A DNA stretch of 64,000 nt, from assembly GCA_013151865.1 (NCBI GenBank), contig JAADHN010000066.1:8311-72310 (forward strand), given 5' to 3'. This stretch comes from Kiritimatiellota bacterium (GTDB taxonomy: Bacteria; Verrucomicrobiota; Lentisphaeria; Oligosphaerales; JAADHN01). A program made the position numbers and the translations under genes. This document shows positions 1 to 64,000 of this stretch, piece after piece; positions within the stretch are counted from its first letter, which is position 1, and every line of letters begins with the position of its first letter. The notes beneath the pieces are model-generated. The model had not been told where the DNA came from, did not search any database, and was given only the letters and a program-made list of their open reading frames with translations.

Positions 1-1
1 G

Positions 2-1627
2 GACGCTTGGTTCGGGGCCCGCTGGCCCTGTTGGTACCAGGTCGACCTCGGAACGCCGACCCGGATCGACACGATACGCGTCATCTTCTACTGGGACGGG
101 CGTCGTTATTACACCTATACCGTGGATGTCTCAAAGGATGGAAAGACCTGGACCAAAGTGGTGGACAACTCGAAAAACAAGACGCCATCCACGGCCCGAG
201 GGACGATTCACCGCTTCAAACCGGTCGAAGCCCGGTACGTCCGGCTCAACGTCCTGCGCAACAGCGTAAACGAGGCCGTGCATGTCGTCGAGTTCGAAGT
301 CTACGGCGCCGGCAAGGCACCCCATGCGTTCACCAGCGCAGAACCGTCCCGCCCCAAACTCCTCCCATTGCCGCCACCGGACAAGGCCGGATTCATCTCC
401 CTGTTCAATGGCAAGGACCTGACCGGCTGGATGGGATCCGTGAATGGCTACGGAGTGGAGAACGGCGTCATGTTCTGCAAGAGCAAAGGCGGCGGAAAAC
501 TACTTACGACCCATCAATTCGGCGATTTCATTTTCCAGTTCGATTTCAAGATGCCCCCCGGGGCCAACAACGGAGTGGCTGTTCGGGCGCCGGCCGACGG
601 CAACCCTGCTTATGCCGGCATGGAAATCCAGATCATCGACAACAAGAGCTATGAAGCGGTCCACCATTACAAACTGAAGCCGTGGCAAGTGCATGGTTCG
701 ATCTACGGTGTGGTCCCGGCCAAAACCGGGGCCCTCAAACCCGCGGGCGAATGGAATCACGAGGAAATCCGCGCCCTCGGGCGCCGAATCACGGTCATCG
801 TCAACGGCAAGACCATCGTAGACGCCGATCTGAGCAAGCTCACCGACACCGCGGACGGCAAGGGCCTCGCCCACCATCCCGGCCTCTTCCGGGACAAGGG
901 ACACATCGGCTGGCTCGGACACGGAGCGCGGGTCGAGTTCCGGAACATTCGGATCAAACCGTTCCCGCCATATACGGTCGGCCCGCAAAACGTGCCGCCG
1001 CCGGGGTTCAAGCCACTGTTCAACGGCAAGGACCTGACCGGGTGGAAAGGGCTGGTCAAAAACCCCGAGGCCCGGGCGCGAATGTCCCCGGAGGCACTGG
1101 CGGCGGCCCAGAAAAAGGCCGACGAAAACATGCGGGAACATTGGCGCGTCAAAGACGGAGCGCTGGTGTTCGACGGCAAAGGCAAAGCACTTTGCACGGC
1201 CAAGGACTACGCGGATTTCGAGATGTACGTGGACTGGAAAATCGAGCCCCATGGAGACAGCGGCATCTACCTGCGAGGTTCGCCCCAAGTCCAGATTTGG
1301 GATTTTCACCAGCACCCGGAGGGCTCGGGCGGACTGTACAACAACCGCAAACACCCCAACAAACCGTTGCTCTGCGCCGACAACCCGATCGGGCAGTGGA
1401 ACCGATTCCGGATCAAAATGATCGGGGAACGTGTCACTGTTTGGCTGAACGGCGAGCTAGTGGTGAACAACGTGGTGATGGAAAACTACTGGGACCGGAA
1501 CAAACCCATTTACCCCACCGGCCAAATCGAGCTGCAGAACCACGGCAGTACACTGTGGTTCAAGAACATCTACATCCGTGAAATCCCGCGAAGTCCGGCA
1601 CCGCCGAAGAAGAAGGCGCCCCGGTGA
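2..1627 (+). CDS. F5/8 type C (discoidin/CBM32-like) domain plus two DUF1080 (3-keto-glycoside hydrolase family) domains; 5'-partial
   Basis: The frame is open from base 2 (DAWFGARWPCWYQVDLG...YTVDVSKDGKTW...ARYVRL, discoidin-like). It is followed by two repeats of LFNGKDLTGW...SGIY/NGVA...EIQI/QVQI...GEWN/GQWN...G.I.LQ.HG...F+NI.I+, typical of DUF1080. Confidence 0.85.
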   Translation, partial: DAWFGARWPCWYQVDLGTPTRIDTIRVIFYWDGRRYYTYTVDVSKDGKTWTKVVDNSKNKTPSTARGTIHRFKPVEARYVRLNVLRNSVNEAVHVVEFEVYGAGKAPHAFTSAEPSRPKLLPLPPPDKAGFISLFNGKDLTGWMGSVNGYGVENGVMFCKSKGGGKLLTTHQFGDFIFQFDFKMPPGANNGVAVRAPADGNPAYAGMEIQIIDNKSYEAVHHYKLKPWQVHGSIYGVVPAKTGALKPAGEWNHEEIRALGRRITVIVNGKTIVDADLSKLTDTADGKGLAHHPGLFRDKGHIGWLGHGARVEFRNIRIKPFPPYTVGPQNVPPPGFKPLFNGKDLTGWKGLVKNPEARARMSPEALAAAQKKADENMREHWRVKDGALVFDGKGKALCTAKDYADFEMYVDWKIEPHGDSGIYLRGSPQVQIWDFHQHPEGSGGLYNNRKHPNKPLLCADNPIGQWNRFRIKMIGERVTVWLNGELVVNNVVMENYWDRNKPIYPTGQIELQNHGSTLWFKNIYIREIPRSPAPPKKKAPR

Positions 1628-1890
1628 CGTGAGGGACTGAATGAGGAGTGGCGATGCCAAAAGGCCTGCGACACCCATGCGACCGGCAAGGCAGTGCCTG
1701 CGCTCACCCTCGCGAAACAGTCCGGGGCACCGACGGACGAGAAAGCGGCGGCAGCCTCTGCCTGTACCGTGCACGCAGACAGATCTCGCTTCTGTCGCGG
1801 ACCGGGACGGTCCGCCTGCATTGGCGCGGCAGAACAGGCGACGGATGAATGCCGGATTGTGAGTCGGCAACACGTACGGTTGCCTGCGGA

Positions 1891-2292
1891 TCAAGTTGCC
1901 GGCCCCTTGGGGGGCTGTACCGCGATGGCGGAAATCTCGACCCGCCCCCCTTTCGGCAGTGCGGCCGCCTCGATACAGACCCGGGCCGGAAAGGGCGGCG
2001 GCACCCGACGGGCATAGACTTCGTTTACTGCGCTGAAATCCGCGAGGTCCGCAAGATAGACCGTGATCAGGACCGCATCGGCCAGGGACGCCCCCCCGGC
2101 GCGCAGCACCCGATCCAGATTATCCAGCGCTTGGTCCGCCTGCTCGGCAGCCGTCTTCCCGACAAACTCGCCCGTCGTCGGGTCGGTGCCGAGTTGGCCG
2201 GACACGAACACGAACGGACCGGCACATACCCCCTGGGAGTACGGGCCGACCGCCGTAGGAGCGTCCGGGGTCGATATGATCGTGCGATTCAT
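1891..2292 (-). CDS. ridA: RidA/YjgF/YER057c/UK114 family enamine/imine deaminase
   Basis: APTAVGPYSQG, VFVSGQLG, DFSAVNEVY and PARVCIEAAALPKGGRVEISAIA motifs. AGGAGG Shine-Dalgarno upstream of the ATG at 2292. Confidence 0.9.
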   Translation of the reverse strand: MNRTIISTPDAPTAVGPYSQGVCAGPFVFVSGQLGTDPTTGEFVGKTAAEQADQALDNLDRVLRAGGASLADAVLITVYLADLADFSAVNEVYARRVPPPFPARVCIEAAALPKGGRVEISAIAVQPPKGPAT

Positions 2293-2389
2293 CTTGCCAT
2301 ACCTCCTGAGCCTCTTCTTGCAAAACTCCGCAGGGCCGCGTGACGGACAGACCCGGACGGATGCCCCCGGACATCCCGGCCCGCGCTGC

Positions 2390-2683
2390 TCAGACAACGG
2401 CACTCTCCGCGCCCACGGCCTGCCGTGCGATCCGCGCGTTCCGGTAATACAGGCAAATGTCGATGAAAACCATCATGCCGTTCAGGGCATACAGGGCCGT
2501 GGCTGCATCGAGGGCATACAGAAACTTGTGAACCACCCCGGAAACATAGCCCACGAACACGGTGTACAGAAACAGGAGACTTTTGCCGGCGTTGTTTCGC
2601 GACCGATACGACTTCACGATCGAGAACGGCCAAGCCAGGCCGAAGCACAGAACCATGATCACCTCGAACACGCTGACTTGCAT
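2390..2683 (-). CDS. Small 3-TM membrane protein, PQ-loop/SemiSWEET-like
   Basis: MQVSVFEVIMVLCFGLAWPFSIVKSYRSRNNAGKSLLFL...; three hydrophobic helices. GAAAGGA RBS upstream. Confidence 0.7.
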   Translation of the reverse strand: MQVSVFEVIMVLCFGLAWPFSIVKSYRSRNNAGKSLLFLYTVFVGYVSGVVHKFLYALDAATALYALNGMMVFIDICLYYRNARIARQAVGAESAVV

Positions 2684-2790
2684 CCGACTGAATCCTTTCC
2701 AAAGGGCGCCCAAGGAATCTGACGGGCCACGCCGGGACCCCGGGGCGAACCCGCAGGCCCTGCAATGTCGCCAGGACAATGCCGGTGTGC

Positions 2791-2818
2791 ACTGTAGGCG
2801 GTTTTGTACAGTTCTCAA
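2791..2818 (-). promoter_or_regulatory. Candidate sigma70 promoter for the PQ-loop/ridA genes
   Basis: Minus strand reads TTGAGA-16 nt-TACAGT, about 110 bp upstream of the start at 2683. Confidence 0.3.
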
Positions 2819-2836
2819 CACGTGGCGACGGGCATG

Positions 2837-5620
2837 TCACTGCCGACGTTCGATGCGGACACGGTCGAGATAGAACACGGTGTCCGACCGACCGATACTG
2901 CAGAATCCCACCCAGCCGCAACGCCGGAATCCCTTCGAACGACAAGGAAGACCGCCAAAGGTCCGCTCTTTCCCATTCGCATCCGTAATCGTAAGATCGT
3001 ACCTCCCCGTGCTTCCCAACGGACATCGAATGCAGATGCGCCGCCATTCTCCGGAAGGCGCATCCATCAGCGGCCTCGTCCCCGGACGCCCGGCGAAAAC
3101 GCCTTGTCCGGCCACGAAACGGAGCGACGGTCCCACCGGATAGTCGCGGGCATTCTCGACTTCGCGGAGTTCCACGAGCACATCCGCGCCAGGTGTCAAT
3201 CGCAGCGCAAAGTCCACAAGCACTGTTCCCCCCACAAAATCCTGCGGACGAAAGAACAGGTAAGGGAAAAAGGGCTTCTCCGCCTTTGCGGAGTCCGCGA
3301 ACTTCAGGCAGCGGCGGCCGGAGGCCGCTGTTTCCGCAGATACCGTAACCGTCGTGTGCCTGCCTGTGCGAGTCACTGCGATCCAGTCCGGCACGGGCTT
3401 TTCTACCGGCCAGGTTTCGAAGTCGAACAGCGTGGGTTGTCGGACGGTCCAGCCGTCACCCGGCGGGACCGACGACGGCAGACACTGAATCGGGCTTGCG
3501 CGCTCGCCTTCAACGAGAACCGCGACGTGAATACGAACGGGGGCGAGTGCAATCGACAGTCGTCCGTCATGCCAGGCACTGGCCACTTTCGTGCCGTCGG
3601 GGACAGCCCGGACAGTCCGGGGGGCACGCGGCCACGCGAGTTCGAGGCGGACCTCGGGCAAAAGTGCAACCGGAGCGATCCTCGCGGTCAGCGAAGGCGG
3701 AACCCGCAGCCCATTGACTTCACTGCTCAGGTTGACGACGTGCAGAACTGACCGACTTTCTCCCTGGGAGCGAAGCGAAAACAGCAAGTGCGCTCGGCGC
3801 GCCGCCCCGGTCACGGCGACGGTGGGGCCGAATCCGAGCGCGGCTGTTGCCGCCACGGCAAGCCATGCGTTGCCGGGGTATGCGAACGAACCGGCATTCA
3901 GGTACGCGACCGCGCCCCGGCCCGATGCCCGCCGAACCAGGGCCGGAACACCGCTGGTGAACCGGGCGAGAACTTTGGCGTCTCTCACATCGAGCCGGAA
4001 GCCCGGCTGAACCCGGTCTCGGAAGGCCCCAAGTACAAGCCCGGGAAGGGTCCCTTTGCTCGGGGCGGGGCCACGCCTCCGCACACCGGTCCACGAGACG
4101 ATCCCGCTTTTTTCGGTACCGGTCAGGGGAAGCAGTGCGGTCCCGACCAGCAGAACCGTGCCCCCCTTGCGGACAAACCGACGGAGTGCGTCGACCGTCC
4201 GCCGATCGAGCCGGCGTTGATTGACCACAACCACCAGGCCGAACCGGTCCGCTGTTTCGCGCAGGATTTCCTCGTTCGAGATGTCTACACCGAACCCGGC
4301 ATCCTGGAGAGCCAGCGCAATCCCTTCCGCCGCCTCGGGGTCGTAGCTCCCGCCGCGCCCTTCGCATCGGGCGTCCGCCCAAGATGTCTCGCTCAGCAAT
4401 ACCCCCACGGGATTGAGCGAACTCGTACGCCCGATGGCCGCCCGTCGGCTCATGACGAATTTCGCGCAATCTCGGGCCTGCCGCTGCACACTCTTTCGCA
4501 GGATGGTCGTGCCCGCGGTCCAGAGGAACCAGGCCCCGCCTGAACTCAGGGCCACCGCCCCCTCCTGCAAGACGCGGTCCGGCGCCAACCCCTTCCGGTT
4601 GATCAGATGCATGATGTCGTGGGGGAGACGTGTTTCCGGCGATGTCTCCATGGCCGACAGGCGGGTAAGCCGCAATGCGGCGCCATGGCTGAGGTCGCCG
4701 CTGAGCGTATCGACCCACCCCGGCGGAGACCGCGGGTCTTTGGACCGAAATCGCCAGGAGTGATTGCTGGTGTACAGGCAGTTCGAGTCGATGGCATGGA
4801 TGGTCTCGGCCATCATGCGCCGGTACGTATCAAAGCGTTTCTGCTCGAAGCGCAGCCACCGAGGCCAGTCCGGCGCATCGGGCCCCCGGGGCGGGTCGTC
4901 TGCACCGGTCGCGTTCTTCCAGGCCGCCCGGCAACCGGGGCAGTAGCAAACCGGCGTCCGGGCATGGTCGCCGTCCACCCATACGGCGTCCGGCCGATAT
5001 CGGCTGACGATCTCCTGGAGCAACGGCAGGAAGACCTGTTCGAGTGCCCCCTGACCGTTCGGCCATGGCCGGCAACAGACGTCGAGGCCGTTGTTTCGGC
5101 CTTTGGGTTGATTCCGGGCGTCCAGCTGAAGCCACTCCGGGTGTTGTTTGTAAAGTCGAAGGCCCCGCGTGTTGATGTAAACACCGAACTTCTTGTGCAG
5201 GCCTCGAACCGCGTCGCGCCAGACGGCGAGCGTGTCCCACTGCCCCAGGCCCGGGTGCGGGCGAATGCGAGTCGGGAATGTGGAAACCCCGGGCGCACCG
5301 AACGCAGATACCTGGATCATGCCGACGGGGATATCTCGAAGCAGGGCTGCCAGTTCTTCAGCCGTATGCCCCTTTCCCACCAACGAGGAATGGTTGTCGA
5401 TGTGCAGGTTGACCAGCGAAGACCAGTACCAGGAATTCCGAGGTCCCGTCACGGCACGCGCCTCTGTGCCGCCAATACCCCCGATGGTCGTTGCCGTCAG
5501 CCCCACGCACAAGATCCGCGTGCAGGTCCGGAACCGGCGGGAATCGGATGTCCCGACGGGCACCTGTCGCGCGCTCGATAAGGCGTATGGGCCTGGGTGC
5601 CTGCTGTTGCCACTCGACAT
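2837..5620 (-). CDS. Secreted glycoside hydrolase: GH29/GHL6-like TIM barrel, beta-galactosidase trimerisation (GATase-like) domain and C-terminal beta-sandwich
   Basis: LHIDNH, EIVSRYRPDAVWVDGD, CYCPGC and RRFVRKGGTVLLVG motifs, with a signal-like hydrophobic stretch. The start is uncertain. Confidence 0.65.
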   Translation of the reverse strand: MSSGNSRHPGPYALSSARQVPVGTSDSRRFRTCTRILCVGLTATTIGGIGGTEARAVTGPRNSWYWSSLVNLHIDNHSSLVGKGHTAEELAALLRDIPVGMIQVSAFGAPGVSTFPTRIRPHPGLGQWDTLAVWRDAVRGLHKKFGVYINTRGLRLYKQHPEWLQLDARNQPKGRNNGLDVCCRPWPNGQGALEQVFLPLLQEIVSRYRPDAVWVDGDHARTPVCYCPGCRAAWKNATGADDPPRGPDAPDWPRWLRFEQKRFDTYRRMMAETIHAIDSNCLYTSNHSWRFRSKDPRSPPGWVDTLSGDLSHGAALRLTRLSAMETSPETRLPHDIMHLINRKGLAPDRVLQEGAVALSSGGAWFLWTAGTTILRKSVQRQARDCAKFVMSRRAAIGRTSSLNPVGVLLSETSWADARCEGRGGSYDPEAAEGIALALQDAGFGVDISNEEILRETADRFGLVVVVNQRRLDRRTVDALRRFVRKGGTVLLVGTALLPLTGTEKSGIVSWTGVRRRGPAPSKGTLPGLVLGAFRDRVQPGFRLDVRDAKVLARFTSGVPALVRRASGRGAVAYLNAGSFAYPGNAWLAVAATAALGFGPTVAVTGAARRAHLLFSLRSQGESRSVLHVVNLSSEVNGLRVPPSLTARIAPVALLPEVRLELAWPRAPRTVRAVPDGTKVASAWHDGRLSIALAPVRIHVAVLVEGERASPIQCLPSSVPPGDGWTVRQPTLFDFETWPVEKPVPDWIAVTRTGRHTTVTVSAETAASGRRCLKFADSAKAEKPFFPYLFFRPQDFVGGTVLVDFALRLTPGADVLVELREVENARDYPVGPSLRFVAGQGVFAGRPGTRPLMDAPSGEWRRICIRCPLGSTGRYDLTITDANGKERTFGGLPCRSKGFRRCGWVGFCSIGRSDTVFYLDRVRIERRQ

Positions 5621-5729
5621 GATTGATCCAGCTTGCCGGTCGTCTCGAGATTGCTTGGGGGGCAGGCGCCTCGCCGGCACTGCAAGTTCGTCGGGACCAT
5701 TCTGAGACGCACTGCAATGGGGACTCGGT

Positions 5730-6539
5730 TCAGTCGCCGGGCGAGGCCTCTCCGTCCCGGGCGGCGGCGAGCAACTGCTCGATCTCTTGCGGTCGGAGAT
5801 GACGCCATTTACCGGGCGGCAGTCCTCCGAGGCGGACAGTCCCGACCGCTGTGCGAACCAGTCGGACCACTCGCAACCCCAGTCCGGCGCAGAGCCGTCG
5901 GATTTCACGTTTCCGCCCTTCGGTCAGCACCAACTCCAGCACCCCGCCAAGGGAATTTCGGTTCAACAGGGTGGCACGCCGGACACGGAGGAGTTCCTCT
6001 CCGTCGCGAATTCCCCGGCGGAACTGCTTGGTCACCCCCGGGGTCAGGGGACCGCGTACATGGACGCGGTAAGTCTTTTCGATTCCGTAACGCGGGTGCA
6101 TCAACCGGTCGGCAAATGCACCGTCGTTGGTGCAAATCAGCGCTCCCTCGCTGTCACGGTCCAAACGTCCGACGGGAAAAAGCCGCCCTAACCGCGCCGG
6201 GAGCAATTCGGTCACGAGCCTCTTGGCATGGACATCGCGGACCGAACAAGTGACGCCGCGGGGTTTGTGCAGCAACAAGTAATGCACGGCAGCGGGCCGC
6301 ACGGGCCGTCCGTCGAGTCGAATGTCGTCGAGGGTGGGGTCCACGTTCCGTGCGGGGGACTCGACCTGTTCCCGGTTTACGGTAACGCGCCCGGTACGGA
6401 TCAGTTCCTCGCAGGCCCGCCGGGAGCCTACCCCGCCGGATGCCAGAAAACGCGCCAAACGAATGCGACGCGACTCCGAGTCGGGTCCGCGGCCCGCGCC
6501 CCACGCGAGCCGCGCGGCCCGACACGTGTTTTCGGCCAA
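5730..6539 (-). CDS. rluB: rRNA pseudouridine synthase, RsuA/RluB family, with S4 domain
   Basis: RLARFLASGGVGSRRACEELIRTGRVTVN (S4 domain), catalytic PVGRLDRDSEG and LTEGRKREIRR. The TTG start at 6539 abuts the stop of the upstream gene. Confidence 0.88.
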   Translation of the reverse strand: MAENTCRAARLAWGAGRGPDSESRRIRLARFLASGGVGSRRACEELIRTGRVTVNREQVESPARNVDPTLDDIRLDGRPVRPAAVHYLLLHKPRGVTCSVRDVHAKRLVTELLPARLGRLFPVGRLDRDSEGALICTNDGAFADRLMHPRYGIEKTYRVHVRGPLTPGVTKQFRRGIRDGEELLRVRRATLLNRNSLGGVLELVLTEGRKREIRRLCAGLGLRVVRLVRTAVGTVRLGGLPPGKWRHLRPQEIEQLLAAARDGEASPGD

Positions 6540-6543
6540 CGTT

Positions 6544-8304
6544 TCACGAAAGCGCCCTCGAGGCTGTTTCGGCGGAGAACGGGACCCACGGCAAATCCCA
6601 TGGATCCGACTCCATGCGGACAGGCCCCCCGGGGCGGACGGAAAGCGCCCACTGAACTCCGGTATCGGCCAGGATGCCTGCCGCAGCAGCGTCCGGGGGA
6701 CGACACAGGCCCACCGGCGCACGCCCGATCTGTGCCGCGATCTCGGAAAGGCGTGCGCCCGACACATCCTCCCCAAGGCCCCTGCCTGCCTCGGAAGCGA
6801 CGGTGCCGGAGGGGGGCGCCAAGGCAAACTCAACTCCGGCCGCCGCCGCGGATCGAGCCGCCGCGAGCAAGGCAGCGTCGGCCGTACCGTCGCGGGACAC
6901 GAACAACTCGGGAGCAAGGACGACAGTGACGGGGAACGCCTCGGCCGTAAGCTCGCGGACCGTGACGAAATCGGCCGGGACCGACACTCGGACCACGAGG
7001 GCGACGCAAGGTTGCAGATAAAGGGACCGGGGGACTTCGCGCAATCTCCGCACGATTTCCGAAACCGCAACGAACCGCGTCCCGGCAGCGCGTGCTCTTT
7101 TCATCCGCGCAATCCACCGGGTTGCGGCGGACGCATCTGCCCCGGCCGCCGTCCCGGGACAGTGCCCGAAACGAATCACGGGCGGCGCCAGGAGTCGGTT
7201 GCGCAGGCAGGTCGAAGCCATGAGCAACCGGCCGGCTGCCTCACCGAGATCGACGAGAAACCGCACTGCCGGCACAAGAGGACCCGCCAAGCGACTCCGC
7301 ACCAGCTCCCGCGCCTCCAGCAGATCCGGAGATGCCCATGATGCCGCCACCGCAATCCGCTTCATCGTGCGCCGTTGCACCAGGGCGGCCCAACTGAGAA
7401 AACCGGCCGCAAACACAGTCGTTCCAAGCAACGCCCCGGCTGCCGATCCGACTCCTACCCCCAACACGGCCAGAACCAACAGGTTGGGGAGAATGGATTG
7501 GCGCAATGGGCCGATGGCGGCAATCCGGTCGGTCTTCAAGACCAGCGAACGGCCGAAATAGGCCCTGCCCCGCCGCACCGCCCACCGGGCCACAGCCCGA
7601 ATCGATTCACGCTGGCGATGATAGCCGAAAGCCCGCCCGTGAAACACCGTCTTGCCGATTTGCGCCAGTCGGTGAAAGAAAACCGAATCCTCCGACCCGA
7701 ATACCAGAGCTTCGTCAAACCCGCCCACGGCGTCGAAGGCATGTCGGCGGAAGGCGCAATTGGTGGTCGACAGGGCTGTAGCAGGCACCGGTTCGGGCCC
7801 GGCGGCAAGGATGCGCGGCAAATTGCCCGCCGGGAAACCGAGCACACCGAGCGCCGCCCCGATACGCCCCAAACCGTCCGATTCGGGAACAATTCCTCCG
7901 CCGACAGCGATCACGGCAGAGTCCGCAAGCGGCGCCAGCAGGCGGTCGAGCCAATCGTCGCCGGGCCGCACGTCGTCGTCCACAAAAACGATGATCCCGC
8001 CCTGACAAGCCGCAACGGCCCGATTCCGTGCAAAACCGAACCCCAAATCGCGACGCGGCAAAAAACGGTAGATCACACCCGGCAAAGGAGCGGGGGCGTC
8101 CCCCTCTTCCACAACCACGATCTCGACACGGCCACTGTATCGGGAAGCACTGACGTGCGCCTGGAGCGCCCGCACGGTCGAGACGAGGATCGCGCGCCGG
8201 TCCTTGCTGATGACCGCAATCGAAATCCGGGGAGCCGGCCGCGACCCCCGACGACCGACAGGCGGAACGTCAGCCGATGCGGATGATTGTTTCTGTTGGA
8301 TCAC
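6544..8304 (-). CDS. GT2 glycosyltransferase with TM helices and a C-terminal degenerate polysaccharide-deacetylase-like domain
   Basis: GFGFARNRAV, IVFVDDD and VGGFDEAL..GSED motifs, then a hydrophobic segment and a NodB-like tail (...DPWDLPWV). Confidence 0.8.
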   Translation of the reverse strand: MIQQKQSSASADVPPVGRRGSRPAPRISIAVISKDRRAILVSTVRALQAHVSASRYSGRVEIVVVEEGDAPAPLPGVIYRFLPRRDLGFGFARNRAVAACQGGIIVFVDDDVRPGDDWLDRLLAPLADSAVIAVGGGIVPESDGLGRIGAALGVLGFPAGNLPRILAAGPEPVPATALSTTNCAFRRHAFDAVGGFDEALVFGSEDSVFFHRLAQIGKTVFHGRAFGYHRQRESIRAVARWAVRRGRAYFGRSLVLKTDRIAAIGPLRQSILPNLLVLAVLGVGVGSAAGALLGTTVFAAGFLSWAALVQRRTMKRIAVAASWASPDLLEARELVRSRLAGPLVPAVRFLVDLGEAAGRLLMASTCLRNRLLAPPVIRFGHCPGTAAGADASAATRWIARMKRARAAGTRFVAVSEIVRRLREVPRSLYLQPCVALVVRVSVPADFVTVRELTAEAFPVTVVLAPELFVSRDGTADAALLAAARSAAAAGVEFALAPPSGTVASEAGRGLGEDVSGARLSEIAAQIGRAPVGLCRPPDAAAAGILADTGVQWALSVRPGGPVRMESDPWDLPWVPFSAETASRALS

Positions 8305-8645
8305 GAGGTGAATACGATGCTGTCCCAGGCAAAGAGCCGGTCATTCTATTCGGTAAAGCAAAGCAACACACACCACCAAGACGTCGGGCCCTGCCGACCT
8401 CAGTCGCGGACCTCTGCCATCCCGCGGTCCGGTCCGCCCCCTCGGAGAGAGGGGTACGGGACATCGGGAACCGAGGGCGCGCGACCCACGCCTTTCCCCC
8501 CGCGGGACTCCCGAGACCTCTTAGGACAACCGGTCAATTGCGGGAGAGGGAACCGACTCGAATCCGAGACCATACCGAACCGGCATCGATTGCGATGCCG
8601 ATACCGACGTCGATTCAGGCCCATGAGACTGAAGTGCACCCTTTT

Positions 8646-8661
8646 TGGACACCTTCTTGCT
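8646..8661 (+). promoter_or_regulatory. Possible sigma54 -24/-12 element
   Basis: TGGACACCTTCTTGCT has the GG-N10-GC spacing. It lies in the long, AT-richer divergent intergenic region upstream of the NYN/kinase/regulator operon. Confidence 0.25.
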
Positions 8662-9074
8662 GGCAATGCGCGGGAGTCACCATATAGTATAAAGGCCGTG
8701 TATTCAACACGGCTCTGCCGTGAGCGCCGCGGCAGGCTTGGTTTCTTGTCCGGACGCGGTTTTTTGCGTCTGCTCGCCGATGTACCGCACGAAGAACGCT
8801 TGTCCGGCGCAACGTGTTTTGCCAGCGACCCGTTTTTGACGTTCGAACGTTTGAAGAACTATCACCACATTACAGTACGCAATTGCCGTCATTGTGCCGG
8901 ACTCACCAGAGTGAACCGCTGCGGCCCCGGGATTTGATGCAGGGCCGTCTTCTGCAGCCGTCGTCCTCCCTTTCAGCCCGCATCGCCCGGCCTTTCACCC
9001 GCGCGTCGCGGACGACGACCGGCACAACTCGCGCGGCCCTGCACCGTTGCCGTCATCGCAAGGAAACCAATACA

Positions 9075-10313
9075 ATGATACGACAGGATCACGCCCGCTC
9101 CAAGCTTGCCCTCCTCATGGACTTTGAGAACCTCGTCCTCGGGATCGAAAACGACATCGGCAATGAGTCGTCTTTCTCCATCGACGCCATCATCCGACAC
9201 CTCGAGGAGGAGTACGGTCCGGTCATCTATCGCAAGGCCTTCGCCGACTGGGGAAAACCTACGTTCGGAAAGTATGCGCGGGACCTCCAACATGCGGGCG
9301 TTGAGATGCAGCATGTCGTGCGCGTCGGCTATAATTCGAAGAACGCCGCGGACATGTTCCTGGTGATTCACGCCATGGACTGCATGTTGACCTACCCCGA
9401 TATCGATGTTTTCGTGTTGGTCACCGGCGACGCGGATTTTCTGCCCCTGCTCACCAAACTGCGGGCGGCCGGCAGGAAGACCGTGGTGGTGGGCACGCAG
9501 GGAGCCATTGCCGGAACGCTCATGGAAAACTGCGACGAATTCATGTGCTACACCCCAGACGGCCTGCTGCCCGTGCCCCGAATTCGCTGCAACCTTACGC
9601 ATTTCAAGCGCACGGTCCACGACATCCTGGACAGGGCCGGCGGCAACATGACCCTCTCGCGACTTTCGGGCGTCCTCCTGCACGAAATGCCGGACGCCCT
9701 TCCCGAGGATTCCTCGCCCGAGGACTTGGTGCGGTTCCTCCGGGTTTTCTTCCCGACGGTGTCCGTCTCGCGCAAGGGGCGTCACTTCATGGTTTCGCTC
9801 AGCGAGGAACCCGAAGGCGCCGGGCCGCAAGACGGCGACTTGCCCCAGTTGTCCTTCGCGGATTACATGCGGACAACCCGGGGGTTCATTCAAGATCCGG
9901 ACCTGCGGGATGCCGTTGTCCAGGATATTTTTGCGACATTGAAGGCGCGGGGCGACGACGGCCTGACGGCCGGTGAATTGAGAGAACTGGTCGATCCGGA
10001 GGCGACGATCCCGGACAAGGAATGGTTCGGTACGGTCTTTTCCTTGACGTGCGGCGGGTGCATCTGGGAAGATCCGGCCACGGCCAATCGACCGGGGGCT
10101 TATCGGCACATGCGCCTGTACCGAGGCGCCGAAGACAGCGAGGAATTTCGGACCCGGTATTACATCAGCCTCTTTTACAAGGCCTTTTCCGAGCGTCCGG
10201 ACATCACCCCGGACGCGTGCAGCGAACTGCTCTTTCCTGAAACGGCCGAAGAACACAGGGCGTTTTTCGAGAAAGTCCTCGAACGACTCCGCGAACGCCG
10301 CACGACCGGGTGA
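9075..10313 (+). CDS. NYN-domain (LabA/DUF88, PIN-like) ribonuclease with a probable OST-HTH/LOTUS domain and C-terminal extension
   Basis: LLMDFENL, RKAFADW, KNAADM, LVTGDADFLPL and CDEF motifs. AAGGA RBS. Confidence 0.85.
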   Translation: MIRQDHARSKLALLMDFENLVLGIENDIGNESSFSIDAIIRHLEEEYGPVIYRKAFADWGKPTFGKYARDLQHAGVEMQHVVRVGYNSKNAADMFLVIHAMDCMLTYPDIDVFVLVTGDADFLPLLTKLRAAGRKTVVVGTQGAIAGTLMENCDEFMCYTPDGLLPVPRIRCNLTHFKRTVHDILDRAGGNMTLSRLSGVLLHEMPDALPEDSSPEDLVRFLRVFFPTVSVSRKGRHFMVSLSEEPEGAGPQDGDLPQLSFADYMRTTRGFIQDPDLRDAVVQDIFATLKARGDDGLTAGELRELVDPEATIPDKEWFGTVFSLTCGGCIWEDPATANRPGAYRHMRLYRGAEDSEEFRTRYYISLFYKAFSERPDITPDACSELLFPETAEEHRAFFEKVLERLRERRTTG

Positions 10314-10381
10314 TGGTCCTCCCCGAAGGGGGTCGCGGTTCGCGAACGGTCAGGTCGAGTTTCCGTGGAGGCGGCGGCCCC

Positions 10382-11686
10382 ATGCTTTTGCACCGAGATC
10401 CCATTGCACGGAAGTGGCCCACCCTGGTCCGCATCATGCTGTCCCGGCTGGTGATCCTGGCGTGCCTCTTCCTGGGACTGACCGCTTTGGTGCCGCGCGA
10501 CATTCTGGCCTTTTACGCCTTCATCGCCTTGGCGTTCGTCATCAACATCCCATACGCCTTGTGGCTTCGAAACGATGCCGCCGCGCGCCGGAGCGCCCCC
10601 CTGCAGTCTCTGGCCGACGCAGTGATCATCACGGGCCTGATCCATTTCACCGGCGGCATCAACAGCGGCCTCTGTCTGCTCTATCCACTATTGATCGTTT
10701 CGGCGGGCATTCTGGGCGGCGGCCGATATGCGGCGAAGATTACGATTCTCTGCACGACCCTCTACGCTGCACTTGTTGTCGTGGAACTTCGCGGAATCCT
10801 ACCGTATCTGGGCCCCGCCCCCACGCCCTATTCGGAACCCGCGACTGTCGTTCAGCAATTGATGATTCGCATTTTCGTGTTTGTGTTCTTCAGCGCAGTG
10901 AGCAGTTTCCTGGCCAGCCGACTCTCGTACCAAGCCCGACAAATCCATCGATACCGGGAACTGGTGGATGCGATTTTCAACCACGTCCCGGTGGGGCTGT
11001 TCGCCCTTGATAACGGTCGGGTCCTGCTGGCGAATGCGGCCGGGGCCGAATTGTTGGGCGTTCCTCCGGATGATTTGATCGGACGCAAGATGACCGAATG
11101 TTTCGTCGACCGGAGACCGGACCTCGGCGAGATAGGTTCCCTGGACGGCGTTTGGCAGCTGCAACGCGACGACGGCGGTATTCTGCCCGTGGCCCTCGAA
11201 CTCAGCCGAGTCCATCTTCCGGCGGATGTTTCCGGCGACACGGTGCAGACGGAGGCAAGCGCCCAGCCGGTGTGCGTGCTCGCGGTTCGCGACCTCTCCG
11301 AAACGTTGCGGGCCGAACAAGCAATGGAAGAGGCGACACGGTTGCGAACGGCCTTTCGGGTTGCCGCGGAGCTGGCGCATTCGATCCGCAACCCCCTGAC
11401 TGCGATCCAGAGCGCCGGGGACTCCCTGGCACTGCTGGTCGAGGATCCCACGCCGCCCGACGGCGATACCCCGCGCTCCCCGCCGGACGCGGCCGCCGTG
11501 AAAGCCCTGCATGAAGTCCTGAAAAACGAGATTCGAGAGCTGGACGAACGCATTGAAGCATTCCTGGATTCCGCCTCGACCGACCCGGAAGAACTCTTGC
11601 ACCTGGCGGCCGAACGCTATACGGACCCGATCCCCGAATCGGGACAGGAGCTATCTAAAAACGGAAAGAAACCCCATGGGCAATGA
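10382..11686 (+). CDS. PilS-like membrane sensor (TM region, PAS, HisKA) lacking the HATPase_c domain
   Basis: About six TM helices with a PilS-like DAVIITGLIHFTGGINS...LYPL segment, a PAS region (ANAAGAELLG) and H-box AAELAHSIRNPLTAI. The ORF ends about 100 aa later with no N/G1/F/G2 boxes. Confidence 0.75.
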   Translation: MLLHRDPIARKWPTLVRIMLSRLVILACLFLGLTALVPRDILAFYAFIALAFVINIPYALWLRNDAAARRSAPLQSLADAVIITGLIHFTGGINSGLCLLYPLLIVSAGILGGGRYAAKITILCTTLYAALVVVELRGILPYLGPAPTPYSEPATVVQQLMIRIFVFVFFSAVSSFLASRLSYQARQIHRYRELVDAIFNHVPVGLFALDNGRVLLANAAGAELLGVPPDDLIGRKMTECFVDRRPDLGEIGSLDGVWQLQRDDGGILPVALELSRVHLPADVSGDTVQTEASAQPVCVLAVRDLSETLRAEQAMEEATRLRTAFRVAAELAHSIRNPLTAIQSAGDSLALLVEDPTPPDGDTPRSPPDAAAVKALHEVLKNEIRELDERIEAFLDSASTDPEELLHLAAERYTDPIPESGQELSKNGKKPHGQ

Positions 11687-13040
11687 AAAAACGACTCGCG
11701 GAAACAACACGCAACGCAACCGGATCCTGGTTGTGGACGATGAAAGCGGTATCCGAACTGTCCTCACGGTGATACTCCGGCAAGGGGGATACGAGGCGTT
11801 GAGCGCTGCGAACGCCGAAGAGGCCCTCGAACTGCTTGAACAGGAGCCGGTGGACTTGGTAATCACCGACTTGGCAATGGGCGGCGGGATGGATGGACTC
11901 GATCTGCTCCGAAACGTCCGGGCCCGGCACGATATCCCGGTGGTGATGATCACGGCGTTCGGGACTGTCAAAGTCGCAGTCGAGGCGATGCGGCTCGGGG
12001 CGTACGATTTCATTCGCAAGCCCCTCAAAATGGACGACATTTTCGAAGTGGTCCGGGGTGCACTCTGGCACCACAGCCTGGGCGGCAAGCGCCCCGCGGC
12101 CGATCCTGTGGCCCCGGTCTGTCATTTCGGACTCTTGGTGGGCGAAAGCCCGCCCATGCAGCGCATTTATCGCCTGATCGAACAGATCGCCGACGTGGAC
12201 GTGGCCATCCTGATCCAGGGAGAAAGGGGCGTCGGCCGCAGTCTGACCGCCAAAGCGATCCATTGCAACAGTTCTCGGCGCGACGGCCCCTTCCTCGAAG
12301 TCGATTGCCGGGACCAGACCCCATCCTGCCTGCAGCAACTCCTATTCGACACGGAAACCGGCAGCTCGGCGGACGCCTTTGCCAAAACCCGGGGGGGCAC
12401 GCTCTACATCGAAAACGTCCAGTGCTTGCCAATAGACCTGCAGGACCGCCTCACGGCGGTCCTGGGCGGCACGATGGAAAAACACTCCGGAAGTCCGAAA
12501 ACGGATGCGGAGCCTTCTGGGGGTAGGGTCATTGCGGGCGCGGTCGGCTCATTGGGCGCCTCCGTCGACGCGGGAACTTTTTCCGCGAAGCTTTACAACA
12601 TTCTCAGCACATTCGCCCTGGATCTGCCGCCGCTGCGCCGTCGGCCCGAAGACGTCCCCCTGCTTGCGTTGCACTTCCTGGCCCGTGGAGAACTTCGACC
12701 CGAGGATGGAAGGGCCCTCCGTCTGGACGACCGGGCCCTGCACTGCATCCGGCGCTATTCCTGGCCCGGCAACGTGACCGAATTGCGGGACGCACTTGCC
12801 GCAGCCGCCGCCACGGCCGACGACGGCATGATCGAATTGAACAACCTGCCGGGATACATCGTCCGCGCCTGTCACGGGACGGTCGTCGATGTGACCGCGC
12901 CCGCCGGAGTGGGGGCGCCCGGGGCGCACGCGCGGGAATTTCTCCGCCAAAAACAAGAAGTCTACCGGCGGATCCTCCACCAGCGAACCCCGCCGAGAAG
13001 GCCGCCTGTTCCCGGTCCCGGCGACGAGAAAACAAACTGA
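11676..13040 (+). CDS. NtrC/PilR-like response regulator (receiver domain plus degenerate sigma54 AAA+ domain)
   Basis: Receiver motifs ILVVDDE, DLVITDLAM and AYDFIRKP. AAA+ remnants LIQGERGVGRSL, LPPLRRRPEDV and YSWPGNVTEL. Confidence 0.85.
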   Translation: MGNEKTTRGNNTQRNRILVVDDESGIRTVLTVILRQGGYEALSAANAEEALELLEQEPVDLVITDLAMGGGMDGLDLLRNVRARHDIPVVMITAFGTVKVAVEAMRLGAYDFIRKPLKMDDIFEVVRGALWHHSLGGKRPAADPVAPVCHFGLLVGESPPMQRIYRLIEQIADVDVAILIQGERGVGRSLTAKAIHCNSSRRDGPFLEVDCRDQTPSCLQQLLFDTETGSSADAFAKTRGGTLYIENVQCLPIDLQDRLTAVLGGTMEKHSGSPKTDAEPSGGRVIAGAVGSLGASVDAGTFSAKLYNILSTFALDLPPLRRRPEDVPLLALHFLARGELRPEDGRALRLDDRALHCIRRYSWPGNVTELRDALAAAAATADDGMIELNNLPGYIVRACHGTVVDVTAPAGVGAPGAHAREFLRQKQEVYRRILHQRTPPRRPPVPGPGDEKTN

Positions 13041-13083
13041 CCGACCCGCGACGCCCGCGAGAAGCGACGGCGGGAGCCTCCGT

Positions 13084-14298
13084 GTGATTCGCCCCGAACA
13101 GCCCGTCTCCCCACAGGCGAGACGACAGAAGGAGCAAGCGCAGGAAATGGCCTGGGACGCGGTGGAACTTCTCAAGGAATTGGTGCAAATCGACAGCCGC
13201 AACACCACGTCGCTTCGCAGCGGCGCCGAACCCGCGGTCACAGAGGGCCCCATTTGCGACTTTGTTCGGGGCCTGCTCGTCAATCTGGGGTTCGACTGCG
13301 CGGTACAGTTCGCTGCTCCGCACCGTCCCAACCTGATTGCCCGGTCCGGGCGTGACGCGAAGCGGCCCTGGTTCGCCTTCGAGGCGCACCTCGATACAGT
13401 GGGCGTCGACGGCATGAGCATCGACCCGTTTTCCGCGAGAATACGAGACGGCCGACTCTACGGCCGGGGCGCCGCGGACACCAAGGGGAGTATGGCTGCA
13501 ATGCTCGCGGCACTCTCGCGCCTCGTGCGCGACGATCACGCCCCCAATCTCATCTTCATCGGTGCGTGCGCGGAAGAAACCGGTTGCGAAGGGATCGCCC
13601 GGCTCGAACTCGACGGTCCGCCCATCGACGCGGTGGTCGCGGGCGAACCCACGTCGAACCGGCTGGTGACGGCCCATAAGGCCCACGCGTGGTTCCAACT
13701 CCTCTGCCGAGGCCGGGCCGCCCACGGCGCTCGTCCCGAGGCAGGCGAGAACGCAATCTACCGAATGACCGACGCGATCGCCTGGCTGCGCCGCACGGTG
13801 GCCCCTCGCTTGGCCGCGCAAACGGGCGGCGGACTCCAAGGGTCCACCCTGTCCGTCAACGTGATCGAGGGAGGGCGACGCCTGAACATGGTCCCGGACG
13901 AATGCCGGGCCGCCGTGGACGTACGATTGGTCCCCGGGCATCCCCCCCGGGAATTCGTGCAGGCATTGACCGAAGAGGCGCGACAAACCTTGGGGCACAA
14001 CGTCGAATGCAGTTGGCTCCATGTATCGCCCGGCCTTGAAACCGACGCTTCTTCACCCCTGGTACGGGCGTTTCAGACGGCCCTAAACCGGCGGGGAATG
14101 GCCTCCGCTCCCGAAGCAGTCAGCTACTGCACCGATGCAGGCGTCCTGGCGGCTCGAGGGACCGACGCAGTGGTATTCGGGCCGGGAAGCATTCTGCAGG
14201 CACACGCCGCCGAAGAATTTGTGGAACTCGAACAAGTCGAGACGGCCGCGGACATCCTGGAAGATGCCGCTCTTGCCTACAACGCCGCCCGAACCTGA
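13084..14298 (+). CDS. M20 family metallopeptidase (ArgE/DapE-like deacylase)
   Basis: AHLDTV, LYGRGAADTKG, EETG, GEPT, GPGS..QAHAAEE motifs. Alternative start at 13147. Confidence 0.88.
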   Translation: MIRPEQPVSPQARRQKEQAQEMAWDAVELLKELVQIDSRNTTSLRSGAEPAVTEGPICDFVRGLLVNLGFDCAVQFAAPHRPNLIARSGRDAKRPWFAFEAHLDTVGVDGMSIDPFSARIRDGRLYGRGAADTKGSMAAMLAALSRLVRDDHAPNLIFIGACAEETGCEGIARLELDGPPIDAVVAGEPTSNRLVTAHKAHAWFQLLCRGRAAHGARPEAGENAIYRMTDAIAWLRRTVAPRLAAQTGGGLQGSTLSVNVIEGGRRLNMVPDECRAAVDVRLVPGHPPREFVQALTEEARQTLGHNVECSWLHVSPGLETDASSPLVRAFQTALNRRGMASAPEAVSYCTDAGVLAARGTDAVVFGPGSILQAHAAEEFVELEQVETAADILEDAALAYNAART

Positions 14299-14310
14299 GA
14301 AACACCCCTC

Positions 14311-15048
14311 TCACCGGCCTTGCGCGGAACCCCGCAGCGCGCGCTTCAAGCGCAAAAGATCGACCGCCGTCCGGACGGGGCCGAGAATCGAGGGGAAACG
14401 CGAGTCGGGGTCGTTCGTCCAGTCGACCGGGAACTCCCGAATGCGCCAGCCACGGCGCCGAGCCCGGAGGATGACCTCGATGTCGAAGACGAAGCCGTCG
14501 GAAATGCATTCACTGTAGAGGGTCCTTGCCACCTCGCCTTTGTACAGCTTGAAGCCGCACTGCGTGTCGGTGAGCGCGGGCAGGTCCATCCCCACCACCC
14601 ATGGGACCAAGCTGCGGAACATACGCGACAGAAACCGCCGGTAGAGACGGTGGGGACGCAGCAACCGACTGTCCGGCAGCCAACGGGAACCGTGGGCCAG
14701 CTCGCATTCGTTCCGCCGTAGGAGTTCGAAACCGCGCAGAGCATTCTCGTAGGGGATACACAAGCCGCTGTCTGCGAACATCGCAATACCGGCGCGCACC
14801 GCCCGCATCCCCTCCCGGACAGCCGCACCTTTCCCGCGGTTCCGCTCGAAACGAATGACTCTTCGGTCGATCCCGGCCGGGACCGGCGCCGCCCGAGCGA
14901 CTCCGGTGGTGTCGTCAGGACTGCCGTCGTCCACGACAATGATCTCGCCGGACAGGCCTGCTCCCGCCAGGAACTGCCCCGCAGCCGTCACATCCCGCCC
15001 GATTTTTTCGGCCTCACGGTACGCAGGTATGACAATGGACAGGTCCAC
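14311..15048 (-). CDS. GT2 polyprenyl-phosphate glycosyltransferase (dolichyl-phosphate beta-glucosyltransferase-like)
   Basis: LSIVIPAYRE, VVDDGSPDDT, NRGKGAAVREG, DTQCGFKLY and GFVFDIEVI motifs. Confidence 0.88.
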   Translation of the reverse strand: MDLSIVIPAYREAEKIGRDVTAAGQFLAGAGLSGEIIVVDDGSPDDTTGVARAAPVPAGIDRRVIRFERNRGKGAAVREGMRAVRAGIAMFADSGLCIPYENALRGFELLRRNECELAHGSRWLPDSRLLRPHRLYRRFLSRMFRSLVPWVVGMDLPALTDTQCGFKLYKGEVARTLYSECISDGFVFDIEVILRARRRGWRIREFPVDWTNDPDSRFPSILGPVRTAVDLLRLKRALRGSAQGR

Positions 15049-15352
15049 GGTCGACTCGCTTCCGGGCCTGGGGCCCCACGGCCGAACTCGAGGCCTGAGT
15101 TCGGCGGTTTCAGTGCGAAGGGCGCATAAAAGACGGAGACACGCAGCTGCTCAACCCGATTGCTTTGTTGAACTGCACAACAAACGGATGCCGCTCGCAC
15201 GGGTTCACCCTGATTAATCCATGAACTTCGTCGCGAGCGGGCGCAGCTTGTACGAATTCAAGTCATTGCGTCGAACGTGCCCTTCTGCGGCCGAGCTTTG
15301 CGAGGTCCGCAGCAAGGGGCTTGTTCTCTTCCGGTGTTCTTCCGGGTTCCCG

Positions 15353-15477
15353 ATCGTGCTCGTCCGTCGTCCTCGTCCCTCGTCCTCGATTCTCCGCATG
15401 CCCGGACCGCCGCCGGAATCGCGCCACCGCGCTCCGAGGACGAGGACCGCTACGCTGAGGACGACAACGAGAACGAT
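15353..15477. repeat. Imperfect inverted repeat built from CGTCCT/AGGACG units (REP-like hairpin)
   Basis: Left arm ATCGTGCTCGTCCGTCGTCCTCGTCCCTCGTCCTCG. The right arm reverse-complements to ATCGTTCTCGTTGTCGTCCTC-AGCGTAGC-GGTCCTCGTCCTCG. Confidence 0.6.
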
Positions 15478-15641
15478 TCCCGGAGCGGAGCCGGCGCGTC
15501 CGCTCTCATCGTTCCCGGTTTTTCTGTCCGAGAGAACGACGAATAAGACCGGGGCACTCTGCCCCGACCGACGGTTGAAGGCAGTGTCCCGAGCGTGCGG
15601 AAGATGCGTCGGCGCAAAGGATGGTTCGTGAATCGTTCGGG

Positions 15642-16721
15642 TCAGAGCACTCCGTACGGAAATTCGTCACGACTTTCGGGGAAGGAAAGGATCACCGGCT
15701 TCTCGGGCACAACCTTCCGCAGCTCGGCGATCTCGTCCATGCCGTCGTCTTCGAGCGGCAGTGAGACCTGCCCGCCTTCAATGACGCTCCGGCACATCGC
15801 TGCCATGATTTGGAAGCCTGCGTAGGCGCTGTCGAAACAGTTCTGATGCGTCTCGATACGGCCGTCGAGCCAATCGGCCATCTCCTGGATGTAGGGCGGC
15901 ATGTCCAAGTCGTAATTCATGGCGCCCTCCCCCCGCTGCACCCCCCGCGGCGTCACCGCCCGCCAGCCGCCGTTGGTCAGGACCTCGGCAAAGCCCTCGG
16001 TCCCTTGGACCCCGATCCGATTCTTTCCCCACCATTTGGCGACCTCGGGCTGATCCGGGGCGCCGGCGCCGCACTCGATGTAACCGCGGACCCCGCCGCG
16101 GAATTGGATCACGCCCGCGATGTAGTCGGGCGAAGGATGGTTGTCGTCGAACTTGCCTTGACCCGCGGCCTGGGCCATCGCCCATTCGGCCGGCATATCC
16201 CCGGCGTACCAGCGCATGTAGTCGATCAGGTGCGTGCACATGTGCAGCATCCAGCCGGGGGTGGTGCCGTACACGGTATGAATACGGCCGAGTTCACCGC
16301 TTCGGACGATCTCCTTGACTTTGCGGTAGTGGGCGCCGTATCGGTGTTGATGACTCACCACGGCCTTGACGCCCGAGCCGTCCAACAGGTTCTTGATGCG
16401 AACCGCCTCCCGACTCGTCATGGCCAGGGGTTTCTCGAAAGCAATAAGGCGGGCGCCGACCTTGACGCCGAGTTCGATCATCTCGTAACGGATGTTGGGA
16501 TGGGTGCAGAAACAAAAAACGTCCGGCTTGAGTTCCTCGGCCAGGGCAACGGCGTCCGTTCCGAAGGCCGCCCCTCCGAGCTGCGCGGCCAGCTCCGGCA
16601 GCGCGTCCGGCACGATGTCGCAGATGCCCACCATCTCGAACCGATCATTGGCATGAAAACCGAAGGCATGGTGCTTGCCGCGTTTCCCCATACCCACCAC
16701 CATGGTCCTGTACTTGTCCAC
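15642..16721 (-). CDS. Gfo/Idh/MocA family oxidoreductase
   Basis: VVGMGKRG Rossmann motif, FEKPLA and HMCTHLIDY. GTG start preceded by GGAG. Confidence 0.85.
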   Translation of the reverse strand: MDKYRTMVVGMGKRGKHHAFGFHANDRFEMVGICDIVPDALPELAAQLGGAAFGTDAVALAEELKPDVFCFCTHPNIRYEMIELGVKVGARLIAFEKPLAMTSREAVRIKNLLDGSGVKAVVSHQHRYGAHYRKVKEIVRSGELGRIHTVYGTTPGWMLHMCTHLIDYMRWYAGDMPAEWAMAQAAGQGKFDDNHPSPDYIAGVIQFRGGVRGYIECGAGAPDQPEVAKWWGKNRIGVQGTEGFAEVLTNGGWRAVTPRGVQRGEGAMNYDLDMPPYIQEMADWLDGRIETHQNCFDSAYAGFQIMAAMCRSVIEGGQVSLPLEDDGMDEIAELRKVVPEKPVILSFPESRDEFPYGVL

Positions 16722-16889
16722 GAGTTCTCGTCTCCCGAATGTTCCCTGCGACGGCGCGCAGCCGACGCGTTCCGCTGGATATTCCGTTCTGCACAAACCG
16801 AAACCCGGCGCACGGGCGTTCGGCCCCGAGCGGCACGCACGGCGCCCGACGCTCGCCGTCCCGGGGCCGGCCGACCCGCCGCACGCGGA

Positions 16890-18023
16890 TCAGCCCTGCG
16901 CGGCATCCCACTCCCGAACCTTGTCGATCACGTACTGGATCTCTTCGGGCAACAGTTCGGGAAACATGGGCAGACTGACGCAGCTTGCGGCATTCTTTTC
17001 CGCATTCGCCACTTCCCCGACGATGCGGTAGGACTTGCCCCATGGGAAACCTTCCTGCCGGTGGATCGCGATCGAGTAGTGTGTTTTTGCGTCGATCCCG
17101 TTCTCCTTCAGGAACGACAGCAGCGCGTCCCGCTTGGCGGGATTCTTGGTTTCAACGACGTAAAGATGATACACGTGCCGATAGCCCGGCTTGGCATAGG
17201 GAAGATCGATGTGTCGGCACCCGGCCAGGCCTGCATCGTAGAGCCGGGCGATGGCGATCCGCTGGTCCGTCCACGCCGTGATGTGCTTCATTTTGGCGCT
17301 CAATACACCGGCTTGGATGTCGTCCAGTCGACTGTTGAATCCGGGCGAGTGGTGGTCCCGGGCGGCGGAGCCGTGATTGCCGAGCTTGCGGATCGTCTCG
17401 TTCAAGTCCTCGCGGTCGGTGAAGACCATGCCGCCGTCCCCGAAGCAGCCCAGGTTCTTCTGAATGATGTAGCTGGTGCAGACTGCATCGGAAAACTCGC
17501 CCTGCTTGAACGTATCGCCCGCGCCGTCGATTCCCTGGGCGTTATCCTCGATCACGGCCAGTCCATGTCTTTCGGCAACCTTGGCAATGGCCGGCATATC
17601 GGCGCACTGCCCGTACAGATGGACCGGAATGATCGCCTTGGTCTTGTCCGTCACCGCAGCTTCGATCAGGTTCGGATCGATGCACTTGGTCTTGGGATCG
17701 CAATCCACGAAAACGGCCGTGGCGCCGACAATCCAAATGGCCTCGGCGGTCGCGAAGAAGGTGTTGGGATGCGTAATGACCTCGTCCCCTTCGCCAATGC
17801 CGAGGGCCATCAATGTAAGCCAAATCGCATCGGTACCGTTGCCCACGCCAATGGCATACTTGCTTCCGAAGTACTCGGCAGCCTGTTCCTCGAAAGCGGC
17901 CAACATGGGACCGCGAACGTATTTGCCGCTCAATAGAACGGACTCGATGTTGGCGTCGATCTCTTCTTTGATGTTGAAATACTGGCGAACATGCCCATAG
18001 AATCCGACCTGCGAGACTGCCAT
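16890..18023 (-). CDS. DegT/DnrJ/EryC1/StrS family PLP-dependent sugar aminotransferase
   Basis: GNGTDA, KAIIPVHLYGQ, IEDNAQ, SYIIQKNLGCFGDGG (PLP Lys), GFNSRLD and SLPMFPEL motifs. AGGAGA RBS. Confidence 0.92.
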   Translation of the reverse strand: MAVSQVGFYGHVRQYFNIKEEIDANIESVLLSGKYVRGPMLAAFEEQAAEYFGSKYAIGVGNGTDAIWLTLMALGIGEGDEVITHPNTFFATAEAIWIVGATAVFVDCDPKTKCIDPNLIEAAVTDKTKAIIPVHLYGQCADMPAIAKVAERHGLAVIEDNAQGIDGAGDTFKQGEFSDAVCTSYIIQKNLGCFGDGGMVFTDREDLNETIRKLGNHGSAARDHHSPGFNSRLDDIQAGVLSAKMKHITAWTDQRIAIARLYDAGLAGCRHIDLPYAKPGYRHVYHLYVVETKNPAKRDALLSFLKENGIDAKTHYSIAIHRQEGFPWGKSYRIVGEVANAEKNAASCVSLPMFPELLPEEIQYVIDKVREWDAAQG

Positions 18024-18335
18024 TTCCACTTTTCTCCTGTTGTTTGATCCTGTAGAGTATTGATGCGGCGCCAAGCGGACTGCGGAAGTCCCACAGTATA
18101 CACCCCGGGGCCTCGACGGGCAACCGGGCAGACGGGAGATCCGCGACGGCAGACCAGGGGCCCGGAGGGATGAGAATACGGTCCGGTGCGCCTCGGACGG
18201 GGGAGGCGAACCACCGGTGCGGCGGGCCTGTCGCCGCGTGCCGTCCATCGAGGGCAAGTCATTGTCCCGAATGCCCGCGCGCGTCCTTAGGGATCGGAGC
18301 CGACGTGAAGTCTCGTTTCGGAAGGACCGACCGAC

Positions 18336-19121
18336 ATGGAAGTGGTCATACGCGACAGCCGTGAAGCCGCAGCCCTGTTTGTGGCCAAGACCATCGCCGA
18401 CATGGTGCGACGCAAGCCGCACATCGTGCTCGGCTTGGCCACGGGACGCACCATGGAACCGGTCTACGCTCACCTGGTCCGGTTTCATCGTGAGGACGGT
18501 TTGGATTTCTCCCTGGCAAGGACCTTCAATCTGGATGAGTACGTCAATATTCCCCCCGAACATCCGCAGTCGTACCGGGCATTTATGGACCGCACCTTGT
18601 TCGACCTGATCAACATCGACCGCCGCAACACGCGCGTATTGAACGGCCTGGCCGTGGACGCAAACGCGGAATGTGCGGCGTTCGAGCAGGAAATCGCGGA
18701 CTGCGGCGGGATCGACCTGCAGGTGTTGGGCATCGGTCGATCCGGCCACATCGGATTCAACGAACCAACCTCGTCGTTCGCGTCCCGGACACGGATCAAA
18801 ACGCTTACCCCCGAGACGCTCCGCCAAAACGCCCCTCTTTTCGGCGGAGAACGCAATGTCCCCCGGCACGTCCTCACCATGGGAGTGGGGACCATCCTCG
18901 AATCCGGCCGCTGTCTCATGCTGGTGACCGGAGCCGAAAAAGCGGAAGTGACCGCCGCCGCCATCGAGGGACCGCTCACTTCGATGGTCACCGCGTCGGC
19001 CCTCCAGCTCCATCGGCGGGCCACGTTCGTCCTGGACCGCGAGGCCGCGACCAAACTGAAACAGCGCGACTATTATGAATGGGTCTACGCCAACAAGCCC
19101 CATTGGGAGCGACCGGCGTAA
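18336..19121 (+). CDS. nagB: Glucosamine-6-phosphate deaminase
   Basis: VLGLATGRT, TFNLDEY, GGIDLQVLGIG..GHIGFNEP, TMGVGTI and ASALQLH motifs. Confidence 0.93.
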   Translation: MEVVIRDSREAAALFVAKTIADMVRRKPHIVLGLATGRTMEPVYAHLVRFHREDGLDFSLARTFNLDEYVNIPPEHPQSYRAFMDRTLFDLINIDRRNTRVLNGLAVDANAECAAFEQEIADCGGIDLQVLGIGRSGHIGFNEPTSSFASRTRIKTLTPETLRQNAPLFGGERNVPRHVLTMGVGTILESGRCLMLVTGAEKAEVTAAAIEGPLTSMVTASALQLHRRATFVLDREAATKLKQRDYYEWVYANKPHWERPA

Positions 19122-19142
19122 TACAAACCCCGGGAGGTCTAC

Positions 19143-19952
19143 ATGGATCGATTCCGAGCCATCTCCACCCTCATCCTGGCCGGCCTGCTGCAGGGATTCG
19201 TCACGGCTCAAACCCCGAATAGCGACCGACTCGCCCCCGGCACCGTGGCCGCCGGGCGCCTCTTGCAGGAAGCCGACACCCTCTTCCGGCAAAAGCAGTA
19301 CAAGAAGGCATTCGATCTCTACCAAGCCCTGGCTCAGCAGGAGGATCTCTTCGCCCAATGTCGCGTCGGCCAAATGTATTACGAGGGCCTGGGCGTGGAA
19401 CAGGATCTACGCAAGGCCTTCCGGGCATACTTGCGCGCCGCCAAAGCGGGCGCCCCCGTGGCCCAGTGTATGCTCGGGGTCATGTCCTACGAGGGACAAG
19501 GGACCCTGCCGGATTACAAGGCGGCCGCGCAGTGGTACGCCAAGGCGGCGAAGCAGGGCAACGACATGGCCCAATTCAACCTGGCATTGATGTATCGGGA
19601 CGGGCAAGGCGTCCCAAAGGATCCCGCAAAGTTCCTCGAACTCCTCAAAAAAGCCGCCGACCGCAACAATCCGCGGGCCCTTTTCGAACTGGGGAACCTC
19701 TTTCGCGACGGACGCATGGTGAAGCGCAACCTGCGCAAGGCAGTAAAACTGTATGCACGGGCGGCGGAACAGGGTGAACCTGCCGCTCAACTCGCCCTGG
19801 GCTTGGCATACTGCCGAGGCGAAGGCGTCCCAAAAGACCTGACCAAAGGCAAGCGGTGCGTGAAACTGGCCTATGACAGTCCCGATGCCGACGATGCGCT
19901 CCGCCGGAAATGCGAAGGAGTCTGGAACCGGTTCAAGCTCTATGACCATTGA
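19143..19952 (+). CDS. Secreted Sel1-like repeat (TPR) protein
   Basis: Signal peptide plus about five repeats of AQ..LG.MY..G.GV..D...A..WY..AA.QG. Confidence 0.9.
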   Translation: MDRFRAISTLILAGLLQGFVTAQTPNSDRLAPGTVAAGRLLQEADTLFRQKQYKKAFDLYQALAQQEDLFAQCRVGQMYYEGLGVEQDLRKAFRAYLRAAKAGAPVAQCMLGVMSYEGQGTLPDYKAAAQWYAKAAKQGNDMAQFNLALMYRDGQGVPKDPAKFLELLKKAADRNNPRALFELGNLFRDGRMVKRNLRKAVKLYARAAEQGEPAAQLALGLAYCRGEGVPKDLTKGKRCVKLAYDSPDADDALRRKCEGVWNRFKLYDH

Positions 19953-20150
19953 TGATCGGGCCCCTCCGACCGGCACGGCGTCTGAGGCCGGACTGTCCGG
20001 TCCTTGTTGCGTGGACCGGGCCGACCGATGCGGGATAAGAAGCCTGATCGCGCTGCGCCGAAGCTCAACGGGCAGTCGAATTCAGGGCTTTTCGGCGACT
20101 CTCGAAACGAACGGGCGGAGACGCCCGCGCTCGAGATGGTTCCGAGACGG

Positions 20151-21197
20151 TCACGACGTACTCCGAGGAGCCGGAAAAGGGTCCGACGCATCAAAATCGG
20201 GTCGATAGTCCGGGTCGCCGAAGTCCGGCTGAATGTAGACCTTCTCGAAACCCAGTTCTTCCACCTCCGCCACCACTCGCTCATACTCGCTCGCCGCCAG
20301 ACGACGGTTCAGCAGGCCCCGCCGCCGACATTCCGGCGTCGGATGGTATTGGCTCATGACCGAAAGCGGCAGGCCCGGGCCGAACTCCTCGTGCAGGCGG
20401 CGCAGGACAAGAAGGCTGTTGTCCACATGGTCCGGCAACACCAAATGCCGCACCAGCACCCCGCGCCGCCCCGTCCGGCGCCCGTCCGGGCGCCATGGGC
20501 GGAGAAAACCCACGGCCCCCACCATGCGACGCAACGCCGCCAAGGCCAACTCCGGATACCGCGAGTCGCCCATGCAGCGAGCGGCCAACACCGGATCCAT
20601 GAACTTGACGTCGGGCAAGAAGATGTCGATGATCTCGACCGCTTGCCGGACAACACACTCCGCCATGTACCCCGAGCAGTTGAAGACAAAAGGCAACGAA
20701 AACCCCCGGGCCCGAATTCGCTCGCAAAGCCATTTCATGTGCGGCCAGAAATGGTCCGGTGTGACCAAGTTCAGGTTGTGGACCGACTTCCGGACCAGCT
20801 CCTCCACGGCGGCCAACAGCTCTTCGGGAGAAACCGACCGGCCCTGCCCTTCGCGGGAAATGCGATAATTCTGGCAGAAAAAACAACGGGTCGAACAACC
20901 GGCAAGAAAAACCGTCCCCGACCCACAGCGACCGGAGATGGACGGCTCTTCGCCAAAATGCGGACAAACCGCCCCAATCCGACACACGGCGGTTTCCCCG
21001 CAAACCCCTCGTCGACCGGCGATCCGGTCGACCCCGCAGGCACGCGGGCACAGACGGCAATCCCGGTACTGGTCCCGGTATCGCGTCCATGCATGCCCAA
21101 GCTCCGGCCCGGGACCGCCGCCGCTCTTCGAGGCAATCCGACGCACTGGCACGTCTCCCGCATTCTCTCCGCTCTCGGCCGGGCGAGAGCCAGGCAC
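20151..21197 (-). CDS. PflX-like radical SAM protein (homologue of PFL-activating enzymes)
   Basis: N-terminal CRLCPRACG..R..G.CG, HFGEEPSISG..GSGTVF, CxxxCxxC (CSTRCFFCQN) and GVLVRHLVLP. The true start may be downstream of 21197. Confidence 0.85.
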   Translation of the reverse strand: MPGSRPAESGENAGDVPVRRIASKSGGGPGPELGHAWTRYRDQYRDCRLCPRACGVDRIAGRRGVCGETAVCRIGAVCPHFGEEPSISGRCGSGTVFLAGCSTRCFFCQNYRISREGQGRSVSPEELLAAVEELVRKSVHNLNLVTPDHFWPHMKWLCERIRARGFSLPFVFNCSGYMAECVVRQAVEIIDIFLPDVKFMDPVLAARCMGDSRYPELALAALRRMVGAVGFLRPWRPDGRRTGRRGVLVRHLVLPDHVDNSLLVLRRLHEEFGPGLPLSVMSQYHPTPECRRRGLLNRRLAASEYERVVAEVEELGFEKVYIQPDFGDPDYRPDFDASDPFPAPRSTS

Positions 21198-22023
21198 ATT
21201 CGATCCTGTCTTCCGGCAAACCGTCCGAATGCGCGCCGCTCCGGTCCGGCGACCCGGCCCATCGTGAATCTCCGGCTTGCGCGGCCTTGCCCTTCGGCCG
21301 ACGCATTCCGGAATCCTGAACGCGGCGGTTTCATTTCAGAGGCTTGCCGAGTCGAACGCCCATCCTTGACGCCGTTCCCGTGCTCTGCCGTGCTCGACCC
21401 GATCCGGCGAGACAATACTTCGATTCCGCTCTCGCACGCCGGTTCGCTTCAAGGGCACGGCCACGGAAGGAAAACGGGGCCGCACAATCGAGCAGACCCG
21501 ATGAATCCGCCGTACAATACTGCCCGGAACCCGGGAGCGCCGCACGCACCCCAGGGTCGCTCGGGTCTATTTGGACCGGCTGAGTTCTCGCCGCACGCAC
21601 CAAAGCGACGGGACAGGCCGCTTTGTTAACGGTCAGTTGCGACGAGGGGGTAAAACGACTCGGTATGGACCGGTACTGCGCGATTGCGCCCCGACAACGA
21701 TAGCGCCGTTCAGTCCCCACGAGACTGAGGGGGTGCACCGCTTTGAGAGACGCCCATTGCATACTCGCTCCGGAACTTGTATGTTCCAACGTTTCTCCGG
21801 GGTGTCCGGGCACACTTGCAGACCGAGCCAGTTCGCCCACGCTCCGGATCGTACCGGGACAGTCAGCAAAAAGCCCGTCCGAAAAGAATGCGCGGCGCCG
21901 CGAGGCCCGGCAAACGGCTCCGATCATTGCCGGCGCACGGTTCAGGGAAGGGCCCCTTCCTCTTCAGCCCCCCTATCGGCGCCCTCCACTCGAGAGGGAG
22001 CGGACGGCAAGGAGTCTGGCGGG

Positions 22024-23745
22024 ATGGAGCAGCAACCGGGCGACAAGACCCTGATCATGCAACGGCCGCCCGCGAAGCGCAAGCGGGCCGTTTCGATCTG
22101 GAGCGTCGGACTGGGGACGGTGTTCCTCGTTGTCATCCTCGTGCTCACCGTTCTGCAGCCCATTCTTTCGCAACGGGCCACTCTCGGCAGCGCCGAAGAA
22201 TGTACGAAGGCCCTGGAACGTTTGGCGGAGCAAGCTTCCACCACGCTCTCCCTTTTCGTGCAAACTTGTGCCAAGGACCTGCAACAGGCTGCCGTGGCAC
22301 GCGACAGCCGGGACGCACTCCGCCGCCTTGGGCAAAGCGTCGACGCTGCCGGAAAACCGCTCTACCGCGCCCTGTTCCTGTTCGCGGAGAAAGGCCCCGG
22401 CGCGCCGGCGGCCGCCTGGCCCGACGGCGCCGAAGTCCCACCAACCGTACTCTCCGCCGTACGCACCTGCCTGCGGCGCGCCCCCGGGTTCCGAACTCTC
22501 CTGGTCGCAGACGATTCAATCCCGCCGCGTGCCGTCTTGGTGGCAACCACTGCCGTCGGACCTGAAACCAAACGAGTGGTGGCTGTGGCGCTCGTTTCGA
22601 TCAAAGCCCTGGACAGGGCCTGCGGCGACCTCTCGGCTCAGTGGCGCGCGGAACTGCAACTACTGGACGAGCGGGGCAGGCCCGTCTTGGGACGACGCCC
22701 CAGAACCGGCGCCAACGCCGCCACGGCAACGGTCCGAGGCCTGGGTTGGCGGATCACCGCTTCGGCCGCCCCCCGGTTCCCGCGTAATATTCTGATCATG
22801 GGCCTATGGAGCGTCAGCCTGGCGACAATCGTTTTCCTGCTGCTGGTCGTCTTGCTCGCCGCCCGTATGGTCCGGAATGAAGCCCGGTTGAGTCGCCTGC
22901 TGACATCGGCCAACGCCCATCTTCGCGCCTACGGCGGCAAGCTCGAACAGATGGTTGCGGACCAAACAGTGGATCTCCGGCGCGCCAAAGAGCGAGCCGA
23001 GGAAGCCAACCGACTGAAAGGGGAATTCCTGGCCAATATGTCCCATGAAATCCGCACACCGCTGAACGCCATCGTCGGGTTCGCGGAACTGATGGCCGAA
23101 ATGGAACTGCCCAAAGACCAGGAAGAGTACATTCGACTGATTCGTGAGAGCGCCGATACGCTCCTCGAACTGGTGAACAATGTGCTGGACTTTGCAAAAA
23201 TGGATGCCGACGGAATCGTTGAACTGACCAATAGTCCTTTCAACCCAGGGGCGGTTATCGACGACGTCTGGCGGTTGTTTCGTCCGGTCGCGGAACAGAA
23301 AGGGATCCGTTTTCATGCCGACCCGGGCTCGCTGCCGACGGAAATCCTCGGGGATGCACTGCGGCTGAAACAGGCGCTCGGGAACCTCGTTTCCAACGGC
23401 ATCAAGTTCACACCGGAAAACGGCGAAGTCCTCGTCCGTGGCCGCACCGTCCGACAAACCGACACCACGGTGACCCTCGAAATCTCCGTGACCGACACCG
23501 GCATCGGCATCCCGGCGGAGTTTCACGAGATCATCTTCGAGCCGTTTCGCCAAGTGGACGCCAGCTCGACGCGCGAGTACGGGGGGACGGGGCTGGGCCT
23601 GGCCATAACACGTCGCCTCGTGGAGGGCATGGGCGGAAGTATTTCGGTCGAGAGCCGCCCGGGCCGCGGCAGCCGTTTCAGCGTGACCTTCACCGCGCCG
23701 CGTGTCGGACCGGGAACGGTCCCCGGGACCGCGGGGATGGTCTGA
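22024..23745 (+). CDS. Orphan sensor histidine kinase (two TM, periplasmic Cache-like domain, HisKA, HATPase_c)
   Basis: [39 protein letters not shown] and GGTGLGLAI motifs. Confidence 0.9.
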
Positions 23746-23889
23746 GCGCACCGCCCCCCTCCGGGAAGGCCGTCCCTCCGGGTGCGGGAGATCCGGACGG
23801 ACGGGCCGGGAAGCGGGAGAGGTCCCGGGCCTTCCCCTCCGTCCGCGCCGTTCACCTCGGGAACTCGGCTCTCGAAATGCCGTCGATGC

Positions 23890-25176
23890 TCACGGGGCTT
23901 CTTCGTCCGCCGTTTTTTTCGAGGAGAGAGTGACTGCGTTCGATTCGATCACAATCGTACTTTGCGGACCGCGCCGGTCCACGACCGCCGCATGCCCGTG
24001 TGAGTCGATCATGTTGCCGGTGACCGCCGCCGAGCGTACACCCGACTCGATCACGACACCCGGGCCGTACGATTCGATATGATTCGTCCCGAGAACGACT
24101 CGGCCCCCTTCGAGCAACACCGCCGGGGCGTCGAACGTCTTCATGGGGCGAAGCAGGCTGCACCCGGTGAGCACGGCATGATCGCAGGAACGCACTCGCA
24201 CGACCGGGGCCCCGTTCGACTTGAGTTCACTGCCGGTTACCCTGACCCGGGCGTCGCCCCCCTCCACCACGAGACTCTCCTGGTGATTCCAGAAACTCCC
24301 GCCGCTGACCGATACCGTGTGTCCGCCCTTCACCGACATGCCGATGGCGCAAAAATCCGTGGCGCACCCATTGAGCACCCCCCACGTCCCGCCCTCGATC
24401 TTGCAACCCTCGATCCTGTCCTCGAACCGGAAACCCCAATGCATACCGAACGCAAAACAGTCAGTCATGCGAACCAAGTCATTCTTGCCCAGCAGGAAAC
24501 CGGTCCCCGCCCGGAGACCCCGGGGAACAGGGCCCGCATTCCAAACCTCGATGTTGCACAGGCGCGGAACATCCCATGTGCCCGTGATCCGAATGCCCAC
24601 ATTGCGAATCGAGACCATGAATACATTCGCGATATTCACGCGGCCCACGTTGTGTTCGCCGTCCGTTAGGATCCCATCCCATGCGTAGCGGATACGAAGG
24701 TCCCGAATCGTTGCACCGATCCCCGAAATCAACACGGCAGGGGGACCCTCGTCCGGCTCCTCGTCCCAGTGGTAGGTGATGCCGAGACCGCTGAGTGCAC
24801 CGCCGGCCCCGAGAATGATCGCCGGACCGTCGCGGTGCGTCGGAATAAGGGCCGGTAATGCGTCGACATCCGCGGGCCAGGCCCGAACTCCGGACCCATT
24901 CAACGCCACCTTGTCGAGCCGGAGCGGCCGGGAAATCCGGTATCGACCCCGGGGCACGAGCACGACGCCGTCGCCGGAATGGGCTCGGGAAATCGCCGCA
25001 AGAAAAGCCGCGGTGTCGTCTGCCTTTCCGTCGCCTTTTGCGCCCAGAGCGCGCACGTCGACCGCAGATGCCTCGACCGCACCGGTCGCCGCCCGTTCCG
25101 CCCCCCCGACAGCCCCGCCCGTGAAAACCAGCGCGCCCAACAACCCCGCCGCCGGCAGCAGTTCAACAGCTCTCAT
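23890..25176 (-). CDS. Secreted right-handed beta-helix protein (pectate lyase 3 / GH28-related)
   Basis: Signal peptide, [32 protein letters not shown], then beta-helix repeats. Confidence 0.8.
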
Positions 25177-25325
25177 CGGATCGCTCCTCCGTGCATCTCC
25201 CGAGTCGCTCTCTCCTGCAGAACCGCCAAGAGAACATAATCCCCTCGAACAGCCCCGCAATGAACCGGGGCCGATGTGCTGGCGCCATGCCGAACAGGCA
25301 ACTTGACGTATCGGTATCGGCCGAA

Positions 25326-26636
25326 TCAGGGTGCCCCCGGCCGTAGGTATCGCTTGAAAAAAGCCGCGATTTCATCCACGGGAAACCGGGGGGTATCTTC
25401 TTTCAGACGAAGAATGCATGGAATCCCGAGGGCGTCCATTCGCTTCTTGAGCATGAACCCGAACCTGGGGTGGTGAATATACTGTCGCCCGGAAGAATTC
25501 GGAGGCAGCTCCGTGTTCGGCTGACTGTAATAGACGTACACGGGGGGATCGTCAGCAGTCAAGTGGTGCAGGGGGGACGCCTCCTCGAACAGAGGCCAAA
25601 ACTTGGGGTCTTTCACGTCCGCGGCGGATTTCATGCCGAAAAAGGAAATCAAGGCCCCATCGACCCGGTCCGTATTGAACAGCTCCTGAATAACGCGTGG
25701 ATCGTAGGTCGTTTGGGCCGCGAACGGGGCGATGCATGTCAGGCGAGTGGATTGCCGGGCCACGGCATCCTTGCTCTCGGGCTCGGCAAGATCGTCGTGA
25801 AAGGCCAGCCATTCGGAAATGCCGGCGCCCGCCGAGCCGCCGGTGGCGCCGACCCGCTTGGGATCGATGTGGTACCTCTCCGCATTGAAACGAATGAACT
25901 GCAGGGCCCGGGCACAATCCCGCATTTGCATGGGAAAAGGCCCCACATCGGTCAGACGGTAGTTCAGGGATGCCACGGCAATACCCGCGGCGAGGAGCCT
26001 GTCAACGAGAGGTCCGTTCACACCGCGCTTGTCCCCCCCGCGGAACCCGCCGCCGTGAATGAAAAGAACCAAAGGAGCCGGTTTGGGCCCCTTGACGGTC
26101 CAAATGTCGAATCGCTGTTTCTCGTGTGCGCCGTAGGCCACGTCCAGGTAAGTGGGCGGGACCTTGGGCGGCTGTCGGCGCCGGCGGGGATTTCGACGGC
26201 GGACAGCGGTCCGCCGGAACGCCTGTTCCTCGTCCGGAGTGACGACTCCGTCGCCGTTCCGGTCGAGTTCGGCAAAATGCGCCCGCACTTGGGGCGGCAA
26301 CTCCTCTTTGCTCAGTTTGCCGTCGCCGTTCCGGTCGAGCCGTTCGAAGCTTCCGTCCGTCTTTTGACCAGGGCCTCCAAGATGCCGGTTCCGTCTCGCC
26401 CGGAAGACGCGGTCTTCCTCGGCCGTGATGAACCCGTCGCCGTCGGCATCCACCCGACCGAAAAAACGACGCAGCCGCACGGGCATTTCTCCGCGCGCCA
26501 ACTTGCCGTCGCCGTCGCGGTCAAATCGACGAATGAACCCTTCCGAGCGGTCCGCCGGTTGGGCCCGTGCACCGCTCGCGAACAACACAAGTGCCGCGAC
26601 CATGCCGACAAGTCTCGAATGTCGCCGGTGAATCAT
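25326..26636 (-). CDS. Secreted EF-hand plus alpha/beta-hydrolase (esterase) fusion
   Basis: Four EF-hand loops (DRDGDGKLARGE, DADGDGFITAEE, DRNGDGKLSKEE, DRNGDGVVTPDE), an HGGGF oxyanion motif and a GGSAG nucleophile motif. Confidence 0.85.
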   Translation of the reverse strand: MIHRRHSRLVGMVAALVLFASGARAQPADRSEGFIRRFDRDGDGKLARGEMPVRLRRFFGRVDADGDGFITAEEDRVFRARRNRHLGGPGQKTDGSFERLDRNGDGKLSKEELPPQVRAHFAELDRNGDGVVTPDEEQAFRRTAVRRRNPRRRRQPPKVPPTYLDVAYGAHEKQRFDIWTVKGPKPAPLVLFIHGGGFRGGDKRGVNGPLVDRLLAAGIAVASLNYRLTDVGPFPMQMRDCARALQFIRFNAERYHIDPKRVGATGGSAGAGISEWLAFHDDLAEPESKDAVARQSTRLTCIAPFAAQTTYDPRVIQELFNTDRVDGALISFFGMKSAADVKDPKFWPLFEEASPLHHLTADDPPVYVYYSQPNTELPPNSSGRQYIHHPRFGFMLKKRMDALGIPCILRLKEDTPRFPVDEIAAFFKRYLRPGAP

Positions 26637-26814
26637 CGTCTCTTTTCCCCGCTCGTCGCCAAATACCGCCCCACCACCACGTGACGCGCCCGGGGCGCCG
26701 GACGCACAAGCAGAACTCGCATCTCTCCGCACTATCGCCCGATAAACGCACGCGCCGAAAAGTTATTGCCGGCCGGCGCTCCCCCATCATCCTTGTTTCA
26801 GGCGCCCGGGGGCG

Positions 26815-27828
26815 TCAAGACTTGTGCGCGATCATCAGGCGGGTCGCGGTGTCGGCCTCCACCGTCTGCAGGCACGGGTCCACCAACCCCGCCGCCTTCA
26901 GCAATTCGGCCAGCTCACTCCGAGTGTAGCAACGCCCCGCAGGCGTATTCACCAACATGTTCAAGGCAAATACCGCGCCCGGCGCCGGACGAGTCCGATC
27001 ATCTTCGAGAACAAAGTCCCGGACCACGAACCGGCCTCCGGGGTTCAGTGCTCCGGCGACCTTGCGGAAGAGCACGGCAACGTCCTCCCGGGCCATGCTG
27101 TGAATGACGTTCGAGAGCCAAACCAAGTCGTACCCGGACCCGATATCGTCGGCAAGCATATCACCGGCAAGCACCCGTATTCTTGCAGTCAATCCCGCTT
27201 CCTCGATGTACCGTCGGGCGAGACGGACCACAGAGGCGCGGTCGAAAACGGTGGCCGTCAAACACGGGGCGGCCCTGCAGAAAGAAATCGCATAAACCCC
27301 GGAACCGCCGCCCAGATCCAGCACATGCCGGACACCCGTCCAGTCGATCGCCTGAACGAACGGGCCCTGCTGCCGAAGACCGAAATGATGCATGGCCCCA
27401 ATGAAACTCTCAACCTGATCCTCGCGGCACGCAGGCTCCTCAATGCGGACCGGCAGACTGCCTCCGCGCACGATTTCAGTGAGATGAGACCAGCTCTCCC
27501 AAAGGTGCCCCATGTGCTCCAGCATCGGCAGCACGAAACAAGGCGCGACACGACAGAGCATCTCGGCCGAAAGTGGGGTGCAACGGAAAAACGCGCCGTC
27601 CTTGGCCAGCAACCCGATGGCGACCAGTGCATTCAGCAGCATGGCCGTAGCCCGCGCGTCCGTCCCGAGACGCTCGGTGACCGTGCCGGCGTCAGCCCCG
27701 TTCTCGCCCACGGCCGGAAACACGCCTAACTCGACTGCCGTCAGAACCAAACGACTGACCTGAAAAGCGCGAACCGCATTCTCCAGTTTGTCCTCGCTGT
27801 CGATGTAGGGCCCGTACACGTGGTTCAT
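26815..27828 (-). CDS. SAM-dependent O-methyltransferase (dimerisation domain plus methyltransf_2)
   Basis: TAVELGVF, VLDLGGGSG, AGDML and YDLVWLSNVIH motifs. Confidence 0.85.
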   Translation of the reverse strand: MNHVYGPYIDSEDKLENAVRAFQVSRLVLTAVELGVFPAVGENGADAGTVTERLGTDARATAMLLNALVAIGLLAKDGAFFRCTPLSAEMLCRVAPCFVLPMLEHMGHLWESWSHLTEIVRGGSLPVRIEEPACREDQVESFIGAMHHFGLRQQGPFVQAIDWTGVRHVLDLGGGSGVYAISFCRAAPCLTATVFDRASVVRLARRYIEEAGLTARIRVLAGDMLADDIGSGYDLVWLSNVIHSMAREDVAVLFRKVAGALNPGGRFVVRDFVLEDDRTRPAPGAVFALNMLVNTPAGRCYTRSELAELLKAAGLVDPCLQTVEADTATRLMIAHKS

Positions 27829-28335
27829 TTTTTCATTCTCCTTCCCTGCCCGGCCGCAAGGCCTGACGCCGAGGACCGCATTCGAAATGCCCACAATTGC
27901 CGCCCGTGCCGCACAACCACCCCCCGTTCCCGACCGGGCACAACCCATGGACGCCGCGCGACGCCGAATCCCGCCAACCGAAACGGGCGACGCCGTGAAA
28001 GACCGTCCCTCAGGTCACACCAACTTTGCGAGGGGGCTTTGCATGATATAATACACCCCGCCTCCGAATTGTCCGGACGATGCCGCGAAGAGGGGCCGGA
28101 AGGCTCGCTCCGGACTAACGCTGCACGTGCTTCTTGCCGAAAACCGCCGGCACGCGGGGAATCCACCGCGACCGCCGGGCGGCTGTGAGTGAGCCGAACG
28201 GAGCGGGACCGGCGTCCGCAGAGCCTCGGTTTTTCGCGCCACGCAGTTGACCGCATGACCCCGTGGGACGGTGATCGCCTGCACGATTTGCGGCGAACGA
28301 GCGGCGGCGAACAGGGAACGGAAAGGTGTCTACCG

Positions 28336-29322
28336 ATGACAAGACGATTTGGGACAGCGTCCTACAGTTTCCAGTACTCCCTCGCGCTTTGGGACCTTGG
28401 AGACCGACCGGGACGGCGGATGACTTTGGATGAACTGCTCGAATCCACGGCGGAAAGCGGAGCACAGGTGATTCAGCTCCGAAGCTCGGCTGTCGACGCC
28501 CTTGATACTCGGGGCGCGAGCGCCCTGGCATCGCGCGTCGCGCGCTTGGGATTGGACCTGGAACTGCTCGGCGGGGACGCCCGCAGGCGCGACTTTCCCC
28601 ATAGCATCGAACGGGCCGCCGAACTCGGGGTGAAAGCCATGGGGTGCACGTTCGGATTCAAGACCCGACCGGGCGCCATCGCGTCGTATGCGGAATGGAT
28701 CCAGTACATCGAGAACGCAGAGATTCGCCTCCGCGAACTCGCACCGATCGCGGAACGACACGGGGTGAAAGTCGGCGTTGAACCGCACTTCGACTTCACC
28801 GTGGACGAAATCGCCGGCATCGTCGAACGGGTGGACTCCCCATGCATCGGCGTGCTGCTCGATATCGGCAACCCTGTCGCGACGCTCGACGACCCGCTCG
28901 AAGCCGCGCGGAGACTGGCCCCGTACGCGGTGGCCACCCACATCAAGGATTTCCGCGTGGACGAAACACCCCAGGGGTTCGACCTGACCATGGTCCCACT
29001 CGGAACCGGGAGCATTCGGGTCGGCGACATCCTCGAATTCTTGAATGTCCATGCCCCGCCTGAGATGTCGTTCTGCCTCGAACTGATCAACGGCTGGCAT
29101 TGCAGCCTCCCGTGGCTGGCGCCCGAATACCTGATGGCCTTCGGCGACCGCACGGCGGCCCATGTGGCCGCCGTTCTCCGCCACATCCGATCGGTGACGG
29201 CCCTGCCCCTAAAACCTTCGCAGGACGAACTCGCGCAGATGACGCCGGAATCCCGGATGCAATTCGAGCGCGACAGAGTCCGAGAAAACATCGAGTGGAT
29301 GCAGCAGCATACCCGGACGTGA
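28336..29322 (+). CDS. Sugar phosphate isomerase/epimerase (xylose-isomerase-like TIM barrel, AP_endonuc_2)
   Basis: GVEPH, LLDIGN, THIKD and PLGTG motifs. Confidence 0.85.
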   Translation: MTRRFGTASYSFQYSLALWDLGDRPGRRMTLDELLESTAESGAQVIQLRSSAVDALDTRGASALASRVARLGLDLELLGGDARRRDFPHSIERAAELGVKAMGCTFGFKTRPGAIASYAEWIQYIENAEIRLRELAPIAERHGVKVGVEPHFDFTVDEIAGIVERVDSPCIGVLLDIGNPVATLDDPLEAARRLAPYAVATHIKDFRVDETPQGFDLTMVPLGTGSIRVGDILEFLNVHAPPEMSFCLELINGWHCSLPWLAPEYLMAFGDRTAAHVAAVLRHIRSVTALPLKPSQDELAQMTPESRMQFERDRVRENIEWMQQHTRT

Positions 29323-29397
29323 ATTGGAACGACCCCCCGACAGACGGGGCCGGTCGGCGTACAATCGCAACCGAAACATGACGGAACAAGGAGACCG

Positions 29398-30144
29398 ATG
29401 ATGACGCAACGCTTCAGCGGCAAAGTGGCGCTGATCACCGGCGGCGGCTCGGGTATCGGGGCCGAAACGAGCTGCATGTTCGCGGCGGAAGGCGCGGCTG
29501 TCGCCGTGGTCGATATCGACGCCGAAGCCGCCGAACATGTGGCCGACGCAATCCGCAGCGCGGGAGGGACCGCAGAGACGTTCCAATGCGATGTCTCCGA
29601 CTGGACGTGCGTCTCCCTTATGATCGACCGGGTGGTCGCCCGGCTCCGCCGAATCGACGTACTTTTCAACAATGCCGGGATCGCCCCGCGCGCCTCTGTC
29701 GAGGAAATGACGCCCGAACTCTGGCATCACGTGCTGGCGGTGGACCTCGATTCGGTGTTCCTTGTCACCAAAGCCGCGCTTCCGCATCTGAAAGCCGTCC
29801 GCGGCTGCATCGTCAACACCGGTTCCCAGTGCTCCATCGCCGGGTACCCGCGTCTGGCGGCCTACACGGCGGCCAAAGCCGGGGTCCTGATGCTCACCAA
29901 GCAGATGGCGGCCGAATTCCGGCCGCTCGGCGTCCGCGTCAATGCCGTTCTTCCGGGGGTCGTGGCGACACCGCTGCAAATGCGCGCCTGGAAGGAAGAG
30001 GGCAAAAACTACGAGACCATGGACAAGTCCCGCATTCAGCAACCCGCGGACATTGCCCGTGCAGTGCTGTTTTTTGCGGACTCCGCAAACAGCCAGGTCT
30101 CCGGTAATTTTCTCGCAGTTAACGGGGTCTGCAGCTTCCTGTAA
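29398..30144 (+). CDS. SDR family NAD(P)-dependent oxidoreductase
   Basis: TGGGSGIG, NNAG, YTAAK and VRVNAVLPG motifs. Confidence 0.92.
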   Translation: MMTQRFSGKVALITGGGSGIGAETSCMFAAEGAAVAVVDIDAEAAEHVADAIRSAGGTAETFQCDVSDWTCVSLMIDRVVARLRRIDVLFNNAGIAPRASVEEMTPELWHHVLAVDLDSVFLVTKAALPHLKAVRGCIVNTGSQCSIAGYPRLAAYTAAKAGVLMLTKQMAAEFRPLGVRVNAVLPGVVATPLQMRAWKEEGKNYETMDKSRIQQPADIARAVLFFADSANSQVSGNFLAVNGVCSFL

Positions 30145-30323
30145 GGCTGATTGAACGAAGTCGAGCGGGTATGGTATCGGACTGAGTCATTCGCGAGCCT
30201 TCTGCTGCGGAGCGCGTTGTACGCGCTCCGCAGCGGTGCGAAAGAACTCGGCGCCCCACGGCGGGAGCACAGCGCCGAACTCCATGAGTTGAGGCCTTCC
30301 GACCAAGACAAGGAGGAAACCGC

Positions 30324-31448
30324 ATGTCCAATAAAACAAGAATCGGAGTCGTCGGGTTCGCCCACATGCACGTCAACCACGTGGCCGAAATGTTCGCCCG
30401 CCATCCGAACACCGAGTGGGCGGGGTGTGCCGACACTGTGCCGCTGGTGCCCGAGAAGTCCACGGTGCGCTACACGCGGGCGTGGAACAAGCAACACGTG
30501 ATGAGCGAGTTCGGCATCGCGCCCGAGTTCGATTCCGTCGAGGCGTTGCTGGCCGAAGGCAAACCGGATGTGGTCATCGTGTGCAGCGAAAACGTATTCC
30601 ATCCGGACATCGTCGAGACATGTGCCGCGGCCGGGACTCACGTCTGCGTCGAAAAACCCATGGCCATGAATCTCGCCCATGGATTGCGTATGATACGGGC
30701 CGCGGAAGCCGCCGGGACGACTTTGGCGGTGAACTGGCCGATCGCGTGGTCCCCGCAAATGCACGAACTCAAACGCCTGATCGACGCGAGCGCCATCGGA
30801 CGCATCCTGCAGGTGAAGTACCGGGCGGGGCACACCGGACCGCTGGGACCCGGGGCGGCGCACACGGGCGGCGGGGGCAAAGTCGAGGGAAGACTGACGG
30901 ACCCGGAGCGCGCCGCGTCCTGGTGGCATCGGACCGAGGCCGGCGGCGGGGCCCTCATCGATTTCTGCTGCTACGGGGCCATGCTGAGTCGCTGGCTGGT
31001 CGGCGAACAGGCCCAAGCGGCCGTGGCACTCAAAGCGAACCTCGACAGTCATTGGGGAGAAGCGGACGACAACGCGGTTATGATCGTGCGGTTTCCCGGC
31101 GCCATCGGACTTTACGAAGGCACTTGGACAACCCGGCATCACGGCGTGCCGACCGGTCCGATTATATACGGCACAGAAGGCACGCTCGTGGCGGACCGGC
31201 AGGACGGCAAGCCCGTGGTCCGGCTGGAACGGGGCCGTGGCGCGGAAATCGTCGAGCCGCCCCCGCTTCCCCAGGGTCGAACCGATATCGCCGAGGAGGT
31301 CCTGCATCGTCTCGCGACTGGAGAACCTCTGAATCCCCTGGTGGACATCCCTCTGAATCTCGATGCACTTGCCATTCTCGATGCCGGGGTCCGGTCCGCC
31401 GCCACCGGACGACTCGAAATGGTAAACAACCGGAACTGGCCGTCATGA
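30324..31448 (+). CDS. Gfo/Idh/MocA family oxidoreductase
   Basis: IGVVGFAHMH, VCVEKPMA and GGGALIDFCCYG motifs. AAGGAGG RBS. Confidence 0.88.
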   Translation: MSNKTRIGVVGFAHMHVNHVAEMFARHPNTEWAGCADTVPLVPEKSTVRYTRAWNKQHVMSEFGIAPEFDSVEALLAEGKPDVVIVCSENVFHPDIVETCAAAGTHVCVEKPMAMNLAHGLRMIRAAEAAGTTLAVNWPIAWSPQMHELKRLIDASAIGRILQVKYRAGHTGPLGPGAAHTGGGGKVEGRLTDPERAASWWHRTEAGGGALIDFCCYGAMLSRWLVGEQAQAAVALKANLDSHWGEADDNAVMIVRFPGAIGLYEGTWTTRHHGVPTGPIIYGTEGTLVADRQDGKPVVRLERGRGAEIVEPPPLPQGRTDIAEEVLHRLATGEPLNPLVDIPLNLDALAILDAGVRSAATGRLEMVNNRNWPS

Positions 31449-32290
31449 CGTTTGCCTGCAGTACCTGGAATTTTACCGAGGAAATCGAGAACGGGACGCA
31501 GGACCTGCCAAGCGTGGTCGCAGAAATCGCCGGGCTCGGATTCGACGCGGTCGAGGTCATGGGCTATCATCTCCCATCCGTGGACCGTTCTGCTCTTCGC
31601 GAACTCCGCAACCACGCCGAGGCCCACGGGGTGAGTATCTGTGCCGTGGATGCGCGCAACCTGCGGCTCGGCGCCCCCTGGCCGGAGTACCGCACCGAGA
31701 TCGCCACGATGGAACTCTGGGCCCTGTGCGCCGCGGAACTGGCTTGTCCGGTCGTCGCCGTTTTCCTGGGCGGATTCGATGCGCCGGAGCAACGTCCGGC
31801 CCAACTGGCGCGTGACCATGCCGCGCTGAAAGAATGTGCGGAGTTCGCAGAACGGAGGGGTGTCCGCATCGGCGTCGAGAACCACCGGATCTACCTGACG
31901 AAGAACGCAAACCTGGACCCGCCCGGCCAGGAAATCGAGGATATCTTGACGCTTTTGGCCCACCCGGACTTGGCCGGGATCGGCACAGTGCCGGACACGG
32001 ACAACGTCTTCCCCCGGCAATACCCGAACCTGACGCCGGCGGAACGCCGCTTCACCCTCGATGCGTTCGCGCGACTGCTGCCGCGAGCGGTTCACGTCCA
32101 TGTCAAGGTCAAGGGAATTCCGGGCTGTGAGCCGGAAGCGCAATTCCCGGCCGAAGCTGTCGCCGGCCGCCTGCGCGACGCCGGCTACGACGGAGCGGTG
32201 AGCCTGGAACTCATGAAACCGGCGCTCGGCCCGAAGAGGGACGTATTGGCGGCGAACCTCGAGGTTTTGCGGACCGCCTGCAACCGGTGA
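31445..32290 (+). CDS. Sugar phosphate isomerase/epimerase (TIM barrel)
   Basis: ATGA overlap with the previous stop. GFDAVEV, IGVENH, PDTDN, HVHVK and GYDGAVSLE motifs. Confidence 0.82.
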   Translation: MTFACSTWNFTEEIENGTQDLPSVVAEIAGLGFDAVEVMGYHLPSVDRSALRELRNHAEAHGVSICAVDARNLRLGAPWPEYRTEIATMELWALCAAELACPVVAVFLGGFDAPEQRPAQLARDHAALKECAEFAERRGVRIGVENHRIYLTKNANLDPPGQEIEDILTLLAHPDLAGIGTVPDTDNVFPRQYPNLTPAERRFTLDAFARLLPRAVHVHVKVKGIPGCEPEAQFPAEAVAGRLRDAGYDGAVSLELMKPALGPKRDVLAANLEVLRTACNR

Positions 32291-32329
32291 CCCGGCAGCG
32301 AAACGAGGCAGAGAGGCGCCGAACGCACC

Positions 32330-34429
32330 ATGTTCAAGTCCCGGAACAACATTTCACGACATGGCCTGTGCGGGGCGGCATGGGCGACCACAGTATGGAT
32401 TGGAACGATGGCGGCCTATTCGGCGGACAGAGACCGGGGGCAAGCCGGCCGGCCTTCGGACCGGTACGGTCGAGAACTCGCCGAAGTGGCCAGACTGGGG
32501 CTGAAAGGCTGCATGGACGCCGCGGTCGCCGGCAATGTCTTGTTTGTAATCGGCGGCGGGAAATTGACCGTATGGGACATCAGCCGGCCGGCTTCCCCGG
32601 TACGTCTCGGTTCGCTGGGCAACCTGGGAAATACGCGCCAAATCGAGGTCAAGGACCGTGTGGCATACATCACCGCCCGATCCGACGGCCTGTTTCTGGT
32701 CGACGTCGGCGTGCCGCAGACTCCGAAGCTGCTCTCACACTTTGACACGATCGAAATGGCCACCGGCATCTGGATCACCGGCAAGATCGCGCTCGTGGCG
32801 CAGCGCACCTACGGGGTGCAACTCGTGGACGTGAGCAATCCGAAAAAACCCCTCCACCTCGGTACGGTGCGCACCGGGGAGGCGCAGTCGGTCGTAGCCC
32901 GGAACGGCATCGCGTATGTCGGAGTCTGGGCCGCCCGCAAATTGGTCGTTTGCGACATTCGCGATCCGCGCCGGCCGCAGGTGCTCTCCAAAACGTCGTT
33001 GGACGGGTATGGCGACGGAGTGTGGGTGCAGGGAAAGTACTGTTTTGTCAGTACGGGGCATCATGCGGCAGGAATGAAAAAACGGAACGAATCCGACCCT
33101 TGTTTCGGCGGCGGACACGGATTGGAGATCTTCGACGTGAGCGATCCGTCGAAGCCCGCACGCGTTTCGCGGATCAAGACGCCGCGTTTCTACCGCATAG
33201 GCATGGATATGTGGGACGTGGCGGTCAGCGGCCGTTACGCCTACCTGGGGGACACCTACAACGGGTTCTTCATTCTGGATGTCGGGGACCCGGCGAGGCC
33301 GCGCTTCGCGGCACATAAGCAATTGCCTTTTGTCAAGAGCCGAAACGCCCACAGTCCGGTCGGCGGTTTTGCGGTGACCGACGGCTACGTCTACGTGGCC
33401 GGAGCCTGGTCGGACCTCCACGTGTTGGCCGCGCCCGGTCTGGCCCGGCCTGTGGAAATCGCGGACCCCGACCCACCGGGCATTCGGCCGCCGCAGCCCG
33501 ATGCACCGACCGGGTTCCGAGTTTATCGCCCGAAAGGGCAGGTTTGGGCCGTGACGTTCGCAGGAGACACTGCCCTTGTCGCCGCCGGCAGCGCCGGTGT
33601 CCACACCGTGCAGCTCTGGCCGAAGATCACGAGACTGCACGTCTTTCCGACGGACGGTTTTGCCTGTGACGTCAAAGTGTACGGCAGTCGGGCGTACGTC
33701 GCCGAGGGGAAGGGCGGGCTGTCGATCTGCCGGCTTGGTCCGGGCGGCGTCCTCGAGCGTATCGGGCGATACCGTTCGCGCGGCAGGTCCATCCGACAGG
33801 TGGTGGTTCCCGCTCCGGGTCGATACGCACTCGTTCAGGCGGGCGGCTCCTGGTTCGAAATCGTCGACGTTTCGGACCCACGCCGCCCGGTCCGGGTCCT
33901 GCGGGATTCCCAGCCCGGCTTGCTCTACGGGTACCAGATCATGGAGGGCTTGTACGAAAATCGCTACGCCTGCTGCTTTTGGCATGTGAGCGGGTTCCAC
34001 TGGTACGATCTCCGCGGGGAAAACGGCCCGATGCGATCCGGGGACAACTACCCTGAACGCGTCGGAGCGGCCAATGGGCTGGCGCTCTTGGAAAATGGGA
34101 CGGAAGCGCTCTGCACACTGAACGACGGGCGATACTTCCTGTTGAAGCGGACGGAGAAGCGCCCGCTGGCGGAGCTGCCGAAGTTCGGTACGGGCCAGGC
34201 TGGACTGTCGGGAGGCAAGCCCAGCATATTCGGAAACACCCTCTACGTGTCCAACCGGCCCCGGGGAACGGTAACCGTTATGGACATCTCCGACATCACA
34301 AAACCGAAACTGCTGGCGAAATACCGACTCGACGGCAATCCGGGGCTCGCTGTCGAGCACAACGGCGTGGCGGTGATTCCCGCCGGGTACCAGGGGCTGC
34401 TCGTTCAAGCTGAGACGCAAACACCATGA
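32330..34429 (+). CDS. Secreted LVIVD-repeat beta-propeller protein
   Basis: Many repeats of V.V.G.YAY+....GL.I.DVS.P..P. Confidence 0.8.
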   Translation: MFKSRNNISRHGLCGAAWATTVWIGTMAAYSADRDRGQAGRPSDRYGRELAEVARLGLKGCMDAAVAGNVLFVIGGGKLTVWDISRPASPVRLGSLGNLGNTRQIEVKDRVAYITARSDGLFLVDVGVPQTPKLLSHFDTIEMATGIWITGKIALVAQRTYGVQLVDVSNPKKPLHLGTVRTGEAQSVVARNGIAYVGVWAARKLVVCDIRDPRRPQVLSKTSLDGYGDGVWVQGKYCFVSTGHHAAGMKKRNESDPCFGGGHGLEIFDVSDPSKPARVSRIKTPRFYRIGMDMWDVAVSGRYAYLGDTYNGFFILDVGDPARPRFAAHKQLPFVKSRNAHSPVGGFAVTDGYVYVAGAWSDLHVLAAPGLARPVEIADPDPPGIRPPQPDAPTGFRVYRPKGQVWAVTFAGDTALVAAGSAGVHTVQLWPKITRLHVFPTDGFACDVKVYGSRAYVAEGKGGLSICRLGPGGVLERIGRYRSRGRSIRQVVVPAPGRYALVQAGGSWFEIVDVSDPRRPVRVLRDSQPGLLYGYQIMEGLYENRYACCFWHVSGFHWYDLRGENGPMRSGDNYPERVGAANGLALLENGTEALCTLNDGRYFLLKRTEKRPLAELPKFGTGQAGLSGGKPSIFGNTLYVSNRPRGTVTVMDISDITKPKLLAKYRLDGNPGLAVEHNGVAVIPAGYQGLLVQAETQTP

Positions 34430-36705
34430 ACAGGCCATCCGAAACCGTCAGCCCGGAAATCGCTTCGGGGCTGGATTTCACTGATCTCGACGTGCGTTTG
34501 GCCGAGCTGCGCCGAATCAAGGACCGATATACAGCCATCAAGCGCCGGGCCGGGCCGCGGGACAACGATGACTGGGGCAACATTCCCCTCGAAAGCTCCT
34601 TCCGGTTTGAACCCGAGAGCGACCGACCCGACGGCCTGATTATCGGACCCCGGCTGTGCGGACTGAACTTCCGGCGCTTCCTGGAACAGACCCCGTTGTA
34701 CGTCAACCCGGTATCGTCGCTGCTCGGCGGGTACTTCACGGTCTTCGGCGGGACCGTGACGCGCTGGGATGAGGATGCAGCCCCGTACGATCGCCTGAAA
34801 CCGTATCACGAGCAGTACAACATCATCCACGGCATTCAGGCCGCGCACCATTTCGGGATCGACCTCGGGATCGGTTTGGAGCTGGGATTCGGCGGCCTGC
34901 TCGAGAAAGTGCGACGCTGCCGGTCCACGCACTCGGCCCCGGATATCGAGTTCTACGAGGGGCTCGAACACGCCGTTCTCGGCATCCAACAGTGGATTCG
35001 CCGGCACACGGCCGCGGCCCGCGCCCGGCACGAACGCGAACGCGACCCGTTCCTCCTGCGGAACCTCGAAGAACTGGTCGCCTTGAACGAACGCTTGGTC
35101 CAGGCCCCGCCGCGAACGTTTCGGGAAGCCTGCCAATGGACCGCTTGGTACCAAATGGCGGCACGCATCTACAACGGCAGCGGCGCCGTCGGTCGGATCG
35201 ACCGGCATTTCCTGCCGTTCTTTCGACAAGACATGGCCGCAGGACGTCTCACGGAGGCGGATGCCATCCTCCACTTGGCTTGCCTGAACCTGACAGACCC
35301 CCAGTATTACCACGTGTCCGGAATCGACGAACAGGGCGGGGACGCCACCAACGAACTCTCGTTTCTGCTGCTCGAGGCGGTCCGTCGCCTGCACGTCCCG
35401 GCCAACGTATCGGTCGGCGTGCACCCGGGCATCGACCGCGGGCTGCTGCGCAAGGGGGTGACCATGCTTTTCCGTGAGAAACTGGGTATCCCCCGTTTCT
35501 TCGGCATCGAGAACATCGCCCGGGGATACGCCCGAAACAATGTGCCGCTCGAAGTGGCGCGAACCCGCGCCCAGGTAGGGTGCCATTGGACCTGCCTGCC
35601 CGGCCGCGAGTATTCATTGAGCGACGTGATCAAGATCAACTTCGCCAAAGTCTTTCTGGCAGCGTTCGATGACATGATGGCCGACAGTGGGACACGCGCC
35701 GTCGCGCGTCTCTGGACACTGTTCGTCGGGCACCTCGACAAGGCCGTGGCCGTGGCCGCGGACGGCATCGATCTGCACATGGAATTCGAGCATCGGTTCG
35801 CCCCCGAACTGGTGCTCGATCTGCTCTGTCACGGTCCCGTGGAAAAAGGCGTGGACGCCTCGCACGGCGCGCTCGAGTACAACACCATCTGCGTGGACGG
35901 CGCAGCCCTGGCCACGACCGCCGATTCCTTCGCCGCACTCGAACAACGGATCGAACGCGAGGGACGCCTGGACTGGGACCGGGTGGCGGACGCCCTGGCA
36001 CGGGATTTCGAAAACACTCCGGAAGTGCAGGCGTTGTTGAGCAGCGTGCCGGCTTACGGCCGGGGCGGCACGCGGGGCGATTTCTGGGCCGAGCGGATCA
36101 GTCGGACTTTCACCCACTTGGTTACACGCAAGCCGACCCCGGACGGCTGGCCCATGGTCCCGGGCCTGTTCTCGTGGGCCAGCACCATTCCCATGGGCCG
36201 CGTGACCGGGGCAACGCCGAACGGACGCAATGCCGCGACGCCCATTTCCTTCGGGGCGAACCCCGACAACGGCGTCCGCAAGGGCGGGCCGGTAACACCC
36301 ACCAGCCTCTCGACCGCCGTAGCCGCCGTGCAACCGGGTTTCGGGAACGCGGCCCCCATGCAGCTCGACCTGGATCCGGGACTGGTCCAAGACGAACGCG
36401 GCATCCACGCCGTCGAGGCCCTGATCCGCGGACATTTCGATCAGGGCGGCACCTTGATCAACGCCAATGTACTCAGCAAGCGCATGATCCGGGATGCGTA
36501 CCGGCATCCGGAGAAATACCCGGACCTGGTGGTGCGCGTAACCGGGTTCAGCGCCTACTTCGCCAGTCTGTCTCCGGAATTCCGGAAACTGGTGTGCGAC
36601 CGAATCGTCGGCGGCGCTGCCGACGACGAGGGCGATGCCTCCCGCGTCCGTGCAGACTCCAGTGGCGCCGCAGTGCAGCAGCAGCCCCCCCAGCCTGAGG
36701 CGTAG
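34426..36705 (+). CDS. Glycyl radical enzyme (PFL-like family) of unknown substrate
   Basis: PPRTFREACQ, Cys loop AQVGCHW, GATPNGR and Gly loop HPEKYPDLVVRVTGFSAYFASL. Confidence 0.88.
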   Translation: MNRPSETVSPEIASGLDFTDLDVRLAELRRIKDRYTAIKRRAGPRDNDDWGNIPLESSFRFEPESDRPDGLIIGPRLCGLNFRRFLEQTPLYVNPVSSLLGGYFTVFGGTVTRWDEDAAPYDRLKPYHEQYNIIHGIQAAHHFGIDLGIGLELGFGGLLEKVRRCRSTHSAPDIEFYEGLEHAVLGIQQWIRRHTAAARARHERERDPFLLRNLEELVALNERLVQAPPRTFREACQWTAWYQMAARIYNGSGAVGRIDRHFLPFFRQDMAAGRLTEADAILHLACLNLTDPQYYHVSGIDEQGGDATNELSFLLLEAVRRLHVPANVSVGVHPGIDRGLLRKGVTMLFREKLGIPRFFGIENIARGYARNNVPLEVARTRAQVGCHWTCLPGREYSLSDVIKINFAKVFLAAFDDMMADSGTRAVARLWTLFVGHLDKAVAVAADGIDLHMEFEHRFAPELVLDLLCHGPVEKGVDASHGALEYNTICVDGAALATTADSFAALEQRIEREGRLDWDRVADALARDFENTPEVQALLSSVPAYGRGGTRGDFWAERISRTFTHLVTRKPTPDGWPMVPGLFSWASTIPMGRVTGATPNGRNAATPISFGANPDNGVRKGGPVTPTSLSTAVAAVQPGFGNAAPMQLDLDPGLVQDERGIHAVEALIRGHFDQGGTLINANVLSKRMIRDAYRHPEKYPDLVVRVTGFSAYFASLSPEFRKLVCDRIVGGAADDEGDASRVRADSSGAAVQQQPPQPEA

Positions 36706-36849
36706 GCACTTCGCGAACCGTCCTCGCGAGAGACGGTCCCCCGGGGGCCCTCGACTCGACGGCGGCCGTGTGCTGCGCCGGAGGAACAGGGACGCACTCA
36801 GTCACGCTACGTGAGCCCGACAGGACCCTCACCCAATTGGGAACGAGGC

Positions 36850-38949
36850 ATGCCCCAGAGCCCCCCAGGACACACGGCATTGGTTGCGATGGTGGCTGTC
36901 GCCGTTGCCGTTCAGACCGATGCGGACGCAGTTGACCCGCCGCCGCCATCCGCCGCGGCGAGTTCGGCGCAGGTCGTGAACCTGCTGGAGTCCCCGCAAA
37001 ACTGGGCACAATCCCAACACCCTCCGCCGCCACGAGTCCACTTCGAGCCGGGTGGGACCATCCGCCTGGAAGGCGCGCAAACGCCCGAAACGCCGGTGCG
37101 AATCCGGTATGCACGCGAACTGCCGTTTCTTGCCGGGAGCATTCTCACATTCGCCGTCACGATCTCGAAGGCCGGACCGAACAGCGAAATCGGGTTGCAG
37201 CTCGATGGAATCAGAGATGCCGAAAACCGGACTGTCGCCGTCCGTTTCTTTCCCCGGATACCGGCGGTCCAAGTCGGCAACCGTCGTCGTGTCTTTGCGT
37301 ATGTGGCCGAAGACGCCGGACTGGACCGACAATTCGATGTCGCATTCGACAACAACGCCTTGACCGTAATCTGGTCCGGCGAAAAACTGCTGGACCTGCC
37401 GGTCCGGTGCCCGTCCGGGCACATCCGACCGTCGTTGTTTGCGCGCGGGGCGAACGTGCGCGTCAACCGGCTCGGGTTGGCGCTGACGTCCGGCGCCGTT
37501 GCTCCCGGCGCGGGCTCGGTATGTCGGATCGACGCCGGGCTCCGAACCATGCGACGCCTGCCCGATCCATGGCCGTTCTATTTCGGTGTCCATTACAGCC
37601 GTGCCGCCCCAGACCATCCGCCGGCGGCCTGGAAAACGGTGCGCGGTTACGGCGGCCCGCACGTTGCGCTTCCCCCGAAGGAGAACCGATCCGTTCCGGC
37701 CCGCCCCGGTCCGTTCACCGGCCGGAATGTGTACTTCTCATTGGCGGACTTTCGGCGTTACAGCCGCTGGGGAAACGGCCCGTCGATGTCGGTGCTTGTT
37801 CCCGAACTGATCCACTGCCGTCTCACCGGCATCTGTCCCCTGCCCGCCGTCCGTCTTTCGGGGACTGCACGTGCGCCCCAGAGTCTGGATAAAGACGTGC
37901 TTTACTGGGCGCTCAGAGACGTTCACGAGAAGTTCCCGCCGGCGCGCCGATGGCTCCGCTGGCAATGGGGCAACGAGGTCAATGGGATCGGCGGCTTCGA
38001 CCCCTTCCACTGGAAAGCCCGCCTGGCGCGCACCGGCGGCTCGCCCTGGCCGTATTTTAATCGGAAAGAAACCGCGGACGCCTATGCGGAACAGGTGTTG
38101 GCGCCTGCCATCGAGGTCGTGCGCCGGGTGGCGCAGGACGTGTACGGAGAGCCCACCGCCGTCCCGGTGGTCGCCGGCAGCGTCGCGAACAGCTACAATC
38201 CAGCCTCCCGCGCCTGGCTGCGCCGGGTATTGTTCCACCGCATCCGCGGGGATGCCGCGCCTTCGCTGGCGGGCGAGCCGATTTGGAAATACGTCGATGT
38301 GATAACGGTCCATTACCCCTTTGCCCGGGACGCCGGTGCGGATGTCATGCAGGAACTGTGGCGTGAGTACGTCGATTCCGGCAAAGTCCGGGCGGTGTGG
38401 ATCACGGAAGAACACGGACGCCGCGGGCGCGGCCCGGTCACCGTCGTCCGCCGGGGAATGGCCTTCATCGATTGGGTGGCGCGCCATGCGCTCTCGGCAC
38501 AGCAGGTGCGGCTGTGCTGGTGGGGAATCGACCGGGAAAAAGTTGGAGGCCGGGCACGGGATGCCGTGCAACGAATCGGGGAGTTTCTCGGAGACCGCCC
38601 CCTGTTCGAGCGCAGCCGGGATGTTCCCGGCGGTCGCCTCTACGTACTGGCCGCGACAGCGGGGGACGGACGCGTGCAGCGACTGCTGGCGGCGCTGACG
38701 CATACGAAAAAGGCCGGCGCCCCGCCACAGCGCCTGGACTTGGCCATGTCCGCGGAAGAATTGGCCGGACGCGCAGTCTCCGTCACACAATTCGTATATT
38801 CCGAAACCCACCCGCCGCGGAAGAATGCCGGCCCCCAATTCCGGCTTGAGAACGGCGTTCTACACCTGGAACTGGCGCCCTCACCCCTCCAAGGGGCCGT
38901 TCTCATCCTTGCGGAATTCGGGGCCGCGTCCGCATCTTCGAACCGGTGA
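36850..38949 (+). CDS. Secreted hypothetical protein with a clan GH-A-like TIM barrel
   Basis: Signal-like N-terminus. WQWGNEVN (putative acid/base), DVITVHYP and VWITEEHG (putative nucleophile). Confidence 0.55.
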   Translation: MPQSPPGHTALVAMVAVAVAVQTDADAVDPPPPSAAASSAQVVNLLESPQNWAQSQHPPPPRVHFEPGGTIRLEGAQTPETPVRIRYARELPFLAGSILTFAVTISKAGPNSEIGLQLDGIRDAENRTVAVRFFPRIPAVQVGNRRRVFAYVAEDAGLDRQFDVAFDNNALTVIWSGEKLLDLPVRCPSGHIRPSLFARGANVRVNRLGLALTSGAVAPGAGSVCRIDAGLRTMRRLPDPWPFYFGVHYSRAAPDHPPAAWKTVRGYGGPHVALPPKENRSVPARPGPFTGRNVYFSLADFRRYSRWGNGPSMSVLVPELIHCRLTGICPLPAVRLSGTARAPQSLDKDVLYWALRDVHEKFPPARRWLRWQWGNEVNGIGGFDPFHWKARLARTGGSPWPYFNRKETADAYAEQVLAPAIEVVRRVAQDVYGEPTAVPVVAGSVANSYNPASRAWLRRVLFHRIRGDAAPSLAGEPIWKYVDVITVHYPFARDAGADVMQELWREYVDSGKVRAVWITEEHGRRGRGPVTVVRRGMAFIDWVARHALSAQQVRLCWWGIDREKVGGRARDAVQRIGEFLGDRPLFERSRDVPGGRLYVLAATAGDGRVQRLLAALTHTKKAGAPPQRLDLAMSAEELAGRAVSVTQFVYSETHPPRKNAGPQFRLENGVLHLELAPSPLQGAVLILAEFGAASASSNR

Positions 38950-39084
38950 GCGTCAGTGACGCCCGGCCGCGCGACAACTCCGGACGGACGTCATAATACG
39001 CACTCGCCCGAAAACGCACCGCAACAACGGGTACTCCTCCCCGGAGTGCGCAGGGCCTCGACATACACAGTCGCCCCGGTCCCC

Positions 39085-40563
39085 TCACGGATTGTGGGCG
39101 CCGACAGCAGGACGCTTATCGACCGGCACGGGGTCCCCCCAAAAGTCGCGTCCGCCGTTCCCGGCCACAATCCTGCCGGCGCCCCGGCATGGCGAGCCGG
39201 GCAGCAGTTTGTACACGTCCGCGGTGTTGCGGCCGTTCCCGCCGCCGCCCGGCCTGACAAGAAGGGGCTCGACGGTCAAAGCGTGACGGTCGACGGGGCG
39301 CTCGCGGTGGTTCCCGAAATAAAGATTGTTCGCAAACACCGCGTCCTCTACCGAGCCGAATTTGTAGGTCATGGCGCCGGCGGCGTAAAAGATGTTGTTG
39401 AAGTAGCGGACATCGCGGGGAATGCCGAACGTGTTCCGCGTCATGTTGACGGTCATGTCCGGCCCCACATAGAAGACATTGTTGTAGATGGTGATGTTGC
39501 CGGTCCCGTTCCCCTCCAGACTGAAAGTGGCGACGGCATCGTTTTGGCTGATGTTGTAGCGGACAACCGTGCCCCGGGCGCCGCCGCATGCGAGCAGAAA
39601 GCCGCCGGCGTTGTCATGACTGTAATTGTACTGGAAAACGGTGCCGCGGCAGCCGATGTCGTCGTCGAAGGCTTCACTGTCCCATACCGTTTTTCCACCC
39701 ACAGCCGTATGGCTCACCTCGTTGAACTGGATGACGGTATTGTTGCAGCGCTGGGGCCAGATCCCGGCGCACGCACGCTCGCCCTTTTGCCTGCCGACGC
39801 GCTGATGTGCGTAGCGCAGCACGTTGCGCTCAATGAGTGCACCGTCGCATCCCAAGATAAAAATCCCGTCGCCGCCGATGTCGGACAGTCGGTTCCCGCG
39901 AATGACCACATTTTGGCTGTGATGTTTTTTCGAAAGCGTCGGGTAATCGGTGTGCAGAATCCCGTTTCGGTCCACATGCTCGATCCGACACCCCTCGATC
40001 AACAAGTCATCGAACCAAGTGGTCTCCCCCTCGCGCTTCAACAGGAATCCGCCGTCATCGCCCCGCAGATTGCCCCGAATGTCGTGGATGTGGAGGTCCT
40101 TGAAATGCAGGTGATGCCCGACGCCGAATTCTTTGAGGTAGACAAACACGCCCGTGCGACCGCCGGTCAGTTCCAGGTTGCTCACCTCCCAATACTCCAC
40201 GTTGTAGAGCAAAACGACTGCACCTTGACCGAGCGGGGCAAGGATTCTCGGCTTCGGGCCGGCGCCGTATCGATCCACGATGATCGGCCGGCCGGATTCT
40301 CCGGAGCCGTGGAGCCTCAGAACGCCCTTGTACGAAGTGCCCGCCTTGAGCAGGATTCGGGCGCCCGGCGAGAAGGTGGCGTCGTTCACGCGGGCCAGGG
40401 AGCGCCAGGCTGTCCGGGGACTCGTGCCGGCATTTCTGTCGTCGCCGACTTCGCCGTCGATGTAAAAAGTGTTGCCGGACGCGTAGGTCGGGGGCTGCGC
40501 CGCCGCGAACGAAGCGCCCAGGACCGCAAGCACGGCGGACGTGCGAATACAAACGTGGATCAT
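39085..40563 (-). CDS. Secreted right-handed parallel beta-helix protein
   Basis: FYIDGEVGDDRNAGTSPRTAWRSL, PGARILLKAG, beta-helix repeats (IQFNEV, FQYNYSHDNAGGF) and C-terminal DFWG...VGAH. Confidence 0.8.
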   Translation of the reverse strand: MIHVCIRTSAVLAVLGASFAAAQPPTYASGNTFYIDGEVGDDRNAGTSPRTAWRSLARVNDATFSPGARILLKAGTSYKGVLRLHGSGESGRPIIVDRYGAGPKPRILAPLGQGAVVLLYNVEYWEVSNLELTGGRTGVFVYLKEFGVGHHLHFKDLHIHDIRGNLRGDDGGFLLKREGETTWFDDLLIEGCRIEHVDRNGILHTDYPTLSKKHHSQNVVIRGNRLSDIGGDGIFILGCDGALIERNVLRYAHQRVGRQKGERACAGIWPQRCNNTVIQFNEVSHTAVGGKTVWDSEAFDDDIGCRGTVFQYNYSHDNAGGFLLACGGARGTVVRYNISQNDAVATFSLEGNGTGNITIYNNVFYVGPDMTVNMTRNTFGIPRDVRYFNNIFYAAGAMTYKFGSVEDAVFANNLYFGNHRERPVDRHALTVEPLLVRPGGGGNGRNTADVYKLLPGSPCRGAGRIVAGNGGRDFWGDPVPVDKRPAVGAHNP

Positions 40564-40920
40564 CGATTTCAGGCCTCCTGCTCCGGGCCCAGGGGATTCC
40601 GGCCCGATTGCCGTCGTGTACGGATGCGGAGAGGACGATAGCGCCGGCTCACTGGGCTTGCAAGAAACTGCCGGGGATTCGCCTGTGCTCATCCTCCCCG
40701 ACCGACGGTGTCAAACTCGAACAGAAAGGATTATAGTCACAGGCAGCCCCCTGCGTAATCGCACGTGTCCCTGGGATGGCATCGCCCGGATCGCGGCACA
40801 GCTACTGCTGCTGCACGGAGACGTTACCGAAGCATCGAAGAAAACGCAGCGCGCGTCGGCACGGCTTGAAAACTCCCGTTCCCGCCGCTGCAGACCCCCG
40901 ACAATAGAGAGGTCCGCCAC

Positions 40921-43900
40921 ATGCACCTGGGAACGGTCCGAAGTCTCGTCGTACTCGCCGGAATCCTGGCAATGAACACACCGCGCGCCGCCAAGGTGCG
41001 GTCCCTGGTTGTCAACGGCGGGTTCGATCGCGGTCTCTTGGGCTGGGAAGGCGCCAACGCGCGCACCGTGCCCCGGGAATCCGGCGGGCAGTGCCTCGAA
41101 GTCCGGGGCGCGGGCGGAGCGCGTCAAGACGTGTTCGCCAAAGGATTGTCCGGTACATTCACCGTCGCCGTGGATGTGGAAGCATCCGACATCCGCGCTC
41201 GGCAACCTGCCGGGTATGCGTTCGCCGCTGTGTACCAGCTTCGAGGCGACGGCCAACTGGCGGCGTTTCACGATTTCGTTCAAATCATGCGGGGAGCGCC
41301 CTGGCAGCGACGGAGTTGGACGTTTCGAATTGCGCCGGGTGTCGAGATCATTTCCCTGCGGTGCGGAGTATTCAATGCTGAAGGAACGGCCCGATTCGAC
41401 AACTGGACACTGGTCGGAGGCCCCCGGGCCGCCGAGTTGGAGGAAGTCATGGGACCCCGATCTTTCACCGGGGCCGAACGCGGACGAGTCGCCGTATTCC
41501 GCGAACCGGGCTTCCCCGCCGGGCCCGGTGCGACCAAGCCGGAACGACTGGCCGCGATCATGCGGCCGGCCGTGGAATCGGTCGAGTTCCTCGATGCCGA
41601 CGCCCTGGCCGACCCCGCAGTCTTGAGCCCCGAACGTTTCGATCTCGTCATCCTCCCCTACGGTGAAAACTTTCCCGGAACGGCCCGCACTGCCTTTGTC
41701 CAATACCTTCATGGCGGGGGGGATTTCGTGTCCGTCGGCGGGTACGCATTCAGCACCCTCTACTACCGTGAAGCCGGGCCCGGATGGGTCCCCGAAAAAA
41801 CCACTTGGCCGAAAAACTCGCCAAGGCCATGGCCCCGGAAAACTCGTTGTTGGTCGACGGTGGATTCGAGAGGCAGGAAACGCGCTCCGCACCGCCGCAG
41901 GACACCGGCGCACCGGACGCCCGCTGGCGACGCAACTCCACGGCGTGCCGAATCGTACAATCCTCCGCACTCGAGGGAGAATGGTGCGCCCAAGTCAGTC
42001 GTCCCGGGCCGGAAAGCGGGCCGGAAGCCAAATGGGAAGCACAACTGCCCGTGAAACCCGGGAGAAACTACCGGATTCAAGCCGCCATACGAACCCGCAA
42101 CGTCGCCGGACCGGGATTCGCCTACCTGGCCGTCTACCAATACAAAGAAAATGACAACTTACTGAAATTCAAGGACTTCGCCCAGGTACGCGGTACGACG
42201 GAATGGAAAACGGTCCATTTCGATCTGACCCCGGCGCCCGGCGCGCGGTTTTTCTACATCAAGTGCGGACTCTACCGCGCCGGAGGGACCGCCTGGTTCG
42301 ATGATGTCCGTCTCGGAGACATCACGGGCTGCCTCCCAGTGCCCATGAACACTCGCGCCGGCCTCCCGAAGGACGGCCTCGTGGTCGGTCCCACTCAAAT
42401 CGGGGTCTTCGACGCCGGCTACCGCTTGAAGCGCGTCGCCCAAGTCCAATCAGCCCCTGGCCAGGACATCTTCCCGGCAAGCGTGCGGCTGCAGGCGGGA
42501 CCGGTCCGGGGTTGGGCCGCCTCCGGCGTCCGGGGAACGGATGCAACGCGTTGGACCCAACTGCTGACGGCCGTCGACCGATACGGACGCAGCCGCGGGG
42601 CCGCCGCCGCCCTCATGCGCCATTACAACGGCTTCTTCTCCGGCAGTTCGTGGGCATTCTTCGGCATTGACAACCGGGACATCTTCGCCGACCCGACCCC
42701 GGGACTGGTCGAAGGAATGCAGCGGCTGGTCCGGAACATGGTCCGTGGACTGTACCTCCGCAACTTGGAAACTGATTCTGCCGCCTATGCGCCCGGGGCC
42801 GAGGTGCACGTCCGCGTCACGGTGGAGAATACCGGTTGTCGCACGCGCCGGGGAAAGGTCTTGTGGCAGTTCACATCCGGGCATGGGACCCGCCCGCTGC
42901 GGCAGAGCACCCGGACTTTTGTCGTCGAGCCCGGGCGACAGGCCCCGCTCGAGCAGACCGTTCGACTCCCCGACCACGAAACCGGGCTGTACCGGGTTGT
43001 CGCCGAACTGACCGTCAGCGACGAGAGCGAGACCGCAGACCGCGTGGAAACAGGTTTCGTAACATTGACCGGACTCGAGACGCCGAACCGTTCCCCTCTC
43101 GACGTCCGGGATAACTACCTGCGCCTTGGCGGGCGCCCCCTTTTCCTGTTCGGTTCCGACAATTATGCCAACGTGTACCTGTCCAGCACGGAGTCGCCGC
43201 TCTGGTGGGCGCGCGAACACCGCGCGAGCCGCGATTTCGGGTTCGAGCTGTACGAGAATCTCCAATACTCGAACCCTGATCACCGGATGACCGAACGCGA
43301 CTGGCGCCGATTCCGGGCCATGACCTGGCTAACCCAACATTACGGACTGGTGTTCATGCCCGGCATGTTGATCGGGCACAATGTGGCGGTTTCGGATGCG
43401 GAAATCGCCGTGCAGGCACGCCAGTGCACCCAGTATGCCCGACAACTCTCCGCCGCCCCGCGCCTGCTCTGGTACATCAACGGCGACTATCGTCTTCAGC
43501 ACGACGACCGGGACGCACTCCGGAACAAGTGGAATCGATTCCTCCAACAGCGCTATGGGACGGACGAAGCCCTGCGCCGGGCATGGGCCCCGGCAGTGCC
43601 GGACAACCCCCTCGGGCAACTCGACTTCCCCCCGAAAAGGTCCCATGACTGGACCGATGTCCCGGCCGTGGACCTGACTCGATTCCACGTGCGACTTGTG
43701 ACCGAATGGAACCGCACCCATGTGGCCGCGGTCCGAAAAATCGACCGCCTCCACCCCATCACCAGCGAATACTACTCGACCCCCTTCAATGGAATCGACC
43801 TGCGCCTGAGTGTCGACGGACAGGACCTCTCGAATATCGGCTTCTTCGATCGCCCCGGACGCGACCTCGAGGTCCTCCCCCTGCGGTTGCGCTGGAACGA

Positions 43901-45425
43901 TCTCCGCACCCGGGGAAAATCGGTGGGACTCGGGGAATACGGAGTCAAGACGCACCCGGCCTGGGCTCCGGAAAACGGGGGAACCGGATACCATATCCAG
44001 CGGACGGAACAGGAAGCAAAAGAGTTGTTCATGACCGTCGCGCTCGGCAGCTTCGGCATGGGCGCCTCCCGGGTCCAAAACTGGTGTCTGCGGGACGCCA
44101 ACCAGCGCGTGTTCCCCTGGGGCGTGTTCTATCCGGGCCCGCTCGTGCCCAAAGACGTGGCGTACACCCATCGCAACCTCAGCCTGCTGCTGCGCCTCTT
44201 CAGTCCCCGGTATCGTCCCCCGGCGGTCACGGTCCTGCTTTGCGACAACATGCGGTTCGGAAACCGGGGCGACCTCGGTATAGACGCTGGATATCATGCC
44301 TTCGAGGCGCTGTTCGGACTGCACGTGGATTTCAACGTCTTGGGCGATTCATTCCTGTCGAAACTTCCGGAAAGCACCCGGACAATCATCTATCCCGCCG
44401 CCCTCTGCCCCGGCGACGCCGCCTTCGATCTGTTGAAAGAATGGGTCGCCCGCGGTGGACGCTTGCTGGTGACCGGCGATTTCGGGTACGACGAAAACCG
44501 CCGGCACACGCGCGCAAAACGGCTGGCGGACCTGGCCGGGGTCGAGTCGGTCCGCTCCCGGTATGCCGTGAACCGCAAGAAGGTCCCTGCCGTGGTGACG
44601 AAGTCCACGGATCGCGAAACGAAAGTCCCCGTTTTCGAGGGCGTCCGTCTCCAGGTCCGAGTCCGCGCCAAGGACACGCAAGTCCTGGCCGCCGCACCGG
44701 ACGGCGCGCCCGTGCTGACCCGCCGCCGACTCGGTCGCGGAACTGTGGTCTTTTTCGCCGACCCGCTCGAACTCGGCCCCGATCTCGCTCCCGTCCGACA
44801 ACTGTACGCTTGGTTCCTCGAACGGACAGGGGCGCCCCGGTGTAACCTCCAGCCGGACCGCCCGGACCTCTTCACGTTCGTCCAGCCGACCCGGACCGGG
44901 ACAGTGCGAGTGATCATGGATCGCGCCGGCAACAAAGTGAGGACGGCACAGTTCCCCACCCCGGCCGGCCGGGTCCGCGTCGGCACGCAAGTCGGCCGAC
45001 CCGCCATGGCGGCCGTGGCGGACGACGGCCGGTTCTATGCAGGCTGTACCACGGGCGAACTTCGACTGGGAGACCGCCCCCTGCTCCAGTCCGCCGGGAC
45101 CGTCGCGGCGGCGGCGTTGGATGGACGCGATCTGCGCAAGAGCCGCGCCGTTCTCATCCTGCCGTTCTCCCAGGGACGGGTGCAAATCGCCGCGGGCCGC
45201 GCCGGTTTCCTGCGAAACCGGGTCCTCCTCCTCGGCGACGTGCGCAACGGCCGATACCGCGTGCTCGAACAACTCCCCGGCGGACGCGGCGGCACGGTGT
45301 CGGTCGACCTCGATGCGGACCGCGCCACACTCATCGGCTTGTGCTGTCCGGCCCGGGAACGGGAAAAATGGGTCCGTGTACTGGACCAGTGGATTGCCGC
45401 CCCGGAACAGTTCCCGGGGTATTGA
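40921..45425 (+). pseudogene. Large secreted multidomain glycoside hydrolase (CBM4-like domains, GH42/beta-galactosidase-like core, trimerisation domain), split by a one-base frameshift at about 41795-41800
   Basis: Frame 1 from 40921 (signal peptide, NGGFD CBM-like, GATase-like) degrades after GWVPE. The -1 frame continues KNHLAEKLAK...DGGFE to 45425. One extra A in CCCGAAAAAAC joins them into about 1500 aa. Confidence 0.75.
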
Positions 45426-45505
45426 CCAGGGCCATAGGCCGTTCTCGGCCCCGTCGGCGTCGGCAGGAAAAGCGCGGGCCTTTTGCGGAATTCCCACCGC
45501 TCGAT

Positions 45506-47692
45506 TCACGCCGGGAAGATCAGGTAACGCTTGGGTGTGATCCCACCAAAATGGAAATAGTACCAGATATTGAACACCATGATGAAAGCGGCAATGACGC
45601 ATTCCCCCATGATCGCACCCATGAAAAACGGTTTGAAATTGTAGTAGGTCTTGCCGCCCCCGTACCGGACAATCAGCGACTTGATCCCGAACCCCACCAG
45701 AAACGACACGGAAAACCAGTGAGTAAAAGCGACCCCCCACCCCAGGAACAACACCGGGTGAATCATCCACCACGTGAACCGCAGACGCAGGGCGTAGCAG
45801 ACGATGATCGCACCTGCGCCAAAGAGAAGCCACGGCAATACCCCCGGCTTCATGGACCAGTTGGTCATGCGGAAGCTCAGCGCGTCCACCGAGAACCATC
45901 CCTCCCGTTTCTCCAGCTCGGAAACTTTGGCCAGCAGGCCGGGCTCCCGGTCGATTTCGGCGACCGCAGACGCCACCCGGTCGAATGTGCGGCGGGGAGG
46001 CCAGGTGAGGGCGTAATGATCTGTTCCGCGGCCGTTGTAGTTCACCCAGAGCACGGTCAAAAAGGCGACCACCACGCAGGGAATCAGGACCAGGAGCACG
46101 ACACGGCCCAATTGCCGAGGACGCAGTCGCTCGCGCTCGGCTACCTTGAATCCGTTGGTGAGGAAGGCGGCCAAGGACTCTCGGGGATCGCTGGCCAATG
46201 CGGTCGTGAGCAGACCCAAAGTGGCGACAGAGTACGGGCCGATCGCGGTTGCCCCGAACAACTTGAAGAAAAAATCCGCCGGCTTCCACCCGGCCTGAAC
46301 CAGCGGCGAACCCGACTCGGCCGACACTCGGGCCAGGACAAGATACAGCACACCCAGGCTCAGGAAAAAGAACAACGAGAAAAAAATGTTGAGACCGGCA
46401 ACACAGCCCAGAACCACCATGCCCGCGAACGCCGAAAGGAACGTGCGCGCCGCCCACACCACGTCGGCTTCCACGCCTTCCCTGTCGGTGCGCGGCAAGA
46501 GGGCGCACCGAAAAACCCGGAAGTAATAGTTGCGCCCCAAGTAAATGATGATGAGGAACATGGCGAAATACGAACCCGTGAGTGCACTGTTGAGGTGGTA
46601 GTGGGTGAAATTGACGCCCATGGACCACATCAGCGCGGAAAACAGGGAAAGAACGAACATGCTGATCCCGAGCGAGAACGATGCGTCCGTGGGAATGAAG
46701 TAGGCAAACGCGATCACGCTGATATACAGCTTGTTGCGGAACACCGACCACGCGCCCATACCGTGATAGTAATAATTGGGAAAACGCGCCGCGATCTCCG
46801 GAGCGATGTTCCACTCAAGCTTCACGTTGATCATGCGATCCGGATACCAAACGTAAATCCAGCGAATGGTGTGGATGGCCGCGACCAGGAAGAAAGCGAC
46901 CCAAAACTTGTTCGCATACCACATCCGCGGATAGGCCCGGCCGTCCTGGCGGTGCAGCATCTCGTCGGTGAATTCTGCCAGGGGATACGGAAGCAACTCG
47001 TGTTGAGACCACTGCGGGTGTACAATAACCATCATCGTGGTGATGAATACCAGAAAAAGAAGGATCATGGGCCCCCAGAAGAGCATGGGACGGACCCAGG
47101 AATCCAGGGGGATAACCTCAGCTTTTTCACGGGTCGACCAATAGTAGATGTACTGCCTGCCGTGGACCAGGCCGTTGCGAAAACCTTTGTTGACTTTCTC
47201 CGCCCGCTGGGTTCGGGCTTGGCGCTCCGCCGCAGTCATGGCGGCGTCGGCTTCAGGATCATCGCCTTCCACGTACCATCCCTCCGGAACCAAAGCGTCG
47301 GGGGCGTACTTGAGCACATGGTACGTCTGCCAATTCTGGCGTGTCGAGTACAGGTCGTACGGGCAGGTGATCACCTGCGGGAAATAGCGCATCAAACCCG
47401 AGGTCGGGATGGAACAGGACGCAAGAACAATCACGAATGCCACCGCCAGTTCCCCGTTGCCGAACCGACAAAACCCGGGAAGCCGACGACTCAGCGGCCG
47501 ATACAGCAGGTTGATCAGGAACAACACACAGAAAACACCGAACGGAAGTGAGCTGCCGATGAAGAGGTTCGACCGGGCCATGTAATCGTTGGGATAGGCG
47601 ACGAGAGCGACGGTCAGCCCGCCGGTCAGTCCCAACAGAATCGCTTTGAGCGAAAAAGGCTTGCGGAGCACGGAACAGTCCTTGGGCAACAA
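45506..47692 (-). CDS. Polytopic membrane protein, DUF6785/DUF6784-like (putative OPT-superfamily transporter)
   Basis: Many TM helices, QWSQHELLPYPLA, ARVSAESG, WWMIHPV and IKSLIVRYGG.KTY..FKPFFMG motifs. The start is uncertain. Confidence 0.7.
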   Translation of the reverse strand: MLPKDCSVLRKPFSLKAILLGLTGGLTVALVAYPNDYMARSNLFIGSSLPFGVFCVLFLINLLYRPLSRRLPGFCRFGNGELAVAFVIVLASCSIPTSGLMRYFPQVITCPYDLYSTRQNWQTYHVLKYAPDALVPEGWYVEGDDPEADAAMTAAERQARTQRAEKVNKGFRNGLVHGRQYIYYWSTREKAEVIPLDSWVRPMLFWGPMILLFLVFITTMMVIVHPQWSQHELLPYPLAEFTDEMLHRQDGRAYPRMWYANKFWVAFFLVAAIHTIRWIYVWYPDRMINVKLEWNIAPEIAARFPNYYYHGMGAWSVFRNKLYISVIAFAYFIPTDASFSLGISMFVLSLFSALMWSMGVNFTHYHLNSALTGSYFAMFLIIIYLGRNYYFRVFRCALLPRTDREGVEADVVWAARTFLSAFAGMVVLGCVAGLNIFFSLFFFLSLGVLYLVLARVSAESGSPLVQAGWKPADFFFKLFGATAIGPYSVATLGLLTTALASDPRESLAAFLTNGFKVAERERLRPRQLGRVVLLVLIPCVVVAFLTVLWVNYNGRGTDHYALTWPPRRTFDRVASAVAEIDREPGLLAKVSELEKREGWFSVDALSFRMTNWSMKPGVLPWLLFGAGAIIVCYALRLRFTWWMIHPVLFLGWGVAFTHWFSVSFLVGFGIKSLIVRYGGGKTYYNFKPFFMGAIMGECVIAAFIMVFNIWYYFHFGGITPKRYLIFPA

Positions 47693-48195
47693 GTGATGCG
47701 TTCAGGTGCGGCCATGACCTCGGATGGCGACGAGCCGAGCGAAAGGACGACCGCGCACCGTCGCGTCTCCACACCGGCACGGTCGGCGGCCGCCGACGCT
47801 GGGGCGTGCGACGCCCGCACACCGAAAAGCAGGCCGCTGGGCAGGACAACCCTCGCACGGCACGCACTATAAACCGGACATGGGTCGAAACAATCTGTCG
47901 GGCTGATCCGCGCCCGGTCGAAATCCCGGCAACACGAAACCATCGAAGTTCGACACGACACGTGCGCCGGAGAACCGAGGGTGCGCGGCACGACTCCCCC
48001 CGGAGTACGGTCATCGGTTCAGGCTTTGGCCGATCTCCGGCGACTTCCGCCCGTGGCCCGGCGACCCCCGCTGCGACGGCGCTCCGCCCCGCCCCGGAAA
48101 TCGACCCCCTTGGGCAGGTCGGACCGCACCCGAAAAACCGACTTGGGTCGATGACGCAGTTCCGGAATGAAGTGCACAATCGGGAGAATTCGATC

Positions 48196-51100
48196 ATGAA
48201 AACGATGCGGACCCTGCTCGAACGCGTTCGGGGCCGGATTCATTGCGCAGTGCACAATGCGGGGCGTCGTTCCCGATTCGGACTGTACGCGTTCGCCGCG
48301 TGCGGCTTCTCGGTCGCGGCGACGCTGGCCGCGGACGTCAACCCCGTGAGCAACGGCGGGTTCGAGGACGTGGGGCCGGACGGACGACCGCGGGACTGGG
48401 AGTACGTGGGCCGCGAGGCCCGGCTGGTTCAAGATGCGCACAGCGGAAAACGGGCCATCCTGCTTCGGCGCACGCCGGAGATCGCAGCACAGAAAGGACT
48501 GGAAACCGGCCTCAATCGCGCTTGGCGGCCGCACTCCGGGGAACGGGGCCGAATGCTGACCGAACGCAAGGGCGGCATCCGTTTCTTTTACAAGGTAGTA
48601 CGGGCGGACGCGGACGCGCAACTTCGCTTCTTTGTGATCCCCATGAACGCGGGGCCCATGGAAAACACGGGGTCACCCCGGGCCGTGTTCGAAGTGCCGA
48701 AAACCTACGCCGGAGACGGCAAGTGGCACTTGGGCATTGTAGGATATGATTTCACGAAAGGCACGGCCTGTCGGTGGGTGCAGGTTTCGCCGCGCATCAT
48801 GGGGCAGGGGACGGCGGAATGGCTCCTGGACGACATCCAATGGGTCCCGAACGCCGGCCCGGTCCCCTCGATTCGCGACCTGCGCGTCTACGAAACACCC
48901 GGGGCGGAAGGCCGATCTTGCACCCTGCGCCTGGTAGTCCGCAATGCCGGGGATCGACCGCTGAAGACCCGGGCGGTGCTCTCGCTTTCCAACGATTTGC
49001 GCGTCCGGGAAAGCTCGACGCGCACGGTGGGACCGTTGGCGGCGCAGGGCACGACCGCCATCGAGTGGACCGTGCTCGGGGCACGCTCGCCGCGCAGCAG
49101 GGCCGCGGTACGATTGACGGCGGGCGAGATCGAGGCCACCCGCTCTGTCCGTTTTGCGCCGAAAATCGTCGAATCTTGGATCGAAACCGGGCGGTTTGTG
49201 CTGTGGCCCGGGGCACGGACACAGGCCACGCTGGTCCTGCGCAACACCGGGACCTGCACTGCCGACGGAATCACCGCCCGCATCGCGGTCGGGGCCGGGT
49301 TGCGCGTTCTCGGCCCGGCGGCGGTCTCAGGGCGAAGCGCCGTCCCGGGAAAGCTCACCCGCATCGGGTTTCAAATCGAGGCGACCGCCCAAACCCCGGT
49401 CACGGAGGTCCGCTGCACATGGCAGAGCGTCGCGGGCGAATGCGGCGAATGCCGAGCGGAACTGGTGGTGGGCGCGCCCGCACCCGCTGCGCCGCAAGAC
49501 GCACCCAAGGACGCCCTGCGACTCACCGGCAGAACAGCGGAAATCATTTTCCCGCGAAACGGATTCGGTTACGGCATCGGCTGGGTGTATGCCCGCCCAT
49601 CCGGGGAACCGATCGGCGTGATCCCCCGGCTGGGCCGCATTGTATCGGGCCCTGCGGACACCGCGGCAGTCCCCCTGTTTGCGGACTCCGCAAAGCGCGG
49701 TCCTCCCGGTCCGTGCCTGGGCGGCAAAACGGACGGAAGCAACAGAGGCGGGAGCAGTCTGACCTTCCTGGTGAAAAACGGCGCCTTGGCGAAGTGCGGA
49801 CTCCCGGAAGGCGTGTCGATCCGATTCGCCGTCCCCGGCTCCGGGGCGAGCGGAGCGGCGGCACGGCTCATTACGGTGACCGTCCGCGCCCGAGTCACCC
49901 GCCCTGGGGCGGTTCGTGCGCTGGATGGGCCGTTTCTCTGCCCGGGCGAAGGCGCGTCGTCGTCGAAGCGCACCGAAGCACTCTTTCCCGGCCTCGAGTG
50001 GTTGCAGGGAGACGAGTACTCGTCTTGGGACACCGACATCGCGTTCGACCACCCGGACCGGTTGCGCAGCGCGCCGCATCCGCACAAGATCACGATCCCT
50101 CTTATGGTCGTGCGCCGAAACCGCGTCGCCACCGGGTTGTTCTGGCATTCCCGCGCGACCTGGAACGACGGTGTGCAACCCCGCGATTTTGCGCCGGATG
50201 AAAGCGCCGTGGACCGACCATGCGCCGTGTTCGCCGCACCGGACCGGTTTGCCGGGCACGCGTCGTCGACCCTCGGGCTTTTCCTCCCGACGATCCCGCA
50301 CTGGATCCAACCGAACGAGCGGGCAGCGGCACGCGCATGGCCGACTCAGGGCGCCGCGCCGTTGCGCATCCGCTTGGTGTACGGCTTCTACGTCAATCCG
50401 GCAAGCGATTCCGTACTCGATGCGGTACTGGATTGGGCACGCGTTTTCGGCTTCCCGGCACCCCGGCGCTCACCTCGCGCCCGCGGGCCGGCGCCGGCGC
50501 CGGGTTCAGTGGACGTATACCGCGGGCCCGGTCTGCCGGACTGGGCACGGGCCGCCGATTTCAGCGAACACTGGTCCCCGCCTGCGCCCGGTCAATGGGT
50601 CGATGAAGTCGAGTGGAGCATGAATGCTTATCTCAAAAGCTTGTGGGACCCGGAGCAGCACGGTTGGTGGAATTACTGGGGAGGACCGGGATTGACGCAT
50701 AAGACCGGCGCGTACCCGGCTTTTCTCTTGGACTGCGTCATCGGCGAACGTTTGACCGACGACCCGGAACTCGGCAAACGCCTGAAGGCACTGCTGGACG
50801 ATGTGCGCGGCCGCGCACCCGAGTCTGTGCCCGGCGGCGACGACATGGGGTTTCGATTCGGCGACCCGACCGCGGCACTTGCGGCATCCGCAGTGCAAGC
50901 CGGGGACATAATGCGTGCCCAACCGGCGGAGGGCGGTTGGCGATTCCGCCCTCGGATCGGCAAAGGCGGCGTATTCCGGGGAAGGGACTACCGGTTGCTC
51001 GGGCGGGACGGGGAGGAAGGAAACGGACTCACAGCGCGCCGGGCCTATAACATGCTGTTCGTGAGCCGGATGACCGGGGATGAAACGTTGCTTTCCGCGG

Positions 51101-52419
51101 GCCTCAAGGCTTTGAGAAGCATGGAGAAGTTCCGAATCCCACGTGCGGCCCAAGTGTGGGAAGTGCCGGTGCATACCCCGGATATCCTGGCTGCCGCCGA
51201 CGCCTGCGAAGCTTACCTGGAAGCCTATCGAATCACCGGCGACAAACAATGGCTGGACCGGGCCGTGTATTGGGAAACCGCCGGCCTGCCCTTCCTCTAT
51301 CTTTGGGACGTGGACGCTTTCCCGTTCCTCCGCTATGCCTCGATTCCCGTATTCGGCGCTACCTGGAAACGCGGCTCCTGGTTTGGGAGGCCCGTGCAAT
51401 GGAACGGATTGCGCTGGGCTTTCGCCGCGCAGAAACTCGCGGAAGTCGATTCCTCCCTGCCCTGGCGGATGCTCGCCGCCGGCGTGACCATTTCCGCCAT
51501 GTATCAACAGGGGTCGGACCCCGAAAGCAAGAGTTTCGCCCTTTGGCCGGACAGCATCAGCGCGGAAGACGCACGGAAATCGGCATGGGTCTTTCCCCCC
51601 GTTCACATCCTCGAAAACGTGTACAAACTCATGGGGTACGAACCGCGCCCGACTACGGTGGCGGTCCCGGCCGGGGCGGGGAAAATCCGCATCGATGCCT
51701 GCGGGCGTATCGGAGCGCCGCAATACGCCGGTGGGGTGCTGCGGTTCGCACTTTCGGCCCCGCCGCCGTTGCCGACGCAGGTTCTGGTGATCGGAATATC
51801 GAGCCCCACGGAAGTGCTCGTGGACGGGAAAGCCCTGCCCCGGGCCGACACGGCGGAAAGACGTGTAAGAACTGCCGCGTGGTGGACGTACGACAGGGAT
51901 GCGCGCCTGCTCCGGGTGCGCCCCAACGTGACCGGGAAACACACGATTGCGCTGCGCTCGGTGCGGTGGCGGGCAGGCCGAGTCCTGCCTCAAGTCCAGA
52001 CGCGATTGGATTTCGATTTCGATTCCGGACGCCAGGGCTGGCGTCCCGCGCACGACATCGCTGCGGCAGACGCCGCGGACGGCGTGCTGGACATCACCGT
52101 GAACGGACCCGATCCGTACCTGGTCCGCCCCATGTGCCGGATCGACGGGAACATGATCGCGAGAATCCATGTGCGTATGGCCGTGGACGGTGGAAACCGG
52201 GCGCAATTCTACTGGACCACGGCGAAAGCCCCGGCCATGTCCGAAGCCCGGGCCGCCTGGGTCGCCGTGAACGCGGACGGCAGGATGCACGACTATTCGT
52301 TCGATGTGGGCGCCCACCCTTTGTGGCGGGGGCAAATCATCACGGCCGTACGACTGGATCCGACGAACGGGGTGAAACAGGCCCGCGCCCGCATCGACTT
52401 CGTTCGCGGCGATCCCTGA
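48196..52419 (+). CDS. Very large secreted hypothetical protein (CBM-like N-terminus, Ig-like repeats, probable (alpha/alpha)6 barrel, C-terminal beta-sandwich)
   Basis: Signal peptide, NGGFED, Ig-like LVVRNAG/LVLRNTG, AYLEAYRITGDKQWLDRA (alpha-toroid signature) and C-terminal WRGQIITAVRLDP. Confidence 0.65.
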   Translation: MKTMRTLLERVRGRIHCAVHNAGRRSRFGLYAFAACGFSVAATLAADVNPVSNGGFEDVGPDGRPRDWEYVGREARLVQDAHSGKRAILLRRTPEIAAQKGLETGLNRAWRPHSGERGRMLTERKGGIRFFYKVVRADADAQLRFFVIPMNAGPMENTGSPRAVFEVPKTYAGDGKWHLGIVGYDFTKGTACRWVQVSPRIMGQGTAEWLLDDIQWVPNAGPVPSIRDLRVYETPGAEGRSCTLRLVVRNAGDRPLKTRAVLSLSNDLRVRESSTRTVGPLAAQGTTAIEWTVLGARSPRSRAAVRLTAGEIEATRSVRFAPKIVESWIETGRFVLWPGARTQATLVLRNTGTCTADGITARIAVGAGLRVLGPAAVSGRSAVPGKLTRIGFQIEATAQTPVTEVRCTWQSVAGECGECRAELVVGAPAPAAPQDAPKDALRLTGRTAEIIFPRNGFGYGIGWVYARPSGEPIGVIPRLGRIVSGPADTAAVPLFADSAKRGPPGPCLGGKTDGSNRGGSSLTFLVKNGALAKCGLPEGVSIRFAVPGSGASGAAARLITVTVRARVTRPGAVRALDGPFLCPGEGASSSKRTEALFPGLEWLQGDEYSSWDTDIAFDHPDRLRSAPHPHKITIPLMVVRRNRVATGLFWHSRATWNDGVQPRDFAPDESAVDRPCAVFAAPDRFAGHASSTLGLFLPTIPHWIQPNERAAARAWPTQGAAPLRIRLVYGFYVNPASDSVLDAVLDWARVFGFPAPRRSPRARGPAPAPGSVDVYRGPGLPDWARAADFSEHWSPPAPGQWVDEVEWSMNAYLKSLWDPEQHGWWNYWGGPGLTHKTGAYPAFLLDCVIGERLTDDPELGKRLKALLDDVRGRAPESVPGGDDMGFRFGDPTAALAASAVQAGDIMRAQPAEGGWRFRPRIGKGGVFRGRDYRLLGRDGEEGNGLTARRAYNMLFVSRMTGDETLLSAGLKALRSMEKFRIPRAAQVWEVPVHTPDILAAADACEAYLEAYRITGDKQWLDRAVYWETAGLPFLYLWDVDAFPFLRYASIPVFGATWKRGSWFGRPVQWNGLRWAFAAQKLAEVDSSLPWRMLAAGVTISAMYQQGSDPESKSFALWPDSISAEDARKSAWVFPPVHILENVYKLMGYEPRPTTVAVPAGAGKIRIDACGRIGAPQYAGGVLRFALSAPPPLPTQVLVIGISSPTEVLVDGKALPRADTAERRVRTAAWWTYDRDARLLRVRPNVTGKHTIALRSVRWRAGRVLPQVQTRLDFDFDSGRQGWRPAHDIAAADAADGVLDITVNGPDPYLVRPMCRIDGNMIARIHVRMAVDGGNRAQFYWTTAKAPAMSEARAAWVAVNADGRMHDYSFDVGAHPLWRGQIITAVRLDPTNGVKQARARIDFVRGDP

Positions 52420-52427
52420 CCGTCCCT

Positions 52428-52631
52428 CAGAACTCGGTAACGCTGTAAAGCAGAATGCCCTCTTTTTTTTGTCACAGTCACCGCCAGTGTGGGCGACTAC
52501 TTTACAGAAGATGACGCTAAGCTCAGATTCGCGCGAAACTGTAACGCAGTCGCCCACACCCATTCCCGGGAGTCCGTCCAAAAAAGGGAATCCAACTTTA
52601 CAGACCTCCAAGCTCAATCTACTGAGGTCTG
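52428..52631. mobile_element. MITE copy 1 (204 bp)
   Basis: Left end CAGAACTCGGTA; the right end reverse-complements to CAGACCTCAGTA (10/12 match). Flanked by GTCCCT/GTCCAT, an imperfect 6-bp TSD. Near-identical to 59534-59742. Confidence 0.85.
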
Positions 52632-52750
52632 GTCCATGGATGGGACGCGCCCCGGGCCGAATCTGGAGGATTCTGTCAGGAATATTGGGTTTGTTTGGAA
52701 CATGTGGAAATGCTCGGTGTCGGAATGGTTGTTACAAGGAGATTTCGTTT

Positions 52751-53206
52751 ATGATCCTGGGAACGCGGCCAGTCCGTACCATGCCGCTGTTGGTGTTGGG
52801 GTTGCTTGCCTGTGTCCTGGTCAACGCAGGGGGACACCCACGCGTCGTGGTTTGCTACGGAATGGATGGCCATGTTTCATTGGAATCGACTTCCGGGGCA
52901 CGCTGCAGCCAGGTTTCCGAGGTGATCGTTCGCCCGACTGCCGCGCCGCAGAGAAATGTGTCTCTCACCGCGGCCGCCGGTCATTGCGCGCCTTGCGTTG
53001 ATATCCCCATTCCGTTCAGTGGATTTGAACAACAGCCTTTTCTCACGCAGGGCCCTTCCGTACCAAGCCTTGTTCCGACCGGCCCGGTCTCGGCTGATGC
53101 TTCTCCCGTGTTCACATCACTCCCTGCCGTCCGTCTTGTTCCCCCATCTTCCCTCGACTTCAGTCTGGCGCTCACGTCCCTTCGCACCGTCATCCTTTTG
53201 ATCTGA
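52751..53206 (+). CDS. Small exported Cys/His-containing leader protein with a Pro/Ser-rich tail ending LRTVILLI
   Basis: AAGGAG RBS, signal/TM helix, VVCYGMDGHVSLE and HCAPCVDIPI motifs. First gene of the MITE-bracketed operon. Confidence 0.7.
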   Translation: MILGTRPVRTMPLLVLGLLACVLVNAGGHPRVVVCYGMDGHVSLESTSGARCSQVSEVIVRPTAAPQRNVSLTAAAGHCAPCVDIPIPFSGFEQQPFLTQGPSVPSLVPTGPVSADASPVFTSLPAVRLVPPSSLDFSLALTSLRTVILLI

Positions 53207-53376
53207 CTTCCCCCCTCTCTTCCCGGTCGTCCGTATCCCCCTGAGCTGCCGACCTTGCGATGGCAGCACACTCTTGGCACTCTTGGCATCCCCGGCTTTG
53301 CCCACGCCCGCTGGCGTGTGTAGGTCGCATCCAACCTCCCAGAACGAGAGAATCTTAACAGACGCAGGCCAGCACC

Positions 53377-55335
53377 ATGTCTCAAAAGTTCCTGATATTC
53401 GTGACCGTTCTGGCAGTCGCAGCCCTGACGCTGCTGCTTGTCCTGCTGGCTGTCAGAGAAGAGCAAAGTACGAAAAGGATCATTGTCGAACGGGACAAAC
53501 GCATCGGTGAGAATGTCGTCGCCACCTTTACCGGCGGCGAGGTCACGACCAGCGAACTGCGCAAATTCATCAATGAACGAACCCGACGATCGGGCGAACA
53601 CGCTGCTTGCGACAAACACAGCTACGATCATTCCAAATGTTCGCCCGACGAAAAATGCGAGAACCATCCCCTCAATTCGGTCGAATCCTATCGGGCCCTG
53701 CTCAGGCAATTGGTCATGGACAAGATGGTTGAACGCTGGATCCGTGAAAAAGGGATGCTGTCTCGAAAACAGGTTAAACACCGATTAAAGCATCTGGTTG
53801 AAGAAATCAACTTGGGCGCCCTCGCGGGGGAAATGCACGCCGACAAGGTGAAACCCGACAAAATCGAGATGCGCCAGTACTATGAGGAACACAAAGATGA
53901 GTACAAGAATCGTCCTTTCAGCGAAGTGGAAGAGGAAATCGAGGGAATCCTGGTCGCTCGGAAACAGAGTGAGTTCATTCCAAAGTATATCGAGGAACTG
54001 AAAGCCAATGCGGTCATTGAGAGGAACTATGACCTGATTAAAGTCCCGGAACCGACCGAGGCGGAAATCCGAGCTTACTACGACCAGCACAGCAAGGAAT
54101 ATGTCCGCGCAGAGTTCCTGCGCATTCAAATTCTGCGAATCGGAGCCGAAGACGAAAAAGCGGGTCGGGCAAAAGCCGAAAAGGCCCTGGCCAAGTTGCG
54201 CGCCGGGGCAGACTTCGAAGAGGTGGCCCGAGACTTTGCCGACGACAAGACCGCGCCCATCGAGCTGGTGGAGCGCGGCCGGAAAAGCAAACGGTTCGAG
54301 GAACGAGTGTTTCGCTATTACGCCGGCGAACTGACGCCGATTTTCAAAGACGGCGGATTCTTCTATATCGTGAAGATCCTTGAACGGGAAGGAAAGAAAA
54401 AGAAGTCGCTTCCCGAGGTATTGGCGGAGGTTACCGCAGCCGTTCGTCGACAGAAAGAAGAAGAGAAATTCAAGTATAACAAGTATGACGCTCTTTTCAG
54501 CGTGCACGGCAAACGTTTTACGGTCGAAGAATTCCAGCAAGAGTTCTCGGAACTCTCCCCTGAAGAACAGAGGCAATTTGCCAGCTTCAAGGCCAAAAAG
54601 AACCTGCTCGATCAACTCATTGTCCGGCAATTGCTGATGGAAAAAGCCGAGGACAAAGGCGTGGAAGCTGAGAAGCGGAAAGAGATCGAGGAACTCAAGA
54701 AACGTGCCCTCCAGCAGATGCTGCATAAGGAAGAAGTGGACGAAAAAATCGAGGTCAGCGAAAAAGAGGCCAGAGAGCTTTATGAAAAACGGAAGAACGT
54801 CCTGATGGAACCGGCTAAAGCCAAGGTCAGCGTGATCCGGATCGGTACCGGGTTCAGCGCAGACGAACGCAAGCGGGCGCGGGAGAAAATCGAGGCGGCC
54901 CAAAAGAAACTCAACGCCGGGGCTGATTTTGCCGAAGTGGCCAAGGAGTACTCCGAGGATTGGACCGCCACGCGCGGCGGAGAAATGGATCGGTGGATCT
55001 ATGAAGGCGCCGGTCATCTCGGGGAAATCTACGAGCACGGATTTCACCGGTACGTTTTCGCTCTGCAACCCGGTGAGACGAGCGACTTCTTCGAGTTCCG
55101 CAACAACTATTGGATCGTCAAAATGCGAGAACACCGCCCGAGCCGCCGGCAGACGTTCGAGGAAGCGCGGCCCACGATCGAAGCATATATCAAGGCCCTC
55201 AAGCACGAAGAGCGCATGTTCGAACTGCAGAACGAACTGTTGGAGAAGTCGCGACTGGTCATCCGGGACTTTGTCTTGAGCCGGATGCTTCAGGCCGAAT
55301 CCACCGGCCATGAACACGAACGGGCACTGTACTGA
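53377..55335 (+). CDS. Membrane-anchored PrsA/SurA-like foldase with two parvulin (PpiC)-like domains and His/Cys insertions
   Basis: N-terminal TM helix, GADFEEVARDFADD, GADFAEVAKEYSED..T..RGG and LQPGETS motifs. Insert EHAACDKHSYDHSKCSPDEKCENH. Confidence 0.8.
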   Translation: MSQKFLIFVTVLAVAALTLLLVLLAVREEQSTKRIIVERDKRIGENVVATFTGGEVTTSELRKFINERTRRSGEHAACDKHSYDHSKCSPDEKCENHPLNSVESYRALLRQLVMDKMVERWIREKGMLSRKQVKHRLKHLVEEINLGALAGEMHADKVKPDKIEMRQYYEEHKDEYKNRPFSEVEEEIEGILVARKQSEFIPKYIEELKANAVIERNYDLIKVPEPTEAEIRAYYDQHSKEYVRAEFLRIQILRIGAEDEKAGRAKAEKALAKLRAGADFEEVARDFADDKTAPIELVERGRKSKRFEERVFRYYAGELTPIFKDGGFFYIVKILEREGKKKKSLPEVLAEVTAAVRRQKEEEKFKYNKYDALFSVHGKRFTVEEFQQEFSELSPEEQRQFASFKAKKNLLDQLIVRQLLMEKAEDKGVEAEKRKEIEELKKRALQQMLHKEEVDEKIEVSEKEARELYEKRKNVLMEPAKAKVSVIRIGTGFSADERKRAREKIEAAQKKLNAGADFAEVAKEYSEDWTATRGGEMDRWIYEGAGHLGEIYEHGFHRYVFALQPGETSDFFEFRNNYWIVKMREHRPSRRQTFEEARPTIEAYIKALKHEERMFELQNELLEKSRLVIRDFVLSRMLQAESTGHEHERALY

Positions 55336-55371
55336 CCGAGCACATACTGCTGTTGAAAGGAGAATGCCGAC

Positions 55372-56904
55372 GTGGAAAGAAAAGAGCAAACGGTCCTGAT
55401 CAGCATCGGCGCCAACGGATTACTCATTTCCCTGCGTTTTCTGCTCGCCTTCGTGTCCGGAAGTCTGGCCCTGAAAGCCAATGCCTGGCACTCCCTGGCC
55501 GACGTGTTCGTGCTGGGCGTCGTTTACATTGGCTTGTTTGTGGCACGACAGCAGGACCAGCGTTACGCCGGGATCATCGCATGGATGGAGAACATCGTCG
55601 CCATCTTCGTCTCGATCTTCATCTTTTGGATGGGCTTCGAGCTGTTCGGAGAGGCCGTGGCGGGAGAGGCCGTGGAACTGGCCTACGTCGTCCCATCAGC
55701 AATCGGTGCGTTTCTGGGCGTATGCATTACTTACTTCATGGGGCGGTACATGCTCTTCGTGGGGCACGCGACCGGCTCGCCCAGCCTGATTGCCGCGGGG
55801 TCTCATGCTCGAATGGACATGTTCTGCTCTACGGCGGTGCTGCTGGGGCTGGTGGGAAGCATTTTCGGCCTGGTCGGCCTCGATAAGGTTGCCGCCACCA
55901 TTGTGGTGGTCTTCATCTTCATGGCGGCCATCGAAATCTTCATGGCCAACGTCCGTGCCTTGCTCAGCGGTCGCGCCGAACTCGCCCATGAGCACGCGCA
56001 CGGCCTGAACAAACCCGGCAAGCTGGTCACGGCGGGCATCGCCATACTGATCGCGGCCGGGTACCTCGGCTCGGGAGTCTACTACGTCCAGCCGGACGAA
56101 CAGGCGGTGGTGCGCCGGCTCGGCAAGATCCTCGAACGCCCCTTCGGTCCCGGCCTGCATTATCGCCTGCCGTACCCGATCGACCGGGCGAACATGGTCC
56201 GTACCGGCACGGTGCGCGAAGTCGGGACCCGGAAACGCCTGCTGCTGAGCGGCGACGAGAACCTCGTGGAGGTTGACGTATCCGTGCACTATCGCGTGTC
56301 CGATCCGGTGAAATACCTCCTCAAAGCGGCCGCACCCGACACCCTTGTGCGCGAAGCGGCTCAGGCCAGCGTGCGCAACGCCGTGGGGCATCGACGAATC
56401 GACGATCTGTTGACCACCGGCCGCGAAGACGTTCTGGCAGAGGTCCGGAGGACACTCCAAGAAGAACTCGACAGGAGCGACACGGGTATCGAAGTGGTCG
56501 GTGTCCTCCTCTTGGAACTGCGCCCCCCAGAGGACGTCGTCGATGCCTTCTATGACGTAGCCAGTGCACGGGAAGACAAAGCCACCTACATCAACGAAGC
56601 CCATTCGGCACGTAATGCCTTGGTGCCCAAAGCACGGGGCGAAGCCGCCGAGAAAATCCTCGCCGCAGAAGCTTACAGAGAACAAAAAGTGCAGTACGCC
56701 GCGGGCGAAGCAGGTCGTTTTCTCAGCAAGCTCGAAGAATACGCCAAAGCCCGCGACATCACTGAAGTCCGTTTGTATCTCGAAGCCATGGAAAAAGTCT
56801 TGCCGGGCGTCAGAAAATTCCTGGTGGACGGTGACGTCGAGACGGGAGAGACCGACCTCTGGTTTGTTGGTAAGGACGCCGGAAACCTGTTTGGCACGAA
56901 ATAA
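55372..56904 (+). CDS. Cation diffusion facilitator (CDF) TM domain fused to an HflK-like SPFH domain
   Basis: GSLALKANAWHSLAD (TM2), SPSLIAAGSHARMD (TM5), linker HEHAHG, then YYVQPDEQAVVRRLG...PGLHYRLPYPID...LLSGDENLV...PKARGEA...RLYLEAMEKVL. Confidence 0.88.
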   Translation: MERKEQTVLISIGANGLLISLRFLLAFVSGSLALKANAWHSLADVFVLGVVYIGLFVARQQDQRYAGIIAWMENIVAIFVSIFIFWMGFELFGEAVAGEAVELAYVVPSAIGAFLGVCITYFMGRYMLFVGHATGSPSLIAAGSHARMDMFCSTAVLLGLVGSIFGLVGLDKVAATIVVVFIFMAAIEIFMANVRALLSGRAELAHEHAHGLNKPGKLVTAGIAILIAAGYLGSGVYYVQPDEQAVVRRLGKILERPFGPGLHYRLPYPIDRANMVRTGTVREVGTRKRLLLSGDENLVEVDVSVHYRVSDPVKYLLKAAAPDTLVREAAQASVRNAVGHRRIDDLLTTGREDVLAEVRRTLQEELDRSDTGIEVVGVLLLELRPPEDVVDAFYDVASAREDKATYINEAHSARNALVPKARGEAAEKILAAEAYREQKVQYAAGEAGRFLSKLEEYAKARDITEVRLYLEAMEKVLPGVRKFLVDGDVETGETDLWFVGKDAGNLFGTK

Positions 56905-56937
56905 CCCAGACACATTCGCAACGAAAGGAAAAAGCCG

Positions 56938-57912
56938 ATGGACGGAACAAACGGAAAAGCAACCTGGTTCAAACTGGCGGCGGGCCTGGGGGTGTTCTTC
57001 TTCGCTCTCCTGATCAGCAACCTTGTACTGTTTGTGGTCGATACAACCGAATATGCCGTGATCACGCAGTTCGGTCGCCCGGTGCGGACAATCCTGGAGC
57101 CGGGACTCCACTGGAAACTGCCCGAACCCATCCAGCTCTTGCGGCGCTACGACAACCGGCTTCAGGTTTACGAAGCGGGACAAGTCGAGTTTCTCACTCA
57201 AGACAAGAAAAGTATCGTCGTGGACTATTACGCCTCCTGGAAGATCACCGACCCGTTGGCGTTCCTCAAGACCGTGCGCGACAAGATCGGCGCAGAAGCT
57301 CGCCTGTCGGACGTGGTCTCGTCCGTACTGGGTGTGGGCGTGGGGCAATTCGAACTGAGCGATCTGATCAACACGGACCCCGCCCGCATGAAGCTGCACG
57401 AAATGCTGGCCGCCGTGACCCAGCGCTGCAACGAGCAAACCAGCCGGTACGGCATCCAGATCGTCAACGTGGAAATGCGCACCCTCAATTTCCCGGAGAA
57501 AAATAAACTGAGCGTGTTTCGGCGTATGAAAGCCGAACGGGAACAGATGGCCAGGAAGTACCGGTCCGAGGGAAGCGAAGAGGCGGCCAAGATCCGCGCG
57601 GAAGCCCGCAAAGAGGAGAAAACGATCCTGTCCGAAGCCTACCGAAAAGCGGAAACAATCAAAGGCGAAGGAGATGCCGAGGCAATCCGTATTTATGCCC
57701 AGGCCTTTCAGAAAGATCCGGAGTTCTACCGTTTCATCAGAACTCTCGCGGCGTACGACAAGATCATAGACGACAAAACGACGGCCATTCTACCGGCCGA
57801 CTCGGACCTGCTGAAGTACTTCGCCCGGGGGAGAAGCAGCCCCGCGAAAAACCGGGGCGGAAGCAAGCGCGCCATGGTCCCGAACAGACGCCCGGAAGGA
57901 GCCGAAAAATGA
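56938..57912 (+). CDS. hflC: HflC-like SPFH protein
   Basis: AVITQFGRP, PGLHWKLP, FLTQDKK, RMKAERE.MA..YRSEG and GEGDAEAIRIYA.AF.KDPEFY.FIRTL.AY motifs. Confidence 0.92.
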   Translation: MDGTNGKATWFKLAAGLGVFFFALLISNLVLFVVDTTEYAVITQFGRPVRTILEPGLHWKLPEPIQLLRRYDNRLQVYEAGQVEFLTQDKKSIVVDYYASWKITDPLAFLKTVRDKIGAEARLSDVVSSVLGVGVGQFELSDLINTDPARMKLHEMLAAVTQRCNEQTSRYGIQIVNVEMRTLNFPEKNKLSVFRRMKAEREQMARKYRSEGSEEAAKIRAEARKEEKTILSEAYRKAETIKGEGDAEAIRIYAQAFQKDPEFYRFIRTLAAYDKIIDDKTTAILPADSDLLKYFARGRSSPAKNRGGSKRAMVPNRRPEGAEK

Positions 57913-58895
57913 GCGAGATCGAACGCCACGACAACCCATGGGACGATATTCGGCGAGCTTTCGGCCATCTGAAACCGACCGTGCTTGTGCCGATCGCCGC
58001 GCTGGTCCTGGGCGCCGTCTACCTGGGCACGGGCGTCTACATCGTCAATCCCGGCGAGCAAGGGGTGGTCAAACGGTTCGGGCGAGTCATCGCGACTGTG
58101 GATGAAGGCGCCCACTATCGACTCCCGTGGCCGGTGGACACGGTCGAAGTCGTCAATGTGAGCAAGGTGCGGCGCGCAGACATCGGCATGGTCCTTCCCG
58201 AACACGAACATCCGGCGTTTCTGCCGGAAAAACTGCAACTGCTGACCGGGGACGAGAACCTCATCAACGTCGAAGCAATCATCCACTACAAAATCAAAGA
58301 TCCGGCCCGTTTCCTCTATCGCACTAACTTCGGCGAGGAAAGATTGCTGCACAACGCCGTCGGCTCGGCCCTGGTTGAACTCATCGGTCAAATGGCGGTG
58401 GACGACATCCTTACCACGGAGAAGATCAGTGCCCAGGCAAGAATCCTACGGAAAGCACAGAAGGTCCTCGATGAATACGAAAGCGGTCTGCAGATCAGCG
58501 CCTTCAATATTCGAGCCATCGTGCCGCCGGAGGATGTGGCGGACGCCTTTCGGGACGTCCAGACCGCCAAGGAGGATCGCGAGCAGGTGATCAACCAGGC
58601 CAGAGGCTTTGCCAACAGCATCCTTCCCGAAGCCCGGGGACGGGCCCGGGAGTGGACCAGCGAGGCCGAAGGCTACCGCACCGAGGTGGTCAACCGCGCC
58701 GAGGGGGACGCACAGAACTTCGAGGCAGTGCTGGCCGAGTACCAGAACGACGCCCGGATGTACAGCGAGGACATTACCCGCTATCGACTCTACCTCGAAA
58801 CCATGGAAAAAATCCTCCCACGCGTCAAGAAGTACGTTCTTCGGGCGCGTGCCGGCGGCGAAAAAGTGAACTTGCGCTTCGTCAACAGGGAATAG
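57909..58895 (+). CDS. hflK: Second HflK-like SPFH protein
   Basis: ATGA overlap with hflC. YIVNPGEQGVVKRFG, HYRLPWPVD, LLTGDENLI, AFRDVQTAKED, PEARGRA and RLYLETMEKIL motifs. Confidence 0.9.
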   Translation: MSEIERHDNPWDDIRRAFGHLKPTVLVPIAALVLGAVYLGTGVYIVNPGEQGVVKRFGRVIATVDEGAHYRLPWPVDTVEVVNVSKVRRADIGMVLPEHEHPAFLPEKLQLLTGDENLINVEAIIHYKIKDPARFLYRTNFGEERLLHNAVGSALVELIGQMAVDDILTTEKISAQARILRKAQKVLDEYESGLQISAFNIRAIVPPEDVADAFRDVQTAKEDREQVINQARGFANSILPEARGRAREWTSEAEGYRTEVVNRAEGDAQNFEAVLAEYQNDARMYSEDITRYRLYLETMEKILPRVKKYVLRARAGGEKVNLRFVNRE

Positions 58896-58922
58896 GCGTT
58901 TCAAAGGACCGGAGAGATCGAG

Positions 58923-59096
58923 ATGCTGGAAATAGTGCAACTGGTCGCAATGGTCGTGCTTCTTGTGGCGATGACGGGCATGCTCGTATTGGTTGCCCGT
59001 CTTGCGCGGGTCGTGGAACGCTGGGAACGACGGCTTTCCCCAGCGTCGAGACAAACCGGTGATCGAGAAACGAAAGGAGGTGATCCGAGTGGATAA
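58923..59096 (+). CDS. Small single-TM protein (57 aa), not in the ORF track
   Basis: GGAGAG RBS; MLEIVQLVAMVVLLVAMTGMLVLVARLARVVERWERRLSPASRQTGDRETKGGDPSG*. Its stop overlaps the next start. Confidence 0.65.
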   Translation: MLEIVQLVAMVVLLVAMTGMLVLVARLARVVERWERRLSPASRQTGDRETKGGDPSG

Positions 59097-59244
59097 AGTG
59101 GGTGCAATCCTGGACGGCGTTGCCACGCTTATCGTGGGCGTCGGCGTACTGGTGGTCCTTCTCAAAACGGGCGGCTTGGTCGCTGCTTTGGGAGGACGGC
59201 TCAACCCCGAAAACAAAGAAGAAAACGCAACCAGCCAGAGTTGA
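59089..59244 (+). CDS. Small single-TM protein (51 aa), paralogue of 59279-59410
   Basis: Near-perfect SD AAAGGAGGTGA followed by GTG; MDKVGAILDGVATLIVGVGVLVVLLKTGGLVAALGGRLNPENKEENATSQS*. Confidence 0.75.
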   Translation: MDKVGAILDGVATLIVGVGVLVVLLKTGGLVAALGGRLNPENKEENATSQS

Positions 59245-59278
59245 ACATGGAGTCCTGACTTGAAAGGAGACAGGTAAA

Positions 59279-59410
59279 ATGAGCAATGTGGGAGAAATCC
59301 TCAGTAATGTGGCAACGCTGCTGGTCTCGATCGGGGCCGTGGTCGTGCTGTTCAAAACCGCGGGCCTCATCACGGCGCTTTCCGAACGCATCAAGGAGTG
59401 GAAGGAATAG
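59279..59410 (+). CDS. Small single-TM protein (43 aa), not in the ORF track
   Basis: AAAGGAG RBS; MSNVGEILSNVATLLVSIGAVVVLFKTAGLITALSERIKEWKE*. Aligns without gaps to the preceding peptide. Confidence 0.75.
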   Translation: MSNVGEILSNVATLLVSIGAVVVLFKTAGLITALSERIKEWKE

Positions 59411-59533
59411 CCCGTCGGCTGTTTCATTCGACCGTCAAGGGCAGTCGCTCCGCAGCAACCTGCGGGGCGCTGCCCTTTCCGCTTCTGGGCAAAGTCGACC
59501 TCTGTGATCCACAACCCCCGGCAAATCGTGCTC

Positions 59534-59742
59534 CAGAACTCGGTAACGCGGTAAAGCAGAATGCCCTCTCCTTTTTTTGTCGCAGTCACCGCCAGCGTGG
59601 GCGACTACTTTACAGAAGATGACGCTTCCAAGCTCAAATTCGCGCGAAACTGTAAGGCAGTCGCCCACACCCATTCCCGGGAATCCGTCCAAAAAAGGGA
59701 ATCCAACTTTACAGACCTCCAAGCTCAATCTACTGAGGTCTG
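59534..59742. mobile_element. MITE copy 2 (209 bp)
   Basis: Same TIRs and orientation as copy 1. Flanked by a perfect 6-bp TSD GTGCTC (59528-59533 and 59743-59748). Confidence 0.88.
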
Positions 59743-60304
59743 GTGCTCATGTCCGATGCGAGGCATGGCAACTCGGATGATCCCATCTGGGTTGCTTCTC
59801 GCAACAATTCACTCGCCGAGCCGAACGAATCGACCTCCCGAAACGACCGTACGCGGACAGTGACGACGCCCACACGCAACTCCTCGCCCTCGGCGTCCGA
59901 CAGGCGCCAGCCACTCCGGCGGGGGGACCGCCTGATCGGCGAGCCGGCGGAGCAGAAAAAACGTCAGCGCGGAAACCAAGACCACAGGCCTGCACCGTGG
60001 CAGGCGCCGGGTGTGAACGCCACGCTTGTTTTGTACCAAAACCGTTACCTGCGCGACCCCACCTCACGGTATGGAAGAAAACGCAGTAAGGCATTGGTTG
60101 GTGAATAGATAAGACAACAAGTCTTCTACCTTTTGCCGGGGCCGGGCCGTTGCCGAAAGTGGTACACTTTTAACTTGGCGGTGAGACCGGGGGGCGCCAC
60201 GTCCTCTCCACGCTCCGGCCCCACGCAAAAATGCCGGACAGGGCACCGCGCCACCGCCACTCCGAAAACGGAAAACGACGCACCTTTTTTGGCAATCGCC
60301 GCTT

Positions 60305-60352
60305 GCATACCTCGGCATCCGTGGTATTATAACATCGACTGCCGAGGTATGC
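60305..60352 (+). promoter_or_regulatory. Probable PadR autoregulatory operator(s) overlapping a sigma70-like promoter
   Basis: Perfect 13-bp inverted repeat GCATACCTCGGCA...TGCCGAGGTATGC, which can also be read as two tandem palindromic sites. It overlaps TTGCAT...TATTAT, about 40 bp before padR. Confidence 0.6.
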
Positions 60353-60392
60353 GTGGACGACCTGCGGAGTTCGCAACCGGGAGACCGCAACC

Positions 60393-60731
60393 ATGGAATT
60401 CACACCCGAATTGATCAAAGGAACCGTAGTGCCCATCGTGCTGAAGCTCCTGGATGAGCGGCCCATGTACGGATACGAAATCATTAAGCTCGTGAACCGG
60501 CGAACCGAGAACGCGTTCCAGTGGAAGGAGGGGACGCTGTACCCGTGGCTGCACCGCCTGGAAGCAGACGGCCTGGTCCGCGGCGAATGGCAGGTCGCGC
60601 CGTCGGGTCGCCGCCGCAAGTACTACACCCTCACTCGACGAGGGCGTACCGCCATGGTGAGCAAACTCGAGGAATGGCGGGCACTCTCGACCGCGGTGAA
60701 CACGTTACTCTTGGGGCCGGTTACAACATGA
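60393..60731 (+). CDS. PadR family transcriptional regulator (short subfamily 2)
   Basis: LIKGT, MYGYEI, EGTLYPWLHRLEADGLV and RRRKYYTLT..G motifs. Confidence 0.92.
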   Translation: MEFTPELIKGTVVPIVLKLLDERPMYGYEIIKLVNRRTENAFQWKEGTLYPWLHRLEADGLVRGEWQVAPSGRRRKYYTLTRRGRTAMVSKLEEWRALSTAVNTLLLGPVTT

Positions 60732-60788
60732 GGCGACAGCATTGTCGGACCAATCCGTCCGATTATTCTTCCCGTCGGGAGGTCTCCC

Positions 60789-62996
60789 ATGAATGAACCG
60801 AATCGTGAGGGAATCCTGGACCGCCTGACCGAGCCCCTGCAGGACGACCCCGAGCTGCGGCTCGACGTCCGGGCCGAGCTGGCAGCACACCTCGAGGACA
60901 AGGCGTGCGAACTCCGCGAACAGGGGACCGCCGCGGAAGCGGCGCGCAACGAAGCGTTGCGTGCTCTCGGCGCCCCCGCGGAGATCGGCGCCGACCTGCT
61001 GGTTGCCAACCGACCGCGCATGAAACGTCGTGCCCGCATTCGCTTGGCGCTGCGCGCCTTGGCCGTGCCTCTGGCCATCGTTGCCGCACTCTGGTGCGCG
61101 GGCATGGGACAACTGCTGGATTATGCCGCCTCGGTTGACATGCTGACCGCAAATGCGATGACACCGCCTTGGTTACGCCGGAAAGGGCTCCGGGCAGGGC
61201 CGAAGCCCTTCACCCCGGAGCAAGAACTTGTCCTCCACGGCGACCGTTCCCGGAAAGGGCGCGCAACACAACAGCGGGCAATCTGGGAACGGTGGCCGGA
61301 CAACCTGACGTATCTGCGCAATTACGCCACGTATCTTCTCGTCGATTACGGACAACTCGGTGAATCACCGACGGAGCGTTTGAAGAAGTTCGAATCCGAG
61401 ATGCGTATGGCCATGCGCAAAGATCCGGAGAACGCGCGGTACCATCACCTTCTTGCCGCCAAAATGCTCGAACAGGCCGCGGAGATCAAAAAGGGACCCA
61501 CCGGAAAAGCGAAGGCGGACCGCCGATCTCCCCGATACCGCCTCGAAGTCAAAGACCGGGACCTGCTCGACCGGGCCATGGCGGAATTCCGGAAAGGCCT
61601 CGCGAAACCCATGCTCCGGCGGGGTGCGGCCGAGATGCTGAGCGAGCGTCTCCGGATCCTGGGACCGCCGCGCCGTCGACTGGACCAGATTCGTCGCATC
61701 GCGCTGGCCGCCGCGGTGCTTCTCCCCGATCTGGCTGTCTATCGAAACCTGGCCCGCGCTGCCGGACCGTACGCGGGATTGCTGGTGGCGGAACACCGAA
61801 AAGACGACGCGGCCCCATTCCTCGACGCCTGGGAAAAACTGGCGCTGCAACTCAACGACGATGCCTTCACTCTCATCGACGAACTGGTCGTCCTTGCCGT
61901 CATCGACCTCGGTTCGTCCCAAGCCGCGGAAGTCTGTGAACGCGCCGGGACACCGGACCGAGCCGAGGCAATCCGACACCGAGCGGAGGCCCTTGGCGCG
62001 GTCATCCGCGACTGGCGCCGAAGCGTTCAGGACAAGACACACGGCGAGCAACTGAAACACCAACTCCGTCAGCATGCCGGCATCCTGAGTTCTCTGCTGC
62101 TGCCCGCCCTGGGCAGCGAGTCTCTCTCGGATATGGACGCGCTGGCTCCGGACCGTCTGCTCGATTACACGCTGGCGGAGGAAGGTCTCGCCGGGGCGAT
62201 CAGCCTGACGCTCCTGGCGCTGATGCTGGGAGCGCTGGGCGCCGCACTCTGGCGGCGCTTGCTCGACCGCAAGCGACCGCCCCCGCTGTACCTGTTGCCG
62301 GATGCCCGCTCGCTGGCCGGGATCGTTCTGTTCGGTATTGCGGCTCCGGCCTTGGTGTACGTGATCCTGACGCACTGGACTTCCTTCGGCGGCCGGGAAT
62401 ACTCGTTACCCTATCAGTGGCCGAGATTCATGGCGCAGGCCACGGTCCTCCTGGCCGTCGTGACTGCATCGTGCGGGGGCCTGGCCGCCAGTTGGGCGCG
62501 CCGGCGCTGTGAAGCGTTGGGCTTGCCTTGTCCCCGCCCTTGGCCAACGAAGCGGATGCGGCGTGTTTTCACTGCAAGCGTCTTCCTGCTTTTCCTCGTC
62601 AGCCTTCTCCCCGCCGAGGCGCTCAGCGGCACGGAGTTCGATTGGGCGACGATCACGGTCGTCGTTCTCTCCGCGCTCGTGGGCGTCATGCTGTTTCTTC
62701 GGGGGGCCGTTGCACTTGCGATGGCGCTTTGCGCACCGAGGGACCAAGCGTTCTACCGCGGCACGCTGGCCCGATCTCTGGTGCCCATGCTCGCCGTGGC
62801 CGTGATGGCGTGGAGCGCCGTCAGCCGTCCCTGGTTGATTCGTCAGGAAGGAGAATTGATCCGCCGGGACACGCTGATGAGCACTCCGTCCGAGGGGCTC
62901 ATCGGCTTTACCAGCGTCGAAGCACACTTGGCCCGACGGTTGAAACAGGGGGTGGAGGAAGCGGCAAAACAGCTCGGGTCGAGGCGGGGTCGATGA
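60789..62996 (+). CDS. PadR-associated membrane protein with an N-terminal permease-prefix-like domain, a large helical extracytoplasmic domain and C-terminal TM helices
   Basis: VRAELAAHLEDK...EALRALGAPAEIGADL is typical of proteins encoded after subfamily-2 padR. One N-terminal TM and several C-terminal TM helices. Confidence 0.72.
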   Translation: MNEPNREGILDRLTEPLQDDPELRLDVRAELAAHLEDKACELREQGTAAEAARNEALRALGAPAEIGADLLVANRPRMKRRARIRLALRALAVPLAIVAALWCAGMGQLLDYAASVDMLTANAMTPPWLRRKGLRAGPKPFTPEQELVLHGDRSRKGRATQQRAIWERWPDNLTYLRNYATYLLVDYGQLGESPTERLKKFESEMRMAMRKDPENARYHHLLAAKMLEQAAEIKKGPTGKAKADRRSPRYRLEVKDRDLLDRAMAEFRKGLAKPMLRRGAAEMLSERLRILGPPRRRLDQIRRIALAAAVLLPDLAVYRNLARAAGPYAGLLVAEHRKDDAAPFLDAWEKLALQLNDDAFTLIDELVVLAVIDLGSSQAAEVCERAGTPDRAEAIRHRAEALGAVIRDWRRSVQDKTHGEQLKHQLRQHAGILSSLLLPALGSESLSDMDALAPDRLLDYTLAEEGLAGAISLTLLALMLGALGAALWRRLLDRKRPPPLYLLPDARSLAGIVLFGIAAPALVYVILTHWTSFGGREYSLPYQWPRFMAQATVLLAVVTASCGGLAASWARRRCEALGLPCPRPWPTKRMRRVFTASVFLLFLVSLLPAEALSGTEFDWATITVVVLSALVGVMLFLRGAVALAMALCAPRDQAFYRGTLARSLVPMLAVAVMAWSAVSRPWLIRQEGELIRRDTLMSTPSEGLIGFTSVEAHLARRLKQGVEEAAKQLGSRRGR

Positions 62997-63004
62997 GCGC
63001 TGAC

Positions 63005-64000
63005 CTACCGATGAGCAGGACGCGGGGAGCCGGAAGCGGCCGCCCTCCCAAACGTCAACACGACGATCGACGCCGGCGGCAGTGACAGCGTACGGTTCCG
63101 CACGCGGTACTCGACCTGCTCGACGCGGAATGCGTCGCCGCGTTCGCTTTCCCCGGTCAGCACGGCAGCCGTACAGCGAGCCGGCAAGCGCAGGCCGACC
63201 ACGCTGACCGAAACCGAGCGTTCCGGATCTTTGTTGGCAAGAAGCAGGGTCGCCGAACGACTTTGGGGATCGGTGCAAGCCATGGCCTCGAGGTACGGTA
63301 CGTCCACGGACGGGAGATCCGCCAGTTGCCCGTCGCGAACGAAGGTCGGCGTCTGCACGTCCACGGCCGCCAAACGTCCGCGCAGGGACCGGTGAAGCAG
63401 CCGAAACGCCCCGCCCGTCGGCCGCAACTCCGGCGGTGCGGCGTCGCGCCCCTTCGCCATGGCCGAAAAGTGCGCCTTCTTCGGAGCCGAGAGCAGAAAG
63501 AACTGGGCGGAACTCAGCCGCTCTTCCAGGTAGACGCGAACGGCACTGAAGACATACAGCGCGACGGCCATATCGTGCGACGTGTGGAACGGCGGTTTGT
63601 ACGTCGGCGGGTGCACGTTCCACTCGGAACAATGCAAGGTCCATTTGCCCCGCCCGAAACGCTCGACCAACGCCCGGTCCCGGAGCACGCGCTCCCGGAG
63701 CACGGGGCCGTAACCCGCACGGCGCAGGAACTCATCCCGCGGGCGGGACAACTTGTGCCAGCCCACGTTGTAGTAGTGGTTCACGAGGAAGTCGATCAGG
63801 CCGGGATCCAGCATCTTGCACAGGCGTTCGTTCCACTCCGAATCGCCCATGTGCAAAGGAACCCCGACCTTGACAGGGAGGCCCGCGCCCTTCAGTGCCC
63901 CCGCACAGTCGTTGGCGTAACGAGCCAGGGCCTCGGGAGGCCATCCCCCATTCTTGTCGAACTGGGGTTCGTTCCACACCTCCCAATACAGCGGACCGTC
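63005..64000 (-). CDS. Clan GH-A glycoside hydrolase (GH39/GH51-like) with C-terminal beta-sandwich; 5'-partial
   Basis: YWEVWNEP, DFLVNHYY, LHCSEWNV and a GH51-like tail ATLLLANKD...LSLPPASIVVLTF. Confidence 0.7.
   Translation of the reverse strand, partial: DGPLYWEVWNEPQFDKNGGWPPEALARYANDCAGALKGAGLPVKVGVPLHMGDSEWNERLCKMLDPGLIDFLVNHYYNVGWHKLSRPRDEFLRRAGYGPVLRERVLRDRALVERFGRGKWTLHCSEWNVHPPTYKPPFHTSHDMAVALYVFSAVRVYLEERLSSAQFFLLSAPKKAHFSAMAKGRDAAPPELRPTGGAFRLLHRSLRGRLAAVDVQTPTFVRDGQLADLPSVDVPYLEAMACTDPQSRSATLLLANKDPERSVSVSVVGLRLPARCTAAVLTGESERGDAFRVEQVEYRVRNRTLSLPPASIVVLTFGRAAASGSPRPAHR

Follow-up and report, generated by a model that had tools for sequence, protein, structure and literature searches.

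The eukaryotic SPFH proteins stomatin, podocin and MEC-2 regulate channels and transporters, and the only established partner of HflK/C is, to our knowledge, FtsH. Escherichia coli HflK and HflC (7vhp, 7wi3 and 9cz1) combine an N-terminal TM helix with an extracytoplasmic SPFH domain and a coiled coil, and the first 78 residues of HflK are missing from the solved model, according to the excerpted text of PMC12048511. The module described here was found in a 64-kb window, by which we mean the whole stretch of Kiritimatiellota DNA analyzed, and has the same three structural elements in its SPFH subunits; its HflK- and HflC-type parts pass the equivalog cut-offs, and their genes are adjacent as in E. 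coli. It differs from E. coli hflKC in having three SPFH genes (K-C-K) instead of two, in bearing a six-TM exporter in the place of residues 1-78 of E. coli HflK and, compared with the FtsH-HflK/HflC system, in having a foldase gene of its own. As with stomatin, podocin and MEC-2, an SPFH scaffold is coupled to an ion-transport protein; however, those couplings are non-covalent and homo-oligomeric, whereas the module has a covalent fusion within a presumably hetero-oligomeric HflK/C-type set. A literature search found no published description of this gene cluster.

Organization of the Locus

The genes lie at positions 52751-59410 of the window in the order leader, two-parvulin foldase, CDF-HflK fusion, HflC, HflK2 and small ORFs, all on the + strand and with inter-ORF gaps of -4 to +170 nt. 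An earlier note on this DNA, made from the sequence, had described them as co-oriented and tightly packed, which is correct, and every His/Cys string that it quoted is found in the translations, with a degree of conservation that varies between the strings. PADLOC defence-system models matched none of the eight proteins (0 families). The genes are flanked by two direct copies of a MITE-like dispersed repeat of ~210 nt (52421..52636 and 59527..59747, both on the + strand), which are 88-95% identical, in pieces, between the left copy and positions 59527-59744. The repeat has 33 matches genome-wide, with 25 full-length copies bearing an imperfect 11-nt terminal inverted repeat, and it has no match in Rfam. 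The left copy lies outside the operon proper, and the promoter region may fall within it; the right copy ends a low-GC cassette (GC of 0.52-0.60 vs. 0.64-0.70 in the flanks). A full-length fusion is present in only 2 of the 301 genomes sampled from the phylum, which together with the low GC and the flanking repeats suggests that the copy here is accessory and was probably acquired horizontally, a view that forms part of the overall explanation favored below. The immediate neighbors of the module in the window include neither a two-component system nor a P1B gene, and no ArsR regulator is encoded there.

A CDF Exporter Fused to HflK

The fusion (55372..56904, +; 510 aa) comprises a six-TM CDF domain, a His-rich linker (residues 192-217) and the HflK TM helix (residues 218-236), the last of seven TM segments, followed by the SPFH domain and the coiled coil. 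It matches Cation_efflux in Pfam (PF01545; residues 9-198, 87.9 bits against a cut-off of 26.6) and TIGR01297 in NCBIfam (98.0 bits against 82.35), and in a PDB profile search residues 11-212 align to the membrane domain of YiiP/FieF (E about 1e-10). Its C-terminal part matches Band_7 (residues 239-411) and the HflK family TIGR01933 (236.6 bits against a cut-off of 159.4), and residues 219-488 align to residues 79-345 of E. coli HflK (7vhp; E 2e-77). Both Pfam domains are present in 119 of the best 120 database relatives, and they are encoded in one frame; the claim that a transporter is covalently joined to an HflK/HflC-type scaffold is thus well founded. In the public databases the fused protein is named only 'HflK'.

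With the CDF exporters YiiP and FieF the fusion shares the six-TM Cation_efflux domain and the positions of the tetrahedral site; ZitB and CzcD are presumably further CDF exporters of the same kind. H40, D44, H145 and D149 of the fusion, in TM2 and TM5, align with D45, D49, H153 and D157 of E. coli FieF, which we take to be the transport-site numbering of that protein, and the site is therefore H-D-H-D in the fusion, whereas it is D-D-H-D in FieF. In the alignment to E. coli FieF, H-D-H-D is found in 70 of 81 fusions, and six Desulfobacterota fusions have H-G-H-H. Because the cytoplasmic C-terminal domain of CDF proteins (ZT_dimer) gives no Pfam match in the fusion at E<=0.01, we term the exporter part a CDF membrane domain without C-terminal domain and not a canonical full-length CDF. 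In place of the C-terminal domain of YiiP/FieF, TM6 is followed by a 26-residue His-rich linker and then by the HflK TM helix and the rest of HflK, and the linker bears at least two His in 61 of the 81 fusions. Dimerization could be impaired by the loss of the CDF cytoplasmic domain. In the topology that we infer, the linker would be cytoplasmic and the SPFH domain and coiled coil extracytoplasmic.

HflC, HflK2 and Accessory Genes

The gene of the HflC-type SPFH subunit (56938..57912, +; 324 aa, one N-terminal TM helix; TIGR01932, 208.4 bits against a cut-off of 134.4) sits between the two HflK genes, the second of which encodes HflK2, an unfused HflK-type subunit (57909..58895, +; 328 aa; TIGR01933, 237.8 bits against a cut-off of 159.4). 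HflK2 has a TM helix at residues 25-43 and a PE-H-x-H loop at residues 96-102, which would be extracytoplasmic and bears at least two His in 64 of 72 sequences. Phylogenetically, the HflC proteins of the module form a clade that excludes E. coli and other canonical HflC (SH-aLRT 99), and the module HflK proteins also group apart from canonical HflK, with weaker support (88). HflK2 and the HflK part of the fusion are sister groups, and the subclade structure matches across the three SPFH genes of the module.

The foldase (53377..55335, +; 652 aa) is predicted to be anchored in the membrane by an N-terminal TM helix (residues 6-24), which is followed by a His/Cys insert and by two units of a helical chaperone region plus a parvulin domain. 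Pfam Rotamase_2 scores 99.7 bits against a cut-off of 27, in two PpiC-type stretches, and the match to SurA_N is weak. Like PpiD, SurA and PrsA, the foldase has PpiC-type parvulin domains and SurA-N-like helical regions, and with PpiD it also shares the N-terminal membrane anchor. However, it scores well under the NCBIfam equivalog cut-offs for PpiD, SurA and PrsA (for instance, 72.3 bits vs. 493 for PpiD NF008054, and 20.7 vs. 394 for SurA NF008038), and it differs from all three in its two parvulin units, its His4/Cys3 insert after the anchor and its genetic tie to the HflK triplet. On sequence grounds we regard it as a distinct parvulin family. An orthologue (E<1e-30) adjoins the fusion in 62 of 80 related loci (41 upstream and 21 downstream), as expected of the dedicated foldase that the earlier note had proposed. 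The metal-binding-type motifs attributed to the foldase fared unevenly: the insert (residues 75-97, 23 residues, His4/Cys3) recurs in 35 of the 62 orthologues, and the C-terminal GHEHE belongs to a tail that is not conserved (mean column conservation 0.12) and cannot be counted.

The first gene encodes the leader (52751..53206, +; 151 aa), a Cys4/His protein of an unnamed family that has an AAGGAG ribosome-binding site and one N-terminal hydrophobic segment and is predicted to be secreted or membrane-tethered. It has no match in Pfam or NCBIfam, and its homologues number 222 cluster representatives at E<=1e-3, each of ~140-155 aa and alignable over the full length. C35, G40, C52, C79, C82 and D84 are invariant in the family, and H41 is nearly so. 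In all five of the other copies checked (from four genomes), the leader family is gene 1 of a CusA/CzcA-type RND operon, ahead of CzcC/B/A-like genes. CzcI-type small periplasmic proteins presumably stand at the head of czc operons, and the leader is likewise small, predicted to be secreted and first in heavy-metal efflux operons, a likeness of operon position only; in contrast to CzcI, the leader here precedes a CDF-HflK operon instead of an RND operon.

The three micro-membrane proteins proposed for the 3' end reduce to two. The putative single-TM micro-proteins sm2 (59089..59244, +; 51 aa, GTG start, AAGGAGG ribosome-binding site) and sm3 (59279..59410, +; 43 aa, AAGGAGA ribosome-binding site) are paralogues whose order is kept in two Victivallaceae loci, L004 and L070, where the orthologues of sm2 score E 1e-24 and 2e-21, respectively, and those of sm3 E about 1e-27. 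The 57-aa ORF sm1 (58923..59096, +) has one hydrophobic segment, a weak ribosome-binding site and an overlap with the start of sm2; no homologue was found in the 80 related loci or elsewhere in the genome, and we consider it a doubtful gene.

Conservation and Metal Neighborhoods

The fusion is present in all 80 related loci as a single frame of ~510 aa, and these loci come from many phyla and from isolates, MAGs and a complete plasmid; Gram-positive and CPR bacteria are included. HflC immediately follows the fusion in 78 of the 80 loci and HflK2 is found in 73, every miss falling at a contig end. A neighborhood test of conserved gene order, as the earlier note had suggested, is thus positive, since the foldase, hflC and hflK recur with the fusion across phyla, and the recurrence of this four-gene core exceeds chance. 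One Eisenbacteria/Gemmatimonadota-like clade, with 10 loci, has neither the foldase nor any of the His motifs, so that these are inessential to the core.

Within 5 kb of the module in the 80 loci, near-identical ones included, Zn/Cd-type P1B ATPases are encoded at 20 loci, ArsR/SmtB regulators at 16, PCuAC at 11 and HtrA at 9. Response regulators occur at 38 loci and histidine kinases at 34; only 1 of 6 kinases tested passes the heavy-metal-sensor cut-off. On an Aquibium conjugative plasmid the module lies in a Cu/metal island, beside a heavy-metal ATPase, PCuAC, SCO, DsbB and thioredoxin. The link of the module to metals stands apart from the His/Cys motifs, being carried by the transport site, the neighbors, the leader family and the plasmid island; the H-D-H-D site, the conserved gene order and the metal-resistance neighbors bear out the proposal of a conserved metal-handling system.

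Fusion of HflK to Other Exporters

What is chiefly new is the fusion of HflK to metal exporters of three families that are unrelated to one another, namely CDF, P1B ATPase and the SO_0444 Cu/Zn permease. Among 103 HflK-like proteins of 575-2000 aa, 102 carry an exporter domain (59 an SO_0444-type permease, 42 a P-type ATPase and 1 a CDF; four of the domain assignments were checked by NCBIfam). The SO_0444 permease and P1B-type Zn/Cd ATPases are fused N-terminally to HflK with HflC and HflK next, just as the CDF is here, whereas their fold and energy coupling are unrelated to CDF. SO_0444 is required for growth under ZnSO4 or CuCl2 stress, as stated in the excerpted text of PMC3219624. The present genome has a second locus with a Zn/Cd-type P1B-ATPase-HflK followed by HflC and HflK, and of 22 metagenome loci with an SO_0444-HflK fusion, 11 continue with HflC and HflK and 6 others reach the contig end after HflC; HflC and HflK were found downstream of each fusion type examined. 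No orthologue of the foldase was found beside the SO_0444-HflK or P1B-ATPase-HflK triplets. These triplets widen the reading of HflK/C as a metal-related scaffold beyond CDF.

Discussion

The best explanation, to which we assign a probability of roughly 0.6, is that the locus arrived by horizontal transfer and represents a widespread type of heavy-metal envelope module, in which a CDF exporter joined to HflK would provide scaffold-held efflux. The core would be a CDF-type divalent-cation/H+ exporter with a His-rich linker and a complete HflK instead of its cytoplasmic C-terminal domain. The fused HflK, HflC and the free HflK would co-assemble, as E. coli HflK/HflC do, into a membrane-anchored SPFH ring at the outer surface of the cytoplasmic membrane, and because the fused HflK would be part of the ring, the exporter would be held in or at it; the ring and the position of the CDF domain are taken from homology to solved HflK/C. 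The linker may capture metal from the cytoplasm, which is most likely to be Zn2+ or an ion like it (Cd, Co), and this metal would pass via the H-D-H-D site. It would be released beside the HflK2 His loop and the foldase His/Cys insert, and in this lineage also beside the CzcI-like Cys/His periplasmic protein. Metal might then be handed over to the foldase or the leader, and with release at this place the module would couple metal efflux to local metal handling and to the protection or refolding of envelope proteins.

It is also conceivable, although we consider it unlikely, that the triplet is still an FtsH-HflK/C complex, with the fused exporters inside the FtsH enclosure and their abundance or quality controlled by the protease. 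FtsH degrades some membrane transporters, MgtA for example; here it could engage the metal-free His-rich linker and be blocked when the linker is metal-bound, and the foldase would be the extracytoplasmic arm of this quality-control station. Such a role accords with the HflK/HflC parts passing the NCBIfam equivalog cut-offs and aligning to solved FtsH-bound HflK, and also with the gene content of the genome, which has three fused triplets and one ftsH elsewhere. The earlier note had suggested a repurposed cage; a move of the cage away from FtsH finds no support in these results. The note had also held that sole hflK/hflC copies behaving as a canonical FtsH complex would speak against its proposal; the first half of this applies, in that no unfused hflK-hflC pair was found in this genome, so that HflK/C of the fused triplets could still be the partners of its FtsH. 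Similarly, the module is the only HflK/C-like set in 3 of the 5 other genomes examined (Flavonifractor, Desulfosporosinus and a 0.9-Mb WWE3 genome). A Nitratireductor genome, however, has in addition to the module a separate adjacent SPFH pair that scores as HflK and HflC and appears to be a canonical pair. The earlier note was right that the window has no ftsH, the sole Peptidase_M41 match of the genome being on contig C91, yet this absence carries no weight, because the 8 kb surrounding hflKC in E. coli K-12 likewise have no annotated ftsH and only 1 of the 80 related loci has ftsH nearby; we count that last figure, if anything, against a tie to FtsH.

The residues near the putative FtsH interface point both ways. 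HflK Arg191 contacts FtsH (Qiao et al., quoted in the excerpted text of PMC12048511), the only published contact that we found; position 191 is not Arg by our count of the K-12 sequence, and the residue mapping is uncertain. With the same uncertainty in the mapping to the FtsH contact, the column of E. coli HflK R193 has Arg in 76 of the 81 fused HflK parts and in 0 of the 72 HflK2, and the column of R185 has Arg in 21 of 81 and 60 of 72, respectively. The FtsH contact may thus be retained in fused HflK, and the R193-column Arg is lost in HflK2. Control by FtsH is further disfavored by the HflC clade that excludes canonical HflC and, with its weaker support, by the separate grouping of HflK, as well as by the occurrence of the module on a conjugative plasmid inside a metal island; moreover, the permanent tethering of a substrate to a stable scaffold subunit would be an odd form of regulation.

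More doubtful is a metallation or sequestration chamber, the most daring proposal of the earlier note, in which the SPFH dome would be a small extracytoplasmic compartment that the tethered exporters fill with metal to a locally high level, either for the foldase to load or refold exported metalloproteins or to keep the metal away from the remainder of the envelope. In solved structures, HflK/C and other SPFH assemblies form membrane domes that are fully or almost closed (excerpted text of PMC12048511), and His motifs would be found on both faces, in the cytoplasmic linker and in the extracytoplasmic HflK2 loop and foldase insert. An enclosed space would matter most without an outer membrane, and the module does occur in Gram-positive and CPR bacteria; the DsbB, thioredoxin and HtrA neighbors also point to the maturation of envelope proteins. 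However, one clade does without the foldase and the His motifs, and the neighbors are of the resistance type (Zn/Cd ATPases, ArsR/SmtB and the CzcCBA-type leader family) instead of metalloenzyme genes. Finally, the name under which the public sources list the fused protein led us to consider whether two genes had been joined by mistake during assembly or gene calling, or by accident in one lineage without functional coupling. This reading has no point in its support and can safely be dismissed, as the ~510-aa frame is the same in 80/80 loci, which span many phyla and come from isolates, MAGs and a complete plasmid, the junction and linker are conserved and two other exporter families are fused alike.

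Scaffold-held efflux by a horizontally acquired envelope module therefore remains our preferred reading of the locus. Together with the P1B-ATPase and SO_0444 fusions, it suggests that HflK/HflC scaffolds may organize heavy-metal export at the bacterial cell envelope.

Organization and Origin of the Operon

All genes between 52751 and 59410 lie on the plus strand with short spacing. The operon is headed by a small secreted Cys/His protein, the leader (52751–53206, +, 151 aa), which belongs to no Pfam or NCBIfam family, and continues with a parvulin foldase (53377–55335, +, 652 aa) that has two PpiC-type rotamase stretches, a weak SurA_N match and one N-terminal hydrophobic segment at residues 6–24. 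Next come the CDF–HflK fusion (55372–56904, +, 510 aa; Cation_efflux at 9–198 and Band_7 at 239–411), HflC (56938–57912, +, 324 aa; TIGR01932, 208.4 bits against a cut-off of 134.4) and a second, unfused HflK, here called HflK2 (57909–58895, +, 328 aa; TIGR01933, 237.8 bits against a cut-off of 159.4). Three small ORFs close the operon: sm1 (58923–59096, +, 57 aa; an unsupported prediction), sm2 (59089–59244, +, 51 aa, GTG start) and sm3 (59279–59410, +, 43 aa). Ribosome-binding sites resembling AAGGAG precede the leader, the fusion, HflC, HflK2, sm2 and sm3. The products of sm2 and sm3 are paralogs, and the same order is kept downstream of HflK2 in two Victivallaceae loci. The ribosome-binding site of sm1 is weak, no homolog of it was found in the 80 module loci described below or elsewhere in the genome, and its status as a gene is doubtful. 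None of the operon proteins matches a PADLOC defense-system model, no Rfam match was found in 50000–64000, and the 64-kb window yielded no tRNA.

The GC content of the cassette is 0.52–0.60, compared with 0.64–0.70 in both flanks, and a repeat of about 210 nt stands on each side of the low-GC segment, in direct orientation (52421–52636 and 59527–59747). This repeat has 33 matches in the genome, 25 of them full-length with an imperfect 11-nt terminal inverted repeat, and the element can therefore be described as MITE-like; it has no Rfam match. Several of its genomic copies lie at contig ends. Among 301 sampled genomes of the phylum, the full-length fusion is present in two, this genome included, and the remaining 22 matches span the HflK part alone. 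The cassette looks acquired. A scan of seven upstream flanking ORFs gave one weak glycoside-hydrolase match, one glycyl-radical enzyme and five ORFs without a family. On the other side of the right-hand repeat, 60393–62996 encodes a PadR-family regulator (112 aa) and a 735-aa protein with multiple transmembrane (TM) segments and no Pfam family, neither of which is kept beside the module elsewhere.

A Metal Exporter in Place of the HflK N Terminus

NCBIfam models assign the C-terminal part of the fusion to HflK (236.6 bits, cut-off 159.4) and the N-terminal part to CDF (98.0 bits, cut-off 82.35). By hydropathy, the CDF part contains six TM segments, and a seventh spans 218–236. In a profile built from 58 fusions, residues 219–488 align to residues 79–345 of E. 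coli HflK (7vhp, E = 2e-77), and residues 11–212 match the YiiP/FieF membrane domain (5vrf and 3h90, E about 1e-10). From this alignment, the exporter and the linker therefore take the place of residues 1–78 of E. coli HflK, a stretch that is missing from the solved model (PMC12048511). The linker comprises 26 residues (192–217) with three His and a net positive charge; at least two His are present in the linkers of 61 of 81 fusions, and several Clostridia have poly-His. Both termini of CDF proteins are cytoplasmic, and with one extra TM helix the SPFH part would be extracytoplasmic, as in HflK. The Pfam scan of the fusion gave no match to the CDF cytoplasmic C-terminal domain; the fusion would thus be a CDF operating, if it works, without its regulatory cytoplasmic domain.

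Alignment to E. coli FieF, whose transport-site positions we take to be D45, D49, H153 and D157, places the site of the window fusion at H40, D44, H145 and D149. The H-D-H-D site is typical for Zn-type CDFs. Across 81 fusions, one of which is truncated, the tetrad is H-D-H-D in 70, H-G-H-H in 6, H-D-H-N in 2, and H-D-H-E and Q-D-H-D in one each. The six H-G-H-H fusions form one Desulfobacterota clade.

Conservation of Gene Order

A search with the fusion recovered 827 relatives at E ≤ 1e-10 among 8,000 candidates scored, and 119 of the best 120 carry both Pfam domains. All public names of the relatives listed are HflK labels, mostly “FtsH protease activity modulator HflK”, so that surveys of metal resistance cannot see the transporter. 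To examine gene order, we scanned one genome per species, which gave 579 fusion relatives, and searched the ORFs of the best 80 loci, near-identical loci included, by phmmer with the window proteins. These loci come from Victivallaceae, Omnitrophota, many Clostridia, Desulfosporosinus, Pelosinus, Synergistaceae, Thermoguttaceae, Desulfobacterota, Chloroflexota, Actinomycetota, Rokubacteria, Verrucomicrobiota, Alphaproteobacteria, a gammaproteobacterial MAG, Spirochaetales, WWE3, Eisenbacteria, Gemmatimonadota and Poribacteria. The module was found in the cultivable Desulfosporosinus, Flavonifractor, Blautia, Nitratireductor, Chelativorans and Tianweitania.

The fusion was found in all 80 loci, with HflC directly downstream in 78 (the other two loci stop at the fusion) and HflK2 next in 73; all seven misses have less than 1.9 kb of contig remaining. 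A foldase ortholog (E < 1e-30) is present in 62 loci, upstream in 41 and downstream in 21. Of the 18 loci lacking it, eight are cut by contig ends and ten belong to one clade (L071–L075, L077–L079, L081 and L082), several members of which have no foldase despite 6–8 kb on either side. The foldase insert H-x2-C-x2-H-x2-D/E-H-x2-C-x3-5-C-E-x-H occurs in 35 of the 62 orthologs, essentially in lineages with an upstream foldase, and is missing where the foldase is downstream. It is also evident that the HflK2 loop is rich in His, with at least two in 64 of 72 sequences; all eight exceptions fall in the foldase-less clade.

The Desulfobacterota loci with the H-G-H-H site (L040, L042, L043, L044, L049 and L080) form a variant of their own. 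HflK2 carries a long His/Gly-rich insert, a “PCC” motif replaces the His/Cys insert of the foldase, and a conserved 108-aa ORF without a family lies upstream; the two-component system at L040 is of the sigma-54 type.

Other Metal Exporters Fused to HflK

The genome has ten SPFH matches, consisting of one single gene (contig C12) and three triplets. In the second triplet (contig C24, L001, 5878–11031, − strand), a 1,055-aa protein joins a heavy-metal P1B ATPase to a C-terminal HflK (TIGR01525, 558.6 bits; Cd/Zn subfamily, 455.5 bits; HflK, 165.1 bits) and precedes HflC and HflK; no foldase ortholog was found near it. The third (contig C82, L002, 6270–10479, − strand) starts with a 652-aa protein whose N-terminal part of about 300 aa has multiple TM segments and no family match, and whose HflK-like part, at 104 bits, falls short of the cut-off; the next genes are HflC-like and HflK-like. 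This arrangement is shared by a Victivallaceae genome (L086, G005:C20). A sulfatase gene lies upstream of the triplet of this type.

To explore how widely HflK is joined to exporters, we searched a large protein collection with HflK2 and obtained, among 6,399 candidates, 103 matches of 575–2,000 aa at E ≤ 1e-15. By a hand count of Pfam assignments, Band_7 is combined with a PF03773 permease in 59, with a P-type ATPase in 42 and with a CDF in one; one protein has Band_7 alone. The last (P0281, 579 aa) is a single-chain HflK–HflC fusion by NCBIfam, with HflK at 14–293 and HflC at 322–451. NCBIfam identifies two of the permease cases as an SO_0444 family Cu/Zn efflux transporter plus HflK (386 and 361 bits, cut-off 300) and two of the ATPase cases as a heavy-metal P1B ATPase plus HflK. 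Growth under ZnSO4 or CuCl2 stress depends on SO_0444 (PMC3219624). In 22 metagenome loci of SO_0444–HflK (L100–L121), HflC and HflK come next in 11, and HflC, up to the contig end, in six; of the other five, three end at the fusion, one has the permease part alone and one gave no HflC match in about 2 kb of downstream sequence. No foldase match was found in any of the 22. These fusions are about 700–750 aa long, and an extra HflC gene lies about 1.2 kb upstream in L102, L104, L107, L109 and L115. Across a sample of 301 genomes from the class of genome G001, an SO_0444–HflK query found no match at E ≤ 1e-60. In a relative from the phylum, an HflK-like match lies inside a 1,012-aa open frame (G067:C2:320445–321449), which may be a further large exporter–HflK fusion.

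From the CDF, P1B and SO_0444 triplets, it therefore follows that the order [metal exporter–HflK]–HflC–HflK recurs with three unrelated exporter families.

Metal Context of the Module

In the 80 loci, we grouped the ORFs lying up to 5 kb from the module into clusters and assigned each cluster a name through Pfam or NCBIfam. The neighbors include an OmpR-type response regulator in 38 loci, a histidine kinase in 34, a P1B ATPase in 20, an M23 peptidase in 19, an ArsR/SmtB metalloregulator in 16, a PCuAC copper chaperone in 11 and an HtrA/DegP protease in nine. All three neighboring P1B ATPases tested pass the cut-off of the Cd/Zn IB2 subfamily, the best named match being ZntA-like. Two neighbor clusters (u299 and u225) proved to be antisense shadow ORFs within a P1B ATPase gene and were rejected. 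The two-component genes are mostly directly upstream of the module on the same strand. One of six kinases tested passes the heavy-metal-sensor cut-off, and we dropped “heavy-metal sensor kinase” as a general label for these systems; the others are closest to BaeS, CpxA, EnvZ or WalK, below the respective cut-offs. In E. coli K-12 (L099, 4103000–4111000), the CDF gene fieF directly adjoins the envelope-stress genes cpxRA and cpxP, which may loosely echo the Cpx/Bae-like systems of the module or may be a coincidence.

The module is also carried by a conjugative plasmid of Aquibium oceanicum, where the order is response regulator, kinase, fusion (annotated hflK), HflC, hflK, peptidylprolyl isomerase, heavy-metal P-type ATPase, PCuAC, SCO, DsbB and thioredoxin, within an island whose other genes include CopC, CopD, Nramp and additional PCuAC copies.

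An exhaustive HMMER search with the leader gave 222 cluster representatives at E ≤ 1e-3, all about 140–155 aa and aligned over their full length. C35, G40, C52, C79, C82 and D84 are invariant, and H41 and a C-terminal hydrophobic tail are nearly so. The family is present in five genomes of the 301-genome phylum sample, and each of the five copies in the other four genomes heads an operon for a CusA/CzcA-family RND pump (1,008–1,503 bits, cut-off 701) together with its outer-membrane factor and CzcB-type adaptor. Such leader-headed RND operons are found at L093–L096, one of them continuing into a CzcD-like CDF fragment at the locus edge. The leader had no match against plasmids. The foldase represents a new parvulin family with a His/Cys insert, and the leader a new Cys4 family of heavy-metal efflux operons.

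Canonical HflK/HflC and a Possible Role of FtsH

In a quick IQ-TREE analysis of 64 sequences, the module HflCs form a clade (SH-aLRT 99) that leaves out the HflC of E. coli and the canonical one of Nitratireductor. The fused HflK parts and HflK2 are sister groups with matching internal subclades, and canonical HflKs fall outside both with only modest support (88); the P1B-fused HflK is on a long branch and its placement is unsure. The module coexists with a separate adjacent pair in Nitratireductor, with single SPFH genes in Flavonifractor and Desulfosporosinus, and with a second triplet plus single genes in a Victivallaceae MAG; in WWE3 (0.9 Mb) its three genes are the whole SPFH set. A canonical hflKC pair seems to be present beside the module in Chelativorans as well as in Nitratireductor, and is lacking in Desulfosporosinus and Flavonifractor. 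No unfused hflK–hflC pair was found in the present genome.

To our knowledge, the FtsH protease is the sole established partner of HflK/C, and the main rival explanation is that FtsH stays involved and controls tethered exporters. The only ftsH of this genome is on another contig (C91), and an ftsH lies within the 8-kb flanks of one of the 80 module loci. At the column of E. coli HflK R193, Arg is present in 76 of 81 fused HflK parts and in none of 72 HflK2 sequences; the one published HflK–FtsH contact that we found has no unambiguous counterpart, its residue number mapping to no Arg. We consider FtsH control unlikely, if a serious contender. The idea of a metallation or sequestration chamber is attractive and in our judgment improbable. 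The explanation that we favor, with a probability of roughly 60%, is that the module is a scaffolded system for metal export and envelope protection. Export, FtsH control and a chamber are not fully exclusive of one another.

Implications

The architecture, the conservation and the metal context of the module are documented by the comparisons made here; from homology to the solved HflK/C structure, its SPFH proteins would assemble into a ring. HflK has been joined to a CDF, to a P1B ATPase and to an SO_0444 permease, each time keeping HflC and a second HflK alongside. That three unrelated exporter families arrived at one solution speaks for a genuine functional link of metal efflux to SPFH rings. 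It is possible, as a tentative generalization, that SPFH rings of the HflK/HflC type serve heavy-metal exporters in general as a scaffold, forming an FtsH-independent enclosure for export and metal handling on the outer face, to which the CDF version adds its own metal-binding parvulin foldase. In full-text searches, with subscription journals and supplements outside their reach, none of the papers listed describes an exporter–HflK fusion or the module operon, judging from titles and abstracts. HflK/C scaffolds and metal exporters are known kinds of protein, and their combination in the module appears to be new.

What bacterial SPFH proteins do in the cell has long been debated as an open question. 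The conserved operon offers a concrete handle on it, with the client of the scaffold encoded within the HflK polypeptide itself and with copies in cultivable bacteria and on the Aquibium plasmid.

Follow-up and report, generated by a model that had tools for sequence, protein, structure and literature searches.

We identified, in a 64,000-nucleotide stretch of Kiritimatiellota DNA (the window), a gene termed K1 in which a CDF membrane domain runs in a single reading frame into a complete HflK-type SPFH protein. Based on the architecture, the logic of the topology, the conservation of metal site A, the operon, and sister fusions to other exporters, we believe that K1 is probably, if well short of certainly, a functional metal exporter that forms part of an HflK/HflC-type ring together with HflC and a second HflK (K2). 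A search of the literature outside subscription journals found no paper describing a CDF-HflK fusion. A term search of a 2009 survey of prokaryotic SPFH proteins (PMC2636767) gave no occurrences of “cation,” “ATPase,” or “transporter.” The design recurs in many bacteria and is apparently undescribed so far. NCBI and JGI name K1-type proteins “HflK” only, so a class of metal exporters is hidden in the annotations. Coordinates are collected in Table 1.

Table 1. Positions of K1, its parts and its neighbors in the window, with related fusions found elsewhere
Feature	Position (nt)	Strand	Remarks
PpiD-like membrane-anchored parvulin chaperone	53377..55335	+	652 aa, N-terminal TM helix, first cassette gene
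K1, CDF-HflK fusion gene	55372..56904	+	510 aa, single open frame
CDF transmembrane domain	55372..55971	+	residues 1-200, six helices
Site A codons	H40 55489-55491; D44 55501-55503; H145 55804-55806; D149 55816-55818	+	
Cytoplasmic linker	55972..56019	+	residues 201-216, at the place where the CDF C-terminal domain would begin
TM7, HflK membrane anchor	56020..56079	+	residues about 217-236 (hydrophobic segment 218-237; model helix 217-233)
HflK-type SPFH domain and coiled coil	56077..56841	+	residues 236-490
HflC	56938..57912	+	324 aa, TIGR01932 208.4 bits (cut-off 134.4)
K2, second, plain HflK	57909..58895	+	328 aa, TIGR01933 237.8 bits
Three small single-TM ORFs	58923-59096; 59089-59244; 59279-59410	+	57 aa; 51 aa from GTG; 43 aa
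P1B-ATPase-HflK and SO_0444(ArsP_1)-HflK fusions	own genome contig C24; P0242, P0243, P0251, P0238, P0270-P0275		

K1 starts with a GTG codon, has AGGAG a few bases upstream, and contains neither a stop nor a frame change across the ORF. In order, it encodes a six-helix CDF membrane domain, a His-bearing linker, one more membrane-spanning helix, and finally a full HflK-type protein with SPFH domain and coiled coil. An initial annotation made from the sequence had read this as one gene with CDF and HflK parts in frame, and Pfam agreed, with Cation_efflux and Band_7 present and ZT_dimer absent. The same full-length architecture was found by a phmmer test in 120/120 of the best database matches listed (119/120 by the precomputed Pfam column), in 94/94 members of our alignment A2, and in 86 of 148 further 50%-identity representatives. 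Colinear full-length homologues come from hundreds of independent assemblies, isolate genomes among them, and include eight genome loci and 32 metagenome loci; carriers that can be cultivated include Pygmaiobacter and Anaerotignum. As for split forms, the CDF part had matches in just four short proteins (<280 aa). Of these, P0277 and P0278 look frameshifted and P0280 looks truncated, while P0279 (217 aa) ends in the His linker and may be a real stand-alone CDF form. Thus, neither of the findings that the initial annotation had named as speaking against a fusion was made: the frame is open, and homologues, far from being always separate genes, are overwhelmingly single ones.

The N-terminal part of K1 is a six-helix CDF core, as had been proposed. 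Pfam Cation_efflux (PF01545) matched residues 9-198 over model positions 2-198 of 198 (E 1e-24; 87.9 bits, cut-off 26.6), and the AlphaFold model placed helices at 3-29, 32-59, 63-97, 106-134, 137-164, and 170-199. The NCBIfam CDF model TIGR01297 scored 98 bits (cut-off 82.35) over residues 5-205 but covered only model positions 2-205 of 285. Like the YiiP/FieF-type CDFs, K1 combines a six-helix membrane domain with a site A in TM2 and TM5; it aligns to residues 23-210 of Shewanella YiiP, and Foldseek superimposed the CDF domain on the YiiP membrane domain with an rmsd of 3.0-3.1 Å over 196-204 columns. The HxxxD motifs that the initial annotation had pointed out are present as HSLAD (H40, D44) and HARMD (H145, D149), and in the alignment their ligands correspond to the metal ligands in TM2 and TM5 of YiiP. 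Site A is therefore H-D/H-D in K1 as opposed to D-D/H-D in YiiP. An HD-HD site A is associated with zinc selectivity as a rule of thumb.

What K1 does not have is the CDF C-terminal domain. The ZT_dimer C-terminal domain is typical of the CDF family, although not universal. Pfam gave no ZT_dimer match in K1 at E≤0.1 and none in the 94 members of A2 (E≤0.01), in line with the initial reading. Compared to YiiP, K1 hence lacks site C, and its C terminus runs on into HflK; the site B histidines of the YiiP TM2-TM3 loop are missing as well. We also considered a C-terminal domain hidden in homologues with long linkers and rejected it, as ZT_dimer was absent from the long-linker members scanned. The named NCBIfam CDF equivalogs (MamB, MamM, Cdf31, MntE, FieF, and ZitB) all scored far below their cut-offs, the highest being MamB with 68.1 bits against 350, and homology therefore does not tell which metal is transported.

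The ligands of site A are well kept across the family. Among 79 diverse fusion representatives, H40, D44, and H145 are each found in 74 and D149 in 73, and in A2 there is hardly any variation at the four positions. Over 93 homologues, identity to the window protein averaged 0.49 in the CDF half and 0.47 in the SPFH half; for the closest homologue, the values were 0.93 and 0.86. Since site A is kept and aligned with the YiiP ligands, and since the CDF half equals the SPFH half in conservation, we favor the interpretation that the CDF part would be an active transporter rather than a dead anchor. The clade of the window protein has N37 and A142 in place of the D/E and D, respectively, of most family members, and its transport properties may differ from those of the rest of the family.

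The remainder of K1 is HflK. TIGR01933 (hflK) scored 236.6 bits (cut-off 159.4) over residues 236-488, Band_7 matched residues 239-411 (E 7.7e-25), and a search of the PDB found E. coli HflK (7vhp_E) with an E value of 3.1e-49, all of which bears out the in-frame HflK domain of the initial annotation. HflK reportedly corresponds to SPFH3 of Hinderhofer et al. 2009. Using the K1 model, Foldseek matched 7vhq_E (E 9.3e-22, 38% identity) and also 9cz2_XA and 7wi3_B, and a long helix spans residues 390-459. Compared to the E. coli HflK/HflC-FtsH structures (PDB 7vhp, 7wi3, 9cz2, and 9paw), the TM anchor, SPFH domain, and long coiled coil all match at 37-38% identity. The difference is in front of the anchor, where E. 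coli HflK has a cytoplasmic N-terminal tail of ~78 residues and K1 has the transporter. In Pfam, K1 had no match to HflK_N (PF12221), the N-terminal region of proteobacterial HflK, while the plain HflK P0228 did.

Residues 216-486 of K1, comprising TM7 and the SPFH part, align with E. coli HflK 78-344. From this alignment, the seventh helix, which the initial annotation had correctly noticed, is HflK's own N-terminal membrane anchor, and it follows that the CDF domain replaces the cytoplasmic tail of HflK. The initial annotation had the anatomy right in describing a CDF whose C-terminal domain gives way to a further helix and an SPFH domain, but the event is better described the other way around, as a transporter replacing the HflK tail rather than a scaffold replacing the CDF C-terminal domain. 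Its HEHAHG linker is likewise present in K1 (HEHAH at residues 206-210, nt 55987-56001), but the histidines are a feature of the short-linker class only. At least two linker histidines occur in 122/135 members of that class versus 19/68 of the long-linker class, which makes up 68 of 203 proteins and has linkers of 46-95 aa, TM7 included. In K1, just 16 residues separate TM6 from TM7, and pLDDT falls below 50 at residues 203-215.

In K1, K/R residues are found at the N terminus, in the TM2-3 and TM4-5 loops, and in the TM6-7 linker (three within residues 196-219), and the TM3-4 loop is acidic. From this distribution and the topology of CDF transporters, we infer that the SPFH part is on the outer face of the cytoplasmic membrane.

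K1 belongs to a cassette with the conserved order PpiD-like chaperone, K1, HflC, K2. The PpiD-like gene is immediately 5′ of the fusion in 8/8 genome loci, and, among genome loci with room, HflC follows the fusion in 7/7 and K2 follows HflC in 7/7. Our metagenome sample held 32 fusion loci, with counts limited to loci with room for the neighbor in question: HflC was 3′ of the fusion in 26/26, K2 came after HflC in 23/23, and a PpiD-like gene flanked the triplet on one side in all 18 loci offering 1.5 kb or more on each side. At plain hflK-hflC loci, by comparison, K2 was found in 0/42 and a PpiD-like gene in 0/42. The K2 start overlaps the HflC stop by 4 nt, and the K2 proteins form a separate clade (SH-aLRT 99). 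All 10 hflK-model matches in the assembly that contains the window (97% complete) sit in three such triplets, and this genome has one FtsH gene. A survey of the phylum found the K1-type cassette in 2 of 301 sampled genomes (E≤1e-70), counting the genome of the window itself. The cassette is rare among relatives and is therefore not a core function.

HflKs related to K1 are also joined to exporters of other families. Fusions to P1B heavy-metal ATPases scored 558-614 bits with TIGR01525 (cut-off 346), and a fusion to an SO_0444-family Cu/Zn exporter scored 352 bits with NF033936 (cut-off 300). As in K1, the metal exporter is N-terminal to the HflK-type domain, and these HflKs cluster with the CDF-fused ones; unlike K1, they involve other transporter superfamilies with other energy coupling. 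On contig C24 of the window's own genome, an ATPase-HflK fusion is followed by HflC and then K2. Neither this locus nor that of a second paralogue (contig C82), whose N-terminal module had an uninformative best ESM Atlas score of 0.81, has a PpiD-like neighbor. In the best tree, a branch can be found that has all 40 transporter-fused HflKs on the same side. Support for this branch was 39 (85 with one CDF row left out), so the tree does not demonstrate a single K1 lineage. Because relatives of K1 are fused to P1B-ATPases and to an SO_0444 exporter as well, the data suggest that metal export is the selected partner function of K1-type HflKs. In all, the metal exporters covalently joined to HflK relatives come from three unrelated superfamilies, each time with HflC and a second HflK alongside.

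The initial annotation had not noticed the operon, K2, the PpiD-like gene, or the sister fusions, in which the exporter comes from one of two other families.

In our model, K1 would be an HflK-family scaffold whose cytoplasmic tail has been exchanged for a complete CDF membrane domain without its C-terminal domain. The six CDF helices would begin and end in the cytoplasm, the 16-residue His linker would connect them to TM7, and TM7 would cross the membrane so that SPFH and coiled coil come to lie outside, as in E. coli HflK. With HflC and K2, K1 may then form an HflK/HflC-type ring or cage with divalent-metal/proton antiporters in its wall. The ring would keep the transporter oligomeric, which is the task of the C-terminal domain in YiiP, and K2 could occupy ring positions that provide spacing between the bulky transporter modules. 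That oligomerization and regulation are delegated to the SPFH scaffold, as the initial annotation had suggested, is plausible and fits the conserved K1-HflC-K2 operon. The transported ion would be a divalent transition metal, with Zn2+ as a first guess. The purpose is the least certain step, for which we favor local export beside machinery for quality control and folding, namely FtsH and the cassette-encoded PpiD-like chaperones.

There are known systems that resemble parts of this model. As cited in PMC4995437, MmCDF3 of Maricaulis maris (Russell & Soulimane 2012) is reportedly a CDF without a cytoplasmic domain that still binds Zn and Cd. Going by that citation, it has, like K1, a CDF membrane domain without the C-terminal domain, and such a CDF being able to bind Zn and Cd supports the exporter reading of K1. 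MmCDF3 stands alone, whereas the membrane domain of K1 is covalently joined to an SPFH scaffold. For an SPFH oligomer tied to a membrane transport protein, as proposed for K1, we use the eukaryotic stomatin-type SPFH proteins that bind channels and transporters as a working analogy with no family relation (for example PDB 9zd2, “aquaporin 1 bound to endogenous human stomatin”). There, the association is noncovalent and on the cytoplasmic side, and the partner is something other than a metal exporter.

The clients of bacterial SPFH cages such as HflK/HflC are usually weakly bound and hard to identify, which makes it difficult to say what the cages do for the surrounding membrane proteins. In K1, the client is encoded in the scaffold gene, which would offer a defined, purifiable complex for studying the effect of an SPFH ring on a transporter. 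To those studying CDFs, K1 presents a natural experiment in how such a protein works without the C-terminal dimerization and sensing domain.

The evidence can be read in other ways. One is that K1 is a sensor (a transceptor), in which the CDF part mainly detects cytoplasmic metal and its metal-dependent inward/outward switching is relayed by TM7 to the ring, where it would tune FtsH proteolysis or substrate access, with net export secondary. The short TM6-TM7 connection would allow movements of the TM3-TM6 pair to be passed on, and the His-rich linker has been conserved among short-linker proteins. HflK/C is also known as a modulator of FtsH, as stated in PMC8082313 and in PDB entry titles. 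However, a third of the family has the long spacer with few histidines, and the fusion of this HflK lineage to ATP-driven P1B pumps and SO_0444 exporters fits selection for export better than it fits selection for shared sensing. We therefore regard the sensor reading as unlikely.

Slightly less credible to us is an extension of the exporter model in which K1, HflC, and K2 form a cage over a membrane patch and the exporters in its wall pump metal into the enclosed extracytoplasmic chamber, making a private metal-loaded compartment. If this were true, PpiD-like chaperones there might fold and metallate newly exported proteins, or toxic metal might be kept from the envelope. In that case, SPFH cages would serve as reaction chambers supplied by pumps in their own walls, and in the sister systems the exporter in the wall would be a P1B-ATPase or SO_0444 protein.

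The HflK tether could also serve to place the exporter beside FtsH, with its amount set by regulated degradation and small TM proteins acting as adaptors. Three small single-TM ORFs lie 3′ of K2, two of which (59089-59244 and 59279-59410) are paralogous, and they probably belong to the operon. Homologous ORFs occupy the interval from K2 to the following gene in 7/7 close loci (the window, L001-L005, and L008) and are absent at locus L007. In Salmonella, the small peptide MgtR directs FtsH to MgtC/MgtA, which provides a precedent. FtsH is also described, in PMC8082313, as degrading membrane proteins such as SecY and YfgM. Nonetheless, degrading the exporter would destroy a ring subunit too, and the small ORFs are missing from the Chloroflexota locus, where the triplet is kept. 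Taken together, we consider control by degradation improbable.

It is more doubtful still that the CDF part is a degenerate six-helix anchor or spacer for a specialized HflK, with metal binding lost. The absence of the C-terminal domain and of the YiiP site B histidines would agree with this, as would the loss of two acidic residues near site A in the window clade (N37 and A142). Against it, 92-94% of the 79 diverse representatives retain the site A ligands, conservation in the CDF half is no lower than in the SPFH half, and a role as nothing more than an anchor is unlikely given the convergent fusions to metal exporters of two other kinds. Finally, a frameshift, misassembly, or gene-calling error merging a CDF gene with hflK, conceivable in a draft assembly of 176 contigs, is already refuted and retains next to no probability, because the same fusion is found colinear in hundreds of independent assemblies and the K1 ORF has no stop or frame change.

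Returning to the cassette and its surroundings, we rejected a 205-nt direct repeat that flanks the cassette as the boundary of a mobile unit, as it has 33 matches genome-wide on both strands. No Rfam family reached the gathering score over 52000-61000, and a promoter and terminator scan of 52300-60900 found sites no more numerous than in shuffled sequences. Loci L001, L002, L003, and L005 have a second PpiD-like gene 3′ of K2, and the window has none there. The PpiD-like protein of the window matched Pfam Rotamase_2, Rotamase_3, and Rotamase and, weakly, SurA_N, together with a partial match to the NCBIfam peptidylprolyl isomerase PRK10788. Some PpiD-like chaperones carry a Cys/His cluster adjoining the membrane. 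In the window protein, it covers residues 75-97 (nt 53599-53667); it is not universal, occurring in 10 of the 12 homologues that were aligned and in 5 of the 20 PpiD-like proteins from metagenomes.

The protein encoded by K1, the CDF-HflK fusion gene, was first described from its sequence as a six-TM CDF core with HxxxD motifs, no ZT_dimer domain, a His linker, a seventh TM helix, and HflK. We found every one of these elements at the place given for it. Translation starts at a GTG codon, with AGGAG a few bases 5′. In the HMM scan that the initial annotation had called for, Cation_efflux matched residues 9 to 198 (model positions 2 to 198 of 198, i.e., the whole membrane-domain model) and Band_7 matched residues 239 to 411; Pfam returned no ZT_dimer match in K1 even at an E value of ≤0.1. 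With NCBIfam, residues 236 to 488 were assigned to the HflK equivalog TIGR01933 (236.6 bits; cutoff, 159.4), and residues 5 to 205 passed the CDF superfamily model (98 bits; cutoff, 82.35), which aligned over positions 2 to 205 of 285 only, the membrane part. AlphaFold, with 94 homologues as input, gave a model (mean pLDDT, 82.8) that placed six long helices within residues 3 to 199, disorder at 203 to 215, a helix at 217 to 233, an alpha/beta domain at 236 to 384, and an approximately 70-residue helix at 390 to 459. By Foldseek, the N-terminal half resembled the YiiP membrane domain (8f6k_B and 8f6h_B; rmsd, 3.0 to 3.1 Å over 196 to 204 columns) and the C-terminal half resembled Escherichia coli HflK (7vhq_E; E value, 9.3e-22; 38% identity). 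At the sequence level, residues 16 to 200 aligned to Shewanella FieF/YiiP 23 to 210 and residues 216 to 486 to E. coli HflK 78 to 344.

A word-indexed search of 5.8 billion proteins returned 843 matches to K1. For the best 120 of these 843, the precomputed column listed both Pfam families in 119, with 90 to 100% query coverage, and phmmer with each half found both halves in all 120. Searched exhaustively, a set of 1.84 billion 50%-identity representatives yielded 12,272 matches at an E value of ≤0.001 and 1,331 at ≤1e-30; 86 of the 148 new proteins listed (50%-identity representatives) held both halves. Every member of our 94-member alignment of K1 homologues carried Cation_efflux and Band_7, and none carried ZT_dimer. 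The sources of K1-type proteins include metagenome-assembled genomes labelled Planctomycetes, Victivallaceae, Lentisphaeria, Omnitrophota, Chloroflexota, Desulfobacula, and Entotheonellia and the isolates Desulfosporosinus metallidurans, Anaerotignum, and Pygmaiobacter massiliensis; NCBI and JGI annotate them only as HflK. Just four proteins shorter than 280 aa matched the CDF half, of which at least two appear frameshifted and one appears truncated, and P0279 may be a true stand-alone form. The CDF-HflK fusion is genuine, with the K1 frame open without a stop and the homologues overwhelmingly one gene, in line with the single-frame reading proposed at the outset.

The four site A residues, H40/D44 and H145/D149, sit on the YiiP TM2 and TM5 metal ligands in sequence alignment, whereas the histidines of the YiiP TM2-TM3 loop site have no counterpart in K1. 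Among 79 diverse fusion representatives, H40, D44, and H145 were each kept in 74 and D149 in 73, and in the 94-member alignment all four positions are close to invariant. Mean identity to K1 over 93 homologues was 0.49 for residues 1 to 200 and 0.47 for residues 236 to 490. The closest relatives were more similar in the CDF half than in the SPFH half (0.93 versus 0.86 and 0.78 versus 0.74). Judged from sequence, this conservation of site A and of the CDF half argues for a functional metal site and not a decayed anchor. At two positions that are acidic in most of the family, K1's own clade carries other residues (N37 and A142). H-D/H-D at CDF site A is associated with Zn-type selectivity. No named CDF equivalog in NCBIfam came near its cutoff for K1, so homology does not name the metal carried.

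CDF membrane domains have both ends in the cytoplasm, as established for YiiP. HflK itself starts in the cytoplasm, crosses the membrane once, and carries its SPFH domain on the outer face. The Lys/Arg distribution in K1 agrees with a CDF part that starts and ends in the cytoplasm. Because TM7 aligns inside E. coli HflK, it is, by this alignment, HflK's own membrane anchor. The transporter therefore occupies the place of the HflK cytoplasmic tail, which in proteobacterial HflK is about 78 residues long. The linker of K1 comprises 16 residues (201 to 216), with HEHAH at 206 to 210, where the CDF C-terminal domain would stand. We classed 203 family members by the length from TM6 to the SPFH domain; since members are related, the counts are not independent. 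The short-linker class (≤45 aa) held 135 members, 122 with at least two His in the linker and 78 with HxH. The long-linker class (46 to 95 aa) held 68, 19 of them with at least two His, and has an extra basic, partly amphipathic stretch.

In eight loci from species-representative genomes, a PpiD-like gene preceded the fusion in 8 of 8, HflC and K2 (the plain second HflK) followed it in 7 of 7 with DNA there, and a second PpiD-like gene came after the triplet in 4. The family alignment also led to 80 metagenome loci, some of them near-duplicates: 32 with CDF-HflK, 42 with plain HflK, and 6 with the first HflK cut by a contig end. HflC was the next gene in 26 of 26 CDF-HflK loci with at least 600 nt of room and was present in 39 of 42 plain-HflK loci. 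K2 was present in 23 of 23 CDF-HflK loci with room and 0 of 42 plain-HflK loci. The PpiD-like gene occurred in all 18 CDF-HflK loci that had 1.5 kb or more of DNA on each side and in 0 of 42 plain-HflK loci; overall it was found in 23 of 32 CDF-HflK loci, the other 9 being without DNA on one side. Therefore, K1-HflC-K2, usually with the PpiD-like chaperone, is a unit distinct from ordinary hflKC. The cassette is patchy: of 301 genomes sampled from the phylum, just two, one of them the source genome, have a full-length homologue (E value, ≤1e-70).

Features of the K1 cassette, its sister triplets, and the surrounding window (window coordinates unless a locus is named)
Feature	Position	Strand	Remarks
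PpiD-like parvulin chaperone	53377-55335	+	First gene of cassette
Cys/His cluster of PpiD-like protein	53599-53667		Residues 75-97
K1, CDF-HflK fusion	55372-56904	+	Second gene, tight series; single open frame, 510 aa
HflC	56938-57912	+	TIGR01932, 208 bits
K2, plain second HflK	57909-58895	+	238 bits; start overlaps end of HflC by 4 nt
Three small single-TM ORFs	58923-59096, 59089-59244, 59279-59410	+	Directly after K2; good ribosome-binding sites
C24 triplet	L017:5878-11031	-	P1B heavy-metal ATPase-HflK 7864-11031, HflC 6827-7864, plain HflK (K2) 5878-6909
C82 triplet and ATPase	L018:4181-10479	-	First gene (652 aa) 8521-10479, HflC, 406-aa HflK (K2), P1B ATPase 4181-6235
Ordinary CDF gene, 297 aa	L053, L054 (1394-2287)		One metagenome lineage
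~205-nt repeat	52421-52633, 59527-59744		Direct repeat, 88-95% identity
Glycyl-radical enzyme	34426-36705		PFL-like and Gly_radical domains

The second and third small ORFs after K2 are paralogous. These ORFs are kept in seven close loci and absent from a Chloroflexota locus, and the 43-aa ORF is highly conserved in loci L001 to L005 and L008. In L053 and L054, the fusion is preceded at a distance of about 2 kb by an ordinary CDF gene; thus, both forms can share one locus. In the clade of K1, a 23-residue stretch of the PpiD-like protein immediately beyond the TM helix contains three Cys and four His, a cluster present in 10 of 12 aligned homologues (upstream and downstream paralogues of close loci) and in 5 of 20 metagenome homologues. 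This cluster is a possible metal site at the external face of the membrane, which we take as a lead for metal hand-over and not as evidence of it.

All 10 hflK-model matches in the source genome (6.2 Mb, 97% complete) fall in three triplets, on contigs C15 (K1, HflC, and K2), C24, and C82. The first C24 gene encodes 1,055 aa, with the HflK domain C-terminal to the ATPase (TIGR01525, 558.6 bits against a cutoff of 346; hflK, 165 bits). In the first C82 gene, a divergent HflK is preceded by an N-terminal module of some 300 aa that contains several hydrophobic helices; the module had no informative match in Pfam or ESM Atlas. The separate P1B ATPase directly after this triplet has a His/Cys-rich N terminus. 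Frames close to this gene in length (644 to 657 aa) and with a weak hflK match in the relative G302 may be the same locus type. Among database representatives, K1-like HflK domains were fused to P1B ATPases (P0242, 614 bits) and to ArsP_1-fold permeases (P0243, P0251, P0238, and fragment P0226), and P0243 passed the SO_0444 Cu/Zn efflux equivalog (352 bits versus a cutoff of 300). When the SPFH portion of the C24 protein was the query, 7 of the 8 hits were ATPase-Band_7 fusion clusters, its own cluster included. Taken together, these data show that the K1-type HflK lineage is recurrently fused to metal exporters of three superfamilies. The fusion initially described is real and conserved, and the pattern is broader than first noticed, extending to the cassette, K2, and other exporter fusions.

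We built a tree of the SPFH part (67 rows; IQ-TREE quick, PMSF) rooted on HflC. Ordinary HflKs were basal, K2 proteins formed one clade (SH-aLRT, 99), and 39 of 40 transporter-fused HflKs formed another (SH-aLRT, 85), inside which the ATPase-fused HflKs were monophyletic (SH-aLRT, 92). In the best tree, one branch has all 40 fused rows on the same side, with a support of just 39, and a FastTree of 163 rows was less orderly, with fused clades at the base. The best tree suggests, but does not demonstrate, that K1 is one lineage that carries transporters and has swapped its N-terminal modules.

Our data establish the architecture, topology logic, conserved metal site, and obligatory HflC and K2 neighbors of K1; how it works beyond this anatomy, we infer. 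K1, HflC, and K2 would assemble into a ring resembling that of E. coli HflK and HflC, with the exporter modules standing in its wall; PDB entry 9paw lists 12 HflK and 12 HflC chains. A ring with twelve six-helix bundles, or with twelve P-type ATPases and their large cytoplasmic domains, would be crowded, which suggests a simple role for the third gene: K2, a plain HflK, may fill the ring positions between bulky transporter modules. The His-rich linker directly after TM6 would be the only remaining candidate for cytoplasmic metal capture. The C-terminal domain of YiiP keeps its two subunits together and is metal responsive (PMC4995437); in K1, the SPFH ring would supply the oligomeric frame in its place. 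The conserved PpiD-like genes point to the folding of exported proteins as a possible reason for placing metal export in the ring; PpiD of E. coli, anchored in the membrane, acts as a periplasmic chaperone at SecYEG. SecY and YfgM, the partner of PpiD, are both degraded by FtsH, the target of modulation by HflK/C (PMC8082313).

The CDF module could instead be a metal sensor for FtsH control, which we consider improbable. Tethering to HflK for proteolytic turnover of the exporter seems less probable still. That the CDF domain is an inert anchor is the least likely of these three readings, as site A is kept in 73 to 74 of the 79 representatives and the CDF half is as conserved as the SPFH half.

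As a CDF, K1 matched the family profile and site A but lacked the C-terminal domain; a CDF without this domain, MmCDF3, is mentioned in PMC4995437. As an HflK, it exceeded the equivalog cutoff, shared the fold, and had an hflC neighbor; HflK_N was absent from K1. We would assign it to both families, as a combined architecture. We found no description of this architecture in searches of the open full-text literature, and by term match in a 2009 survey of prokaryotic SPFH proteins (PMC2636767), “cation,” “ATPase,” and “transporter” occur nowhere. K1-type sequences are already public under the name HflK, and their recognition as a system appears to be new. K1 names a client of the SPFH ring in the gene itself and is thus of interest for SPFH scaffolds, FtsH, and metal homeostasis.

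The dispersed repeat of about 205 nt that flanks the cassette has 33 matches across the source genome, on both strands and several at contig ends. Folded as RNA, it forms a perfect 12-bp stem (z, −3.27), and a scan of 52000-61000 against Rfam gave no family. It appears to be a structured or MITE-like intergenic repeat and is not specific to the K1 operon. Elsewhere in the window, several large ORFs in 36811-52419, which had no Pfam match at an E value of ≤1e-4, accompany the gene for a glycyl-radical enzyme.

Follow-up and report, generated by a model that had tools for sequence, protein, structure and literature searches.

Three tandem small genes, ORF1, ORF2 and ORF3, follow the last SPFH gene of an operon in the window, the whole 64,000-nucleotide stretch of DNA analyzed here. 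Judged by their pattern of conservation, they are real conserved genes, and the single-helix membrane peptides that they encode constitute a new small-protein family without a curated model or name. The general role that this family fills is already known: small accessory proteins of the membrane encoded in the operon of a membrane complex. The peptides are strongly tied to one operon subtype, with the gene order ppiD - CDF::hflK - hflC - hflK, and are linked neither to hflKC genes in general nor to every CDF::SPFH system. From the operon linkage and the co-occurrence we infer binding, and ORF1-3 would then serve the CDF::HflK-HflC-HflK complex as accessory subunits or as regulators specific to this lineage, a reading to which a probability of roughly one half is assigned.

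Organization of the operon and the small genes

The operon lies on the forward strand and begins with the gene for a PpiD-like membrane-anchored parvulin of 652 aa (53377..55335; Pfam Rotamase_2/3, with a weak match to SurA_N). This gene is followed by a 510-aa fusion of a cation diffusion facilitator (CDF) transmembrane domain with an HflK-type SPFH protein (55372..56904; Cation_efflux at residues 9-198, Band_7 at residues 239-411), by an HflC-type SPFH protein of 324 aa (56938..57912) and by a second HflK-type SPFH protein of 328 aa (57909..58895). The fusion belongs to both of its parent families, with 98 bits for the CDF model TIGR01297 (cut-off 82.35) and 236.6 for the hflK equivalog TIGR01933 (cut-off 159.4). 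The HflC gene scores 208.4 against the cut-off of 134.4 for the hflC equivalog TIGR01932, and the second HflK gene scores 237.8 for TIGR01933, so that both are likewise members of their families. The three SPFH proteins, all of which pass HflK or HflC equivalog cut-offs, thus resemble those of the E. coli HflK/HflC-FtsH cage. The operon differs from that system in that one of its HflK proteins carries a fused CDF transmembrane domain without the CDF C-terminal domain, HflK-type genes outnumber the single HflC gene two to one, and no ftsH is present in the operon.

In the CDF half of the fusion, residues His-40/Asp-44 and His-145/Asp-149 are invariant among six orthologues of the fusion. These HxxxD pairs in TM2 and TM5 are taken by us to be the CDF metal site. 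The missing domain of the CDF half is the cytoplasmic one, and the profile match stops at position 205 of 285. A seventh transmembrane helix joins the CDF part to the SPFH domain. A further HflK-type gene is found outside the operon, on contig C24 of the window genome.

ORF1 (58923..59096, ATG start) begins 27 nt after hflK and encodes a single-helix membrane protein of 57 aa with a basic amphipathic tail. ORF2 (59089..59244, GTG start) encodes a 51-aa single-helix membrane protein of the MDKVG type with a charged, variable tail, and ORF3 (59279..59410, ATG start) one of 43 aa that ends in RIKEWK. The three ORFs are thus present at the lengths given by the sequence-only reading, and each is preceded, as it had also stated, by a sequence resembling a Shine-Dalgarno (SD) motif: GGAGAG for ORF1, AAGGAGGTGA for ORF2 and AAGGAG for ORF3. 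The GTG start of ORF2 sits five bases past AAGGAGGTGA and overlaps the stop of ORF1 by 8 nt; the ORF list of the window gives only a longer, TTG-started frame for this gene. At the junction of ORF1 and ORF2, an SD motif, GGAGGTG, lies within the last codons of ORF1 and is combined with the 8-nt overlap RTGGATAA. This architecture, which explains why ORF2 starts with "MDK" and why the end of ORF1 is rich in glycine, is kept at five of seven loci with the starts as set, and at six of seven if the second GTG is used at L013. The junction points to ORF2 being translationally coupled to ORF1.

An 18-bp GC-rich hairpin followed by UUUCC (59437..59477 on the forward strand; MFE -49 kcal/mol) is found after ORF3 and is the probable terminator of the operon. 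Its z-score is -5.5, none of 200 shuffles folds equally well, and hairpins with z <= -3 are present downstream of ORF3 at four of the eight loci described below. The hairpin fits an operon end at this point, in line with the initial placement of the peptides at the end of the SPFH operon. With its weak T run, the hairpin went unreported in a simple scan for terminators. No Rfam match was found within 52000-60500.

Each of the three proteins contains one hydrophobic stretch, at residues 7-25, with KD19 maxima of 2.4-2.9. AlphaFold2, run with the family alignment, predicts one continuous helix at residues 2-42 of ORF3 (pLDDT 93), and one continuous helix at residues 2-38 followed by a disordered tail for ORF1 (pLDDT 77), in agreement with the single transmembrane helix originally assigned to each peptide. 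The amphipathic stretch proposed to follow this helix in all three proteins is confirmed in ORF1 only, where the hydrophobic moment of the segment (muH 0.81) is reached by 14 of 5000 shuffles. The corresponding segments of ORF2 and ORF3 are not significantly amphipathic (2714 and 1460 of 5000 shuffles, respectively). In all three proteins positive charges are located C-terminal to the transmembrane helix and the N-terminal tail is neutral or acidic. By the positive-inside rule, this distribution makes an N-out/C-in orientation likely, with the C-terminal helical extension in the cytoplasm. The peptides contain no Cys or His, and metal binding by the peptides themselves is therefore unlikely.

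Conservation, paralogy and family

The arrangement of small ORFs recurs at eight distinct loci: the window, L014, L011, L012, L013, G263, G557 and G496. L014 is the same genome as G490 (Lentisphaerae bacterium GWF2_49_21) and has the same ORF layout as the metagenome contig L010. The most conserved of the three is ORF3, for which pN is lower than pS in all 28 locus pairs, with pN/pS values of 0.10-0.33 between the window and the other loci and NG86 omega values of 0.06-0.19 where dS is unsaturated. For ORF2, pN is lower than pS in 21/21 locus pairs, and for ORF1 in 27/28. ORF1 is fast-evolving, with 17-51% identity among orthologues; its frame nevertheless stays open, in the same place, at all eight loci, although no more than 3-15% of the shuffles of each do so. 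In the protein collection, ORF3 has 20 homologues with 77-98% identity, and ORF2 has one other, with 86% identity. A word-based search of this collection with ORF1 gave no match, ORF1 itself included, indicating that gene finders do not call ORF1. When ORF3 was used as a single query against 40 same-order relatives, only chance-level matches in long ORFs were obtained (E 0.08-0.9).

ORF2 and ORF3 align without gaps and are identical at 21 of 43 positions, a value that none of 20,000 shuffles reaches (mean 7.5, maximum 13). The 43 codon pairs comprise 5 identical, 16 synonymous and 22 non-synonymous pairs, and the differences at codon positions 1, 2 and 3 number 18, 11 and 29, with the third position differing most. 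The assignment of ORF2 and ORF3 as paralogues that diverge at third positions under purifying selection, which had been made from the sequence alone, is thereby upheld, and pN is also below pS in every locus pair for both. The limitation of this relationship to two of the three peptides probably does not hold, as ORF1 is probably a diverged third paralogue and all three would derive from one ancestral gene. The profiles of ORF1 and ORF2/3 align from Met-1 with an hhalign probability of 95% (E 2e-8), and with 84% (E 7.5e-6) when the hybrid protein of L011 is left out, compared with 0.6% and 0.3% for the control profile of the neighboring HflK N-terminal transmembrane segment. A common register is found in all three types across the eight loci, consisting of Met-1, often Gly-19, Leu-24 and a Lys or Arg at position 26, the last being invariant. 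At L011 there are only two small ORFs, the first of which (6802-6945) encodes a 47-aa hybrid that starts like ORF1 and ends like ORF3, to which it is 41% identical (E 4e-8), and no separate ORF2 is present. Such a hybrid is as expected from in-register recombination between paralogues. The ORF2 slot of L012 (6795-6926) is occupied by an ORF3-type copy. Recombination or gene conversion among the peptide paralogues seems to be ongoing at L011 and L012.

A profile defined by ORF2 and ORF3 was used to search 1.84 billion representative proteins and gave 28 clusters at E <= 1e-3, 27 of which contain proteins of 40-61 aa. These 27 clusters fall into two types, one ORF3-like and ending in RIKEWK, the other ORF2-like and starting with MDKVG with a charged tail. 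The only source name met in the family is "hypothetical protein". The 90%-identity cluster of one 43-aa member, P0002, also lists unrelated regulator-like proteins of 244 aa and 770 aa, which is probably a clustering artefact. The proposed family comprises proteins of 40-61 aa with the register from Met-1 to Lys/Arg-26 and a hydrophobic stretch at residues 7-25, encoded in tandem after the hflK of a CDF::hflK operon. ORF1-3 show all of these features, and the tandem position is confirmed at the eight loci.

Comparison with curated collections agrees with the earlier suggestion of an unannotated family. Neither ORF1-3 of the window nor any of 33 family members has a Pfam match above cut-off, NCBIfam and PHROGs likewise contain no match above cut-off for the peptide family, and a profile search of the PDB gave nothing at E <= 1. 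In PHROGs, two families were found, neither of them named and each with one member. Weak matches to the oxaloacetate decarboxylase gamma subunit (OAD-gamma), DUF948, HemY_N and holins span the hydrophobic helix only. The oxaloacetate decarboxylase gamma family, matched by 5 of the 33 members with a best E of 0.0019, was rejected: ORF3 scores 15 bits against NF003004, over residues 1-28 only, where the cut-off is 84 bits. In the ESM Atlas, unnamed clusters were retrieved at 0.81-0.84, a level of recognition below that of a lead. In the titles and abstract openings retrieved from the literature, neither these peptides nor the CDF::HflK fusion are described. Even on a cautious reading, the result adds three gene annotations that had been missing, along with a profile for detecting the family.

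Linkage to the CDF::hflK operon and proposed role

At all eight loci the order CDF::hflK - hflC - hflK precedes the small ORFs. Among 351 genomes of the window's class, the family is found in five (including G490), in every case as two neighboring matches, and the CDF::HflK fusion, matched from residue 1 to residue 298 or 300, is found in the same five genomes and in no others; two further class genomes match the CDF part only, with 24-25% identity. In each of the five genomes the fusion and the peptide genes share a contig, with the peptides encoded 3-4 kb downstream. These five members span three families (f1, f19 and f13), and the distribution is thus patchy. In a phylum sample of 401 genomes, 64 have HflK-type matches, whereas the full-length fusion is present only in G000 and G263, and the peptides are found in the same two. 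Three other matches from the phylum search (E 0.0025-0.006) are located inside open frames of 275-775 aa and were taken as chance. The nine genomes that carry the family have no copy outside this operon, the adjacent pair there being the sole matches. A linkage of homologues to SPFH operons, as anticipated by the sequence-only reading, is therefore found for the CDF::hflK subtype (five of five class genomes, eight loci) and not for hflKC in general; the comparison covers the closer family members, and the 27 more distant clusters lie outside it.

The PpiD-like gene is also first in the row at L011, L012, L013, L014 and G263, the upstream regions of G557 and G496 falling outside this count, and at L013 two extra genes separate it from the fusion. 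A divergent operon is found in the phylum of G426, which is assigned to a phylum other than the window's, at G730:C154 and G770:C115 (L091 and L092); in this operon a CDF::SPFH protein of 585-586 aa, HflC and HflK are encoded in a row, and an M28/PDZ peptidase comes next. After hflK these operons contain no small hydrophobic ORF, and the family profile matches nowhere in either genome, indicating that cages of this kind do not require the peptides as a core component. Near-identical operons, with an ORF3 that is 79-93% identical to that of the window, are carried by L011, L012 and L013, which belong to MAGs with the titles Actinomycetota, Planctomycetota and Nitrospiraceae. Mis-binning of contigs and a recent transfer of the entire cluster are the candidate causes of this placement, and two of these MAGs come from the bins of one study.

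In the proposed mechanism, the peptides would be produced from one transcript together with the upstream proteins, with ORF2 coupled to ORF1. Each would insert into the membrane as one helix, with a short acidic or neutral N-terminal tail, the transmembrane segment at residues 7-25, Lys/Arg-26 and a cytoplasmic extension, and would associate with the CDF::HflK-HflC-HflK assembly at its membrane portion. The complex itself would be an SPFH cage of the HflK/HflC type, with the transmembrane domain of a CDF metal exporter borne by one HflK subunit, and the peptides may act on this exporter or on assembly of the cage. A complex prediction for the CDF transmembrane domain (residues 1-245) with ORF2 and ORF3 as partner, run without controls, gave a score of 0.00, which is no evidence on binding either way. 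The operon bears on the question of how SPFH cages such as HflK/C, prohibitin, stomatin and flotillin select and deal with clients in the membrane. Here the client, the CDF exporter domain, is fused to the cage and the operon brings its own three mini-proteins; if the peptides bind the complex, the system would offer a compact, expressible model of the relations between cage, client and adaptor, and a new family among the small transporter-tuning proteins. A far more specific arrangement, which we regard as speculative and improbable, would assign one paralogue each to CDF::HflK, HflC and HflK as dedicated transmembrane partners, positioned between the transmembrane helices of the ring and setting the order of the subunits or gating the tethered CDF exporter. 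An SPFH cage that combines integral single-helix subunits with a covalently attached client would be without precedent.

The fast evolution of ORF1, the divergent operons of G730 and G770 that do without peptides, and the variable number and type of peptide copies, with two ORFs including one hybrid at L011 and an ORF3-type copy in the ORF2 slot at L012, argue against the accessory or regulatory role proposed here for the peptides. The main rival explanation, which is considered less likely, is that the peptides are real but have a partner other than the SPFH cage, such as the PpiD-like chaperones, the P1B ATPase or FtsH, or that they are co-transcribed general membrane-stress peptides. Such a partner would be consistent with the second PpiD-like gene and the P1B-type metal ATPase that directly follow ORF3 in L011, L012, L014 and G263, with the PpiD-like gene at the head of the operon, and with the CDF::SPFH operons of the other phylum, which have neither a flanking ppiD nor the peptides. 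The window genome, however, has all three peptides, although neither a second ppiD nor a P1B ATPase follows ORF3 and no second ppiD was found elsewhere in the genome with one query. Moreover, the peptide genes abut hflK across a gap of 27 nt, precede the hairpin, and co-occur exactly with the fusion in the 351 class genomes. It is very improbable that the peptides are holin-like or type-I-toxin-like, perturbing the membrane with an activity controlled by the operon. The holin models BhlA, Dp-1 and Hol118, each matched by 1 of the 33 members below cut-off (E 0.03-0.055), were rejected; together with an equally sub-threshold match to the Fst toxin (1/33 members, the whole set spanning E 0.03-0.28) and a BhlA-holin cluster in the ESM Atlas at 0.81, below lead level, they are what such an activity could be read from. 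No curated cut-off is reached by any of them, PHROGs offers only its two nameless one-member families, there is no phage or antitoxin context, and the three paralogues show strong conservation in their place at the 3' end of an operon of housekeeping type. More improbable still is that the ORFs are untranslated, as chance frames in GC-rich DNA or as a conserved structured 3' UTR. In its favor, ORF1 is not called by gene finders and 8% of its shuffles stay open at 56% GC. This value falls to 3-5% at loci with 40-46% GC, where the ORFs nevertheless persist, pN is lower than pS in 76 of 77 pairs over all three ORFs, ORF3 is exactly 43 aa long in 19 of its 20 homologues, the SD motif and the start overlap are kept, and Rfam gave no match.

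The least probable explanation is that the peptides are divergent homologues of YjeT (DUF2065) or NfeD. In E. coli, hflK and hflC are followed by yjeT, a gene for a small membrane protein of the DUF2065 family. The present peptides share with YjeT the position directly downstream of hflK/hflC, as well as being small membrane proteins with no established function. In contrast, there is no sequence relation. DUF2065 is absent from the 16 Pfam families listed at E <= 1 in an hmmscan of the 33 members (0/33) and from scans of ORF1-3 singly, so that the lack of relationship first noted by eye is borne out by comparison with the DUF2065 HMM. The present proteins are, furthermore, three paralogous single-helix proteins tied to the CDF::HflK subtype rather than to ordinary hflKC, as HflK-type genes occur in 64 of the 401 phylum genomes and the peptides in 2. 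The NfeD proteins YbbJ, YqiJ and YuaF are comparable as membrane partners whose genes share an operon with that of an SPFH protein of the stomatin/flotillin type. NfeD proteins are larger and contain a soluble OB-fold domain. The peptides of 43-57 aa are single helices, and no NfeD match was found at E <= 1 among the 33 members or for ORF1-3 scanned singly.

The closest working analogy for accessory subunits or regulators of the complex may instead be provided by KdpF, MgtS, MgtR, AcrZ and MntS, proteins of about 30-50 aa with one transmembrane helix that tune a transporter or its FtsH-dependent turnover. The analogy with these single-helix regulators of transporters and FtsH substrates is suggested by the CDF domain, which is tethered to a cage of the FtsH-modulator type. 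The present peptides differ in having no detected similarity to any curated family, and to our knowledge none of the five is a tandem triplet or linked to an SPFH operon. In Bacillus subtilis, SamG and SamH, which are membrane proteins, recruit the SPFH protein SamI, which is encoded in the same operon (PMC13713150). SamG and SamH are larger, different proteins, and their SPFH partner SamI is reported to be cytosolic.

Downstream flanks and a dispersed repeat

The downstream regions compared were 59411-60390 of the window, 7181-11570 of L011, 7203-11421 of L012, 7944-11422 of L014 and, for G263, 1433-4715 of L021; the contig of L013 stops within the second ppiD. Ferritin and rubrerythrin genes are additionally present downstream in G263, and a gene for a DegP-like protease in L014. 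The downstream neighbors in these relatives point to metal and envelope stress. The second ppiD of G263 looks broken into short ORFs.

Two same-orientation copies of a dispersed repeat of about 205 nt, at 52428-52633 and 59534-59744 (88-95% identical), bracket the operon in the window, and the repeat is located exactly at the break where the second ppiD and the ATPase are missing. The repeat has 33 matches in the genome with 73-100% identity, on both strands and in several cases at contig ends. It has no Rfam match and contains a 12-bp perfect long-range stem (z -3.4), and is possibly a MITE-like element or else a family of structured RNA.
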